Position numbers and translations under genes: made by a program. This document shows positions 1 to 64,000 of a DNA stretch of 64,000 nucleotides, in pieces. The notes beneath the pieces are model-generated. The model made no database searches. It was not told where the DNA came from and saw nothing but the letters and a program-made list of their open reading frames with translations. The stretch is from the NCBI GenBank assembly GCA_032718475.1, contig JAUCBJ010005083.1:1-64000 (forward strand), in the 5' to 3' direction. Source of the stretch: Nemertoderma westbladi (Eukaryota > Animalia > Xenacoelomorpha). How positions within the stretch are numbered: position 1 is the first letter of the stretch; each line of letters begins with the position of its first letter.

Positions 1-1143
1 GGTCAGTTACATAGGGGGAGGGGCGGTCAGTTAGATAGGGGGAGGGGGTGTCCGTTAGATAGGGGGGGGTGTCCTTTAGATAGGGGGAGAGAGGGGTCAG
101 TTACATAGGGGGAGGGGCGGTCAGTTAGATAGGGGGAGGGGCGGTCAGTTAGATAGGGGGAGGGGGGTCAGTTAGATAGGGAGGGGGGTCAGTTAGATAG
201 GGGGAGGGGGGTCAGTTAGATAGGGGGGGGGGTCAGTTAGATAGGGGGAGGGGCGGTCAGTTACATAGGGGGAGGGGCGGTCAGTTAGATAGGGGGAGGG
301 GGGGTCAGTTAGATAGGAGAGGGGGGGGGGTCAGTTAGATAGGGGGAGGGGGGTCAGTTACATAGGGGGAGGGGGGTCAGTTAGATAGGGGGAGGGGGGT
401 CAGTTAGATAGGAGGGGGGGGGGTCAGTTAGATAGGAGGGGGGTCAGTTAGATAGGGGGAGGGGGGGTCAGTTAGATAGGGGGGGTCAGTTAGATAGGGG
501 GAGGGGCGTCAGTTAGATAGGGGGAGGGGGTGTCAGTTAGATAGGAGGGGGGGGTCAGTTAGATAGAGAGGGGGGGGGTCAGTTAGATAGGGGGAGGGGG
601 GTCAGTTAGATAGGGGGAGGGGGGTCAGTTAGATAGGGGGGGGTCAGTTAGATAGGGGGAGGGGGGGTCAGTTAGATAGGGGGGGTCAGTTAGATAGGGG
701 GAGGGGTGTCAGTTACATAGGGGGAGGGGGTGTCAGTTAGATAGGGGGGGTCAGTTAGATAGGGGAGGGGGGTCAGTTAGATAGGAGGGGGTCAGTTAGA
801 TAGGGAGGGGGGGTCAGTTAGATAGGGGAGGGGGTCAGTTAGATAGGGGGAGGGGGGGTCAGTTAGATAGGGGGAGGGGGGTCAGTTAGATAGGGGGGGG
901 TCAGTTAGATAGGAGGAGGGGGGTCAGTTAGATAGGGGGAGGGGGGTCAGTTAGATAGGGGGAGGGGGGTCAGTTAGATAGGGGGAGGGGGTCAGTTAGA
1001 TAGGGGGAGGGGGGGTCAGTTAGATAGGGGGGGGGGGGTCAGTTAGATAGGGGGAGGGGGTCAGTTAGATAGGGGAGGGGGTGTCAGTTAGATAGGGAGG
1101 GGGTCAGTTAGATAGAGGGAGGGGTGGTCAGTTACATAGGGGG
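1..1143. repeat. G-rich minisatellite, unit ~GGTCAGTTAGATAGGGGGAGGGG (about 19-25 bp, variable G-run lengths), left part
   Basis: About 50 tandem copies of GTCAGTTA(G/C)ATAG separated by G-runs. The same array resumes at 30827. Confidence 0.97.
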
Positions 1144-2315
1144 TGTAAAGGCTTTTGCGTAATTAGCCGGTTATTTTCCCCGTAAAGTACTCTGTAGTTG
1201 GTTTAACAGGCATAAAAGGCCGTGTCCTTACTGTACTGGTGTTTTAGAGGACATAAAAGCCATTTCTTCTGTATGTGTACTTTAACGGACATAATTAGCA
1301 ATTCTATGACGCAATGCGCCAAATCCTCTGTAAACAGTGTAGCTACCATGACGACGGCTAACAGCTGATGCTGTACACGTGTAGCTTTTCTTTGTTCTCT
1401 GTTCCTTCTTTGTTCGGTCGACCAATCAGAGCGTTTTTTGCCTCTGTGTTAGAGATTGTATATAGAAACTCGTGGAGTTGAGTCAGTATGTGATTTTGTC
1501 CACAGCCTACAACACCGGCGTGGAACCTCCGTGTTTCAGTCTTTAGCTCAACATTAGTAGGCTTAATTATAGAACGTATATCCGTTATCTTAACTTAACT
1601 CACTCACTTAACATATCTCATACCAATTCTGCATTCATAACCATTCATACCTTGAACTTTGTACTGCTATTTACTGTCGGTTATTCATTATATTTGTTGA
1701 TGGAATATTATATTTGGAATACTGATAAACAATCAGACACCCCAATCTTCTTGATATACTAAAGGTTAGAGAGACCGGATACATATAACGATTGCGACTT
1801 ACATTAAGTGGTTTGAAGTGAATCTAATGCTATTTTATAGGCCCTACACGTATTGTCTGTTGTTCTCCTTATATGTGACTAAAATTAGTGAAGGTCGGCA
1901 GATTAGTGTGCAGTATTGTGTATGATCGTGATTGATAACGAAGCATCTCCTAAAGAATGCGCCATATACGTGAATCTATAGCCATCCCGCTGTGTCTAGT
2001 TTAAGTCATAACTCTGTTTATATATTTAAAGCGCCACGTCCTAAAGGAACTGTTAATATTTCCCGAAAGTGAATAATATTTGTCAGAGATTATATATATT
2101 ACGATCAGTCGAATAATACAGTAGGCCTACCCCGCAATACGGTTAGGCTTCCGAATCCAGTCTCCCGGGTATATCCAGCGGGTGAATGATCGCGCATAGA
2201 CTGGATTCGGCTAATGTAGTGTATCTAATACTTGTTATAGGCTAAAGACTATCTATCATCTAAAAGACATCCAAATTTGGCAGGTTAAACTGCTAAAGGT
2301 CTGAAAGCGCGAACA
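1144..2315 (+). repeat. 5' LTR of copy A (1172 bp)
   Basis: Starts TGTAAAGGC, ends GCGAACA; direct repeat of 29648-30826. Confidence 0.95.
1422..1487 (+). promoter_or_regulatory. Putative LTR core promoter (CCAAT 1422, TATATAG 1459, Inr-like TCAGT 1483)
   Basis: Motif order and spacing fit a Pol II core promoter. CCAAT and TCAGT are also in the B LTRs, but the TATA is not. Confidence 0.45.
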
Positions 2316-2327
2316 ATAACGGATATA
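2316..2327 (+). other. Non-tRNA primer-binding site of copy A (ATAACGGATATA), complementary to LTR 1577-1588
   Basis: Abuts the LTR end and lacks the TGG of tRNA PBSs. Exact reverse complement of TATATCCGTTAT at 1577-1588. Confidence 0.7.
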
Positions 2328-2591
2328 GCTTCTGTATTGCAGTAGGCAATAAAGCTGAAGTACCGGTTAACTGGTACCTAGTAGGCCTGACTACCTAACC
2401 ACCCGGACCGGTACCTACAGCAGTACAGGTACAGCACTATTATTCGATTGTGATATTGTATACCGGTAGGCTGTTTAAGAGATTAGGGACTGTACACCCC
2501 TTGTTTCTTTTGGAGCTTACTTATTTCTGTCAGTTTTATTTATTTGTAGGCCAATATTGAGCAGAAGGCGTGTAAGCCTGCTCAGATTGTA

Positions 2592-3172
2592 CAGATAATT
2601 TGTAGGCTGGACTGTTGTCTGACTGTTGTTAAGTCTGAAGGGACTGTAGTGTGTGTAGAGCATATGTCCGAAAAAGTACTAGTTAGGAAAGTAGGGGCTG
2701 CCAGTGCTGTGAGGTGAACCCCCTCAAAAGAATAAGTCGTACTACTCGGTTAGAACGCATACTAACTAACCATTTCGGAGTCTGCATATACTGTAGTTTA
2801 TTTAGGCTTGATAGTAGTCTGCCAGCGTTTGGTCTGTATTTTGTTTGTGTAGTTTGTACGGGTAGCGTAATATTTCTTATTTAGATAATTTGTAGGCTGG
2901 ATTTTGTCTGGCTGTTGTTAGGTCTTGAGAGATTTCGGTGTGTGTAGAGTGTATGTCCGATAAAGTGCCAGTTGGGAACGTAGGGGCTTCCAGAGCTGTG
3001 AGGTAAACCCCCTCGAAAGAATAAGTCGTCCCACTAGGTTAGGACGCATACTAACTAACCATTTCGGAGTCTGCATATACCGTAGTTTGCTTGGGCTTGA
3101 TAGTAGTCTGTCAGTATTTGGTCTGCATTTTGTTTGAGTAGTCTGTACGCGTAGCGTAATATTTATTATTCA
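2592..3172 (+). repeat. ~290-bp tandem duplication in the long 5' leader (equivalent in B at ~11511-12090)
   Basis: AGATAATTTGTAGGCTGG...GTAGCGTAATATT occurs twice in tandem in both copies. Confidence 0.85.
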
Positions 3173-4107
3173 GAGTTTATGCGATTATTCGCAACATTCA
3201 TTCCCCAAGTTTATTCCTGCAGTAATTGTGCTTGTTATATATACCGTTACAGTTAAACTAACCCCGGTACTACATCAGGGCTGCTTGGCGTAGGTAAAGA
3301 CTGGAGATTTTGTGCTTTGGTCACTCTGGCAGATACCGTGGTTCTTTTAGCTGTTCAAGTATTTTTAACTACTGATTATTTGTTGTATAAGTACTTGTAC
3401 CTAATTTAGGGTTTAGTGTACAGTGCTTTCCGAAGGCAATTAGTGTGTAGGCAGTATATTTGTGTTGTAAAGTGGTTAATAGGCACGTTGGTTCTGGTAG
3501 ACCGCGGTAATTAACTTCTAGGTAGGAACACTCCGTGATACATAACGTAGTACTTATAGCGATACGGCTATAAGTCGTCAGACGGTGGTATTTTTCTATC
3601 TGGACAACGCAGTATATTTACTACTACTTATTATTTTCAAATACCGTAGTACTCTGTCCGTTGTAATAACCAGATTTCTAACCCTTTGTTAGGCTGGTTT
3701 GTAGACTTCTTGTAAAATTACCCTAAAAATGTCGTAATTTTTTGTGTTTATTTAGAGATTGTAATCTCACCCCGAATTGTATGTAATTTGTAGCATTAAG
3801 TAACTTAGGTAAATTAGAATTATTTGTTTTAGTGTCCAACAAGTAGCACTCCACTGAGAGCGCACAGCTTCTGTGTAGTGACTCCCCCCAGAAATAATAA
3901 CATTTATTTCAAATATTGACAAAAAACCCATTATAACGGGTATATATATTATAAATCAACTCTAAGATTTATAAATAGTAGGCCTGCCATACAACAATTA
4001 GGTCTAAATATCAGTTGGACTACTGCTTAAATAACGGTAATAAAGTAAGTTAAAGTAACCAAGTAACCCCTTAAAATTCAGAAATTCAATTATTCTAAAA
4101 TAATTGA

Positions 4108-4490
4108 CATACCGGTATTCACGATAGGCTTATTATATTTATTTCTATAAATTTAGGCTGAAATCATACCGGTGTTCTGTAATTAATTCTAGTCTGTAAT
4201 TATACTTATATATATACATTATAAGTGTAAGCTGTATACCGGTATTCACGATAGGCTTATTATATTTATTTCTATAAATTTAGGCTGAAATCATACCGGT
4301 ATTCTGTAATTAATTCTAGTTAATAATTATACTTATATGTACTATAAGTGTAAGCTGCATACCGGTATTCACGATAGGCCTATTATATATTTATATATAT
4401 TTGTGCTGGAATTACATACCGGTATCCTGTGACAAACCTAGTCTGTAATAATACTTATATATATACTATAAGCATACCGGTATTCTAATA
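4108..4490 (+). repeat. Degenerate AT-rich leader repeats built around ATACCGGT
   Basis: ATACCGGTATTCACGATAGGC occurs three times about 128 bp apart. B has fewer copies (13045-13290). Confidence 0.75.
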
Positions 4491-4620
4491 TATTATACAT
4501 ATATCACGCTACACTAAGTAGCGGTATCGGTAATTAATTACTAGGCTAACAGTTGATACTGAATTACTAAACTTGCTTAAACTGTAATATAGCAGTAGGC
4601 ATTCAACTGTACAAACCAAC

Positions 4621-7600
4621 ATGTCTGACACAAAGCAAAATCTGTCAGACAGTCTCCTAGATACAACCATATGTGACCTAGACAGGAGTGTGGAACGTGT
4701 TAGACCGAAGTTCAACTCACCTCCTACTGTAAGAAAGATCATTCCCCCAGTAGTAATATCAGAACCTAGGCTGGTCCAATACCGTAGGTCTATCATAGGC
4801 ACTAGAGCTTAGGTCAAGCGGGACCAAGAAGCAGCGGAACAACAACAACCCGCGAGCCAAGAACTTATTTCTCAACGGCCCGACAGCTCCAGTAGTGAGG
4901 ATACTGTAGAGCTGACACCCGAGCGCGGAGCAAAGATGACGGATGCGGTTTATTCGGATCCCCTTTTCATCCTTCCTGCAGCCGTACTCACTAGGTTATT
5001 GATTGCGGTGGAAGAACACCAGATCGATTGGGCGAGAAGTAAGCGATCGACTAAAGATAGTTATGCAGGATACACAAGGGAAGAACTGAAGTCTATTGTC
5101 GAGTCGCAATGGAACTTCCCCGGACCCGGACTCCCGTTTAATTTATCAGAAGCTGCCTGGGAAGATATACACAGGATGGGAGTAACCAAGGAAACCATCG
5201 ATCCAGCTGTGTGGAAGAGGTCCGCAGCAGGATACGTACAGGGATTCTTCAGCTCCATGGAGCGATTAGAAAAACAACTGTTTCAACAACCCCAAGGACC
5301 TCAAGAGCAGGGACAGCTGCTTTATCAAGTTAGAGAAAGAATTCTACGAATCAGGCTAATCTTATTGGCCTTTGAGGAGGCTTCTAAAAGAAGACAAGAC
5401 ACGTCGTTGCAAGTTGCCGTAAAGACTTGGTTTCAACGGGTGAGCCTCCAGGTGCAAGGAACGACTCAGTGGAAAGCCCAACTGGATGAGCGCTCAACCC
5501 ATGGAGAATCAACAGACGCTACTTTTTCCCAAGTGGAAAGTGAAGCGACGGCAGAGAAGCCGCATAAGAGGGATGCCATTGACATCTATCTGTCGGACTA
5601 TCAACGTTTTGTAGGAGATGAAGAGTTGAGGAGAAGACTAGAGGGGCTTAGCCCTAATAGTGAAGGAGCCCAGCATGTGTTGGACGCAATCGATGCGGAT
5701 AGGTTAGCTGCGAACCAAGCTAAATTCAATGAAAGCATCCGCATCGCTAAGGTTCAAGAAGAACAAGTAAAGAAAAAACGTATAGAAGACAGAAAGATAG
5801 CAGCAGCGGCAGCAGCAGTGGCAGAAGCAGAAAGAAAGGCGGCAGTGGCAGAGGCAGTGGCAGAGGCAAAAATAGCAGTGGCAGAAGCAGAACGGAGGGC
5901 ATCTGAAGAGACAACCCAACTAGAGTTGGAAAATCTTCAAGAGAAGCAAGACAACTTCAGTAAACAGTTAACAGCTAGTAATATGCAGATGATGAATAGA
6001 TCTACTCCCAAAAGACAAGGTTATACCTCATCTGAGGAAGGCGATACCACCGATCCTGAAGGCGGAGGAAATAGATCTCGTCTAAGTAGACGTAGAAGAA
6101 CATCTCACCATCACAAATTGCCTGATTTGCCCCCAGCTGTTAGAAGGCAACTAACTAACACAGATTTAGGTAGTACAGAACCCACAGACCAAATAATTAA
6201 AATAGAAAGACTCCCTACTATAGTAGATGAGCCTGAAATAATTAGGCCTGTTCTTGAAATCACCCCTTCGGTGATAGAGACACCTGTGCTCCCAGAACCC
6301 ACCTTTAAATTCCCTTTACACAGCACCAAATTATCTGTGCCTAGAGGAACAGCCCCTGAAACAGTGTCGGTCCTGGACTCCGAGCGAAATATAAAGGATA
6401 TATCGCCCGTAGTCCCTCGTCTGCCCGCTACGACGTTGGCGGATCCAGCTTCGGCAGTTGATTGGGTAGACGAGAGACGGCGGGGGATGGACATTCTCCT
6501 CGGAGAGAGGAAGGAGAATCGAGTGCGCTCCTCCCAACAGGTCCGAGAGTTAGAAGGGACTGTTCAACAGTTAAAGGGAACCGTAAAGGAAAGTAGGTTA
6601 GAGTTGCAAGAAGTGCAGCAAAGTATCGCGCTAGAACGCGATAAATTAGTAAATTTACAAAAGGGTATATCACCACCCTCTGTAACAATATGTCAACCCG
6701 TTAGGTCTGAAGTATCTCATGCGCAAGGTGTGGAGCCTACACGCATCTATACTGCTAGCGAAGTAGAAACTCCTATAGTAAACCCTATTAAGGGTAATTA
6801 TAGACTTGTTGATAGTGATATTCCCTATAGACCTGATCATAATCCGAGAAATTTATATACCGATAACTCGATATTAAATAACACGATGGCCCAAGAAAGT
6901 TTTACGCGTCAAATGGCTAGAACCGAAGCCCGCCAAGCGGTAAAGATGGGAGAGATAGTCAAGTTCAATGGAGATGAGATGAAATGGTTACCTTTTAATG
7001 AATATTACAAAGATAACATACAGAACTCTGTGCTATCTAATGGAGAGAAACTTAGATTCCTCATCGAGTGCTTGGAAGGATCTCCTAAGTTAATAGCATT
7101 AAAGTTTATTGGACATCCAGACGGATTAAGACAAGTTTGGGATACACTAAACATCAGGTATGGTAATAGTAATAACATAGCTAGGTATTTGTATGCAAAA
7201 TTAATGGCGCCCCGAAAGTTTCTTAGCAGCGGGATTATAGAGTTTTCCGATGAGATTTAGGAGATCTGTAGACAATTAGATTGGCTAGGTAAGTCTCATG
7301 AATACCAGAATTCTATGGTTGTAGGAGCCTTAGCATCTACTTTGCCCAAGGGTGGAGTAGGTACATGCTGGGACAAGAAAGTGTTATATATGATGGAACA
7401 ACAACGACGAGACCCTACCATGGCTGATCTCATGTCATTCTTAGATGGAGAAGTGAAATTACAGCTCCTAAGGCAGTCCAGAGAGAAGACACCGGAAAAC
7501 AAGGTAAGTGAGAAACCCGTTTCTAGGAGAAGGGTAATACCAGTATGTTATACAGACGACGGCGAAAGCCAGGCTTCTCAAGAGGAAGACAGCGGGAAAG

Positions 7601-9225
7601 ACACTGAAAGATCTTACTATGACAACAAAGCGACTAAGGACGTAAGTAAATTCAAGTCTCGAACCAATGACAGGAGAGAACAGGTAAGAAAAACTCCTCC
7701 TACGTCTCCCAAGAGAATTCAGGTGAGAAAGCCCGAAGAAAGAACGAGTGTGCACAATGTTATTCAAAATAAGGTAAGTAACATCAAACCGAAATGTGCG
7801 CTATGTGATGGGACCCACCGTTTGAATATGTGTGATAAATTCCTAAAGAAATCATTAAAGGATAGACGTGAAGTCATGTGGGATAAGCAGTTGTGTTATA
7901 ATTGCCTCAGAAAAGGACACCAACGGCGAACCTGTTACTCCGACGCAAGGTGTGCAAAGTGCAGCGCAAAACATAATATCTTGTTGCACACGGAATTCGA
8001 ACGAAACAGCCCGAGTCAGGTAAGTGAGTCCGAACTACATGTCCAATTCAGTGATGTGAACGACACTGACCAATATTCTGAGATGGAAGGATTCTATACG
8101 GACGAATTCTCCGACGAAAACGAATCCTGTTACCTGACAAATACCGCAGTGTATCGAGCACTTACGTATGAAAAGGACACCGACAGAGAGCTCCCCCTAA
8201 CTACTTCTGACAGACAACCATCTTGGAAAGCACCAACTTCCAATGTAGGAATCCGAGAATTTCCTGTAGTACAGTTAAGGGTCCATGGACCTACAAGGAG
8301 TTATATAGTGAACGCCCTCCTTGACTCCGGTAGCACAGGAACATTCATCGACAAAGAACTAGCCGAAGACATCTTTGCTGGACAACCCAAGTTCCGAACT
8401 AAGCTAAACATGTCAGGAATTATGCAGGTTTGGAAATCTACCGTAATAGCGGATTATTATGTAAGCGCGTTGTCCACCCCCCAGGATGAACTAGGAGAAC
8501 ACAGCATAAGGTCAGTAAAAATGGTAGCGATAAAGAACTTCGCGACCAGCCAAGTGGAACCTTATAACTGGGATGAGGACGATTTCACCCAGCAGCTTGA
8601 AATACCTAGATTCAACACCGATTACCCTGGAGTCCAAATACTCATCGGTCAAAATGCGCATGAAGTGCTCGAGACATTGGAGAAATGGCCTGCTCAACCG
8701 CAACCACTACAAGCTTATGCGGGAAGAACTAGAGTGAGTTGGTACTTTACTGGCCCTTCCCGTAGAACTCTCATGGAAAGATTACCGAAAGATCAGGTAT
8801 ATCAAGTAAGAGAATGGGAAGATGAGAGCAGTGAGTTAGACGATCCAACTGAGGGAAGACCATACTCCTCAGATAATGACGACATCAACTCCAATGTAGA
8901 TCAATGGAGACATTGCCCCGAGACGATTAATCTAGCCGACATCGCCTCCAGAGGAGCAACTCCTCAAGAACTGACAGATACTCCAGACCGGTTAGGTGGA
9001 CCCGACTTCCTAAGTAAAGAAGATGAATGGCCTCCTCATCTTACCCTGGCGAAGATTAGACAGGCCAAGGGAGCGGAGAAAGTAACACAACCACTCAATC
9101 GCCCCGCTGGTCGTTTATGTTTACTGGAAAGAGACCGAAAACTGTCCGGAAACTATGGAAGGCAAGATACTCTTCCCACGACCACCTCCCTAATCCAACA
9201 AATATCTAGGGACTCCATAACGTAA
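4621..9225 (+). pseudogene. Copy A gag-protease polyprotein with two in-frame stops and two in-frame deletions removing RT, most of RNase H and integrase
   Basis: ORFs 4621, 4936 and 7315 share one frame. TAG at 4810 and 7258 where B has CAG. Contains CALC/CYNC/CAKC knuckles and ALLDSGS, then jumps to DQWRHCP...IASRG and to the integrase tail LNRPAGRLCLLE. Confidence 0.9.
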
Positions 9226-10068
9226 CAACATACGGAGTGGGTGTGTGACTATATTATTTTATATTTATTTTATTATTTTATATTATGTATGTATTATTAT
9301 GTAATTTTATTATAATCGTTTTCTTTAATTTTATTTAGTAGAATGTTATTTTAGCGATTATTTAGTAGATTAGTGCAATATATATTCGCGTTTATTACTT
9401 AATTACTTATATATTATATATTTAGTGCGACGGCGAGAAATAATTCTTTTTCTCTTTCCTTACTGTCCGTATTACATTACAAATACGTAACTACAGTAAG
9501 ATGAAATATCCGTACTTATTAAAGTACAATAGAGCTCCTACTATATTTAAGTATTATTGGTAGGCAAAGTATTAGGAATGCAAAGTTCAGATCCTCGTGT
9601 CTCGGCTAAACCAAGTTCTGGGTAGACCTTGGAAACGACTTGCCTCTTCACACTGACATTGCTTCGTGCGATATTGTTCTCATACCGTATATTAAATAAT
9701 ACATATAGTAGCGTGATGTCCCTTTAACAGTAGCGTATAACGCAAAATAAATCTGTTAAACCCTTTGACCATCTGCAATTCTAGTCGATTAAGATATCGC
9801 GGCACCCACCGATATACTTGAAAGACAAAATTCTAGAATCAGTGGTTAACGTCCCCAGGCAAGTTCTGGAATAAACTGGTGCCCATCCTAAATATTAATT
9901 ATTAATATTTACAAAATCTGTCAAATATCAGATCCTTTAAAATTCTAGTCGATTAAGATATCGTAGCACTTACCGATACTCTTAAAAAGACAAAATTCCT
10001 GGAATCAAGGATCCCAGTCCCCAGACACGTTCTGGAATAAAATTGTGTCTATTTAACATTAAATAATA

Positions 10069-11231
10069 TGTAAAAGCTTTTGCGTAATTAACCGGTTATT
10101 TTCCCTTAAAGTACTCTGTAGTTGGTTTGCCAGGCATAAAAAGGCCGTGTCCTTGCTGTACTGGTGTTTTAGAGGACATAAAAGTCATTTCTTCTGTATT
10201 TGTACTTTAGAGGACATAATCCGCAATCTCGTGATGCGATAAGCTAGATACTCTTGAAAACAGTGTCGCTACCATGACGACGGCTAACAGCTGATATTGC
10301 CACGTCGACATTTCTTTGTTTCTTTGTTCTCTCGTTGTTCGGTTGACCAATCAGAGCGTTTTTTGTCTCTGTGTTGGAGGTGGATACAGAACTCAGTAGT
10401 TCAGTGTTATGTTTTTGTCCAGAGCCTAAGAACATCGGCTTTTGGCACCTCCGTATATCAGCATTCTTTAGCTTTACATTAGTAGGCTTAATTATAGAAC
10501 GTATATCTGTTATCTAACCATACCAATGCAATTCGAGTTAACATACCATATCTATCCATAAATTACTAATATTACTGCTTTTACTGTCGGTTATTCATTA
10601 TATTGGTTGATGAAATATTATATCGGAATACTGATCAATAGTCAGATACCCCACCTTCTTGATATACTAAAGGTTAGAGAGACCGGTTACAGATAAACGA
10701 TTGCGACCTATGTTAAGTGGTTTGAAGTGAATCTAATGCTGTTTCATAGGCCCGACATAAATTGTATGTTGCTCTCTTCATACGTGACTAAATTTAGTGA
10801 AGGTCGGCAGATTAGTGTGCAGTATTGTGCAGCATTGTGTATGATTGTAACTGATAACAAAGCATCTCCTAAAGAATGCGCCATATACGTAAATCTATAG
10901 CCTTTTCGTTGTGTCTAGTTTAAGTCATAACTCTGTTTACATATTTAGAGCGCCACGTCCTAAAGGAACTGTTAATATTTCCCGAAAGTGAACAATATTT
11001 GTCAGAGATTATATATTACGATCAGTCGAATAATACGGTAGGCTTACACCATCAATCATTAAGTTCCGAATTCAGTCTCCAGGGTATATCCAGCGGGTGA
11101 ATGATTGCGCATAGACTGGCTTCGGCTAATGTAGTGTATCAAATACTCGTCATAAGCTAAAGAATATATATCATCTAAAAGACATCCTAATTTGGCAGGT
11201 TAAACTGTCAAAGGTCTTAAAAGCGCAAACA
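10069..11231 (+). repeat. 5' LTR of copy B
   Basis: TGTAAAAGC...GCAAACA; differs from 26087-27249 at only a handful of positions. Confidence 0.96.
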
Positions 11232-11242
11232 ATAACAGATAT
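11232..11242 (+). other. Non-tRNA primer-binding site of copy B (ATAACAGATAT), complementary to LTR 10503-10513
   Basis: Exact reverse complement of ATATCTGTTAT at 10503-10513, with a compensatory change relative to copy A. Confidence 0.7.
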
Positions 11243-13424
11243 TGCTTCTGGATTGCGGTGTAAGCAATCTAGTCGAAAGTACCGGTCGACCGGTAACCAG
11301 TAGGCCTGACTGCCTGATCATCCGGACCGGTACCTACAGTAGTACAGGTACAGCAGTATTATTCGATTGTGGTATTGTATACCGGTAGGCTGTTTAAGAG
11401 ATTAGGGACTGTACACCCCTTGTTTCTTTTGGAGCTTACTTATTTCTGTCAGTTTTATTTATTTGTAGGCCAGTATTGAGCAGAAGGCATGTAAGCCTGC
11501 TCAGATTGTACAGATAATTTGTAGGCTTGACTGTTGTCTAACTGTTGTTAAGTCTGAACGGATTGCAGTGTGTGTAGAGCATCTGTCCGATGAAGTGCTA
11601 GTTAGGAAAGTAGGGGCTTCAAGTGCTGTGAGGTAAACCCCCTGTGAAAGAATAAGTCGTACTACTGGGTTAGAACGCATACTAACTAATCATTTCGGAG
11701 TCTGCATATACTGTAGTGTATTTGGGCTTGATAGTAGTCTGCCATCGTTTAGTCTGTACTTTGTTTGTGTAGTCTGTACGGGTAGCGTATAATTTTATTT
11801 AGATAATTTGTAGGCTGGATAGTTGTCTGGCTGTTGTTGGGTTTGAGGAAATTTCGGTGTGTGTAGAGCATCTGTCCGATAAAGTGCTAAGTTAGGAAAG
11901 TAGGGGCTTCAAGTGCTGTGAGGTAAACCCCCTGTGAAAGAATAAGTCGTACTACTGGGTTAGAACGCATACTAACTAATCATTTCGGAGTCTGCATATA
12001 CCGTAGTTTGTTTAGGCTTGATAGTAGTCTGTCAGTATTTGGTCTGCATTTTGTTTGAATAGTCTGTACGCGTAGCGTAATATTTATTATTCAGAGTTTA
12101 TGCGATTATTCGCAACATTCATATCCCCAAGTTTATTCCTACAGTAATTGTGTTTGTTATACATACCGTTATAGTTAAACTAACCCCGGTACTACATCAG
12201 GGCTGCTCGGCGTAGGTAAAGACTGGTGATTTTGTGCACTGGTCACTCCAGCAGATGCCGTGGTTCTTTTAGCTATTCAAGTATTTTTAACTACTAATTA
12301 TTTGTTGTACAAGTACTTGTACCTAATTTAGGGTTTAGTGTACAGTACTTTCCGAAGGTGATTAGTGTGTAGGCAGTATATTTGTGTTGTAAAGTGGTTA
12401 ATAGGCACGTTGGTTCTGGTAGACCGCGGTAATTAATCTCTAGGTAGGAACACTCCGTGATACATAACGTAGTACCTATAGCGATACGGTTATAGGTCGT
12501 CAGGCGGTGGTATTTTCCTATCTGGACAACGCAGTATATTTACTACTACTTATTATTTTCAAATACCGTAGTAACCTGTCCGTTGTAATAACCAGATATT
12601 CTAACCCTTTGTTAGGCTGGTTAGTAGACTTCTTGTAAAATTACCCTAAAAATTTGTATTTGTGTATTTGCAATTAAATTTTTGTGTTTATTTAGAGATT
12701 GTAATCTCAACCCGAATTGTACGTAATTTGTAGTATTAAGTAACTTAGGTAAATTAGAATTATTTGTTTTAGTGTCTAACAAGTAGCACTCCACTGAGAG
12801 CGCACAGCTTATGTGTAGTGACTCCCCCAGAAATAATAACATTTATTTCAAACATTGACAAAACCCATTAAACGGGTATATATATATTATAAATCAACTC
12901 AAACGATTTATAAATAGTAGGCCTGCCATATAACAATTAGGTCTCAATATCAGTTGGACTACTGCTTAAATAACGGCAATAAAGTAAGTTAAAGTAACCA
13001 AGTAACCCTTAAAATTCAGAAATTCAATTATTTAAAATAATTGATATACCGGTATTTACAATAGGCTTATTATCTTTATTTTCATAAACTTAGGCTGAAA
13101 TCATACCGGTGTTCTGTAATTAATTCTAGTTAATAATTATACTTATATATACTATAAGTGTAAACTGCATACCGGTATCCACGATAGGCCTATTATATAT
13201 TTATATATATTTGTGCTAAAATTATACCGGTATTTTGTGAAAAACCTAGTCTGTAATAATACTTATATATACCATAAGCATACCGGTATTCTAACATTAT
13301 ATATATATCACGCTACACTGAGTAGCAGTATCGGTAATTAATTACTAGGCTAGCAGTTAATGCTGAATTACTAGACTTGCTTGGACTGTAATATAGCAGT
13401 AGGCATTCAACTGTGCAAACAAAC

Positions 13425-16205
13425 ATGTCTGATACTAAGCAGAACCTGTCAGACAGTTTATTAGATGTAACTATCTGCAACTCAGATAAGGGTGTAGAAC
13501 CGTCTACACCTAAGTTCAGTTCACCTCCCACTGTGAAGAAGGTCATCCCTCCAGTAGTAATAACAGAACCTAGGCTGGTCCAACATCGTAGGTCTATCAT
13601 AGGCACTCGAGCTCAGGTCAAGCGGGACCAAGAAGCAGCGGAACAGCAACAACCCGCGAGCCAAGAACTTATTTCTCAGCGGCCCGACAGCTCCAGTAGT
13701 GAAGATACTGTAGAGCTGACACCCGAGCGCGGAGCAAGGATGACGGATGCGGTTTATTCGGATCCCCTTCTCATCCTTCCTGCAGCCGTACTCACTAGGT
13801 TATTGATCGTGGTGGAAGAACACCAGATCGATTGGGCGAGAAGTAAGCGATCAACTAAAGATAGTTATGAGGGATACACAAGGGAAGAACTGAAGTCTAT
13901 GGTCGAGTCGCAATGGAACTTCCCCAGACCCGGACTCCCGTTTGATTTATCAGAAGCTGCCTGGGAAGACATACACCGGATGGGAGTAGCCAAGGAAACC
14001 ATCGATCCAGCTGTGTGGAAGAGGTCCGCAGCCGGATACGCACAGGGATTCTTCAGCTCTATGGAGCGAGTAAAAGAACAACTGTTTCAACAACCTCAAG
14101 GACCTCAAGAGCAGGGACAACTGCTTTATCAAGTTAGAGAAAGAATTCTGCGAATTAGGCTAATCTTATCGGCCTTTGAGGAGGCTTCTAAAAGAAGACA
14201 AGACACGTCGTTGCAAGTTGCCGTAAAGACTTGGTTTCAACGGGTGAGTCTCCAGGTTCAAGGAACAGCTCAGTGGAAAGCTCAGCTGGAGGAGCGCTCA
14301 ACCCATGGAGAATCAACAGACGCTACTTTTTCCCAAGTGGAAAGTGAAGCGACGGCAGAGAAACCGCATAAGAGGGATGCCATTGACATCTATCTGTCAG
14401 ACTATTAGCGTTTTTTGGGAGATGAAGAGTTGAGGAGAAGGCTAGATGGACTTAGCCCTAATAGTGAAGGAGCCCAGCGTGTGTTGGACGCAATTGATGT
14501 GGATAGGTTAGCGGCGAACCAAGCTAAATTCGATGAACAACTCCGCATCGCTAGAGACCAAGAAGAAAGGGTGAAGAAAAAACGCATAGAAGACAGAAAG
14601 AAAGCAGCAGTAGCAGCTGCAGAAGCCGAAAGGAAAGCAGCCGAAGAGGAAAGTAAAGCAGCCGAAATGGAAAGAAAAGCGGCAGCTGCAGAGGCAGAAG
14701 CGGAAAGAAAAGCGGCAGCGGCAGAGGCAGAAGCGAAAAGAAAAGCGGCAGCGGCAGAGGCAGAAGCGAAAAGAAAAGCAGCCGAAATGGAAAGAAAAGC
14801 GGCAAGGGCAGCGGCAGAAGCGGAGCGGATAGCGGCTGAAGAGATTGCCCAATTAGAATTGGAAAATATTCAGGAGAATCAAGACTGCCTAAATAAACAG
14901 TTAACAGCTAGTAATATGCAGATGATGAATCGATCTACTCCCAAAAGACAGGGATATACATCATCTGAGGAAGGCGATACCACCGATACTGAAGGCAAAG
15001 GAAATAGATCTCACCTAAGCAGACGTAAAAGAACATCCCACCGTCAGAAATTGCCTGATTTGCCTCCAGCTGTTAGAAGGCAACTAAATAACACCAACTT
15101 AGGTAGTACAGAACCCACAGACCAAATAATTACAATAGAAAGACTCCCTACTATAGTAGATGAGCCTGAAATAATTAGGCCTGTTCCCGAAGCCACCCTT
15201 TCGGTGGTAGAGACACCTGTACTCCCTGAATCTACCTCTAAATTCCCTTTGCACAGTACCAAGCTACCTGTGCCCAGCAGAACAGCCCATGAGACAGTTC
15301 ATGCCCTGGACTCCGAGCGAAATATTCATGATTTGTCGCCCGTTGTCCCTCGTCCGCCCGCTACAACGTTGGCGAATCCCGCTTCGGCGGTCGAATGGGT
15401 GGATGAGAGACGACGGGGGATGGATCTCCTGCTCGGACAGATGCAGGAGACCGTTCAGCAATTCAAGGGCACAGTAAGGGAAAGTAGGCTAGAGTTGCAA
15501 GAAGTGCAGCAAAGTATCGCGCTAGAATGCGATAAATTAGTAAATACACAAAAGGGTATACCACCACCCCCTGTAACAATGTGTCAACCTGTTAGGTCTG
15601 AAGTATCTCATGCGCAAGGTGTGGAGCCTACACGCATCTATACTGCTAGCGAAGTAGAAACTCCTATAGTGAACCCTATTAAGGGTAATTATAGACCTGT
15701 TGATAATGATATTCCCTATAGACCGGATCATAATCCGAGAAATTTATATACCGATAACTCGATATTAAATAACACGATGGCCCAAGAAAGTTTTACGCGT
15801 CAAATGGCTAGAACCGAAGCCCGGCAAGCTGTAAAGGTGGGAGAGATCGTCAAGTTCAATGGAGATGAGATGAAATGGTTACCTTTTAATGAATATTACA
15901 AAGATAACATACAGAACTCTGTGCTATCTAATGGAGAGAAACTTAGATTCCTCATCGAGTGCTTGGAAGGATCTCCCAAGTTAATGGCGTTAAAGTTTAT
16001 TGGACATCCAGACGGATTAAGACAAGTTTGGGATACACTAAACATCAGGTATGGTAATAGGAATAACATAGCTGGGTATTTGTATGCAAAGTTGGTAGCG
16101 CCCTGAAAGTTTATTAGCAGCGGAATTATAGAGTTTTCCGATGAAATTCAGGAGATCTGCAGACAATTAGATTGGCTAGGTAAGTCTCATGAGTATCAGA
16201 ATGCT
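13425..16205 (+). pseudogene. Copy B gag N-terminal part, interrupted by TAG (14406) and TGA (16104)
   Basis: Same frame as pol from ATG 13425. Copy A has CAA and CGA at these codons. Includes an Ala/Glu/Lys coiled-coil repeat and the BEL gag motif KFNGD..W..F. Confidence 0.88.
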
Positions 16206-19200
16206 ATGGTTATTAGAGCAGTGGCTTCTACTTTACCGAAGGGCGGAGTAGGTACACGCTGGGATAAGAAAGTGTTATATATGATGGAACAACAACGACG
16301 AGACCCTACCATGGCTGATCTCATGTCATTCCTAGATGGAGAAGTGAAATTACAGCTCCTAAAACTGTCCAGAGAGAAGACACCGGAAAACAAGGTAAGT
16401 GAAAAACCCGTCTCTAGGAGAAAGGTAACACCAGAGTGTTATACAGATGACGGCGAAAGCCAGACTTCTCAAGGAGAAGATAGCGGGAAAGACACTGACA
16501 GATCTTATTACGTAAATAAAATGCCTAAAGATCAGGTAAGTAAATTCAAGTCTCGAACCAATGACAGGAGAGAACAGGTAAGAAAAACTCCTCCTACGTC
16601 TCCCAAGAGAATTCAGGTGAGAAAGCCCGAAGAAAAAACAAGTGTACACAATGTTACTCAGAGTAAGGTGAGTAACATCAAACCGAAATGTGCGCTATGT
16701 GATGGGACCCATCGCTTAAATATGTGTGATGAATTTCTAAAGAAATCATTAACTGAGAGACGTGAAGTCATGTGGGATAAGCGGTTGTGTTATAATTGCC
16801 TCAGACAAGGACACCAACGGCGAACCTGTTACTCTGACACAAGATGTGCCAAGTGCGGTGCGAAACATCATATCTTGTTGCACACTGAATTCGAGCGAAA
16901 TAGTCCGAGTCAGGTAAGTGATTCCGAACTACATGTCCAATTCAGTGATGTGAACGACACTGATCAATCTGAGATGGAAGGATTCTATACAGACGAGTTC
17001 TCCGACGAAAACGAATCCTGTTACATGATAAATACCACAGTGTATCGAGCACTTACTTATGAAAAGGATACGGACAGCGACCTTACCCTAACTACTTCTG
17101 GTCAACCACCATTTTGGAAAGCGCCAACTTCCAATGTAGGGATTAGAGAATTTCCTGTGGTACAGGTAAGGGTCCACGGACCAAAAAGGAGTTATGTAGT
17201 GAACGCCCTCCTTGACTCCGGTAGTACAGGAACATTCATCGACAAAGAGCTAGCCGAAGACATATTCGCTGGACAACCCAAGTTCCGAACTAAGCTAAAC
17301 ATGTCAGGAATTATGCAAGTTTGGAAATCCACAGTAACAGCGGATTATTATGTAGGTGCGTTGTCCACCCCCCAGGACGAACTAGGAGAACATAGCATAA
17401 GGTCAGTGAAAATGGTGGCTATAAAGAACTTCGCTACTACTCAAGCAGACCTTTATAATTGGGACGAGGATGAGAGCATCCAACATCTTAAGATACCTCG
17501 ATTCCAGACTAATTATCCTGGAGTGCAAATACTCATCGGCCAAAACGCGCATGAGGCGCTCGAGACATTGGAGAAACGGCCTGCTCAACCGCAGCCACTA
17601 CAAACCTATGCGGTAAGAACTAGAGTAGGTTGGTACTTTACTGGCCCTTCCCGTAGAACTCTCATGGAAAGATTACCGAAAGATCAGGTATATCAAGCGC
17701 GAGAATGGGAAGTTGAGAACAGTGAGTTCGACGATCCAACTGAGGGAACTCCATACTCCTCAGACAACGACGATATACATCAACTCTTCGATGAGGAGAA
17801 TGCCACCGATCTCCTTAAGGAAAGCGAGACTTGGCAAAATCAAGTGAACTTATGTCAACTCCTTCTCCCATCCGAGCGAGACGACTATAACGACGAGCTT
17901 AATGACGTCATTGAACGTTATAATGCCAAGACTCGGGATGAACACGCCGTGAGATTCTTTACTCAAGAGGTCGTAGAGCCCAACTCCTACGATAAGGCCC
18001 TATCGGTGGAGGAAGAAAGAGCCAAGCAGATCCAAGCGACAACTACTCGTTTTCTTAAAGATCAAGGTAGGTATGAGATCGGACTTCCTTTCCGAAAGCG
18101 AGAACCAAAGTTCATTAACAACAGACCTTTGGCGGAGAAAAGAATTGCTCAACTACATCGACGCCTTACGGCAAATTCTTCAGCTAAAGAAATGTATCAA
18201 ACGCAGTTGAAGAAGTTTATTAGCAAGGGATATGCGGAGCTAGTACCGGAAGAAACACCCATAACTGAGAGAACGTATTATTTAACTCACCATTACGTTC
18301 CCAAACCCGGTAAACCCCATGAAGTACGAGTGGTGTTTGACGGTTCCGCCCTTTATATGGGCCAATCTCTTAATTCTGAATTGTTACCCGGACCCAACTT
18401 ACTTCAATCCTTGTTGGGAATACTATTAAGATTAAGACAATACTCCATTGCTTTCGCCTCAGATATAGAAGGCATGTTCTTACAAGTCAAAGCGCTGGAT
18501 AGGGATCGGGATAGTCTACGATTTTTGTGGTGGCCTGAAGGAGACCTCAATAAGAAACCTGTGGAGTACTGGATGACCATCCAAGCCTTTGGGATAATCT
18601 CGAGTCCTTCAAACGCCTGTTCCGTGGTGCGCAACACTGCGGATGACAACCGAGACGCCTTCTCTAAAGAAGTGATCGACAATATCAAACGAGACATCTA
18701 CATGGACGATAATCTGAAGTCCCTTCTATCAGTAGAAGAAGCCATTGAGGTCGCTAAAGGAACGGTAGAATGCTTAAAGAAAGGAGGATTTCGATTAACT
18801 AAATTCACTAGCAACTCCCGTGAGTTTCTGGAGTCGATCCCGGTAGAAGATCGAGGAACAAAAGACCTAGATCTAATAAAGGATGATCTCCCAGAAACTA
18901 AGACCCTTGGTTTGAAATGGGACACAGAAAGAGATATCCTGTTTTTCCAATTAAAACAGCGAGATAATCCAGTTCGGACTAAACGGATTTGTTTAAGTAT
19001 CCTGAGCACTTATTTCGATCCATTGGGATTTATTAGCCCAGTTATATTGATTGCTCGGAGTTTAGTACAACAAATGTGGCTTGAAAACCACTCATGGGAC
19101 GATCCACTTAAGGGAGAATTATTAAAGAAGTGGATGAAATGGGAAGATTCTCTACCAGCCATCGAAAACTTTATAATTTTTTTCATTTATAATTTTTATC

Positions 19201-21611
19201 ATTTACAAAGTTCATATTTTGGTCATGTTCTCCCTACGTATTCATATCAACTCCATGTGTTTGGAGACGCCAGCGATATGGGAATCGGTATAGTAGCCTA
19301 CCTAAGGGTGGAAACTCCGGACGGAATTAAAGTCGCCTTGGTTACCTCTAAGGCATTAATAAACAACAAGTTGAAAGTTCCTCGAGCGGAGTTAAAAGCG
19401 GCTCTATACGCTACAGCCATCGGCCGGAATGTAACAGAACAGATCGACTATCCCCTGGAGAAAACTGTCTATTGGACCGACGCTTTACTCGTGTTGGAGT
19501 ATATAACCAATGAAGTCTGTCAGTTCAGCGTCTTCGTTACCAACAGAGTAGCTATTATACTCAGTCGCACGACGATGGATCAATGGAGACATTGCCCCGG
19601 AACGATTAATCCAGCGGACATCGCTTCCAGGGGAGCAACTCCACAAGAACTGGTAGATACTCCAGACTGGTTAGGTGGACCCGACTTCCTCTACAAAGAA
19701 GAAGAAGAATGGCCTCCTCATCTTACTACAGCAGAAATTAGACAGGCCAAGGGAGCGGAGAAAGTCAAGCCTAAAACTCAGGCGAGTAAATCGAAGTTAT
19801 TCAAACCCACAGTAGATCTGTCTGTACTACATACTTCCGGAGACGACGCTTTGGATCAGAAACCCACAGCCACAAATAAACCCATTGTGGAAATCCGTGA
19901 TAAGGATTGGAAATCTGGTATACCAGACGTCTCGCAAGGACTCTCACCTCTTCTGCAGAGAGCGATGCATCACTACAGTTCCTGGAATCGGCTTTGTAAG
20001 GCCGTTACATATTTAAAGAGATGTTTTCACCATCACTACTCTGGGATGAAAACAAAGGGTGATACCGCTCCAATCACATCAGTGCAGGTCCATGTTATTA
20101 AAGACCTTCCTAAATATAAGGTACCCGACAAGTTTCTGAAGGAGAAGATCAGTTATCAGGAGCATGAAGAAACCAACAAACAGATGCTGAGACTCTTACA
20201 ATGCTATGAAGATTCCGATAAGTATTTCCTGTTGTTGAGAAATCCACAGATGCGCTTAAGGGATCGTTTCTCTAGCACAATGATAGATGGGTTGATACGT
20301 GTTGGAGGAAGGTTAACGAATGCCCCATTATCCTTTGATACTAAGTTCCCCATACTCATTAGAAATCTTGAAATACAAGTCAAGATGATTGTAGATGTTC
20401 ACAGTAAGCTTTATCATGCTGGTAGAGAACGAGTTCTTAGCGAAATTCGAACTCGCTATTATTTTTATAAACCCCGTAGAGCTCTGAACCAAGTTCTTAG
20501 GAACTGTATACCCTGTAGGAAAGCATTCAGTAGGCCTTTAACACAGCGAGAGGCAGAATTACCTAGGGAACGACTAAGCTTTTATGAACCACCCTTTACT
20601 AATACCGGTGTGGATTTATTTGGCCCTATTGAAGTATATCGTGCTAGGACTATAGTCAAGAGATGGTGTGTAATCTTTGTTTGTATGACTTGTAGAGCCA
20701 TCCATCTCGATATGGTGAACGATTTATCTACCAACAGCTTTCTATTAAGCTTACGACGACAGATCGCTCGCTTTGGCACTAGTAACACGATGAGATCTGA
20801 TAAGGGAACAAACTTCATTGGTGCCAACAATGAAATTAAAGCTTACGTCAAAGATTGGAACCAAAGACAGGTGGATGACCAACTACGAGTAACAGCGTCT
20901 AGTTGGACCTTCAACGCCGCCGACGCCCCTTGGTGGGGAGGAAGTTGGGAGAGATTAATAAGAAGTGTGAAGACGGCATTTCATTTTATAGTGCCTTGCC
21001 GCGCTTATCTCACCGACGAACTTTTGCGGACGTTAATGGAAGAAATCGCCGCCTATCTCAACGAGAGACCGCTTATGCCAGTCTCATCGAGTCCCGATTC
21101 CCTGGAAGCGCTAACACCCGCGCACTTCCTACTGAAGAAACCTGTAGCCATGCTCTCACAATCGGAAATCACAGACGGAGACGAATACTGCCGACAAACT
21201 TGGCAACTCATGCAGTTGTTATCCCGTCGTTTCGCTGACCATTTCGAAAAACATTATCTGCCCACGCTACAACTTCGAACTAAGTGGTTTGCGCAGCAAG
21301 GAAACGTTAGCGCTGGAGACATGGTTCTTATTGTGGATGTAGATCTTCCACGTAAGAGGTGGCAGACAGGTCGTATCATCGAGACTCACATCTCGGATGA
21401 CGGTTTGGTGCGATCGGTAGAACTCGTCGTCATGCGACGTAACTTCAAGAAACCGGGAATTGTCTTCGAGACGCAGCAGCTCAATCGCCCAGTGGGACGT
21501 TTATGTTTACTGGAAAGAGACAGAGAACTCTCCGGAAACTATGGGAGACAAGATACTCTTCCCACGACCACCTCCCTAATCCAACAAACATCTAGGGACT
21601 CCCCAACTTAA
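16206..21611 (+). CDS. BEL/Pao gag C-terminus and pol: zinc knuckles, aspartic protease, RT, RNase H, integrase
   Basis: 1801-aa open frame with CALC/CYNC/CAKC knuckles, ALLDSGS, RVVFDGS, DIEGMFLQV, YMDD, VFGDAS, PRAEL, NPADIASRG, HHCC, GVDLFGP, SDKGTNF and WERLIRSVK, in PR-RT-RH-IN order. Confidence 0.97.
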   Translation: MVIRAVASTLPKGGVGTRWDKKVLYMMEQQRRDPTMADLMSFLDGEVKLQLLKLSREKTPENKVSEKPVSRRKVTPECYTDDGESQTSQGEDSGKDTDRSYYVNKMPKDQVSKFKSRTNDRREQVRKTPPTSPKRIQVRKPEEKTSVHNVTQSKVSNIKPKCALCDGTHRLNMCDEFLKKSLTERREVMWDKRLCYNCLRQGHQRRTCYSDTRCAKCGAKHHILLHTEFERNSPSQVSDSELHVQFSDVNDTDQSEMEGFYTDEFSDENESCYMINTTVYRALTYEKDTDSDLTLTTSGQPPFWKAPTSNVGIREFPVVQVRVHGPKRSYVVNALLDSGSTGTFIDKELAEDIFAGQPKFRTKLNMSGIMQVWKSTVTADYYVGALSTPQDELGEHSIRSVKMVAIKNFATTQADLYNWDEDESIQHLKIPRFQTNYPGVQILIGQNAHEALETLEKRPAQPQPLQTYAVRTRVGWYFTGPSRRTLMERLPKDQVYQAREWEVENSEFDDPTEGTPYSSDNDDIHQLFDEENATDLLKESETWQNQVNLCQLLLPSERDDYNDELNDVIERYNAKTRDEHAVRFFTQEVVEPNSYDKALSVEEERAKQIQATTTRFLKDQGRYEIGLPFRKREPKFINNRPLAEKRIAQLHRRLTANSSAKEMYQTQLKKFISKGYAELVPEETPITERTYYLTHHYVPKPGKPHEVRVVFDGSALYMGQSLNSELLPGPNLLQSLLGILLRLRQYSIAFASDIEGMFLQVKALDRDRDSLRFLWWPEGDLNKKPVEYWMTIQAFGIISSPSNACSVVRNTADDNRDAFSKEVIDNIKRDIYMDDNLKSLLSVEEAIEVAKGTVECLKKGGFRLTKFTSNSREFLESIPVEDRGTKDLDLIKDDLPETKTLGLKWDTERDILFFQLKQRDNPVRTKRICLSILSTYFDPLGFISPVILIARSLVQQMWLENHSWDDPLKGELLKKWMKWEDSLPAIENFIIFFIYNFYHLQSSYFGHVLPTYSYQLHVFGDASDMGIGIVAYLRVETPDGIKVALVTSKALINNKLKVPRAELKAALYATAIGRNVTEQIDYPLEKTVYWTDALLVLEYITNEVCQFSVFVTNRVAIILSRTTMDQWRHCPGTINPADIASRGATPQELVDTPDWLGGPDFLYKEEEEWPPHLTTAEIRQAKGAEKVKPKTQASKSKLFKPTVDLSVLHTSGDDALDQKPTATNKPIVEIRDKDWKSGIPDVSQGLSPLLQRAMHHYSSWNRLCKAVTYLKRCFHHHYSGMKTKGDTAPITSVQVHVIKDLPKYKVPDKFLKEKISYQEHEETNKQMLRLLQCYEDSDKYFLLLRNPQMRLRDRFSSTMIDGLIRVGGRLTNAPLSFDTKFPILIRNLEIQVKMIVDVHSKLYHAGRERVLSEIRTRYYFYKPRRALNQVLRNCIPCRKAFSRPLTQREAELPRERLSFYEPPFTNTGVDLFGPIEVYRARTIVKRWCVIFVCMTCRAIHLDMVNDLSTNSFLLSLRRQIARFGTSNTMRSDKGTNFIGANNEIKAYVKDWNQRQVDDQLRVTASSWTFNAADAPWWGGSWERLIRSVKTAFHFIVPCRAYLTDELLRTLMEEIAAYLNERPLMPVSSSPDSLEALTPAHFLLKKPVAMLSQSEITDGDEYCRQTWQLMQLLSRRFADHFEKHYLPTLQLRTKWFAQQGNVSAGDMVLIVDVDLPRKRWQTGRIIETHISDDGLVRSVELVVMRRNFKKPGIVFETQQLNRPVGRLCLLERDRELSGNYGRQDTLPTTTSLIQQTSRDSPT

Positions 21612-22749
21612 AAACGGCTGGAGTGGGTGTGTGACCATATTATTTTATATTTGTATTTGTTTTATTTTATATTTATGTATGTATTATTATGTAATTTTAT
21701 TATAATCGTTTTCTTTAATTTTATTTAGTAGAATGTTATTTTAGTGATTATTTAGTAGATTAGTGCAATATATTAGTGTTTATTACGTACGTAATTACTT
21801 ATAATATATATTTAGTGCGACGGCGAGAAATAATTATTTTTCTCTTTCCTTACTGTCCGTATCATATTATAAATACGTGACTACAGTAAAATGAAATATC
21901 CGTACTTATTAAAGTACAATAAAGCCACTACTATATTCAAGTATTATTGGTAGGCAGAGTATTAGGAATGCAAAGTTCAGATCCTCGTGTCTCGGCTAAA
22001 CCAAGCTCTGGGTAGACCTTGGAAACGACTTGCCTCTTCACACTGACATTGCTTCGTGCGATATTGCTCTCATACCGTATATTAAATAATACATATAGTA
22101 GCGTGATGTCCCTTTAACAGTAGCGTATAACGCAAAATAAATCTGTTAAACCCTTTGACCATCTGTAATTCTAGTCGATTAAGATATCGCGGCACCCACC
22201 GATATACTTGAAAGACAAATTTCTAGAATCAATGGTTAACGTCCCCAGACATGTTCTGGAATAAACTGGTGCCCATCCTAAATATTAAGTATTAATATTT
22301 ACAAAAATCTGTCAAATATCAGATCCTTTAAAATTCTAGTCGATTAAGATATCGTAGCACTTACCGATACTCTTAAAAGGACAAAATTCCTAGAATCAAG
22401 GATCCCAGTCCCCAGACACGTTCTGGAATAAAATTGTGTCTATTTAACATTAAATAATAAAATTTACGGGAATAAATTTAAATTCAGATATTTCAATGAA
22501 TTTAATAATTGTCATTTTGTACAATTTATAACATTCCCAAAATTCCATTAATTAATAGATCATGGGAGCGGAGATTCACTCTATTAAGTGTATTTGTGTG
22601 CGAGAATCTCCAATGTATAGTCAATAGCCGATAAAATTCATAGAATCATGTATAAAGGGGATATTGACCATTAAAGAATTACTATTAAATAGCATCCCAG
22701 ATCTGTATGCATGAGAATTACCCTAATTCTACCGCTAGCTTTCCATAAT

Positions 22750-22763
22750 GTCACCATGGCAAC
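22750..22763. promoter_or_regulatory. RFX X-box-like palindrome GTCACCATGGCAAC upstream of the 3' accessory ORFs (identical at 27546-27559)
   Basis: Matches the GTNRCC-AT-RGYAAC consensus and is conserved in both copies. Confidence 0.45.
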
Positions 22764-23251
22764 AACCACGCTAGAATTAGAAGTGAGTTAAAAGAACAAT
22801 AGAAAGCATGCCCCATTGAATAGCATAGGGAATAAATAGCGCACTGCTAGTATCCAAGGATACATAATAAATACAGTGACATTCTGGAAGGTACTGACTA
22901 ACGGACAAATGGCCCGAATGTGTGCAGTTTGTTGCAGTTGTGTTGAATTTGTGTGTTTGTAGGTGAATGTTACTACTAAGGTGTGTTTACAGTAGCGAGT
23001 CGCAATTGTGAAAGTAACCCTAACTCGCCAAGAAGAACCTGCAGTACATCTAAGCCTTTGGGACGGACAGTTAAGTGACTTGTGCCGGTTATCGTTGTCG
23101 TTGTGTAGCTACATCGTTGGCGAAAGCACAGCGACGACGGTACATCGGCGCTGAGGATCTTACACTGTCCGGGGGCAAAAGAGGGGTAGGCAGCGACGCC
23201 CGCTAGCCTAATATATAGACTCATTATAATATTGATAAACTCATAGCAGAT

Positions 23252-23650
23252 ATGACTGAGTTGATAGAAGATGATCTTGGCATCAGGGAGCGATATACTC
23301 TACCTTTACAAGCGTTTGTCGATAGCTTGATACGCGGCGACGCTGGTCCAACTACTACGGAGGATGATGGTCGTTATATCGAACCGCCAATGTCCCCGGA
23401 GCAACTTACGTGTGAATTGGACTATAGAAAGTTCATCGCTCGCTATACACATCGTAATGGTACGTATATGGACTTCTTAACTACCGGTCATCCTATCGAT
23501 TTACACGACACGGACGATGTGGATACCGAAAGGGAAATGGTTTTATTTAAATATCATACCCAACGGAATCGGAACGATAAGCCAAGAATAGAACACGAGA
23601 ACTCTATTCGAAATCAGCTCGAAAGGAAGAACGCGGAAGAAGACTTGTAA
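23252..23650 (+). CDS. 3' accessory ORF, N-terminal part (copy B), unknown function
   Basis: 132-aa ATG-initiated ORF with a homologue in copy A from 28050. Confidence 0.55.
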   Translation: MTELIEDDLGIRERYTLPLQAFVDSLIRGDAGPTTTEDDGRYIEPPMSPEQLTCELDYRKFIARYTHRNGTYMDFLTTGHPIDLHDTDDVDTEREMVLFKYHTQRNRNDKPRIEHENSIRNQLERKNAEEDL

Positions 23651-24547
23651 AGACACATAGAGGAGAACCACTGGAGAAGAGACGTGGGTTAATGTCCAGG
23701 GTCCATAATGAGAATAGTTTTCCCCGGGGCACGGGTGCTCGCGGGCGGTCTCCTTCGGGAGGCTGTAAATTTCTCTTCCTTCATCGTTTTCCTGTAATCA
23801 TTGTGATCAGTGTCACAATTAAAAGGCAAGAATGAATGATGACGTAACGGAAAACTTGTCCATTGTGGTATCTTATGGATACTACCCTATATCCTCTCCT
23901 CTTTACTCCCTTTATCCCTCTATACATCGCTATTGAAAATACAACATACTTCGTCCCACCTTCTCTTCCCAATGCGCTCGGAACTTTGGGAGACGATCGA
24001 CCAATCCTAGTTGTATCGTGGTATGGATCATACCGCCTCCTAATAAATCTCCCCACCCTTTACTGTTTATTTGGATGCTCATATTGGTGTCCGCACCTCT
24101 TGTCCATGTACCATTCTGTTGATATTTATGATATCAACTTCCACCCTCTCGTTGTTGATTAGAAAATCAACCATCAATAATTTCCTTAAGTCCACAACCG
24201 TGATACAAGGACTGAAAGGACACGCGGATGGTTTGTGAACAACTGGTACCATTATGTGTCATAAATCTGGTTGTTCACCTCCCTCAATGATTGGATATAT
24301 AAATCTTATGTAGAACAACTGAGACAAACATATCCTTGGACTGGTGTTTACCTCATCGCACTGGGGATAAATTCAGTTGGAGATAGTCCTCGAATGTTAC
24401 AATCCTCCTACTGAGATCGTATTTCTGAATATTTCAGAATGCGAAATAATTTTTCCTCTGCTCTCGATCATCCATGGCGGAGAACATATTAGGCATACAA
24501 CGGGAACATGGAGAACATTCCATACCCCTTCGTTGATACTCAGCTGA

Positions 24548-26008
24548 TTGCTCCTTGGGCAGAAGGCCGAGGTTTCTTCCGCACTACGTATGCCAATACA
24601 CCCAGCGGAATTACCAAAGTACAACGAACCTCCATCGGACATCTTGCCTTTCAAGAATACGGATGGAATTTCAAGGCGCTTTCTGACTCCGTTCCGTAAC
24701 GTTGATAGTCAGTTCAAGGACCGCGCTCTGACCAAACTCAGCCTGAGAGACTCAGCGGCGGAGAAGCTAAACAGCGCGGGATTTGCCCTTTTTCAGGACG
24801 TTTGTATACAGAACTTGCACTCATCTGTTATACAAAGACCCCGAATACCCACGGGTTATTCTGTCGTCGAAGTTCAGACAGTGGGTCAGCTTGCGGAGAC
24901 AGCCGCACCTACCTCAGCTATGCAATTGGAAGACGAACCAATATGCTTAGAAGCTGAAGCGATTCAGCCTACAGCGCCCCGGAGCAGCGATAACGACTAC
25001 GTCTTAGAGTGGTATCAAGGTCCACAATGTCTCACCGCATACGATTATCGACACGCTAACTATGTTTCTCGAAAACGTTGTCGATTATGCGCATCGAGAA
25101 ACCATTTCACTCCTATGGACTCAGACGTACCCTGTTCCTATTTCCACGAACAACCAATGATGGAGATATATTGTGCGTATTGCAGACTTAATAACTCTCA
25201 TATTTTTGCAGTCTGCCCCCAATTTATGACTCAATGCCACCACTGTCAACTTAAAGGACATGCCAGTTATAATTGCCCCTTTAATCACGATTTAGAGAGC
25301 GTAGATGAAATGATTACCCTGCGCTACATCCGAGCTTGGGAAGCTAACGCGGATTTACACTGTGAGTCCCGTCATCGATACTACCCTGAACGCTCTTACG
25401 AGGGAGTTTACGCGTTCCATCCTTATTTATTAGCATCTGTGGAACAAAAAACACGCATACCGAGTTACGAGCTAATGAAGCGTGTTGGTGAGTGTATTTC
25501 CACTAAATTTGTTAGAAGATACCTTAGGAACGTCAATCCTAACGATATTACTTCATACCATTTGATCAATTATATCCGTCAAGACCCTGAGTATGGCGAT
25601 TTATTTATCAACTCGCACCCTGAGTTACAGGAAGTATCTCGACGGCCCTACGAATATCGAGCCCGAGAACGCGAGCTGGAAAGAACTATTAAACCAAGGA
25701 AGTTTCTCACCACTCACGGTCCGCCTACCGCCATTGCCCAGACAACCCGTCAAGGACCCGTAGGAGCTGCTGTCCTGAGGCGCGCCGTAAAGGCTGTTAG
25801 ACCTCGCTCCACGGAAGTTGATATCGATCAACCAGGTACCTCGACCGGCGGATACACCGATCGCAATCCGAAACCTTCTGATGCAATTGTATTGCACCCT
25901 TCACCCAGGAGTTACAGCCCTCCTAGTAAAGTGGCTCGCCCCAAAGAGAAAAGGACTCTTACTAGCCTCAAAAAACTGCGTAAACGCCGTCTGCGTAAGA
26001 AAGACTAA
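24548..26008 (+). CDS. 3' accessory ORF (copy B) with three CCHC-type zinc knuckles and a basic C-terminal tail
   Basis: 486-codon open frame containing CRLCASRNH-x9-C, CAYC-x5-H-x4-C and CHHC-x4-H-x4-C. Ends KKLRKRRLRKKD. True start unknown. Confidence 0.7.
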   Translation: MLLGQKAEVSSALRMPIHPAELPKYNEPPSDILPFKNTDGISRRFLTPFRNVDSQFKDRALTKLSLRDSAAEKLNSAGFALFQDVCIQNLHSSVIQRPRIPTGYSVVEVQTVGQLAETAAPTSAMQLEDEPICLEAEAIQPTAPRSSDNDYVLEWYQGPQCLTAYDYRHANYVSRKRCRLCASRNHFTPMDSDVPCSYFHEQPMMEIYCAYCRLNNSHIFAVCPQFMTQCHHCQLKGHASYNCPFNHDLESVDEMITLRYIRAWEANADLHCESRHRYYPERSYEGVYAFHPYLLASVEQKTRIPSYELMKRVGECISTKFVRRYLRNVNPNDITSYHLINYIRQDPEYGDLFINSHPELQEVSRRPYEYRARERELERTIKPRKFLTTHGPPTAIAQTTRQGPVGAAVLRRAVKAVRPRSTEVDIDQPGTSTGGYTDRNPKPSDAIVLHPSPRSYSPPSKVARPKEKRTLTSLKKLRKRRLRKKD

Positions 26009-26078
26009 CTGTTTAGAGTATTTTTATATTTTAGAAACTGTGATTTGTTATATTTTATAGACTTAAATCCCATTTTCT

Positions 26079-26086
26079 GGGAGCGG
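26079..26086 (+). other. Polypurine tract GGGAGCGG (also 29640-29647 for copy A)
   Basis: Purine-rich run directly before both 3' LTRs, preceded by TTTTCT. Confidence 0.75.
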
Positions 26087-27249
26087 TGTAAAAGCTTTTG
26101 CGTAATTAACCGGTTATTTTCCCTTAAAGTACTCTGTAGTTGGTTTGCCAGGCATAAAAAGGCCGTGTCCTTGCTGTACTGGTGTTTTAGAGGACATAAA
26201 AGTCATTTCTTCTGTATTTGTACTTTAGAGGACATAATCCGCAATCTCGTGACGCGATAAGCTAGATACTCTTGAAAACAGTGTCGCTACCATGACGACG
26301 GCTAACAGCTGATATTGCCACGTCGACATTTCTTTGTTTCTTTGTTCTCTCGTTGTTCGGTTGACCAATCAGAGCGTTTTTTGTCTCTGTGTTGAAGGTG
26401 GATACAGAACTCAGTAGTTCAGTGTTATGTTTTTGTCCAGAGCCTAAGAACATCGGCTTTTGGCACCTCCGTATATCAGCATTCTTTAGCTTTACATTAG
26501 TAGGCTTAATTATAGAACGTATATCTGTTATCTAACCATACCAATGCAATTCGAGTTAACATACCATATCTATCCATAAATTACTAATATTACTGCTTTT
26601 ACTGTCGGTTATTCATTATATTGGTTGATGAAATATTATATTGGAATACTGATCAATAGTCAGATACCCCACCTTCTTGATATACTAAAGGTTAGAGAGA
26701 CCGGTTACAGATAAACGATTGCGACCTATGTTAAGTGGTTTGAAGTGAATCTAATGCTGTTTCATAGGCCCGACATAAATTGTATGTTGCTCTCTTCATA
26801 CGTGACTAAATTTAGTGAAGGTCGGCAGATTAGTGTGCAGTATTGTGCAGCATTGTGTATGATTGTAACTGATAACAAAGCATCTCCTAAAGAATGCGCC
26901 ATATACGTAAATCTATAGCCTTTTCGTTGTGTCTAGTTTAAGTCATAACTCTGTTTACATATTTAGAGCGCCACGTCCTAAAGGAACTGTTAATATTTCC
27001 CGAAAGTGAATAATATTTGTCAGAGTATATATATTACGATCAGTCGAATAATACGGTAGGCTTACACCATCAATCATTAAGTTCCGAATTGTGTCTCCCG
27101 GGTATATCCAGCGGGTGAATGATTGCGCATAGACTGGCTTCGGCTAATGTAGTGTATCAAATACTCGTCATAAGCTAAAGAATATATATCATCTAAAAGA
27201 CATCCTAATTTGGCAGGTTAAACTGTCAAAGGTCTTAAAAGCGCAAACA
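26087..27249 (+). repeat. 3' LTR of copy B
   Basis: Direct repeat of 10069-11231, followed by the TSD TAATA. Confidence 0.96.
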
Positions 27250-28049
27250 TAATAAAATTTACGGGAATAAATTTAAATTCAGATATTTCAATGAATTTAA
27301 TAAATTGTCATTTTATACAATTTATAACATTCCCAAAATTCCATTAATTAATAGATCATGGGAGCGGAGATTCACTCTATTAAGTGTATTTGTGTGCGAG
27401 AATCTCCAATATATAGTCAATAGCCGATAAAATTCATAAAATCATATATAGAGAGGATATTGACAATTAAAGAATTACTATTAAATAGCATCCCAGATCT
27501 GTATGCATGAGAATTACCCTAATTCTACCGCTAGCTTTCCATAATGTCACCATGGCAACAACCACGCTAGAATTAGAAGTGAGTTAAAAGAACAATAGAA
27601 GGCTTGCCCCATTGAATAGCATAGGGAATAAATAGCGCACTGCTAGTATCCAAGGATACATAATAAATAAAGTGACATTCTGGAAGGTACTGACTAACGG
27701 ACAAATGGCCCGAATGTGTACGGTTTATGGCAGTTGTGTTGAATTTGTGCGTTCATAGGTGAATGTTACTGCTAAAGTGTGTTTACAGTAGCTAGTCGCA
27801 ATTGTGAAAGTAACCCTAACTCTCCAGAAAGAACCTGAAGTACATCTAAGCCTTTGGGACGGACAGTGGAGTGACTTGTGCCGGTTATCGTTGTCGTTGT
27901 GTAGCTACATCGTTGGCGAAAGCACAGCGACGACGGTACATCGGCGCTGAGGATCTTGCACTGTCCGGGGGCAAAAGAGGGGTAGGCAGCGACGCCCGCT
28001 AGCCTAATATATAAACTCATTATAATATGGATAAACTTATATAGCAGAT

Positions 28050-29569
28050 ATGATTGAGTTGATAGAAGATCATCTTGGTATCAGGGAGCGATATACTCTA
28101 CCTTTGCAAGCGTTTGTTGATAGCTTGATATGCGGCGACGCTGGTCCAACTACTACGGAGGACGATGGTCATTATATCTAACCGCCAATGTCCCGGGAGC
28201 AACTTGCGCGTGGGTTGTACTGTAGAAAATTCACCGCTCGCTATACGCATCGTAATGGTACGTATATGGACTTCTTAACTACTGGTCATCCTATCGACCT
28301 ACACGATACGAACGATATAGACACCAAAAGGGAAATGGTTTTATTTAAATATCATACCCAGCGGAAGCGGAACGATAAACTGAGACTCGAACACGAAAAT
28401 TCTATTCGAAACCAACTCGAAAGTGCAGATGTTGAAGAGCCGGATAAACGCAGCGACTTCACCAAATACCTGGAATTCTTGAGAGAAACCTATCTCGATA
28501 TTACCAGTCAACAGAATCTAGAAACTCGATATCCTCAAGGTATACATCATGACCGCATGGTAGAACTCAAACGGCTCTATTCCACTATGATGTATCTTAC
28601 CGCCGATCGACCGCTACCTGTTGTACCGGATAGCTTCGAACGGATGGAGGAATATTGTAAGCTGGAGAAAGATCACTCGCGTTTCCCCTACAAGACGTGC
28701 GTTTTTGGTATTATTGCGATGAATGTCCAAGACCCAACCAACAAACGGAAAGACATAAACATCCGCGGAGACGTTGCTTTAAACACGGTTTTACTCGCTA
28801 TATTTACGGGAGTTTCGAGCGAAACTTGTTCGATGTATCACCTACGCTCGTTCGACTCAGACGATCCTTAAATAAACCAATGATCAGAGTTTCGGAATAC
28901 TCGATCAGATCTCCTCATTCCCTAGTGAGACCTCAGACTCTTGATCCTATTAGTATGACGGATCCTCCCGAGCTGTATTCACTGTTCAAAGATCTAGTGT
29001 TACCCTAACAATTAATCGGTAACACTCCGGCAGTGAGCTCTAGTTAGCCGCCCATCTTACCTAGCCGTATTGGGACGCGGACACCTAATATCGCCATTCA
29101 ACCGTATAGTCGTCCCAGTTTAACGCGATACAACCCTTCATCAAGGTGGAGGAGAGCGTTGTACGAAACGAGTTAAACGCTATTCTACAAAGATCAGAAA
29201 GGAAACCTGCGTTTGTTCAGATAAACGTAAGTTGTAATAGCAGGTCCAAGCGGTAAACAAAGTAACTTTATCTCAGTTCGATCGGGAAATCCAGAATCTC
29301 TAAGAAGTTATCGAACTTGGACGACCCTATTCTCTGCGAGAGTTTTTGGATGAACGTATCCAGCTACGAGCGGAGGAAAATCAGCTCGAGGAGAAGCATA
29401 TCGAAACGGCGGATACCCCGACCATAATCCTACACCTTCTGATGCAATCATATTGCACCCTTCACCCAGGATTTATAGCCCTCCTAGTAAAGTGGCTCCC
29501 CCCAAAGAGAAAAGGACTCTTGTTAGCCTCAAAAAACTGCGTAAACGCCGTCCTCGTAAGAAAGACTAA
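28050..29569 (+). pseudogene. Copy A 3' accessory ORF region (degenerate)
   Basis: Shares the N-terminus (MIELIED...NQLE) and the basic C-terminus with B but has a different middle segment. Several stops. Confidence 0.6.
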
Positions 29570-29647
29570 CTGTTTAGAGTATTTTTATATTTTAGAAACT
29601 GTGATTTGTTATATTTTATAGACTTAAATCCCATTTTCTGGGAGCGG

Positions 29648-30826
29648 TGTAAAGGCTTTTGCGTAATTAGCCGGTTATTTTCCCCGTAAAGTACTCTGTA
29701 GTTGGTTTAACAGGCATAAAAGGCCGTGTCCTTACTGTACTGTTGTTTTAGAGGACATAAAAGCCATTTCTTCTGTATGTGTACTTTAGCGGACATGATT
29801 AGCAATTCTATGACGCAATACGCCGGATCCTCTTGAAACAGTGTAGCTACCATGACGACGGCTAACAGCTGATATTGCCACGTGGAACATCTCTTTGTTC
29901 TTTGTTCCTCTCTTTGTTCGGTCGACCAATCAGAGCGTTTTTTGCCTCTGTGTTGGAGATTGTATATAGAAACTCGTGGAGTTGAGTCAGTATGTGATTT
30001 TGTCCACAGCCTACAACACCGGCGTGGAACCTCCGTGTTTCAGTCTTTAGCTCAACATTAGTAGGCTTAATTATAGAACGTATATCCGTTATCTTACATC
30101 ATACTCACTTAACATATCTCATACCAATTCTGCATTCATAACCATTCATACCTTAAACTTTGTACTGCTATTTACTGTCGGTTATTCATTATATTTGTTG
30201 ATGGAATATTATATTTGGAATACTGATAAACAATCAGACACCCCAATCTTCTTGATATACTAAAGGTTAGAGAGACCGGATACATATAACGATTGCGACT
30301 TACATTAAGTGGTTTGAAGTGAATCTAATGCTATTTTATAGGCCCTACACGTATTGTCTGTTGTTCTCCTTATATGTGACTAAAATTAGTGAAGGTCGGC
30401 AGATTAGTGTGCAGCATTGTGCAGTATTGTGTATGATCGTGATTGATAACGAAGCATCTCCTAAAGAATGCGCCATATACGTGAATCTATAGCCATCCCG
30501 TTGTGTCTAGTTTAAGTCATAACTCTGTTTATATATTTAGAGCGCCACGTCCTAAAGGAACTGTTAATATTTCCCGAAAGTGAATAATATTTGTCAGAGA
30601 TTATATATATTACGATCAGTCGAATAATACAGTAGGCCTACCCCGCAATACGGTTAGGCTCCCGAATCCAGTCTCCCGGGTATATCCAGCGGGTGAATGA
30701 TCGCGCATAGACTGGTTTCGGCTAATGTAGTGTATCAAATACTTGTCATAGGCTAAAGACTATCTATCATCTAAAAGACATCCAAATTTGGCAGGTTAAA
30801 CTGCTAAAGGTCTGAAAGCGCGAACA
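29648..30826 (+). repeat. 3' LTR of copy A (1179 bp)
   Basis: Direct repeat of 1144-2315 with clustered differences. Confidence 0.95.
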
Positions 30827-31387
30827 GGGGGAGGGGGGTCAGTTAGATAGGAGGAGGGGGGGTCAGTTAGATAGGAGAGGGGGGGTCAGTTAGATAGGGG
30901 GGGGGGGGTCAGTTAGATAGGGGGAGGGGTGTCAGTTAGATAGGGGGAGGGGGGGTCAGTTAGATAGGATGAGGGGGGTGAGTTAGATAGGAGAGGGGAG
31001 GGTCAGTTAGATAGGGGGATGGGCAGTCAGTTAGATAGGGGGAGGGGTGTCAGTTAGATAGGGGGGGGTCAGTTAGATAGAGGGAGGGGTGGTCAGTTAC
31101 ATAGGGGGAGGGGGGTCAGTTAGATAGGAGGAGGGGGGTCAGTTAGATAGGAGAGGGGGGGTCAGTTAGATAGGGGGGGTCAGTTAGATAGGGGGACGGA
31201 GGGTCAATTGCATAGGGGAGGGAGGTCAGTTAGATAGGTGGAGGGGGGTCAGTTAGATAGAGGGGTCAGTTAGATAGGAGAGGGGAGGGTCAGTTAGATA
31301 GGGGGAGGGGGGTTAGTTAGATAGGGGGAGAGGGGGTCAGTTAGATAGGGGGAGGGGGGGTCAGTTAGATAGGGTGGGGGGGGGGGG
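30827..31387. repeat. G-rich minisatellite, right part
   Basis: Same GTCAGTTAGATAG plus G-run unit as 1-1143. Confidence 0.97.
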
Positions 31388-32655
31388 CGTTCTATGGTCT
31401 TGCCAGTGCACCACCTCGTAGAGTCCCTCGCTGTTGGTAAGTAAGGGGCCATGGTCCCCATGATGGAGGCCGCCGCATTGCCGACCAGGATGGCGAAGGT
31501 CAGCCTCTGCAGGATGTAAGATCGAGGCTACTATGTTACAGAGTGGCCCCGACCCCCTTCAGGAATCGGATGTTTCAGGACCGGGGCGGCCCGGTCTCGT
31601 AGGCAACCGTTGGTGGAAAAGGTAGCCCCGGTCCATAAGTTCCTGGTACTTCCGGATTTTGGGGTTTTCTGCTTCCTCCGCCATGCGACCTCCAGCAGAT
31701 AGTGTCTGGGAGAAATGGCTGGGCGCGAGGGGATCTGCACCGTCGCATCCCATGAGAGGAACCGCCCAAGACTCCATGGGACCAGGGTGACGTCATCCAC
31801 TCGCTTCCCGCTCCCTCCATACCAACCTAAATGCTTAAGCATAGCGGGGATGCCACAGCTGGTGAGCAGCCGGCGAACAATGTCATTTAACATTGAGTGG
31901 CGCCGATGTCTGCCGAGGTTCCTTGTGTAGGAGGGGCCGTCCAACAGAACATCCTTGCCACACCGCGGCCACACCTGTGGGGCTCAGACAACTTGCACCC
32001 AAAACGAGTGCCGCCGACCTTGTTCTGGATCAGCGCGTCAGCTTCAGTCCCAGAGAGCTGATGGGGATGGCGTCGACCGTCGAGCCAGCAGCCTGCTGCG
32101 GGGTGGTCCAGGGAGTTTAACCACCCACCCCAGGTGGTGAAAGGGACTCCCACAGGACAGCAAGCCTGGCCTCGTGGACAGGGACCAGGTGTAGGCCCAC
32201 TCTTTGGTGGCAGAGGACGGGCAGGCGAAAGAATGGGTGTCTTCGGTCGACGTTGGAATTGCGGGCAGTAGCGTCGCAGATGTTGTCATCGCAGATTATA
32301 GCATTGCGAAATATGAACGGTAGCACTGTGGATCACGTTGGAGATCTCCTGCAGGGTGCTCCGCTGGATGGAGTCATACTCCTCCAACGGAAGTCGAAAC
32401 ATGGGGCCGTTTGGAGGAAGTATGTAAGTCGTGGGATGGGGAAGGAGCACCGCAGGAGGAAGAAGATGGGAGTCGAGAGTCCAGAGGTGCGCGAGTTTGT
32501 AATTGAGGCAGGAGACGACGGCATTGTCTCCTATGGGTGCGCCCAGAATCTTCAGGTCTTCCAGTGGACGCACCTAAGCCCATCGCAGACTTCGTCGAAT
32601 TTGCGTACAATGGATAAACGGATCTCCCGGGATTCCTCTCCAAGGAAGAAGAGTT
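31388..32655 (-). mobile_element. Degenerate, 5'-truncated non-LTR retrotransposon, CRE-like (restriction-like endonuclease type)
   Basis: Frameshifted peptides LKILGAPIG, RHRRHSMLNDIVRR, GKRVDDVTLVPWSLGRFLSWDATV and LQRLTFAILVGNAAASIMGT resemble the C-terminal half of CRE-clade proteins. GC-rich island. Confidence 0.75.
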
Positions 32656-33905
32656 AAGAATTGGATTAAACATTGTAATATATAATTATTTGCCTGTGAT
32701 ATTTGAAGTCGATTTAATTAACGCTGTGTCATAATGCTTGGCGGTAAATTAGGTCAATTGTAACAATAAATTTTATAATTCAGCAAAATCTGCCAAGATC
32801 TATACGGATCATGCTATGTGCTTGATTCATCTGCACTGATCATAATACATTGCAAATCTGCTACGATCATAGAATGATCATACAAAATCTTTTAAGAATT
32901 TACATATACAATATATTGAAAAAATGTGTATTTATTGAATGTATGGTTGTAATTTGTTAAATATCAAACCATTTTTACATTAAACATTATAATTATTGTC
33001 TTGGAAAGTAACAACATGGCTATTATATCTGCTACGATCAGACTACGATCAGGCCAGATAGGCAGAGGCCAATGATTTTTCATTTTTTTGCCGTATTTGA
33101 CCGACAAGAGTACTCTCTTTCACAGCGTTTTACATAAGATTACATATCATTCGAAGATCTTTTCAGATCTTATCATGATCATATCATGATAATATCAAGT
33201 TAGAAATTATCAATCAATAATTAATTATAAATTTTCAATTAATAGGTATAGAAACAAAGAAATTGATAACTCTACTTCAATATGAATTATCCAATATGGT
33301 GGCCACGTAGAGTAATTATATTAATTTATATGAATCTAATATAAATTTATTGATATTAATGGAAAGTTAAATTGGCTTATCTTAAAACCAAATTAAAATT
33401 TGTTTTGCTTAAATATAATACCATTACCACACAATAGATATACAGATAGGGACAATAGGAAATGTTAGGCAGTTAGGTGTGTAGGTGTTAGTTGTACAGT
33501 AGGATATGTAGGTAAGACATCCCCCACTGCCATAGTAACAATCCACAGTGCAAACAGAAGAATGCTTCAAATTGTGCTTAATTATTGATTGAGAACTATT
33601 AGGATCTTTGCAGAACTTTTTTATATATCATTAATTCTGCAAAGATCTACACTGACCTTAATAAAACTCCAGCCGTGGTCTTACTAATCCTGCAAAGATC
33701 TGCACTGATCTTTACCAACTCTGCTAAGATCATAGAGCAAAGGTGCCAAGATCTTACCAAGACATATAAAGATATTATGCTAAGATCAGTGCAGATTGGT
33801 GATGTTGCAAGTCTAGGGATTAACATATAGCTTACAGCCTGGCTACAGTTGTCTGGAAGTGATTTTACTTGAACTCTTTCGATTACGAATTTTTGTTTAT
33901 TCTAG

Positions 33906-34122
33906 GAGAGATTTCGAATACGTCAACGGAATCTCGAATAGTTTTTGGGGGTGGGGAGGAGAAGATGACGATTTCGCAATACGAGCAATATTGAAAAGAG
34001 GGTTGTTCATAGAACGAAGGCCACTCAATATATCCAAATACGTAATGTTGCCCCATAAGAAAACTACAATGGGCATAGATGATCTAAATGTGAGAAGGGA
34101 ATTCCTCAATACAGTTGGAAAG
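33906..34122 (+). CDS. Beta-1,4-galactosyltransferase family (GT7), penultimate exon
   Basis: VNGISNSFWGWGGEDDD signature; TTTATTCTAG acceptor and AAG|GTACG donor. Confidence 0.9.
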
Positions 34123-34367
34123 GTACGCCGACATACACAACTCACCTTTATTCAATTTATTTTAATTATCATGTTACTGTAGGCTGCTTTAAAGAAATTA
34201 AGAGCTAAATTATCTTAACAAAAAAACATTAGTTCCTTTACTGTCGCCTCTTTACCGATTCGTCTTTTATCCACATACAGTAGGACTATAGACTACGGTA
34301 CATGGTAATAAGTAAATCCTACGCACTTTATTTTCCTAAAAATACCGGTTTTTTCCTGCAAATACAT

Positions 34368-34625
34368 GGGTGTAAACGCTACGCCGACAACCGACAGCCG
34401 ACAACCACGGCCGACAACTAAACTGATGCTTAAAACTTAAAACTTGAAATATGAAAATATGAAAATGTAAACGGAGTTCCTGTCTCTCGTTTATTGTTTT
34501 GGTTAGAATAACCTTCTACTGTAACCTGTTCCTTTTCCTCAATTAATAAATAACATTAATTAGCTTTAATAATATTTGTCGGCGTTGGTTGTCGGTAGTC
34601 GGTTGTCGGCGTAGCGTTTACACCC
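34368..34625. mobile_element. MITE with ~40-bp TIRs and 9-bp TSD (Mutator-like)
   Basis: GGGTGTAAACGCTACGCCGACAACCGAC and its inverse; CAAATACAT on both flanks. Confidence 0.8.
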
Positions 34626-34682
34626 CAAATACATTGGCATATTGTCCTAAAAAATTACAAGTGTTTGTGTTCCTCTCTAATA

Positions 34683-35245
34683 AGTGTTTAAACGGGATCC
34701 CTATCCCGAAAAACCGCGATCCCGGCGAAAAATGCAATCCCGATCCCGAATTTGTTGGAACGGGATCCCGAACTATAAATTGTGAAGTGAATTTCTTGAA
34801 TATCTGATAAATAGTTGCAGCGGAACGGAAATGTTTTGATGATATCGAATTTCTATGTCAGTAAGCCATCCAATTGCAAAATAATTTTATTATAACTTTA
34901 TCTTACTGATTGTTTAGTGGTTAGCATACCTGAACGTTTATCGGGAGACGCGGGTTCGATCCCCGCTGGTGGCGAATTCATTTTTTCCGCTCCATTTGCT
35001 ATAGAGTTGGATCATCCTTAGTCCTGTTTAATTACTTAATAATTTATCTTACTAATATTTCAGAAGTGTAAGATAAGGAAAGGGAGTGTTACCCAAAACC
35101 CCCCACATCTACTATTAACTTTAGGGAAATTTAATACAAAATTGTAATCCTGCTCCCGAAAATCGGGATTCTGAGAGAGAGAGTGTGTGATAATCCCGGT
35201 AACAATCCCGGAAATCCTGAAAGGTTTGATCCTGTTTAAACACTA
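34683..35245. mobile_element. Probable hAT-like MITE
   Basis: TIR pair AGTGTTTAAAC(G/A)GGATC with subterminal GATCCCG repeats; TSD imperfect. Confidence 0.5.
34912..34990 (+). mobile_element. tRNA-derived SINE head or tRNA pseudogene fragment
   Basis: A-box-like TAGTGGTTAG and B-box GGTTCGATCCC with a T-arm stem; no complete acceptor stem. Confidence 0.6.
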
Positions 35246-35343
35246 CCCTCTACAACTAAGTGCTAATTACAATACGCACATGATAATCGTATCAGTTAGC
35301 AATCGTTTTATTTTTTTTTGTATTTATGCAAACTGGTACTATA

Positions 35344-35344
<1 letters not shown>

Positions 35345-35435
<91 letters not shown>

Positions 35436-35480
35436 CCACACACACACCCCCACACACCCCCACACACAACACACCCATCA
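35345..35480. repeat. (CA)n microsatellite
   Basis: Over 40 perfect CA units plus a degenerate tail. Confidence 0.98.
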
Positions 35481-35513
35481 CACACTATCACACCACATGT
35501 AGGCCTATTCTAT

Positions 35514-35746
35514 GAAGCGCCGTTTACGCCAAAACTATCGGAATACATATTATATTCAAGTTGTATCAATAAAAAAATATTATACTTAAGATGTTCCTAA
35601 ATTCTCGGACGAGTTTTTCTCGGCCGAGAATTTAGAAACATCTTAAGTCATAATATTTTGTATTACATTTGTATATAGTATAATATTTTGTATTATATAC
35701 TGTAGTATAATATTTATTCCGATAGTTTTGGTCTAGACGGCCCTTC
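35514..35746. repeat. Hairpin (palindromic) MITE-like element
   Basis: CCAAAACTATCGGAATA/TATTCCGATAGTTTTGG and TAAATTCTCGG/CCGAGAATTTA arms centred near 35615. Confidence 0.7.
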
Positions 35747-36090
35747 GGCCACCACTCCACCAACCTCTAACGGTACTGTATCTGGAAGCGAAGTGTAAAT
35801 GCATGACGACTGTAGGACAACATTGTGTCGTTGGCGGTGAGCAAGATAATTGTTCTATCACTTTATTTAATTTTTAATTAAGATAATTGTAACTGCAACC
35901 TACTGTACTGTACAGTAGCAATAAATAATTTAAATCATAAAGTTCCAATGTAGATTGACTAAGCATACTGTATATTATAAATAATAAAAATTGCATTCAC
36001 TTCGAAAACTTTTATTTAATTATTAGTTTTTTGACATTTTCTTCACTCTATCAATAATTATTAATTTTCAGTTTTCATGTTTTATTGCAG

Positions 36091-36231
36091 AGGGAGAAAA
36101 TCGATGGTCTAAATTCAGTTAAGTACATATTGCTGAATACTACATCCGAGAACTTGTACTCAAGACTACTGATTTCGATACGCGCCGAAGACTATCCATA
36201 TACTCTTATGAATCGTTTAGGATACAATTAA
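36091..36231 (+). CDS. Beta-1,4-galactosyltransferase family, last coding exon
   Basis: TTTTATTGCAG acceptor, in phase with the previous exon. Encodes REKIDGLNSVKY...LYSRLLISI...GYN*, matching the GT7 C-terminal DGLNS.Y motif. AATAAA at ~36303. Confidence 0.85.
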   Translation, partial: REKIDGLNSVKYILLNTTSENLYSRLLISIRAEDYPYTLMNRLGYN

Positions 36232-36644
36232 TACAACAAATTATCTGTTAACCATAACATAAAGTAATGAATTTACTACAGTAGTACTACAAATTATTGT
36301 ATAATAAATTACAAATATTTTACTACTGCAGTATTTTCAAATGATTTTTATAAAGTCCTGTAGCGTTTCTTCCTTCGCCTTAACTCGTTGAACCGGTTCC
36401 CCCTAAAATAGTTTTCGTCTTCAATCATCCTCAAAGGGGTTGGGAACTGGACCACCCTGCGAATAATATTGTCCAAAAGCAGCCAGCGGGTGAGATTAAA
36501 CGAGGAAGGATCCATGCGTGAAGGATCCATTGTGGCTCCTAAAAGTAACTGTTATCGCTCTAATCTATCGCTATCATTAATTGTTATATGTCATGTCACC
36601 GCACAGGCAGGCGCCACAAACACATGTACATATCCTGCCTTGAC

Positions 36645-37223
36645 TACTACTACTAGGATCGGCATGCTGCATTGCAGCTGCATTTTTAAGAATGCTGTGC
36701 CGGCTTGTCAACAAAATTGCACCGCCACAACTCCCTATCACCCATGACATTTGCTAGATCATCCGCATCTTTAAGGCCAGTGTCCTTTAAGATGCGTCTC
36801 AAGAAAGTCATGGGCTGTCCACCATGCTTATTCACTCCATGAGGCTGCCAAAGTACAAGATTATGCACTGGCTGGTCCTCACGGCGAAAGCAATGTCCTG
36901 CAAAGCGGAGGCGATTTTGTTCTAGTGTCAAGCTTGGGGGAACCAATGAGACACCTCCAATGTTATATAGTGTCTGGTTGGAGATGTGTGCATTGTACTT
37001 GACACAATGAACCCGGCGTAGCATTCTTGTGAATGTGCCATCCAGAGATTTGGTGTCCTCAGCAGTTAGAGCCCAGCATGGACTCCCGTAGAGGAGTACT
37101 GGAACTACTGCTGCTCTAAATAATCGGACCTTAAGTTTCCGATTAATTCTCGGTGACTTCCAAATCCTGGAAAGCCTATTCAAGGCTGCCCATGCCTTCC
37201 CCTTACGTATGTGAAGGTCATTA
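36645..37223 (-). mobile_element. 5'-truncated RTE-like LINE with (TAG)n tail
   Basis: KVRLFRAAVVPVLLYGS..W and RLRFAGHCFR motifs; GCCTTGAC TSD (36637-36644, 37224-37231); near-identical to the copy at 63163-64000. Confidence 0.88.
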
Positions 37224-37645
37224 GCCTTGACATTAGGTTGCAATTACTGGCAATGGGTGGATGCCGGGGGTCTGTGTGAAACCTCGGTATGGCTCGGGTG
37301 AAAAAAAATATAAACAAATATCTTACTGAGGTTATATGTTTAAGCATTTCAAAGTAATTGCAATGCACCCAGTGGTGGTCGTCCTGTAAAAACTTCAAAT
37401 TAATTAATAAACATACAGTATTAGTGTACGCTTCGTATTTATCAACGAGTAGAAACGAACGCGATTGGCTAGTTCACAGTTGCTTTCACTTTGTGTACCG
37501 GTACTGCTGTACATAGGTACTGTAAGATATATACCGGTACTGGAAATACTTTTTAGTTACCTTGCTTGATTAATTGAATTAGTAAACTATAATTAATAAT
37601 TTTTACGGTGAAGCGCATACTTTAACATATGAAATAATTTTCACT

Positions 37646-38765
37646 CAGTGGCGTATCCAGGGGTAGTGGCGCCCCGGGGCGAGAGGTTGATAAGCCGCCC
37701 CCAACCCCAACCCCCCCCCCCCCCCCCCCCACCCCCTCATTAACAATAAAAAGCGAAAAAATTTAATACCTTATTATTTAGTCGTACAGCTTATAATTGG
37801 GATCCTCAAAAAATTCGTTAAAGATATTTGATGGAATTAAATTTACAAACCTAATTGAGCAAATACGAGGAATCTTACAAGGGGACTCATTCTCTACCAT
37901 CATGCTTTTTAATGTAGCCGACCTTTCAACTTCGCCAAATAAGTTCTACCTTGGTGTTCGTCTTTTTTGCGGATGATCTTGTAATTTACTCGACTAAACG
38001 CAACGACATTCAGCGGGCGTTTGATGAATTGGAGAAATGGCGCAACTTAAATCAAATGGAACTCAACTTAAGGAAGACTAAAATAGTTAAGTTCCGACGT
38101 GCAGGTCGAGCCTTTTTCTTAAGGAAGGTGTTATAATATAACCTGTCTACCTTACCTAATTGTATTAAAAATAATAACATTATTATTACATCTGTTCTTG
38201 TAAGCAAAGATGTTGCGCTTTATTTATACTGTAATTACATCAATATGCTAACTAATTGGATTTTAAATAACAGCATAAAAAAAAGGGGGGGGGGGGGGAT
38301 CCTTTTGACATTATATTCCAGTCCATGGTGAAATACATATTGATAAACGCCGTGGCGTTTATTCCAGGAAGGCGTTTAATTAAGATGCTTGGATGAGGAT
38401 AGCCAGGGAACGTTTATTCGAAGGGGGTGGGCTCATAATTCGAAGAAATACGGTCAGTCGGATGTAAACAAATTACGAGTCCTCAAATAGCCAACAACGC
38501 TACAACAGTAAGTTACCAGCAATTCCTATTTCAAATTTCCCACCAACCTACACTCAGACATAAATTTAGTATCTAAATTTCGCAAGATAAAAATAATTTG
38601 CTAGATTTAATAGTAGGCCTACTATATGCATATTGCTGTATGTATATTGCACTACCCAATCTTATTCATTTCTCTCCGCCAGTTACTTGTCCTGTAAATA
38701 TCTTTTAAAATGCGGTGTTATCAATGAGGGGCGCCCCGGCTCGCCATGGTCTGGTTACGCCACTG
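37646..38765. mobile_element. Non-autonomous hAT-like element with 8-bp TSD, carrying a LINE RT fragment (~37860-38110, + strand)
   Basis: CAGTGGCGTA/TACGCCACTG TIRs; TTTTCACT TSD; internal GILQGDS and FADDLVIYS...NLRKTKIVKF peptides. Confidence 0.8.
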
Positions 38766-40721
38766 TTTTCACTCACTAAATTTACGCGTTGGGGGGCTAA
38801 TTGTTTACCATAATTTTACGTGGTTTTTCATCTACCTGTCTCAAAGCTGATCCTACACTTACCTGCATAAGTCCTAAAAAAGGGTATTAAATCTCGCAAT
38901 ACGAAACTATAAACACATTTTTAAATTTCGCAATTTACGAACATTAAGATTTTGAACATACAGTAGAAATTGACATAAAATATCTTTCAAAGTTCCTTAT
39001 TCTGTCAGGACAACCTTTGAACTACTAATCGAACAAATAACCGAATCAAATGCATACAGTATATTCATGACTATTATGTACAGTAGAATCTGACAATGTA
39101 CACATAATAAAGTTACATTTTGTTATCTCTTAGAAAATGTGTAATAGTTTTGTATATAATAATAATTTTATTTCCTACACTATATTATACACACATCCAC
39201 TGATCACATATCTACTGTATTGTACAGTAGGCGATTGGCATGGGCGAGTCAGAAAGTGAATTCAGTCAAATATTTCCCAAATCTTCCTGGTAAATTCAGT
39301 TCAGCGATATTATTTATTTTAATTATTTATATAATAAGGAAAGAATTAAGGAATGCCACTCTCCACTGATATAACCAGATGTCAGTAGAGGGCCTATGCA
39401 TGCCTACCAGCCTACTGGCCTACAGTACTGCAGAACCGGACCGGTAGGCCTATGTAATAATAAAATAAATATTGTATATTCAAGGACTACTTACTACTGA
39501 TCCACATTGACCCCGTTATCGTTGTCCGGATTACTGCTGAGCCAGTCCTTCAGTATAGTACTGTAGTACCGGTCTGCCGGTAGTTCCTTGTGTATAATTT
39601 GTCTGTGGTGGCTGGACGCTTACTAAGACTGTATTTCCTTACCTGCAGACCTGGTATCTGCACTCCTTTTCTGTTTTGTATTGCCGACTACTGGATCAGG
39701 TACCTGGGTACCGGTACCGGTATATATAGTTGGATAACTGACATCGACATCTGGACTACCGGACTATGGCTGTATGGACTACATTATTTATTGCTGTATT
39801 GTACGTACAACTGCAGTAGCCTCCTACAGTACTGTATGACAGTATGATATTAACTCGTTTTTTATTATTTAGTGTACAAATACAAAAATAGCAGTGGCGC
39901 AGCGCAGCCACAGGGGGGGGTGGGGGGTGGGACAGTGGGACACGTCCCTCGAACTTTTCAGGAATGAATGCGCAAATACAAAATTCTGACTCACCTACTG
40001 TACTGCTGTAATACTGTAAGGACAAGGCTGCAAGGGAGGTGATACTACTGTCTGACTGTATGTTTCAAATTTCATGGAATCTCATTAATATTTATTGTAA
40101 AAAAAAATTTTGTGGTGGGGGGTTATGCCGGACCTAAAATAATTTTATCGTCCCCCCACCCTAACCTACTTTTGGGAACGTGGCGCAAAACCCGCCTTGG
40201 CGAATTAATATCCCGCCACAATGTTAAATTCTCAATTTAGGGAAAGGAGCAGGTTACAGTGGCACGTTATTTTAACCAAAACAATAAACTAAACACAATA
40301 GAACAGGTTACAGTTTTATTTTTGAGAGTAATCAGCTGTTATTTGCGTCGAATTTCCCCTGGAGAGGGATGAATTTTTATTGCGTCAAGTTCCCCCCCCC
40401 CCCCCCCCCCCCCCACCCCCATCTGCTGTGATGACCGAACAGGCAGATTCTAAATAGTACAAAAGGCCTATCCTAGTATTAGGCTAAACTGTCCCTCTAT
40501 ATACTGTAATGCAATATCACGACCACCTCACCCTCACATACAGTCATTTAAGCACATATTTGGGGACTCAAAACTCAGATAGTACACTGTACAGCTGTAT
40601 GTACAGCTATTTATTCTGTTATTGAATTTAGTATTATCAGAAGGAATAGGCCTAGGCTTACAATAAGTGGATGCTGAGTTTGATTTCTGTCCTATTATAT
40701 ATATCAATTCGGCAATTTACG

Positions 40722-40934
40722 ATGAAGACATTAAGGGATTTGTGTTTGCAATCTATTGCGGAGAACTTGTCACTCATACCTCAAATTGTAAAACATTTGC
40801 CAATTATTCTCAAGGAACATTTACTGTCTTATATAATTGCCCACGAAATGTTAGTGAATGAAAGGTTCCCAGCTGTTACCTACAATTTATTTGACAAAAT
40901 GTTGAGGACAGTTGTTATGGATCATTGCAACCAG
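40722..40934 (+). CDS. AMN1-like/FBXL-type leucine-rich-repeat protein, first coding exon (BC-box-like N-terminus)
   Basis: MKTLRDLCLQSIAENL...LPIILKEHLL resembles a BC-box plus Cul2-box; CAG|GTTTGT phase-0 donor. An alternative upstream ATG lies at 40671. Confidence 0.75.
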
Positions 40935-42741
40935 GTTTGTTGGGGTGGTCGAACCATTGTTGTATGGTACGGTACATTACTGTACGTACTGTACTGTAGA
41001 CAGACATGCGATCGTATGTGAGTGAGAGGCCAGAGCCTCAGATTTTGTTAGGCCTCGGCCGGGTCCGGGTCACATATGAGTTTTCAACTTTCGATCCCAG
41101 GCCCGAGTTCACACATAAAAACATTCAATTTTCAGCTCATAAAACATTATGAGTGACCAAAAAACATGTATGTACGTACTATAATGGAAATGTAAGGGGG
41201 GGGGGGGGGGGGGGGGGTAGGTAGGTATTTATGTGAGATTGCTAAGATCTCTGACGAGGAGAGGGTGGGAGCCAAATTTTTATTTAATGTTTGTTTCAGT
41301 TTGTGTGCATTTAGCAAACACTTTCGGGGCATTTACGTTATCCCATTTATTTTAAAATGGTTGTGATATTACCAAGTTCATCTTTATTACTAAACCTGTA
41401 GACAGCAAATCTAAGACAAGCACGCGAATCAACTATGACAGGAAGAAACTCGAGATATGGGTGGAGGTGGAGGGGGAGCTTGATCCAAATCCATCTCGGC
41501 GAATTAATATATCGTCTCATTGTTAAATTTATCAATTATGGGAAAGAAAGGAGTTATTCTAACCAAATCAATAAACTAAAATCAATAGAACAAGTTACAG
41601 TTATTTTTTTGGGAGTAGCCACTAGTCAGCTGTTATTTGCGACGGATTTCCCCTGGACATGGATGAATTTTGATTGTGCTGAGTTGTTGAAAGTCCCTAA
41701 TCTGAAAAACTTATAACGATAATAATGCAGTAATGGATGCTTCCACAGTAGAAGGCCAACCCGTATTGAAGTGCTTCTCCAGTTAATAGATTGAAGACAG
41801 ATTCAATATACCAGAATATACTGTATATTAAAAAGCCCACAGGGAATCAGTCAAGAGGCATATTCGGATTATTCCCCAGAAACCCAAATGAAGACATTTT
41901 GTGCCATGACAACACTTTGTGAGAGACAGAGAAAGATCTTAAGATAGCCTACAAGGTAAAAACTGAACAAACAACAATCGAAAACATCAACAAATTGAGA
42001 AGGCTAAAGAAGACTTCAAAGTGTAAAATTTAAGCAATTACAACCGCTCACGCTCACCTTACAACAGTCTAGACTTATGTGGCAAACTGTAAATGTGGTA
42101 TATGGACGGCAAAGTTGCACGAGGGGCGCCTAAAAACTGATAGTCCAGGAGAACGTGTTAGAAAATGGAAAGATCATTTAACAGTAACTTGTTTGGGCAG
42201 CCACCAAATATTGAGGTCAGCCCTACTTATATATGATAAGACGAAAGACGATGTCTATAGAAACAATGGACTTGCCGAACGTATCAACATAACATTATGG
42301 AATCATTATTGGATGTTTGCAACCGGACTTTGAACCATTTCATTAATCCTCTGTGCTCCTGTGGGTTGGGGTCAAGGCGACCTAATATAGAGGTCGCCTT
42401 GGTTGGGGTGGTGCAGATAAAGAGTGCGGTTGAAGCGAGGGAGGGAACTTTCCTCTCTTCTTTGATTTATTCTTATTGGCGGTTTGGTTAAATTTCTTAT
42501 TTATTTATTTAAATTTCTTAAGTACCGATTTTGGGATAGAATTACTCAATTTGAATCTGTATCTGATAACTGAGCCTCGTGCTGCGCGAAGGGCCCCACG
42601 AACGTGTTATATTGAGAGCAATTGAGAGAATCTAAATTGCAAAAACTACGTAAGTCTGGAAGGACCTCTTCACCACTGTGTGAGCTTGTAGCCTAGTAAT
42701 AGTAACAATAGCTGATATTGTTAATATTGTATTCCTTTCAG

Positions 42742-42895
42742 GTTACTGATAAGTTTTTATCTCAATTGAGTCGTTCCGGATGCAAACTGAAGTCGTTATC
42801 AATATTTAGTTGTCTGAACGCTGGGGATAAAGGATTAGCTACCTTGCTCCAATCACAAACTGAGCTGGAGAGTTTACAACTAACCCAGTTGCCGG
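42742..42895 (+). CDS. LRR gene exon 2
   Basis: TTTCAG acceptor and G|GTAAGT donor; VTDKFLSQL...LKSLSIFSCLNAGDKGL cysteine-containing LRR; phases consistent. Confidence 0.85.
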
Positions 42896-42930
42896 GTAAG
42901 TTGAGCACACAGTAGCCTCAATGGTCTTGG

Positions 42931-43158
42931 TTAGTGCCACGCGAGATATTAGTGCCCGCGAGTCATTAGTGCCCGCGAGTCATTAGTGCCCGCGAGTCAT
43001 TAGTGCCCGCGAATCATTAGTGCCCGCGAATCATTAGTGCCCGCGAGATATTAGTGCCCGCGAATCATTAGTGCCCGCGAGATATTAGTGCCCGCGAGAT
43101 ATTAGTGCCCGTGAATCATTAGTGCCCGCGAGTCATTAGTGCCCGCAAGTCATTAGTG
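42931..43158. repeat. 17-bp tandem repeat (TAGTGCCCGCGAGTCAT), about 13 copies
   Basis: Direct reading. Confidence 0.95.
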
Positions 43159-44561
43159 GGGGAGTGGGGATTCAGGGATTGATCCCCCCCCCCCCACCCC
43201 CTATTGACAAGAAAACCTGAGCACATTATACGAATTATAAAAAATTTAGTGTCACTTTAATAGAACGTTTTCATCATTATCATTGTCACCAATTTCTGAT
43301 TTATCTCAGCGTCCAATAATTGACCAAAATAAAATGTTTCAATCCCAGTAAAGTACTGTACCAACTTCCAATGGAGTAATAAAGGATTGATTAGGACAAT
43401 ACCCGCATCCCCCCCTCCCCCCCCCCCCCCCCCCCCTCTCCCCTTTGTCACTGCTCGAGTTAATGGCGTGAAATGACAGCAAACACCAAAATATGTTTCT
43501 AGTGAGTTTAAAAACTTTATTAAATTTATTAAAATCGCTAAGAACAAGGGGCAGGTTACTGTGTCGATATTTTCTGACCAAAACAGTAAATAAAACTTTA
43601 TTTCATTTGAAATCAAAGTGCACCATCAGCACTATCTGCACTGCTCACAGGATTTGTCACAATCTCACTGACCCCTCTCCTCTCCCCGATATTGACCGTG
43701 ACGTAATTTATGAACAGCCCCTCAATAAATACATACTGTATCTAGAGTAACCATTTCAACCGTTAAAAAACTCAAAACATTTTTCGTTCGCTTCGCTCAT
43801 GAATTTCTCGGGCTTGCATCCTTCACATCTTTCAACCCCCCCCCCCTCCCCCCCCCCCTCCCCTCCCCTCCTCTTCCCAAAATCCTGGCTACACCCCTGG
43901 GTAAAAATTGCTCTGACAAAACTAATTGATCAATTTTCACAAATTAAGTGTAGAAAAAAAAAACATTTCAAAAATGTAATTTAGTTTGTAGTTAAGATTG
44001 AGGAGAAAAGTTGTTGGTCAATTTTTGAGGTTTTTCTATTGCATCACACAGGGTGGGGGGGGGGGGGGGGGGATGGGGTCGGCCCCGGTTACAATATTAG
44101 CCTAGGGGCCCATCAATTATTAAGGCGACCCTGGTCATCCCACTCGAGGAGAAAATCGACGCGAATAATTGCTGATTACTCTCAAAAAATAATATTGCAA
44201 CCTGTTACTTACATTGACTTTAGTTTATTTTTTTTATTTGAATAACGTGCTTCTGTAACCTGTTACTTTCCTTAAATTGGTAATTTAACATTGAGACGAA
44301 GTATATATTTCGCCGAGATGGGATTGTAAAGGTACTTAGACATTAGAACCCGCAGGCACTACCCATTAGTATAAACGAATCTCAGTACCCCACATTGTAA
44401 TATCAAAATTAATTATTCTGAAGAAATCGAATTATTGATCAGCTGTATACCTCGGGATTCTCGGTTTTTGAACTTTGAAATGGTAATGCGAAAATGTCAG
44501 ACCCGACGGAAACACAATAGGTTGGTGGAAGTTATTGTAGACCCATGAGCTACTATATATA

Positions 44562-47500
44562 CGACCATGAAAGCTGCATTCTACCTACTAAATTTAGTAG
44601 GAACACGTTTTTATAATCATTTATCATATATTTGAAGGATTTTATAATAAAAGTCTTCTAGAACATTTTTTTATGATTCATTTCAATAGTAGGCCTAAGT
44701 ATTATAATTTTGAAACAACTTATTTTAATAGCTATTTTTATATATTATTGGTAAATGCCAGTTCCACCTCGTTGGTGCTTATACCTACGCCATCTCATGG
44801 AATATTGTGTCTTAATTCAATGACTTGGCCACCAATTATTATTATTCTACAAATCTTAATGAGATTGCATGAAATTTGAAATAGATATTGTTTTACCTCC
44901 CTCATCCGTACTGTGTGCGTCAGAATATTTTGTTTTCGCTTTCAATCCTTAACTACAAGAGTTTGAAAAGTGTTTTATTGAATCTATTTAATTACTATCT
45001 ATCTAGGACACAGTTTGTATGGGAACAGTTCCTTATGCAGTCGCATTTCCTAAAAATTTCTTATGAAATATATCTAGGCATATATTATGACAAATTTAGA
45101 ACTAAATTACCATCGTTGACTTCCTCACAATCACAAAGCTATAGTTATTCTTTGTGATGAAGGCCATATAGACAATGATGTTGTACTGCTTGTAGATAAA
45201 ATTCAGTTAAAGCTATAGTTATTCTTCGTGATGAAGGCCATATAGACAATGATGTTGTACTGCATGTAGATAAAATTCAGTTAAAGCTATAGTTATTCTT
45301 CGTGATCAAGGCCATATAGACAATGATGTTGTACTGCTTGTAGATAAAATTAAGTTAAAGCTATAGTTATTCTTCGTGATGAAGGCCATATAGACAATGA
45401 TGTTGTACTGCATGTAGATAAAATTAAGTTAAAGCTATAGTTATTCTTCGTGATGAAGGCCATATAGACAATGATGTTGTACTGCTTGTAGATAAAATTC
45501 AGTTAAAGCTATAGTTATTCTTCGTGATGAAGGCCATATAGACAATGATGTTGTACTGGTTGTAGATAAAATTCAGTTAAAGCTATAGTTATTCTTCGTG
45601 ATGAAGGCCATATAGACAATGATGTTGTACTGCATGTAGATAAAATTCAGTTAAAGCTATAGTTATTCTTCGTGATGTAGGCCATATAGACAATGATGTT
45701 GTACTGCATGTAGATAAAATTCAGTTAAAGCTATAGTTATTCTTCGTGATGAAGGCCATATAGACAATGATGTTGTACTGCATGTAGATAAAATTCAGTT
45801 AAAGCTATAGTTATTCTTCGTGATCAAGGCCATATAGACAATGATGTTGTACTGCTTGTAGATAAAATTAAGTTAAAGCTATAGTTATTCTTCGTGATGA
45901 AGGCCATATAGACAATGATGTTGTACTGCATGTAGATAAAATTCAGTTAAAGCTATAGTTATTCTTCGTGATGAAGGCCATATAGACAATGATGTTGTAC
46001 TGCTTGTAGATAAAATTAAGTTAAAGCTATAGTTATTCTTCGTGATGAAGGCCATATAGACAATGATGTTGTACTGCATGTAGATAAGATTCAGTTAAAG
46101 CTATAGTTATTCTTCGTGATGAAGGCCATATAGACAATGATGTTGTACTGCTTGTAGATAAAATTCAGTTAAAGCTATAGTTATTCTTTGTGATGAAGGC
46201 CATATAGACAATGATGTTGTACTGCTTGTAGATAAAATTCAGTTAAAGCTATAGTTATTCTTCGTGATGAAGGCCATATAGACAATGATGTTGTACTGCT
46301 TGTAGATAAAATTCAGTTAAAGCTATAGTTATTCTTTGTAATGAAGGCCATATAGACAATGATGTTGTACTGCATGTAGATAAAATTAAGTTAAAGCTAT
46401 AGTTATTCTTCGTGATGAAGGCCATATAGACAATGATGTTGTACTGCATGTAGATAAAATTAAGTTAAAGCTATAGTTATTCTTCGTGATGAAGGCCATA
46501 TAGACAATGATGTTGTACTGCATGTAGATAAGATTCAGTTAAAGCTATAGTTATTCTTCGTGATGAAGGCCATATAGACAATGATGTTGTACTGCTTGTA
46601 GATAAAATTCAGATAAAGCTATAGTTATTCTTCGTGATGAAGGCCATATAGACAATGATGTTGTACTGCTTGTAGATAAGATTAAGTTAAAGCTATAGTT
46701 ATTCTTCGTGATGAAGGCCATATAGACAATGATGTTGTACTGCATGTAGATAAAATTAAGTTAAAGCTATAGTTATTCTTCGTGATGAAGGCCATATAGA
46801 CAATGATGTTGTACTGCATGTAGATAAAATTAAGTTAAAGCTATAGTTATTCTTCGTGATGAAGGCCATATAGACAATGATGTTGTACTGCATGTAGATA
46901 AAATTCAGTTAAAGCTATAGTTATTCTTCGTGATGAAGGCCATATAGACAATGATGTTGTACTGCATGTAGATAAGATTCAGTTAAAGCTATAGTTATTC
47001 TTCGTGATGAAGGCCATATAGACAATGATGTTGTACTGCATGTAGATAAAATTCAGTTAAAGCTATAGTTATTCTTCGTGATGAAGGCCATATAGACAAT
47101 GATGTTGTACTGCTTGTAGATAAAATTAAGTTAAAGCTATAGTTATTCTTCGTGATGAAGGCCATATAGACAATGATGTTGTACTGCATGTAGATAAAAT
47201 TAAGTTAAAGCTATAGTTATTCTTCGTGATGAAGGCCATATAGACAATGATGTTGTACTGCATGTAGATAAGATTCAGTTAAAGCTATAGTTATTCTTCG
47301 TGATGAAGGCCATATAGACAATGATGTTGTACTGCATGTAGATAAAATTCAGTTAAAGCTATAGTTATTCTTCGTGATGAAGGCCATATAGACAATGATG
47401 TTGTACTGCATGTAGATAAAATTAAGTTAAAGCTATAGTTATTCTTCGTGATGAAGGCCATATAGACAATGATGTTGTACTGCATGTAGATAAGATTCAG

Positions 47501-49808
47501 TTAAAGCTATAGTTATTCTTCGTGATGAAGGCCATATAGACAATGATGTTGTACTGCATGTAGATAAAATTCAGTTAAAGCTATAGTTATTCTTCGTGAT
47601 GAAGGCCATATAGACAATGATGTTGTACTGCATGTAGATAAGATTCAGTTAAAGCTATAGTTATTCTTCGTGATGAAGGCCATATAGACAATGATGTTGT
47701 ACTGCTTGTAGATAAAATTAAGTTAAAGCTATAGTTATTCTTCGTGATGAAGGCCATATAGACAATGATGTTGTACTGCATGTAGATAAAATTAAGTTAA
47801 AGCTATAGTTATTCTTCGTGATGAAGGCCATATAGACAATGATGTTGTACTGCATGTAGATAAGATTCAGTTAAAGCTATAGTTATTCTTCGTGATGAAG
47901 GCCATATAGACAATGATGTTGTACTGCATGTAGATAAAATTCAGTTAAAGCTATAGTTATTCTTCGTGATGAAGGCCATATAGACAATGATGTTGTACTG
48001 CATGTAGATAAGATTCAGTTAAAGCTATAGTTATTCTTCGTGATGAAGGCCATATAGACAATGATGTTGTACTGCTTGTAGATAAAATTCAGTTAAAGCT
48101 ATAGTTATTCTTTGTAATGAAGGCCATATAGACAATGATGTTGTACTGCATGTAGATAAAATTAAGTTAAAGCTATAGTTATTCTTCGTGATGAAGGCCA
48201 TATAGACAATGATGTTGTACTGCATGTAGATAAAATTAAGTTAAAGCTATAGTTATTCTTCGTGATGAAGGCCATATAGACAATGATGTTGTACTGCATG
48301 TAGATAAGATTCAGTTAAAGCTATAGTTATTCTTCGTGATGAAGGCCATATAGACAATGATGTTGTACTGCTTGTAGATAAAATTCAGATAAAGCTATAG
48401 TTATTCTTCGTGATGAAGGCCATATAGACAATGATGTTGTACTGCTTGTAGATAAGATTAAGTTAAAGCTATAGTTATTCTTCGTGATGAAGGCCATATA
48501 GACAATGATGTTGTACTGCATGTAGATAAAATTAAGTTAAAGCTATAGTTATTCTTCGTGATGAAGGCCATATAGACAATGATGTTGTACTGCATGTAGA
48601 TAAAATTAAGTTAAAGCTATAGTTATTCTTCGTGATGAAGGCCATATAGACAATGATGTTGTACTGCATGTAGATAAAATTCAGTTAAAGCTATAGTTAT
48701 TCTTCGTGATGAAGGCCATATAGACAATGATGTTGTACTGCATGTAGATAAGATTCAGTTAAAGCTATAGTTATTCTTCGTGATGAAGGCCATATAGACA
48801 ATGATGTTGTACTGCATGTAGATAAAATTCAGTTAAAGCTATAGTTATTCTTCGTGATGAAGGCCATATAGACAATGATGTTGTACTGCTTGTAGATAAA
48901 ATTCACTTAGATTTTGGTCATTTCTTTTAAAGCTTTAGATCCTAATTTTTTGAAATAAAAAAACATAAACCAAAAAATGATAACTACCAACACTAGCTAT
49001 GGTCAACTGAAAGACCAATTTATCACATACCAAAAAAACTTGATATAATATAATCTAATAATATAATCTAATCGGAGATTGGGAAACGACCAAAAATCTC
49101 AATTTAGCTAAATTAATTTAAAATAGATTGGGCCTACTTGGAAAAATACTAGCTACAGTAGCTATAAACAACTAAAAATAATATTAAAAATACAAGATAT
49201 TTTCTATGTCTTAATTCAGTGCAACCAAACCCCCCTCTGAATCTTAATGAAATCTAGTGGAATATTAACATTCGAAAGTGGCCAGTTTTAGCATTGTCTA
49301 GAGGCTTTTAATTGCTAAACAATCTACTGTAGAACACTCTAAAAAAGAATGTAATAAAAACTGTGTCCTAGATAGATAGTAATTAAATAGACTCCATAAA
49401 ATACTTTTCAAACTCTTGTAGTTAAGGATTGAAAGCGAAAATAAAATATTCTGACGCACCCAGTATGGATGATAGAGGTAAAACAATATCTATTTCAAAT
49501 TTCATGCAATCTCATTAAGATTTCTAGAATAATAATTGGTGGCAGGGTCACTGAATTAAGACACAATATTCCAGGAGATGGTGTAGGTACGCACCAACGA
49601 AGTGGAACTGGCATTTACCAATAATATATAAAAATAGCTATTAAAATAAGTTGTTTCGAAATTATAATACTTAGGCCTACTATTGAAATGAATCATAAAA
49701 AAAATGTTCTAGAAGACTTTTATTATAAAATCCTTCAAATATATGAAAAATTAATTTAAAGACGTGTGCCTACTAAATTTAGTAGGTAGAATGAAGCTTT
49801 CATGGTCG
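44562..49808. mobile_element. Foldback/MITE-like DNA element with ~450-bp TIRs and TA flanks, enclosing a satellite
   Basis: CGACCATGAAAGCT.CATTCTACCTACTAAATTTAG... is inverted at 49360-49808. The arms share sequence with the MITE at 52769. Confidence 0.85.
45135..48905. repeat. 74-bp tandem satellite, about 51 copies
   Basis: Unit AAGCTATAGTTATTCTTCGTGATGAAGGCCATATAGACAATGATGTTGTACTGCATGTAGATAAAATTCAGTTA. Confidence 0.98.
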
Positions 49809-49881
49809 TATATAGGTCATGGTAGACCTCAGATCATTAATGAGTTAATAAATGATTATTATCTATAAAATTTAATTAAAG

Positions 49882-50348
49882 GTTTAAAGGATAAAGTATT
49901 GAAGAATGTGAATAGCAAGCATCTCGCCAATCTAACTATAAGTGGTTGTATTAACGTAGAAGACACAGGAGTCACTGCAGTGGTTGAACGGAATCCACAG
50001 ATACGCCATCTAACGCTGAGTAACTGCACGAAGATTACCGATTCCAGTATTATTCGTATCGCTAGTTGTTTAACGGATAACTTGTTAACATTAAATGTGG
50101 ATAATATAAAACTGTTCGGCGACGAATCTCTTAAGTTTTTGGCTGAGAAATGTCCAAATCTCGTCGAATTGAGGGGAATGGGCGGTAATGGAATTACCAG
50201 CAAAGCAATACAAGCTATCAGCATTGGCTGCTCCAAGCTAAGGGTGCTCGATATCTCCTATTGTTACGAACTTTCTAAATCTTTTATTGGCGGTTCTCTA
50301 GACAATTTACCGACGACATTAACAACATTAAACCTAACAGCGCTTCAG
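49882..50348 (+). CDS. LRR gene exon 3
   Basis: Phase-1 join gives LP-G-LKDK. Several LxxLxLxxCxxITDxx repeats. CAG|GTAAGG donor. The acceptor is weak (AAAG). Confidence 0.88.
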
Positions 50349-51017
50349 GTAAGGATGTACAGAGGAAGTTAACAACATTAAACCTAACAGCGCTTCAGGT
50401 AAGGATGTACAGAGGAAGTTAACAACATTAAACCTAACAGCGCTTCAGGTAAGGATGTACAGAGGAAGTTAACAACATTAAACCTAACAGCGCTTCAGGT
50501 AAGGATGTACAGAGGAAGTTAACAACATTAAACCTAACAGCGCTTCAGGTAAGGATGTACAGAGGAAGTTAACAACATTAAACCTAACAGCGCTTCAGGT
50601 AAGGATGTACAGAGGAAGTTAACAACATTAAACCTAACAGCGCTTCAGGTAAGGATGTACAGAGGAAGTTAACAACATTAAACCTAACAGCGCTTCAGGT
50701 AAGGATGTACAGAGGAAGTTAACAACATTAAACCTAACAGCGCTTCAGGTAAGGATGTACAGAGGAAGTTAACAACATTAAACCTAACAGCGCTTCAGGT
50801 AAGGATGTACAGAGGAAGTTAACAAGATTAAACCTAACAGCGCTTCAGGTAAGGATGTACAGAGGAAGTTAACAACATTAAACCTAACAGCGCTTCAGGT
50901 AAGGATGTACAGAGGAAGTTAACAACATTAAACCTAACAGCGCTTCAGGTAAGGATGTACAGAGGAAGTTAACAACATTAAACCTAACAGCGCTTCAGGT
51001 AAGGATGTACAGAGGAA
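50319..51017 (+). repeat. 50-bp tandem repeat, 14 copies, spanning the exon 3 splice donor
   Basis: Unit TTAACAACATTAAACCTAACAGCGCTTCAG|GTAAGGATGTACAGAGGAAG. Confidence 0.97.
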
Positions 51018-52768
51018 ATTGTGTATGAATGGGCCCTTAAGTTTAAATTTTAAAATTTTGCTTCAAAAAAAGTTATAGCATTTTTCGTTTAAAAAATACC
51101 GAAATATCTAAAAAATCCAAAATTTAGCGATTTTTTAAATAAAAAATGCCATAACTTTTTTTTGAAAAAAAATTTTCAAAATTCTGTCTATTCAATTTTT
51201 GCGGCGAATATTCCTCTACATAATTCTGCAAACAGAACGAAAATCCGTCGAGTAGTTAAAAAGTAGAGTAAGTGTCCCAAAAAAAGCCAATGCGAGAAAA
51301 ATGACATTTAAATTATATCCTGATAACAACTGACCAAACATGCACCAAAAGTGAAAATTTTTTCAAATATAATCTACTTTTGTGGTTTTGATACCTATAG
51401 GCTAATTTTAGGCGCTGATTCCGAAAATGGCAAAATATTTGCACATTTATGGGTGTTTGATGGTAATTTTTGGTGTCAAATGTGGTGCTGCACCAAAATT
51501 TAAAAATTTGAAATTTTGGGTGAAAATTACAAAAGTTGCCATAACTCGAGAACAAAATACCTTATCGAAAAACTGATTTCAGATTCGGAATTACCATAAA
51601 ATTTCACATCGGAAAACATATTAAAAAAAATATGATGAAAAAAAGACTGGGGGTGAACCCGCCCCTTAAGTAATTTCCAGATAACGCCCCTCCCCCTTGT
51701 GAAATTGTTTAAATGTTTGAACAAAAACATTGGAAATGATTCAGTTAATTCAACAATTAATATTCTTCCCTAATTAAAAAATCTTAAATACAGGTACTGT
51801 ACTATCGTTTCGTTCGTCAGTCTAGAAAACCCCCATTCCACTGACCCCCTAAACTAGGACCCTCTAAACAGTTGTGATATATCCAAATTACTAATATTAT
51901 TTTAGATATCCGGTTTATGCCAGCCTACGTACATAAGGTGGGTGGTACATGTTTTATCGTTTATCAATGACAATATACTGAAAACTGCACAAACTACTCG
52001 AAATTAATTACACAATGTCCCATAAAAATAGTGTCTATGATAAGTTGACAACAAACCGAAGTTACTGATAGTCTAGTCTGCTAGTCATAAGAGATAAATA
52101 TGAGTTTGCGTAATGAGTGTGAACTGAAAAGTCTAAAACATTACAGTATATTTTAGCCCATTGAACACCAGATAAGGGAGTCTTTGGACGCAATCAAAAT
52201 GCATTCCTCTCCAGGAGAAAATCGACGCAAATATCTGCTGATTACTCCCAAAAATAAAACTGTAACCTGTTCTATTGAATATAGTTTATTGTTTTGATTA
52301 GAATAGCATGCAACCGTAAACTGCTAATTTCCCTTAATTGATAATTTGACACTGAGGCGAGATATTAATTCGCCGAGTAAGAATTTGCATCAAATCCCCC
52401 CCCCCCCCCCCCCTGTCTCATGACCACATATCTGTCTGTCTACTATAATAATACACTTGAATTATCAATCACCAAACCTCCGGCTCCTTCTCCGGCCGGA
52501 GCTCATATTGTAACCCGGAGGAACCTCCGGGCTCCGGCTCAGGATGAAATTTTAGCTCTGTCGCATCCCTACCTCACACGGATCAATTTGTCTTTGTAAC
52601 TTATTGCTGAACCCCTCACACGTGGGAGGGAAACTTGTTGCTGCAACTTGTTTCTGAATACTTGTTTCCTCGACTTGTTGCTGGGCTCCTCACGCGTAGG
52701 AAACTTGTTGCTCAATAAAATAACAATTATTTCAAAATAAATATCCAACATCTCCAGACATATTTATA

Positions 52769-53680
52769 CACCATGTCCCAGAATATAGTGTCATAATTCA
52801 GTGACACGCCCCCCCCCCCCCCCCCTAATTTTTTTTAAAATCTTAATGAGATTGCATGAAATTTGAAACAGAGATAGTTTCACCTCCCGACCACTGACTG
52901 GGTGTGCCAGAATTTTTACTTTTGCTTTCAATCTTAAGCTACAAGCGTTTAAAAAAAGTGTCTCCAGCGATATTACACCAGTTACACCGTAGTTATTCTT
53001 CAACCTTATAGTGATTTGTTGGTACTGATAGAAAGCTGACGGTACAAGGATTCCAAATATGTAACATAATTTGAATTTCGTTGAAAAATAGCTGAGATAT
53101 GGTCGTTCAAATTTTGCATGGTTATGCACCTATGCGAGGCTACTTTATTCTATTAAATAAATACATCATAATCTGGAATATTTTGTTTATCAAAATACGT
53201 AGCTGGGCAACAATGCATTACATCTTTAATCATACTATTATGTAGCTATTCATATATTTAAAAAATGTTCCAGAATATGGTTTATTTATTAAATAGAATA
53301 AAATAGCCTCGCGCCGGTGCATAACCATGCAACATTTGAACGCTCATATCTCAGCTATTTTTCAACGAAATTCAAATTGTGTTACATATTTGGAATCCTT
53401 GCATAACCAGCTTTCCATTGGTACCAACAAACAGAATAGGTCGGTAAATAATAGAAGAATAACTGCGGTGTAACTGGTGTAATATCGCTGGAGACACTTT
53501 TTTTAAGCGCTTGTAGCTAAAGATTGCAAGCCAAAATAAAATTTCTGGCTCACCCAGTCAGTGGTCGGGAGGTGAAACTATCTCTGTTTCAAATTGCATG
53601 CAATCTCATTAAGATTTGTAGAAAAATTAGGGGGGAGGGCCGTGTCACTGAATTACGACACTATATTCTGGGACATGGTG
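52769..53680. mobile_element. Palindromic MITE with TA TSD (Tc1/mariner-like)
   Basis: CACCATGTCCCAGAATATAGTGTC TIR; the inverted arms extend almost to the centre. Confidence 0.88.
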
Positions 53681-54230
53681 TATATAATATTAAATCACTC
53701 AAATGATCTAATATTAGCTAGTTGAAAAATGTGATGTAAAAAAGTTTTTAAAAATGTAGCTAGGGGACGTTCATAAAGTATGTCACGCAAGTTTTCCAGT
53801 TTTTTGACCAAATAAATTTAACATAACTTTTTAAAAATGTTGCAGTAAGTTGTTTCTGGACTCCCCACACACATAAACTTTTGTTGCGCAATGTTTCTGA
53901 GTGTCGTGTCCAGTGTCCAGCAACTTTTTGCTGATCCCCTCACACTGACAAACTTTTGATTCAGAAACAAGTCGCAGAAACAAAAGTTACCCCATGTGAT
54001 ATCTATATGCCGTATCACTGAAATGAATTTTAGAAAATAAAATTATGTGTTTTAGTTTCGCAATGTTTTTTTCTTCTTAGCTATCGATATTTATTCGTTA
54101 CATATTAAGATAATTTAATAATAAATTATGAATAGATAATTAATATTGACAAATTACTATAATTGATAATAATCAAAAATCCTAATAAATTTCAGTTTAT
54201 CTTCCGAGATTCGAGCGCAGACTTTCCCTA

Positions 54231-54518
54231 TTATTTCTTTCCCCGTCTCCGCGATCCTGATTTCTTCCCTTTCTTCCCCTTGGCCTTTCTACCACGACTT
54301 CTCCCTTTTCGACTCCTTGATCTACTCCCTTTTCCCTTCTTCTTCCCCTTTCCACTCTTGCTTCCCTTTCGCCTCTTCTGTCTCCTTTTCTCCATATCTG
54401 TCCTTTCGGTTGACCTACTCACATACCCCTTCTGTTTATAACTGACTAAGTCATTACTTGGCATCCCAACCTCACTCAACTTTCCATTTTCACTGTCATT
54501 GTGGTTTCTTTGAGACAT
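54231..54518 (-). CDS. Protamine-like/sperm nuclear basic protein candidate (95 aa), nested antisense in an LRR-gene intron
   Basis: C-terminal half is almost only K, R, G and S with SRSRSR. Upstream TATATAA (~54612-54618) and two CCAAT boxes; AATAAA at 54090-54095 on the minus strand. Confidence 0.6.
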   Translation of the reverse strand: MSQRNHNDSENGKLSEVGMPSNDLVSYKQKGYVSRSTERTDMEKRRQKRRKGSKSGKGKKKGKGSRSRSRKGRSRGRKAKGKKGKKSGSRRRGKK

Positions 54519-55915
54519 CGCGTCTATTAATCAGATTTAATTATATTGTATTGTGCACTTACTTTTGATTTAACTGTTTTCAATATGGCCGTTATATCTA
54601 TGATTTTCTCTTATATATGAAGATTAAATTCTAGAATTTGTTATCCATTGGTTAATTATATTAAAATTATGTCATTGGCAAATTATGGCTATAACATTTT
54701 AGAAGTATAATAATTCCGTAAACGGCATTCAACGGTCAGTGTAGCCTATTTGTGAATAGGAGCTTTTCGACTAAATTCCATATTCAAATATTATTCGCAG
54801 TAATTATATATCTGTGATATATTAGCAGTGAGTGAGTCCGCGATTATATAAAATATAATTAATATATTGTTTCGTACAGGGGAAAAAGCTGCCCTATTCG
54901 AACGCTCATAATCTCACCTATTTCTAAACGAAAATCAGATATTTTTACCAGGTTTTGTAATCCTGAAAAATTATATCCTGTTCGATACAAAAAAAAACAA
55001 CGTCAGGTGGCGACAAAATAGCTGCGGCTCGACTGGTGCAAGTTTTCGCACTATTGGTAATTGATAGGATATTTTTTCAGAGGCTCTTAGCAAAAGAGTG
55101 GAAGATTCACCCACTACGACGTCGAACCAGCTTGTTGGTTTCAAATTTATGCAATTTAATTAAGATTTGTAGAATACAAAGCATACTTTTTATTCTTACA
55201 CATTGCTAAACCCCACATTACACATTGCTAAACCCCAACGACGGATTGACTATTTATACCTGACTGTTGTATCACTGACAATGCTCCTTACATCCCGATC
55301 GTAGACGATCCATTTACGGAACGTGAACTAGCCGAAGCAATGTCTAGCCTAAACACTAACATTGGAATCAACCCGGCGATCTTTACCTGGTAACTGGCTA
55401 TTATTCTCTCTATCCTTATTTAACTGTATTTTTTAAAGTAACATTATATCCCTACCTCTTGGGGAGTTAGTAAACTGGTAAGTGGTAGGTATTTGTGGGA
55501 ACTACTGAGGCGTTAATATTATGACTAGTCTAGCCAAGATTTATGATATATTATTAAATAACCGTTTAATTAAGTGGTGCTATATTAACAAATGTCAAGC
55601 CGGTGCTCAGAAGGGCCGGGGCTGTCTAGAACACATCCTGTCTCTTAGTGTACTTGTTGATTAGGGTGTAGTTTTTACAAGTGATGGTAAAATGTTCAAG
55701 TGATGGTAAAATGTTACAAGTGATGGTAAAATGTTACAAGTGATGGTAAAATGACCTCATACTTCAAATTTTAGGAACCTCACTGGGAAGAAACCGCTAA
55801 CAAATTTGCCATTTCTATACAAAAAACACAAGTATTCCGTTCATTCTAAAACGACAAGTATTTGAAGCCGGAATATTAGCGTCACTTACCTCCATCCGAA
55901 TCTTGGCTTACATAC

Positions 55916-56279
55916 CAATGGTTTTAATATTATAATAATCTTAAATCATGAATTAAAAAGATGTGCACCAAAAATAACAAAATTAATTCCGCCACCACAC
56001 AAATATCATCGGGCCTACCACCAAGGCACCGGAAGGATATGTTGGAGCTCAGAGGCAAGGGATCAGTACCGATCAGGAAGGTCAGACCCCCGCAGACCGG
56101 CACCGTCCCCAAATCCGAGCGCCCTCCATGGCCGCCTACCACCACGCAGGCACAGGGAGCTCGAGCGCAGAAGCGCGAACTGTAAGCGCCTCCGCACTCC
56201 CCCTAACACACAAGCGAGGCCTCGCTCGCGCATCCCCCGCTGCCGGGCCACGAGGGTCTCAGCGAGGTGGCGAATATTC
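55916..56279 (-). mobile_element. Short 3' fragment of another non-LTR element, with 16-bp TSD
   Basis: ATCTTGGCTTACATAC at 55900-55915 and 56280-56295. RRRLQFALLRSSSLCLRG resembles RLE-type C-termini. Confidence 0.7.
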
Positions 56280-56373
56280 ATCTTGGCTTACATACAATAC
56301 AAAAATAGTCGAAAAATACTATAACCGTATGGTTGTGTTAGACTACGAACTCGGATGGATCTTTGTTTAATTG

Positions 56374-56943
56374 AAGCCGGAATACAGCCTCTTCAGTTCC
56401 GTATTCCGGAATACAGCCTCTTCAGTTACGTATTTGTAACTCTCGGAAGCCGGAATACAGCCTCTTCAGTTCCGTATTCCGGAATACAGCCTCTTCAGTT
56501 CCGTATTCCGGAATACAGCCTCTTCAGTTCCGTATTTGTAACTCTCGGAAGCCGGAATACAGCCTCTTCAGTTCCGTATTCCGGAATACAGCCTCTTCAG
56601 TTCCGTATTCCGGAATACAGCCTCTTCAGTTCCGTATTCCGGAATACAGCCTCTTCAGTTCCGTATTTGTAACTCTCGAAAGCCGGAATACAGTCTCTTC
56701 AGTCCCGTATTCCGGAATACAGCCTCTTCAGTTCCGTATTCCGGAATACAGCCTCTTCAGTTCCGTATTCCGGAATACAGCCTCTTCAGTTACGTATTTG
56801 TAACTCTCGGAAGCCGGAATACAGCCTCTTCAGTTCCGTATTCCGGAATACAGCCTCTTCAGTTCCGTATTCCGGAATACAGCCTCTTCAGTTCCGTATT
56901 CCGGAATACAGTCTCTTCAGTTCCGTATTTGTGACTCTCGGAA
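56374..56943. repeat. Tandem repeat with ~29-bp and ~43-bp alternating units, derived from LINE coding sequence
   Basis: CCGGAATACAGCCTCTTCAGTTCCGTATT, with or without TGTAACTCTCGGAAG. Confidence 0.93.
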
Positions 56944-58276
56944 AAATTATCTATAAAAGATGTTAAAGAACACAGATATAGATATCCCATTTTATCAAGT
57001 ATACGAACTTTGTAAATCTGCAAATACACCAGCCTATAAAATCTTAACTGATACTAAATTAACTCTAGATAGCGATATTTTGAAGTCAGTGTGCAGTAAA
57101 ATAAGATCTAAAGATGAGTTAAAAACAAAATTTCGGACATATCGTGAAATAATGAACCCCAAAGTCGAACCACACCAGTTATATAGAAACCGCGACCGAA
57201 CTGCCAGATTACATCCGGATATGGTTCACCCGTATTAAACTAATGTCACACAACCTAAAGATAGAAAAGGGGTAGATGGAGCCGAATCCTAACCGAACAG
57301 CGGGTGTGTGAGTGTGACAAAATTTCAATACAAACTTTACTTTTCTGCCATTTAACCACAGAATTTTCGTAATAAATATGAAAATTTGGATTTTGATAAT
57401 ATGAGTTTATTGTTCTATGGTGATAGTAATAATTTAGGATCGTTTTGTGCATATATACGAAGTAATACAGGTCTTTGGCGATTAAAATGTTACTGTACTA
57501 ATACAGAATACATAATTCTGTGACAGAAGTAAATTCTTACCTGTGGTTATGTATTAATGGATTCCATTCACTTTTGTCATCAAAATCGGAAGCAATAATC
57601 AAAAGTTTTGGCATTTTTGTATATAAAGCAATGGCAATAAGGTCCGCCATAATAGGATGTTGATAAACTCTGTTACAAAAACTAGCAAGTAATTAAGTGC
57701 TTGTAGGTCTATAACTAGTGACGGTGACGGGTTTTGTTCTTATATTTCTTTTGTGCAATTTACAACAATAGCATTAGGTTGCTTGTTGGAGTTTATATGA
57801 TTACAAATATAAATGAATCCTACTAATTATTATATTTTCGAACTATCGTTGCTTAGCTTAAATCCTTTGAATATATTGGACATTATGTACATTTTTTGAA
57901 TACTGTTTACTATTTAGTTCCATCATTTTTCTATTTGCTTGTTATTTGTGATTGGAAGGCTGTACTTTGTTTATGTTATATCTTTATTATTAATGTCAAT
58001 AAAAATACTACTACTATACTAGCAGGTTGTAGAGACAGATTGTAAGAAGCATTCTAGGAGTATATAAAATATAAATAACACTGTGAGTGTTATAAAATGG
58101 TATATATCGCAAATATTGTATATCCTAAGGCAATTAATTTTATTATCTGGTTCCATTTGACCCGCAAATCTGGCCACAATTAAAGATAAGATTTATATTA
58201 TATATATATTTGTTATTGTTTGGCCACATATTTTATTTTTGTTTTACCAGGTATATATCTTTAAATATATTTTTAG

Positions 58277-58756
58277 GTGCCTGGTGACGTCATCGTCAAC
58301 TGCAGCAAACGATTGGTAAATCTGGAGAATCTTCGTCTGTGTGGATGCAGCGGGGTAAATTCGAGTTCCGTAGAAGGAATAACTAAATCCATCGGGTTTC
58401 AGCTCTCTGAAATCGACTTGACTGCCTGCCCCAACATAGACGACGAGTGTTTATCCTACATCGCCTTGTATTGCACCGGCATAGAGAGTATACGTCTGGC
58501 GCTTTGTCCTCGAATACACGGCATGTCGCTTATTAAGATATTCAACGACCCCAAACGCGCATCCCGTATTCGTGCACTCCTCTTCACCAACTGTACGAAT
58601 CTTGACCCCTCGGTTATCACCTCTGCTGTTACTAACTGCTCTGGGCTGCGCGCTCTCCTTATAAGCGGGTTGGCGTGGGTTAATGACGAGGTTTTATCGT
58701 TGTTAGCGACGCATTGCCCTCAGATCGGTGGGTTGTACCTGAAAGGTTGCAAAGAG
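58277..58756 (+). CDS. LRR gene exon 4 (the gene continues downstream)
   Basis: TTTTTAG acceptor, phase 0; 160 codons of cysteine-containing LRRs; GAG|GTAGG donor. Confidence 0.9.
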
Positions 58757-58835
58757 GTAGGCCATAGTTAGTTCCTTACTTACAATAATACAATACAGTT
58801 TAAACTGAACTGTCGTTTCATATGTTTCCCGTTTA

Positions 58836-59228
58836 CACCATGTCCCAGAATATATAGAGTCGTAATCCAGTGACACCTGCCCCCCCCCCCCCCCCCCCCC
58901 CCCTAATTGTTCTACAAATCTTAATAATATTGCATGAAATTTGAAGCAGAGATAGATAGTTACACCTCCCGACCACTGACACTGGTGAGCCAGAATTTTT
59001 ATTTTTGCTTTCAATCTTTAGCTACAAGTGTTTAAAAAAAGTGTCTCCAGCGATATTACACCAGTTACACCGCAGTTATTCTTCTACCTTATAGCTGTTT
59101 GTTGGTACCAATGGAAAGCTGGTCCTGCAAGGATTCCAAATATGTAATGTAACGTAATTGCCGAGATATAAGCGTTAAAATGTTGAATGGTTTTGTTTGC
59201 ACCGGCGCGAGGCTATTTTATTCTATTT
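58836..59228. mobile_element. Half copy of the 52769-53680 MITE
   Basis: Same CACCATGTCCCAGAATAT terminus and arm sequence. Confidence 0.8.
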
Positions 59229-60186
59229 CGAGCGCACGTAGGCGCAAGTATCCGGTCAAACCGGCATTTATTTATTTAATTATACATTAATTAAAAACTT
59301 ATGTTTAAAATAATTAAAAGCGTATGTAAACAGTAAAATCATAAATTAAAAAAAGGAATTCAAAGTTTATAATGCAGCACGGGACGGAGGAGGGTTTCAA
59401 CCAATAGGAAAGTTGGTATTTATCGAATGCCATGGAATTCCAGAATGCGGTCGTGTCGCACAGCGAACGGAATGTTTGTCTGCTCGAGGCAGCTAGATAT
59501 GAATTCACCATTATTCTTCGTACACCATGATGGTGGTTGGGACTGGAATCGTGAGTTTAGACTATTCTTACTATAGTTATAGATTGCCATTGATTTGAGA
59601 TCTGGCAGGGGAAAGGATAGCGTGGCATTGCGATACAAACTACGTATCCCAGCGTGTTTCGAGTTATCGAGTGGTTGTTGTAACATAATACTGAGAGCTG
59701 ATTGGAGCGGAATACTCGGGCATTCTTTCACTCTTAATATTCAAATAGTCCAAATATTGACTTGTAAGCTTCACTGGAAAGGGGAAGTGTCTCTGTTACG
59801 TAATGTAGAGTATCATTACTGACATAGTTGCTTCCTATAGTGAATGTCAAGTGTTTCTATCTGGCTTGAGTTTAATGAGCCAACAATAAATTTAATTCCA
59901 AATAATATTGAAGGTACTGCAATTGATTTCCACAGAGTAATAACAGTACGTAAATTTAATGAGCGAACGGTCCAGGATTGTTTGACGAAATTGGCATAGA
60001 TGATAGATACCATCCTGATACACCGTTCCAGAGCATCAGATCCACTTGTTGCTATTACTACTCCAAGGAACTTGATTGCGTCACTCTCATGAATTAAGTT
60101 GGAGTTCACATTTATTAGTGGTTGGTGTGCAATTGTCGTAGTATATATCCATTATGTCTTTGAGGATTCTGTAGTTAGGTTCAGTT

Positions 60187-60405
60187 GGGTAGGTATAAAA
60201 CGCGGATCCAGATCCGGATTCCAAAATTATCAATTAAAGGAAAGGAGCAGGTTACAGTGGTACGTGATTTTAACCAAAACAATAAACTAAAGTCAATAGA
60301 ACAGGTGATAGTTTTATTTTTGGGAGTTATATAAATGTAAAAAAAATCGACTTCCGTAGGGACAATGTTAAATGTAGAATCCGGATCCGCGTTTTACTCT
60401 GACCC
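60187..60405. mobile_element. MITE with 9-bp TSD (Mutator-like) inserted in the LINE
   Basis: GGGT...TAAAACGCGGATCC/GGATCCGCGTTTTA...ACCC TIRs; GGTTC(A/G)GTT flanks. Confidence 0.7.
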
Positions 60406-61160
60406 GGTTCGGTTTTCTGCTTTCATTTAAAACAACTGTTATCATTTGTTCAAGATTTGTTGATGATGGGGCCATTAATAGTAGTATTCATGAGCATAAT
60501 TAGCTGCACCAAACCATACAGAACCTGTGACAGCCAAGGCCTTTTTCACATAGTGCATGCATAATATCCGCAATATATATGTTGAACAGGCATGGAGAAG
60601 CCAATGAGCCCTGTTTTACACCTTTATGTACTGGTATTCTTTCGTCTATGATATTTACCATCAACTTTTAGAAAAACCAAGGTTTGTGCGTAATATTATA
60701 ATAAGACGAGCGCTACATGTGGATTTAATATGTCCTTTAGATAGAATTCGATACATTCTAGGGCTGCTCGAATGACCTGACCATATCCGAACTAATATTC
60801 TTCCTGAAACCATATTGGTAGTCATTCAAGTTTCTGGATTTAGACAAGTCATCCTGTAAAATAACTTCAGAATTACACCTTCAAATACTTTAGCCAAGAG
60901 GCTAACCGTAGCAATGGGTCGATATGATTGTGTTAATGATGAGTCTCTGGCAGTTCCCTTATAGAACTGCGAAATTATCGTTGCACCAAATGACCTAGGA
61001 ACCTGTCCGAGAGCCAAACTGGAATTTATTATATGAGAAATCGAGTTACAAATTATTTCTGGATTTGAATGCAAAAAAAGTTCCACAACCAGTGATTTGA
61101 TATCCGGAGACTTTCCAAGTGAAAGGCTTCCTATGATCGCTTTAATATTAACTGGAAAGA

Positions 61161-61772
61161 TTGTAATTAGATCTATATCTTTACGCATCAACTCCAACTC
61201 ACCTCGTACACCATTAATCCTAGATATGTTGTAATTAGATCTATATCTTTACGCATCAAATCCAACTCACGTCGTACACCATTAATCCTAGATATGTTGT
61301 AATTAGATCTATATCTTTACGCATCAACTCCAACTCACCTCGTACACCATTAATCCTAGATATGTTGTAATTAGATCTATATCTTTACGCATCAAATCCA
61401 ACTCACGTCGTACACCATTAATCCTAGATATGTTGTAATTAGATCTATATCTTTACGCATCAAATCCAACTCACGTCGTACACCATTAATCCTAGATATG
61501 TTGTAATTAGATCTATATCTTTACGCATCAACTCCAACTCACCTCGTACACCATTAATCCTAGATATGTTGTAATTAGATCTATATCTTTACGCATCAAA
61601 TCCAACTCACGTCGTACACCATTAATCCTAGATATGTTGTAATTAGATCTATATCTTTACGCATCAACTCCAACTCACCTCGTACACCATTAATCCTAGA
61701 TATGTTGTAATTAGATCTATATCTTTACGCATCAACTCCAACTCACCTCGAACACCATTAATCTTAGACATG
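61161..61772. repeat. 68-bp tandem repeat, 9 copies
   Basis: TTGTAATTAGATCTATATCTTTACGCATCAACTCCAACTCACCTCGTACACCATTAATCCTAGATATG, in two variant types. Confidence 0.96.
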
Positions 61773-63162
61773 TCTTCGATAATTGTTTCATTTCGCCTAT
61801 GATAATTTTAGCCTAAGCTTTCTCTGAACATCCTCAGGTATCGACGAGGCGCCGTTTGGGCCACAAAAATATATCTCACAACAATAAACTTGGTTGTTGT
61901 GTGTGTGGCGTTTCTCGTCAATCATCTCCCCAACACTACAACGAACTTCGTTGTAGTGTGTAAAAATATTTTTGGAAATATTGTGGAGGGAAATTCAAAC
62001 ATTAAATTGTCACTCAATCTGTCTGTTTCTCAAAATAAAACCAGTCCTACGATAAACTGATTTAGAGCGCTCCTATCCAAAGCCAACAATAGGAAGATCA
62101 AGATATATACGAAAATGGGGCGGCATAAAAAGGAAATTGTATGAGGCGGCGTTTGGGCTACTAAGTGCACGACCGAGGGGATCTACAAACAATATGTGCT
62201 GGCGCAGCCTTGATTTAGTTATCATTATTCCGCGACTTCACAATATTTTCCAAAAATGTTTTCACACACGTTGGGGTGTGTAGGTGAACTAGTTCAAACA
62301 GGGGACAATTGCATGAATACACAGCGACAAACTGGGGACGATCTACAATCCGGGGACGTCCCCGGAATGAAATGATATCAAAAATGGAATCTACGTACTA
62401 AAATTAATGGATTCTGAAAATTTCAGATCATTTCGGCGATGTCCCCTGTTCCACCCAAACCTGTCAAATACGTGTGTAAATTTGTGTTTGAGTTTTGAAA
62501 ATTTCACTGTCCCCAGTATAATGCGATAGTTTCAAGTGTCCCCTTTTCCATACAGTTAATATAACATTCCAAACACACGTTGTAGTATGGGTGCTGTTGT
62601 TCAATGTGGGGACTGGAATCTACAATGTAATTAATATTTGTGATCTAATTTAACATTTTGACCAATCGCAGCAGTATGTGTGGCATGGTTCAAAATGGGG
62701 ACTAGGAATTCATTGTCACCTAAAAAGTAGAGATTAATTTTAAGTAAGTAGAATATATATGTCGAATGTGCCAATTTGGAAATCAAATACTTTAGTAATC
62801 GTGTTTTAAAGCAGAATATGGCGCCCGAATCGTTCGAATATATAATTTTATGACAAATTTTCCTGATAAACAACTTGATATACATTTGCAATATACAATT
62901 GAAAGTGGTTCATGAAGGACATTCATTAAGAACGTTACGTTTCGTTTTCTTACTATAAATTGTATAAGCGGATTCTGACTCAAATTCAAATTCAGTTACT
63001 TGGAAATACATCCATATCATCTTTACCAGAAACATTTTCCGAATCACTATCAGAATTGCATAGATTGTTTTTATCTTCTTGAGAATCACCACAGACCATG
63101 TCACAGTTACTCAATGCCGGATAAATAAGTCATGCCATGAACGCATGGTTTGCATAACAATA

Positions 63163-64000
63163 ACTACTACTACTAGGATCGGCATGCTGCATTGCCACTG
63201 CATTTTTAAGAATGCTGTGCCGGCTTATCGACAAAATTGCACTGCCACAACTCCCTATCACCCATGACATTTGCTAGATCATCCGCATCTTCAAGGCCAG
63301 TGTCCTTTAAGATGCGTCTCAAGAAAGTCATGGGCTGTCCACCATGCTTATTCACTCCATGAGGCTGCCAAAGTACAAGATTATGCACTGGCTGGTCCTC
63401 ACGGCGAAAGCAATGTCCTGCAAAGCGGAGGCAATTTTGTTCTAGTGTCAAGCTTGGGGGAACCAATGAGACACCTCCAATGTTATATAGTGTCTGGTTG
63501 GAGATGTGTGCATTGTACTTGACACAATAAACCCGGCGTAGCATTCTTGTGAATGTGCCATCCAGAGATTTGGTGTCCTCAGCAGTTAGAGCCCAGCATG
63601 GACTCCCATAGAGGAGTACTGGAACTACTGCTGCTCTAAATAATCGGACCTTAAGTGTCCGATTAATTCTCGGTGACTTCCAAATCCTGGAAAGCCTATT
63701 CAAGGCTGCCCATGCCTTTCCCTTACATATTCGAAGGTCCTCACCTGACTTCCGGATCCATGATCCCAGGTAACAGAAGTCATCCACATGCTCAAGCATA
63801 CTATCTTTGAGCTTATGCTCATCCGATCAGAGACTTGCTGAGGACTTTCAAAGTTAACTGTCAAAATTTTGGTCTTTCTGGAGTTAATAAAAAGACCAAC
63901 ACTAGAAGCAGCATGTTCTAATGAGCTGAGGAGCCGTTGGGCTCCCTCTAGTGATTCTGAGAGTACTCCTAAGTCATCAGCAAAGTCTAGATTAGTTAGG
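63163..64000 (-). mobile_element. RTE-like LINE, 3' part (runs off the window)
   Basis: LDFADDL, INSRKTKI, VDDFCYLGSWI and VLLYGS motifs; (TAG)n tail. Confidence 0.9.

Follow-up and report, generated by a model that had tools for sequence, protein, structure and literature searches.

Candidate self-priming by an 11-nt LTR segment in nested BEL/Pao retrotransposons of Nemertoderma westbladi and their relatives

The stretch of DNA analysed here, a window of 64 kb from Nemertoderma westbladi (JAUCBJ010005083.1), contains two nested LTR elements, A (1144-30826) and B (10069-27249), of which B is 17.2 kb long and sits within the 3' region of A. Features are on the plus strand unless stated otherwise. 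The 5' LTR of A (1144..2315, 1172 bp) and its 3' LTR (29648..30826) are identical at 1140/1168 positions (97.6%), those of B (10069..11231, 1163 bp, and 26087..27249) at 1154/1163 (99.2%), and all four begin with TG and end with CA. A is flanked by the target site duplication (TSD) GGGGG (1139-1143 and 30827-30831) and was inserted in a 23-bp satellite array; the TSD of B is TAATA (10064..10068 and 27250-27254). Polypurine tracts (PPT) lie at 29640..29647 in A and at 26079..26086 in B, the latter adjoining the 3' LTR. The two copies are ~86% identical to each other.

The gag-pol of A (4621..9225) is broken, with in-frame stops at 4810 and 7258 and with reverse transcriptase (RT) and integrase deleted. 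The gag-pol of B is a single frame (13425..21611, in-frame stops at 14406 and 16104) with DUF1759, protease, RT (YMDD at 18699), Peptidase_A17/RNase H, integrase and DUF5641 domains. Pfam matches were obtained for DUF1759, Peptidase_A17 (5.5e-31), Integrase_H2C2 and DUF5641, the RNase H acidic motifs were found in B, and the PR-RT-RH-IN motif order was confirmed as that of a BEL/Pao-type Gag-Pol. A search for homologues returned 546 at E<=1e-20, with PF05380 in all 120 listed; the best are 37-43% identical over RT-RNase H, and those with names are mostly from marine invertebrates and fish. Assigned by these proteins, the window elements belong to BEL/Pao (Belpaoviridae). Their BEL/Pao domains, and the lack of any chromodomain match in Pfam, place them outside the Tf1/sushi group of Ty3/gypsy chromoviruses.

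Between pol and the 3' LTR of B there is also a 486-codon open frame (24548-26008) with Cys/His clusters and a basic tail, which has no Pfam or sequence homologue and gave weak zinc-knuckle Atlas leads, all below 0.9; only the end of this frame (29407-29647) is present in A. The 3' region holds another orphan coding stretch (23219-23650 and 28182-28871), which is related between A and B at its start and whose 229-codon frame has no Pfam match; the 3' accessory content differs between the two elements. A tandem duplication of 289-290 bp and a repeat of 127 bp lie in the 5' UTR of 2.3 kb (2592-3174, 4108-4472, 11511-12095). Satellite arrays of 23, 74, 50 and 68 bp occupy 1-1143, 30826-31384, 45135-48909, 50319-51017 and 61161-61773, and a 206-codon frame on the minus strand (63206-63826), with a repeat partner at 36643-37219, gave a weak DUF6451 match under the curated cut-off.

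The original prediction held that neither copy has a TGG-type primer binding site (PBS) for a tRNA after its 5' LTR, and we confirmed that no TGG occurs within 9 nt of either 5' LTR end. The PBS of A (2316..2326), which abuts the CA of the LTR, is complementary to a segment of that LTR at 1578..1588, the candidate self-primer, with a predicted cut after 1588 by analogy with Tf1. The predicted 12-nt match is exact in A, where 2316-2327 is the reverse complement of 1577-1588, but it is not common to both copies. In B the PBS (11232..11242) is the exact reverse complement of 11 nt at 10503..10513, with A in place of copy A's G in the PBS and T in place of A's C in the candidate primer. Because the 12th pair of A, formed by T1577, is broken in B, the common core is 11 nt (1578-1588). 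The motif, ATATC[C/T]GTTAT, occurs in the window at positions 1578, 10503, 26521 and 30082 only, and its complement at 2316 and 11232 only; each 3' LTR carries the version of its own copy (26521-26531 in B, 30082-30092 in A), as had been claimed. The predicted geometry also holds, in that pairing ends precisely at the LTR-terminal CA in both copies. Beyond the primer the window elements leave 718-727 nt of LTR, compared with 44-203 nt in the relatives described below.

Such complementarity is rare in the parts of the window used as controls. A match of at least 11 nt to the LTR of A was found at 5/12,470 start positions between 31.5 and 44 kb and one of at least 12 nt at none, with 0/2,170 start positions within the 5' UTR, and the 3' flanks of the two copies, used as controls, gave 5 and 7 nt (7 for A). 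Both copies also pass the test applied to the TAR lineage, which asks for at least 10 nt complementary to the element's own 5' LTR located 0-5 nt from the LTR end (here 11-12 nt at offset 0). The compensatory swap in B, presented originally as support by covariation, is real, but its weight is limited: it is a single event, with a probability of ~1 in 11 by chance given one change per 11-mer, and the matched change alone is weak to modest evidence. Moreover, the B primer still pairs with the A PBS via G.U (-9.8 kcal/mol, versus -10.5), although the reverse swap falls to -5.8, so that the A/B swap alone is compatible with one host RNA carrying U at that place.

Stronger grounds for self-priming come from related elements. 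A profile of 30 proteins was used to fetch 99 loci, of which 46 show a direct repeat enclosing the coding region; flanking sequence comes after the 3' copy in 20 of these. We dropped L032, L087 and L091 (no CA/TA end) and L097 (a repeat without a clear end), leaving 16 relatives, ~30-43% identical over RT-RNase H, whose LTR ends were set by the LTR pair without reference to pairing. We accepted both contiguous matches and matches interrupted by a GT-AG intron whose acceptor is pyrimidine-rich; the acceptor threshold was eased from 10 to 8 pyrimidines, which added L015, and the nulls use the eased rule. Searches with a 20-nt LTR pattern gave no match in viral or genome contig collections, nor did single-protein scans give any, and the protein profile found none in viral contigs. 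Loci L080-L097 are BEL/Pao elements, several with LTRs, that lie inside bacterial genome bins and are most likely animal host DNA.

Fifteen of the 16 relatives match their own LTR over 10-15 nt, beginning 0-4 nt from the LTR end. In 13 of them the match appears only once a GT-AG intron is removed (76-451 nt; the donor is mostly GTAAG or GTGAG), and in two (L036 and L064) it is contiguous, as in the window. By comparison, 3/298 cross-family null pairs reach 10 nt and none 11, and the 3'-flank controls reach at most 6 nt. The remaining relative, L096, has TGG at +4 and no self-match, and L065 has TGG at +1 plus a 10-nt split match only. The letters of primer and PBS differ in nearly every family (L021 and L023 being one family), each PBS matching its own LTR, which puts the original inference of self-priming on a firmer footing than the A/B swap. 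Covariation of the two sites was likewise borne out among relatives: in L082 and L084, which are close, two of the three exon-1 primer bases differ and the PBSs follow. The split primers of these two span 1378-1726 (L082) and 1353-1814 (L084) over a GT-AG intron of 338 or 451 nt; its interior is rearranged, and both ends and the PBS remain matched. A second tier, made up of 15 loci in which the LTR start alone was fixed, was not counted, since 12 reach at least 11 nt but so do 35/206 null pairs. A boundary-free scan covering every locus gave too much noise for a count, and a search for symmetry between PPT-LTR and LTR-PBS spacing did not establish one.

In a quick tree built from 46 rows, the window element falls with the self-matching loci and away from L096 and L098 (SH-aLRT 100); its branch is long (1.75) and has no resolved sister, so that transfer from the relatives to the window rests on resemblance. 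Contiguous forms are scattered among split ones in this tree, which may point to repeated intron loss. Upstream of the primer in the window we found no splice donor kept in A and B, as a spliced primer would need, and the window family is most simply read as an intron-less form.

We also compared the candidate primers of 15 families, the window included. The match is 11 nt long in eight, 12 in three, 10 in two, 13 in one and 15 in one, a peak at the same length as that of Tf1, and the primer ends in A-pyrimidine in 12/15 families against a background of 12.5%. A poly(A) hexamer lies 0-97 nt beyond the primer end in 14/15 relatives, so that an R region remains for strand transfer; neither window LTR contains AATAAA or ATTAAA. 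At the other end, pyrimidine-purine is found at the primer start in 4/15 families only and a TATA-like site 25-32 nt upstream of it in 1/15 relatives. In all 17 positive elements the helix begins 0-4 nt from the LTR end, and there is no other PBS there. Taking the window and its relatives together, we consider it likely that A and B self-prime with an 11-nt piece of their own RNA, freed by RNase H as in Tf1.

Three other readings of the helix, each improbable in our judgement, deserve discussion. The primer might be the 3' end of the element RNA, or of a short LTR transcript stopping at the motif, with no RNase H cut and a U5 of 727 nt. Consistent with this improbable arrangement, the window LTRs have no canonical poly(A) hexamer after the motif, an A/T-rich block just upstream is kept in A and B (20/20 at 1560-1579), and a primer acting in trans would sidestep the long loop. 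However, canonical hexamers are likewise absent upstream of 1588, the 3' end would be blocked by a poly(A) tail, and in 14/15 relatives the hexamer comes after, not before, the primer end.

It is also unlikely that these elements are primed by a small RNA of the host, such as a tRNA fragment, with the LTR match being either a secondary structure or a primer copy that was captured. tRNAs end in CCA, and without a TGG the 3' end of a mature tRNA cannot pair; the 64-kb window contains no tRNA gene. Both versions of the PBS would pair with a host RNA carrying U at the variable position (-9.8 and -10.5 kcal/mol), half-tRNA priming is known in Ty1/copia (PMC6317226, available text), and Belpaoviridae are described as tRNA-primed by the ICTV (PMC8742986). 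In the relatives, however, PBSs vary by family and track the LTR of the same element (in 13 cases over a splice joint), which largely excludes a single host RNA.

Less probable still, the helix may be real but regulatory, serving packaging, dimer formation or a translation switch, with priming by another route. Long-range leader helices are common in LTR elements, and the present data show no cleavage; against this stand the start of the helix 0-4 nt from the LTR end in all positives without another PBS, and the 11-nt peak and A-pyrimidine end, which fit a primer defined by an enzyme. Chance complementarity in an A/T-rich LTR is strongly disfavoured and close to negligible, since, although the A/B covariation is one event and copies 86% identical are not independent, the match falls at a fixed position, against a chance rate of 5/12,470, and recurs in 15/16 relatives against 3/298 null pairs.

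Returning to self-priming by a freed piece of the element's own RNA, we considered where transcription might start. A candidate promoter (1422..1490) comprises a CCAAT box at 1422 in A and B, a TATA-like sequence at 1459 in A only and TCAGT at 1483. A start near 1485-1490 is suggested by CCAAT at -155 (both copies) and TATA at -118 (A only), but a T|A initiator at 1577/1578 together with folding suggests a start at 1578: the minimum-energy fold shows the helix in 3/6 folds starting at the primer and in 0/6 starting ~90 nt upstream (near 1485 or 10410). The proposal that the TATA at 1459 marks the start, which would put the primer ~90 nt inside the RNA, is thus unproven for the window family, as the TATA is degenerate in B and the folds favour a start at the primer, but at clade level an internal primer is favoured, because the primer start lacks an initiator or TATA spacing. 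The predicted helices (-12.0 and -10.5 kcal/mol) are weak and span 727 nt. No flanking helix of the Tf1 type, as in the three-helix pretzel surrounding the PBS, was common to A and B in 12 folds, the duplexes there being weak (-6.0 and -7.9 kcal/mol); whole-region folding was no better than that of shuffles (z -0.99), and additional pairing on the upstream side of the primer did not reach significance in A or B (p 0.08 and 0.41) or in most relatives.

Just after the primer lies a G-poor, highly variable spacer (1589..1660, 2 G in 72 nt). We aligned contigs from four sequencing runs (8,783, 2,207, 146 and 63), of which X1 may be the sample that the window came from, to 1380-2460. Contigs follow the window to about 1590, then carry different letters until they align again at 1664-1674 (joints in sets X1, X3 and X4), indicating that the block ending with the primer is kept and that free replacement affects the G-poor stretch behind it. 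The comparison of A and B fits this pattern, as the two are identical at 20/20 positions in 1560-1579 and at 8/20 in 1600-1619. Among the 40 listed of 254 substitution rows from contigs on 1380-2460, none falls in the motif or PBS, which in itself proves nothing. Downstream of the primer an intron-like stretch (1765-1840) is kept in A and B, with an AAG|GTTAGA donor, a CTAAT branch-like site and a TAG acceptor. Splicing from the 5' copy would be expected to remove it within a single round of replication, which is at odds with its retention; contig set X5, RNA by guess only, showed no joint there.

The steps that we infer are pairing in the RNA, an RNase H cut following 1588, elongation by RT and a PBS rewritten from the primer; they would proceed as follows. 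Pol II would start in the 5' LTR, at or upstream of 1578, and 1578-1588 would fold onto 2316-2326 with 727 nt of R-U5 looped out. RNase H would cut after 1588 to give a 3'-OH, from which RT would copy U5-R back to 1589 and then jump to the 3' LTR. Plus-strand synthesis would later copy the primer and so rewrite the PBS, whereby both sites would change together. If the primer is internal, the copied part must be limited to 11 nt, most simply perhaps by a second cut. In most relatives the same primer would arise once an intron in the LTR had been spliced out. A joint reading, which we offer tentatively and hold to be possible rather than probable, is that a broad aquatic branch of BEL/Pao swapped tRNA priming for an 11-nt primer cut from the interior of the leader, unlike the capped end used by Tf1; that the primer is mostly spliced from two LTR exons, only the spliced 5' copy priming; and that the window family is an intron-less derivative priming over a 727-nt loop.

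The Tf1 primer is 11 bases long and RNase H cuts between bases 11 and 12 (PMC7175516, available text); about half of Tf1 cDNAs carry a copied PBS, a precedent for rewriting of the PBS from the primer (PMC11042837, available text). The only self-priming groups named in the available text of the papers we found are Tf1/sushi, Tcn1 and the TAR copia lineage (PMC7175516, PMC4600332, PMC6317226, bioRxiv 10.1101/2022.12.06.519325, PMC5341516, PMC11042837), and the accessible parts of PMC6934838, PMC13524379, PMC8220671, PMC3601003 and PMC3118150 name no further group. The words 'PBS' and 'tRNA' are absent from the main text of two BEL/Pao surveys (PMC3118150, PMC554778). We found no paper on BEL/Pao self-priming or on spliced primers in a search of mainly open-access papers, and because of this limited scope the novelty of BEL/Pao self-priming is graded as probable.

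Self-priming has been demonstrated in Tf1 (Ty3/gypsy) and predicted in a single plant lineage of Ty1/copia; BEL/Pao would be the third superfamily. If true, this would likely represent an independent origin, the ICTV description of Belpaoviridae as tRNA-primed would need revision, and the failure of PBS-based annotation to find many aquatic elements would be explained. Such elements would presumably be freed from control by tRNA fragments, and, through the split primers of the relatives, initiation of reverse transcription would be coupled directly to splicing. The contiguous form in the window, with its fixed predicted cut at 1588/1589, is the simplest case for mapping of RNA ends.

In their general organization the window elements resemble Belpaoviridae (Semotivirus), with LTRs of ~1.2 kb, a 5-bp TSD, a PPT, one gag-pol frame in the order PR-RT-RH-IN, and DUF1759, Peptidase_A17 and DUF5641. 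The ICTV profile, which agrees with the premise that BEL/Pao elements are tRNA-primed, gives this family an 18-nt PBS for tRNA-Arg or tRNA-Gly and genomes of 4.2-10 kb, and describes its replication as poorly understood (PMC8742986); unlike that description, the window elements lack a tRNA PBS, B is 17.2 kb long and there are orphan ORFs in the 3' region. They share with the TAR lineage of plant Ty1/copia (Houba, Osr-1) and with Tcn1 chromoviruses a prediction of self-priming by the same sequence test, of at least 10 nt complementary to the LTR 0-5 nt after the 5' LTR; those elements differ in belonging to other superfamilies, and split primers are not mentioned for them in the available text (PMC6317226). 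In mechanism the window elements would resemble Tf1/Tf2 of Schizosaccharomyces pombe, Tj1 and Tf1/sushi, which likewise have no tRNA PBS and have an 11-nt PBS complementary to a segment of the 5' LTR (PMC7175516, PMC4600332, PMC11042837, available text). As originally suggested, the Tf1 PBS begins with ATAAC, as it does here (PMC11042837, available text). Tf1/sushi are Ty3/gypsy chromoviruses and the window elements, by their BEL/Pao domains, belong to another superfamily; these 5 shared nucleotides are best read as convergence on an A-pyrimidine primer end.
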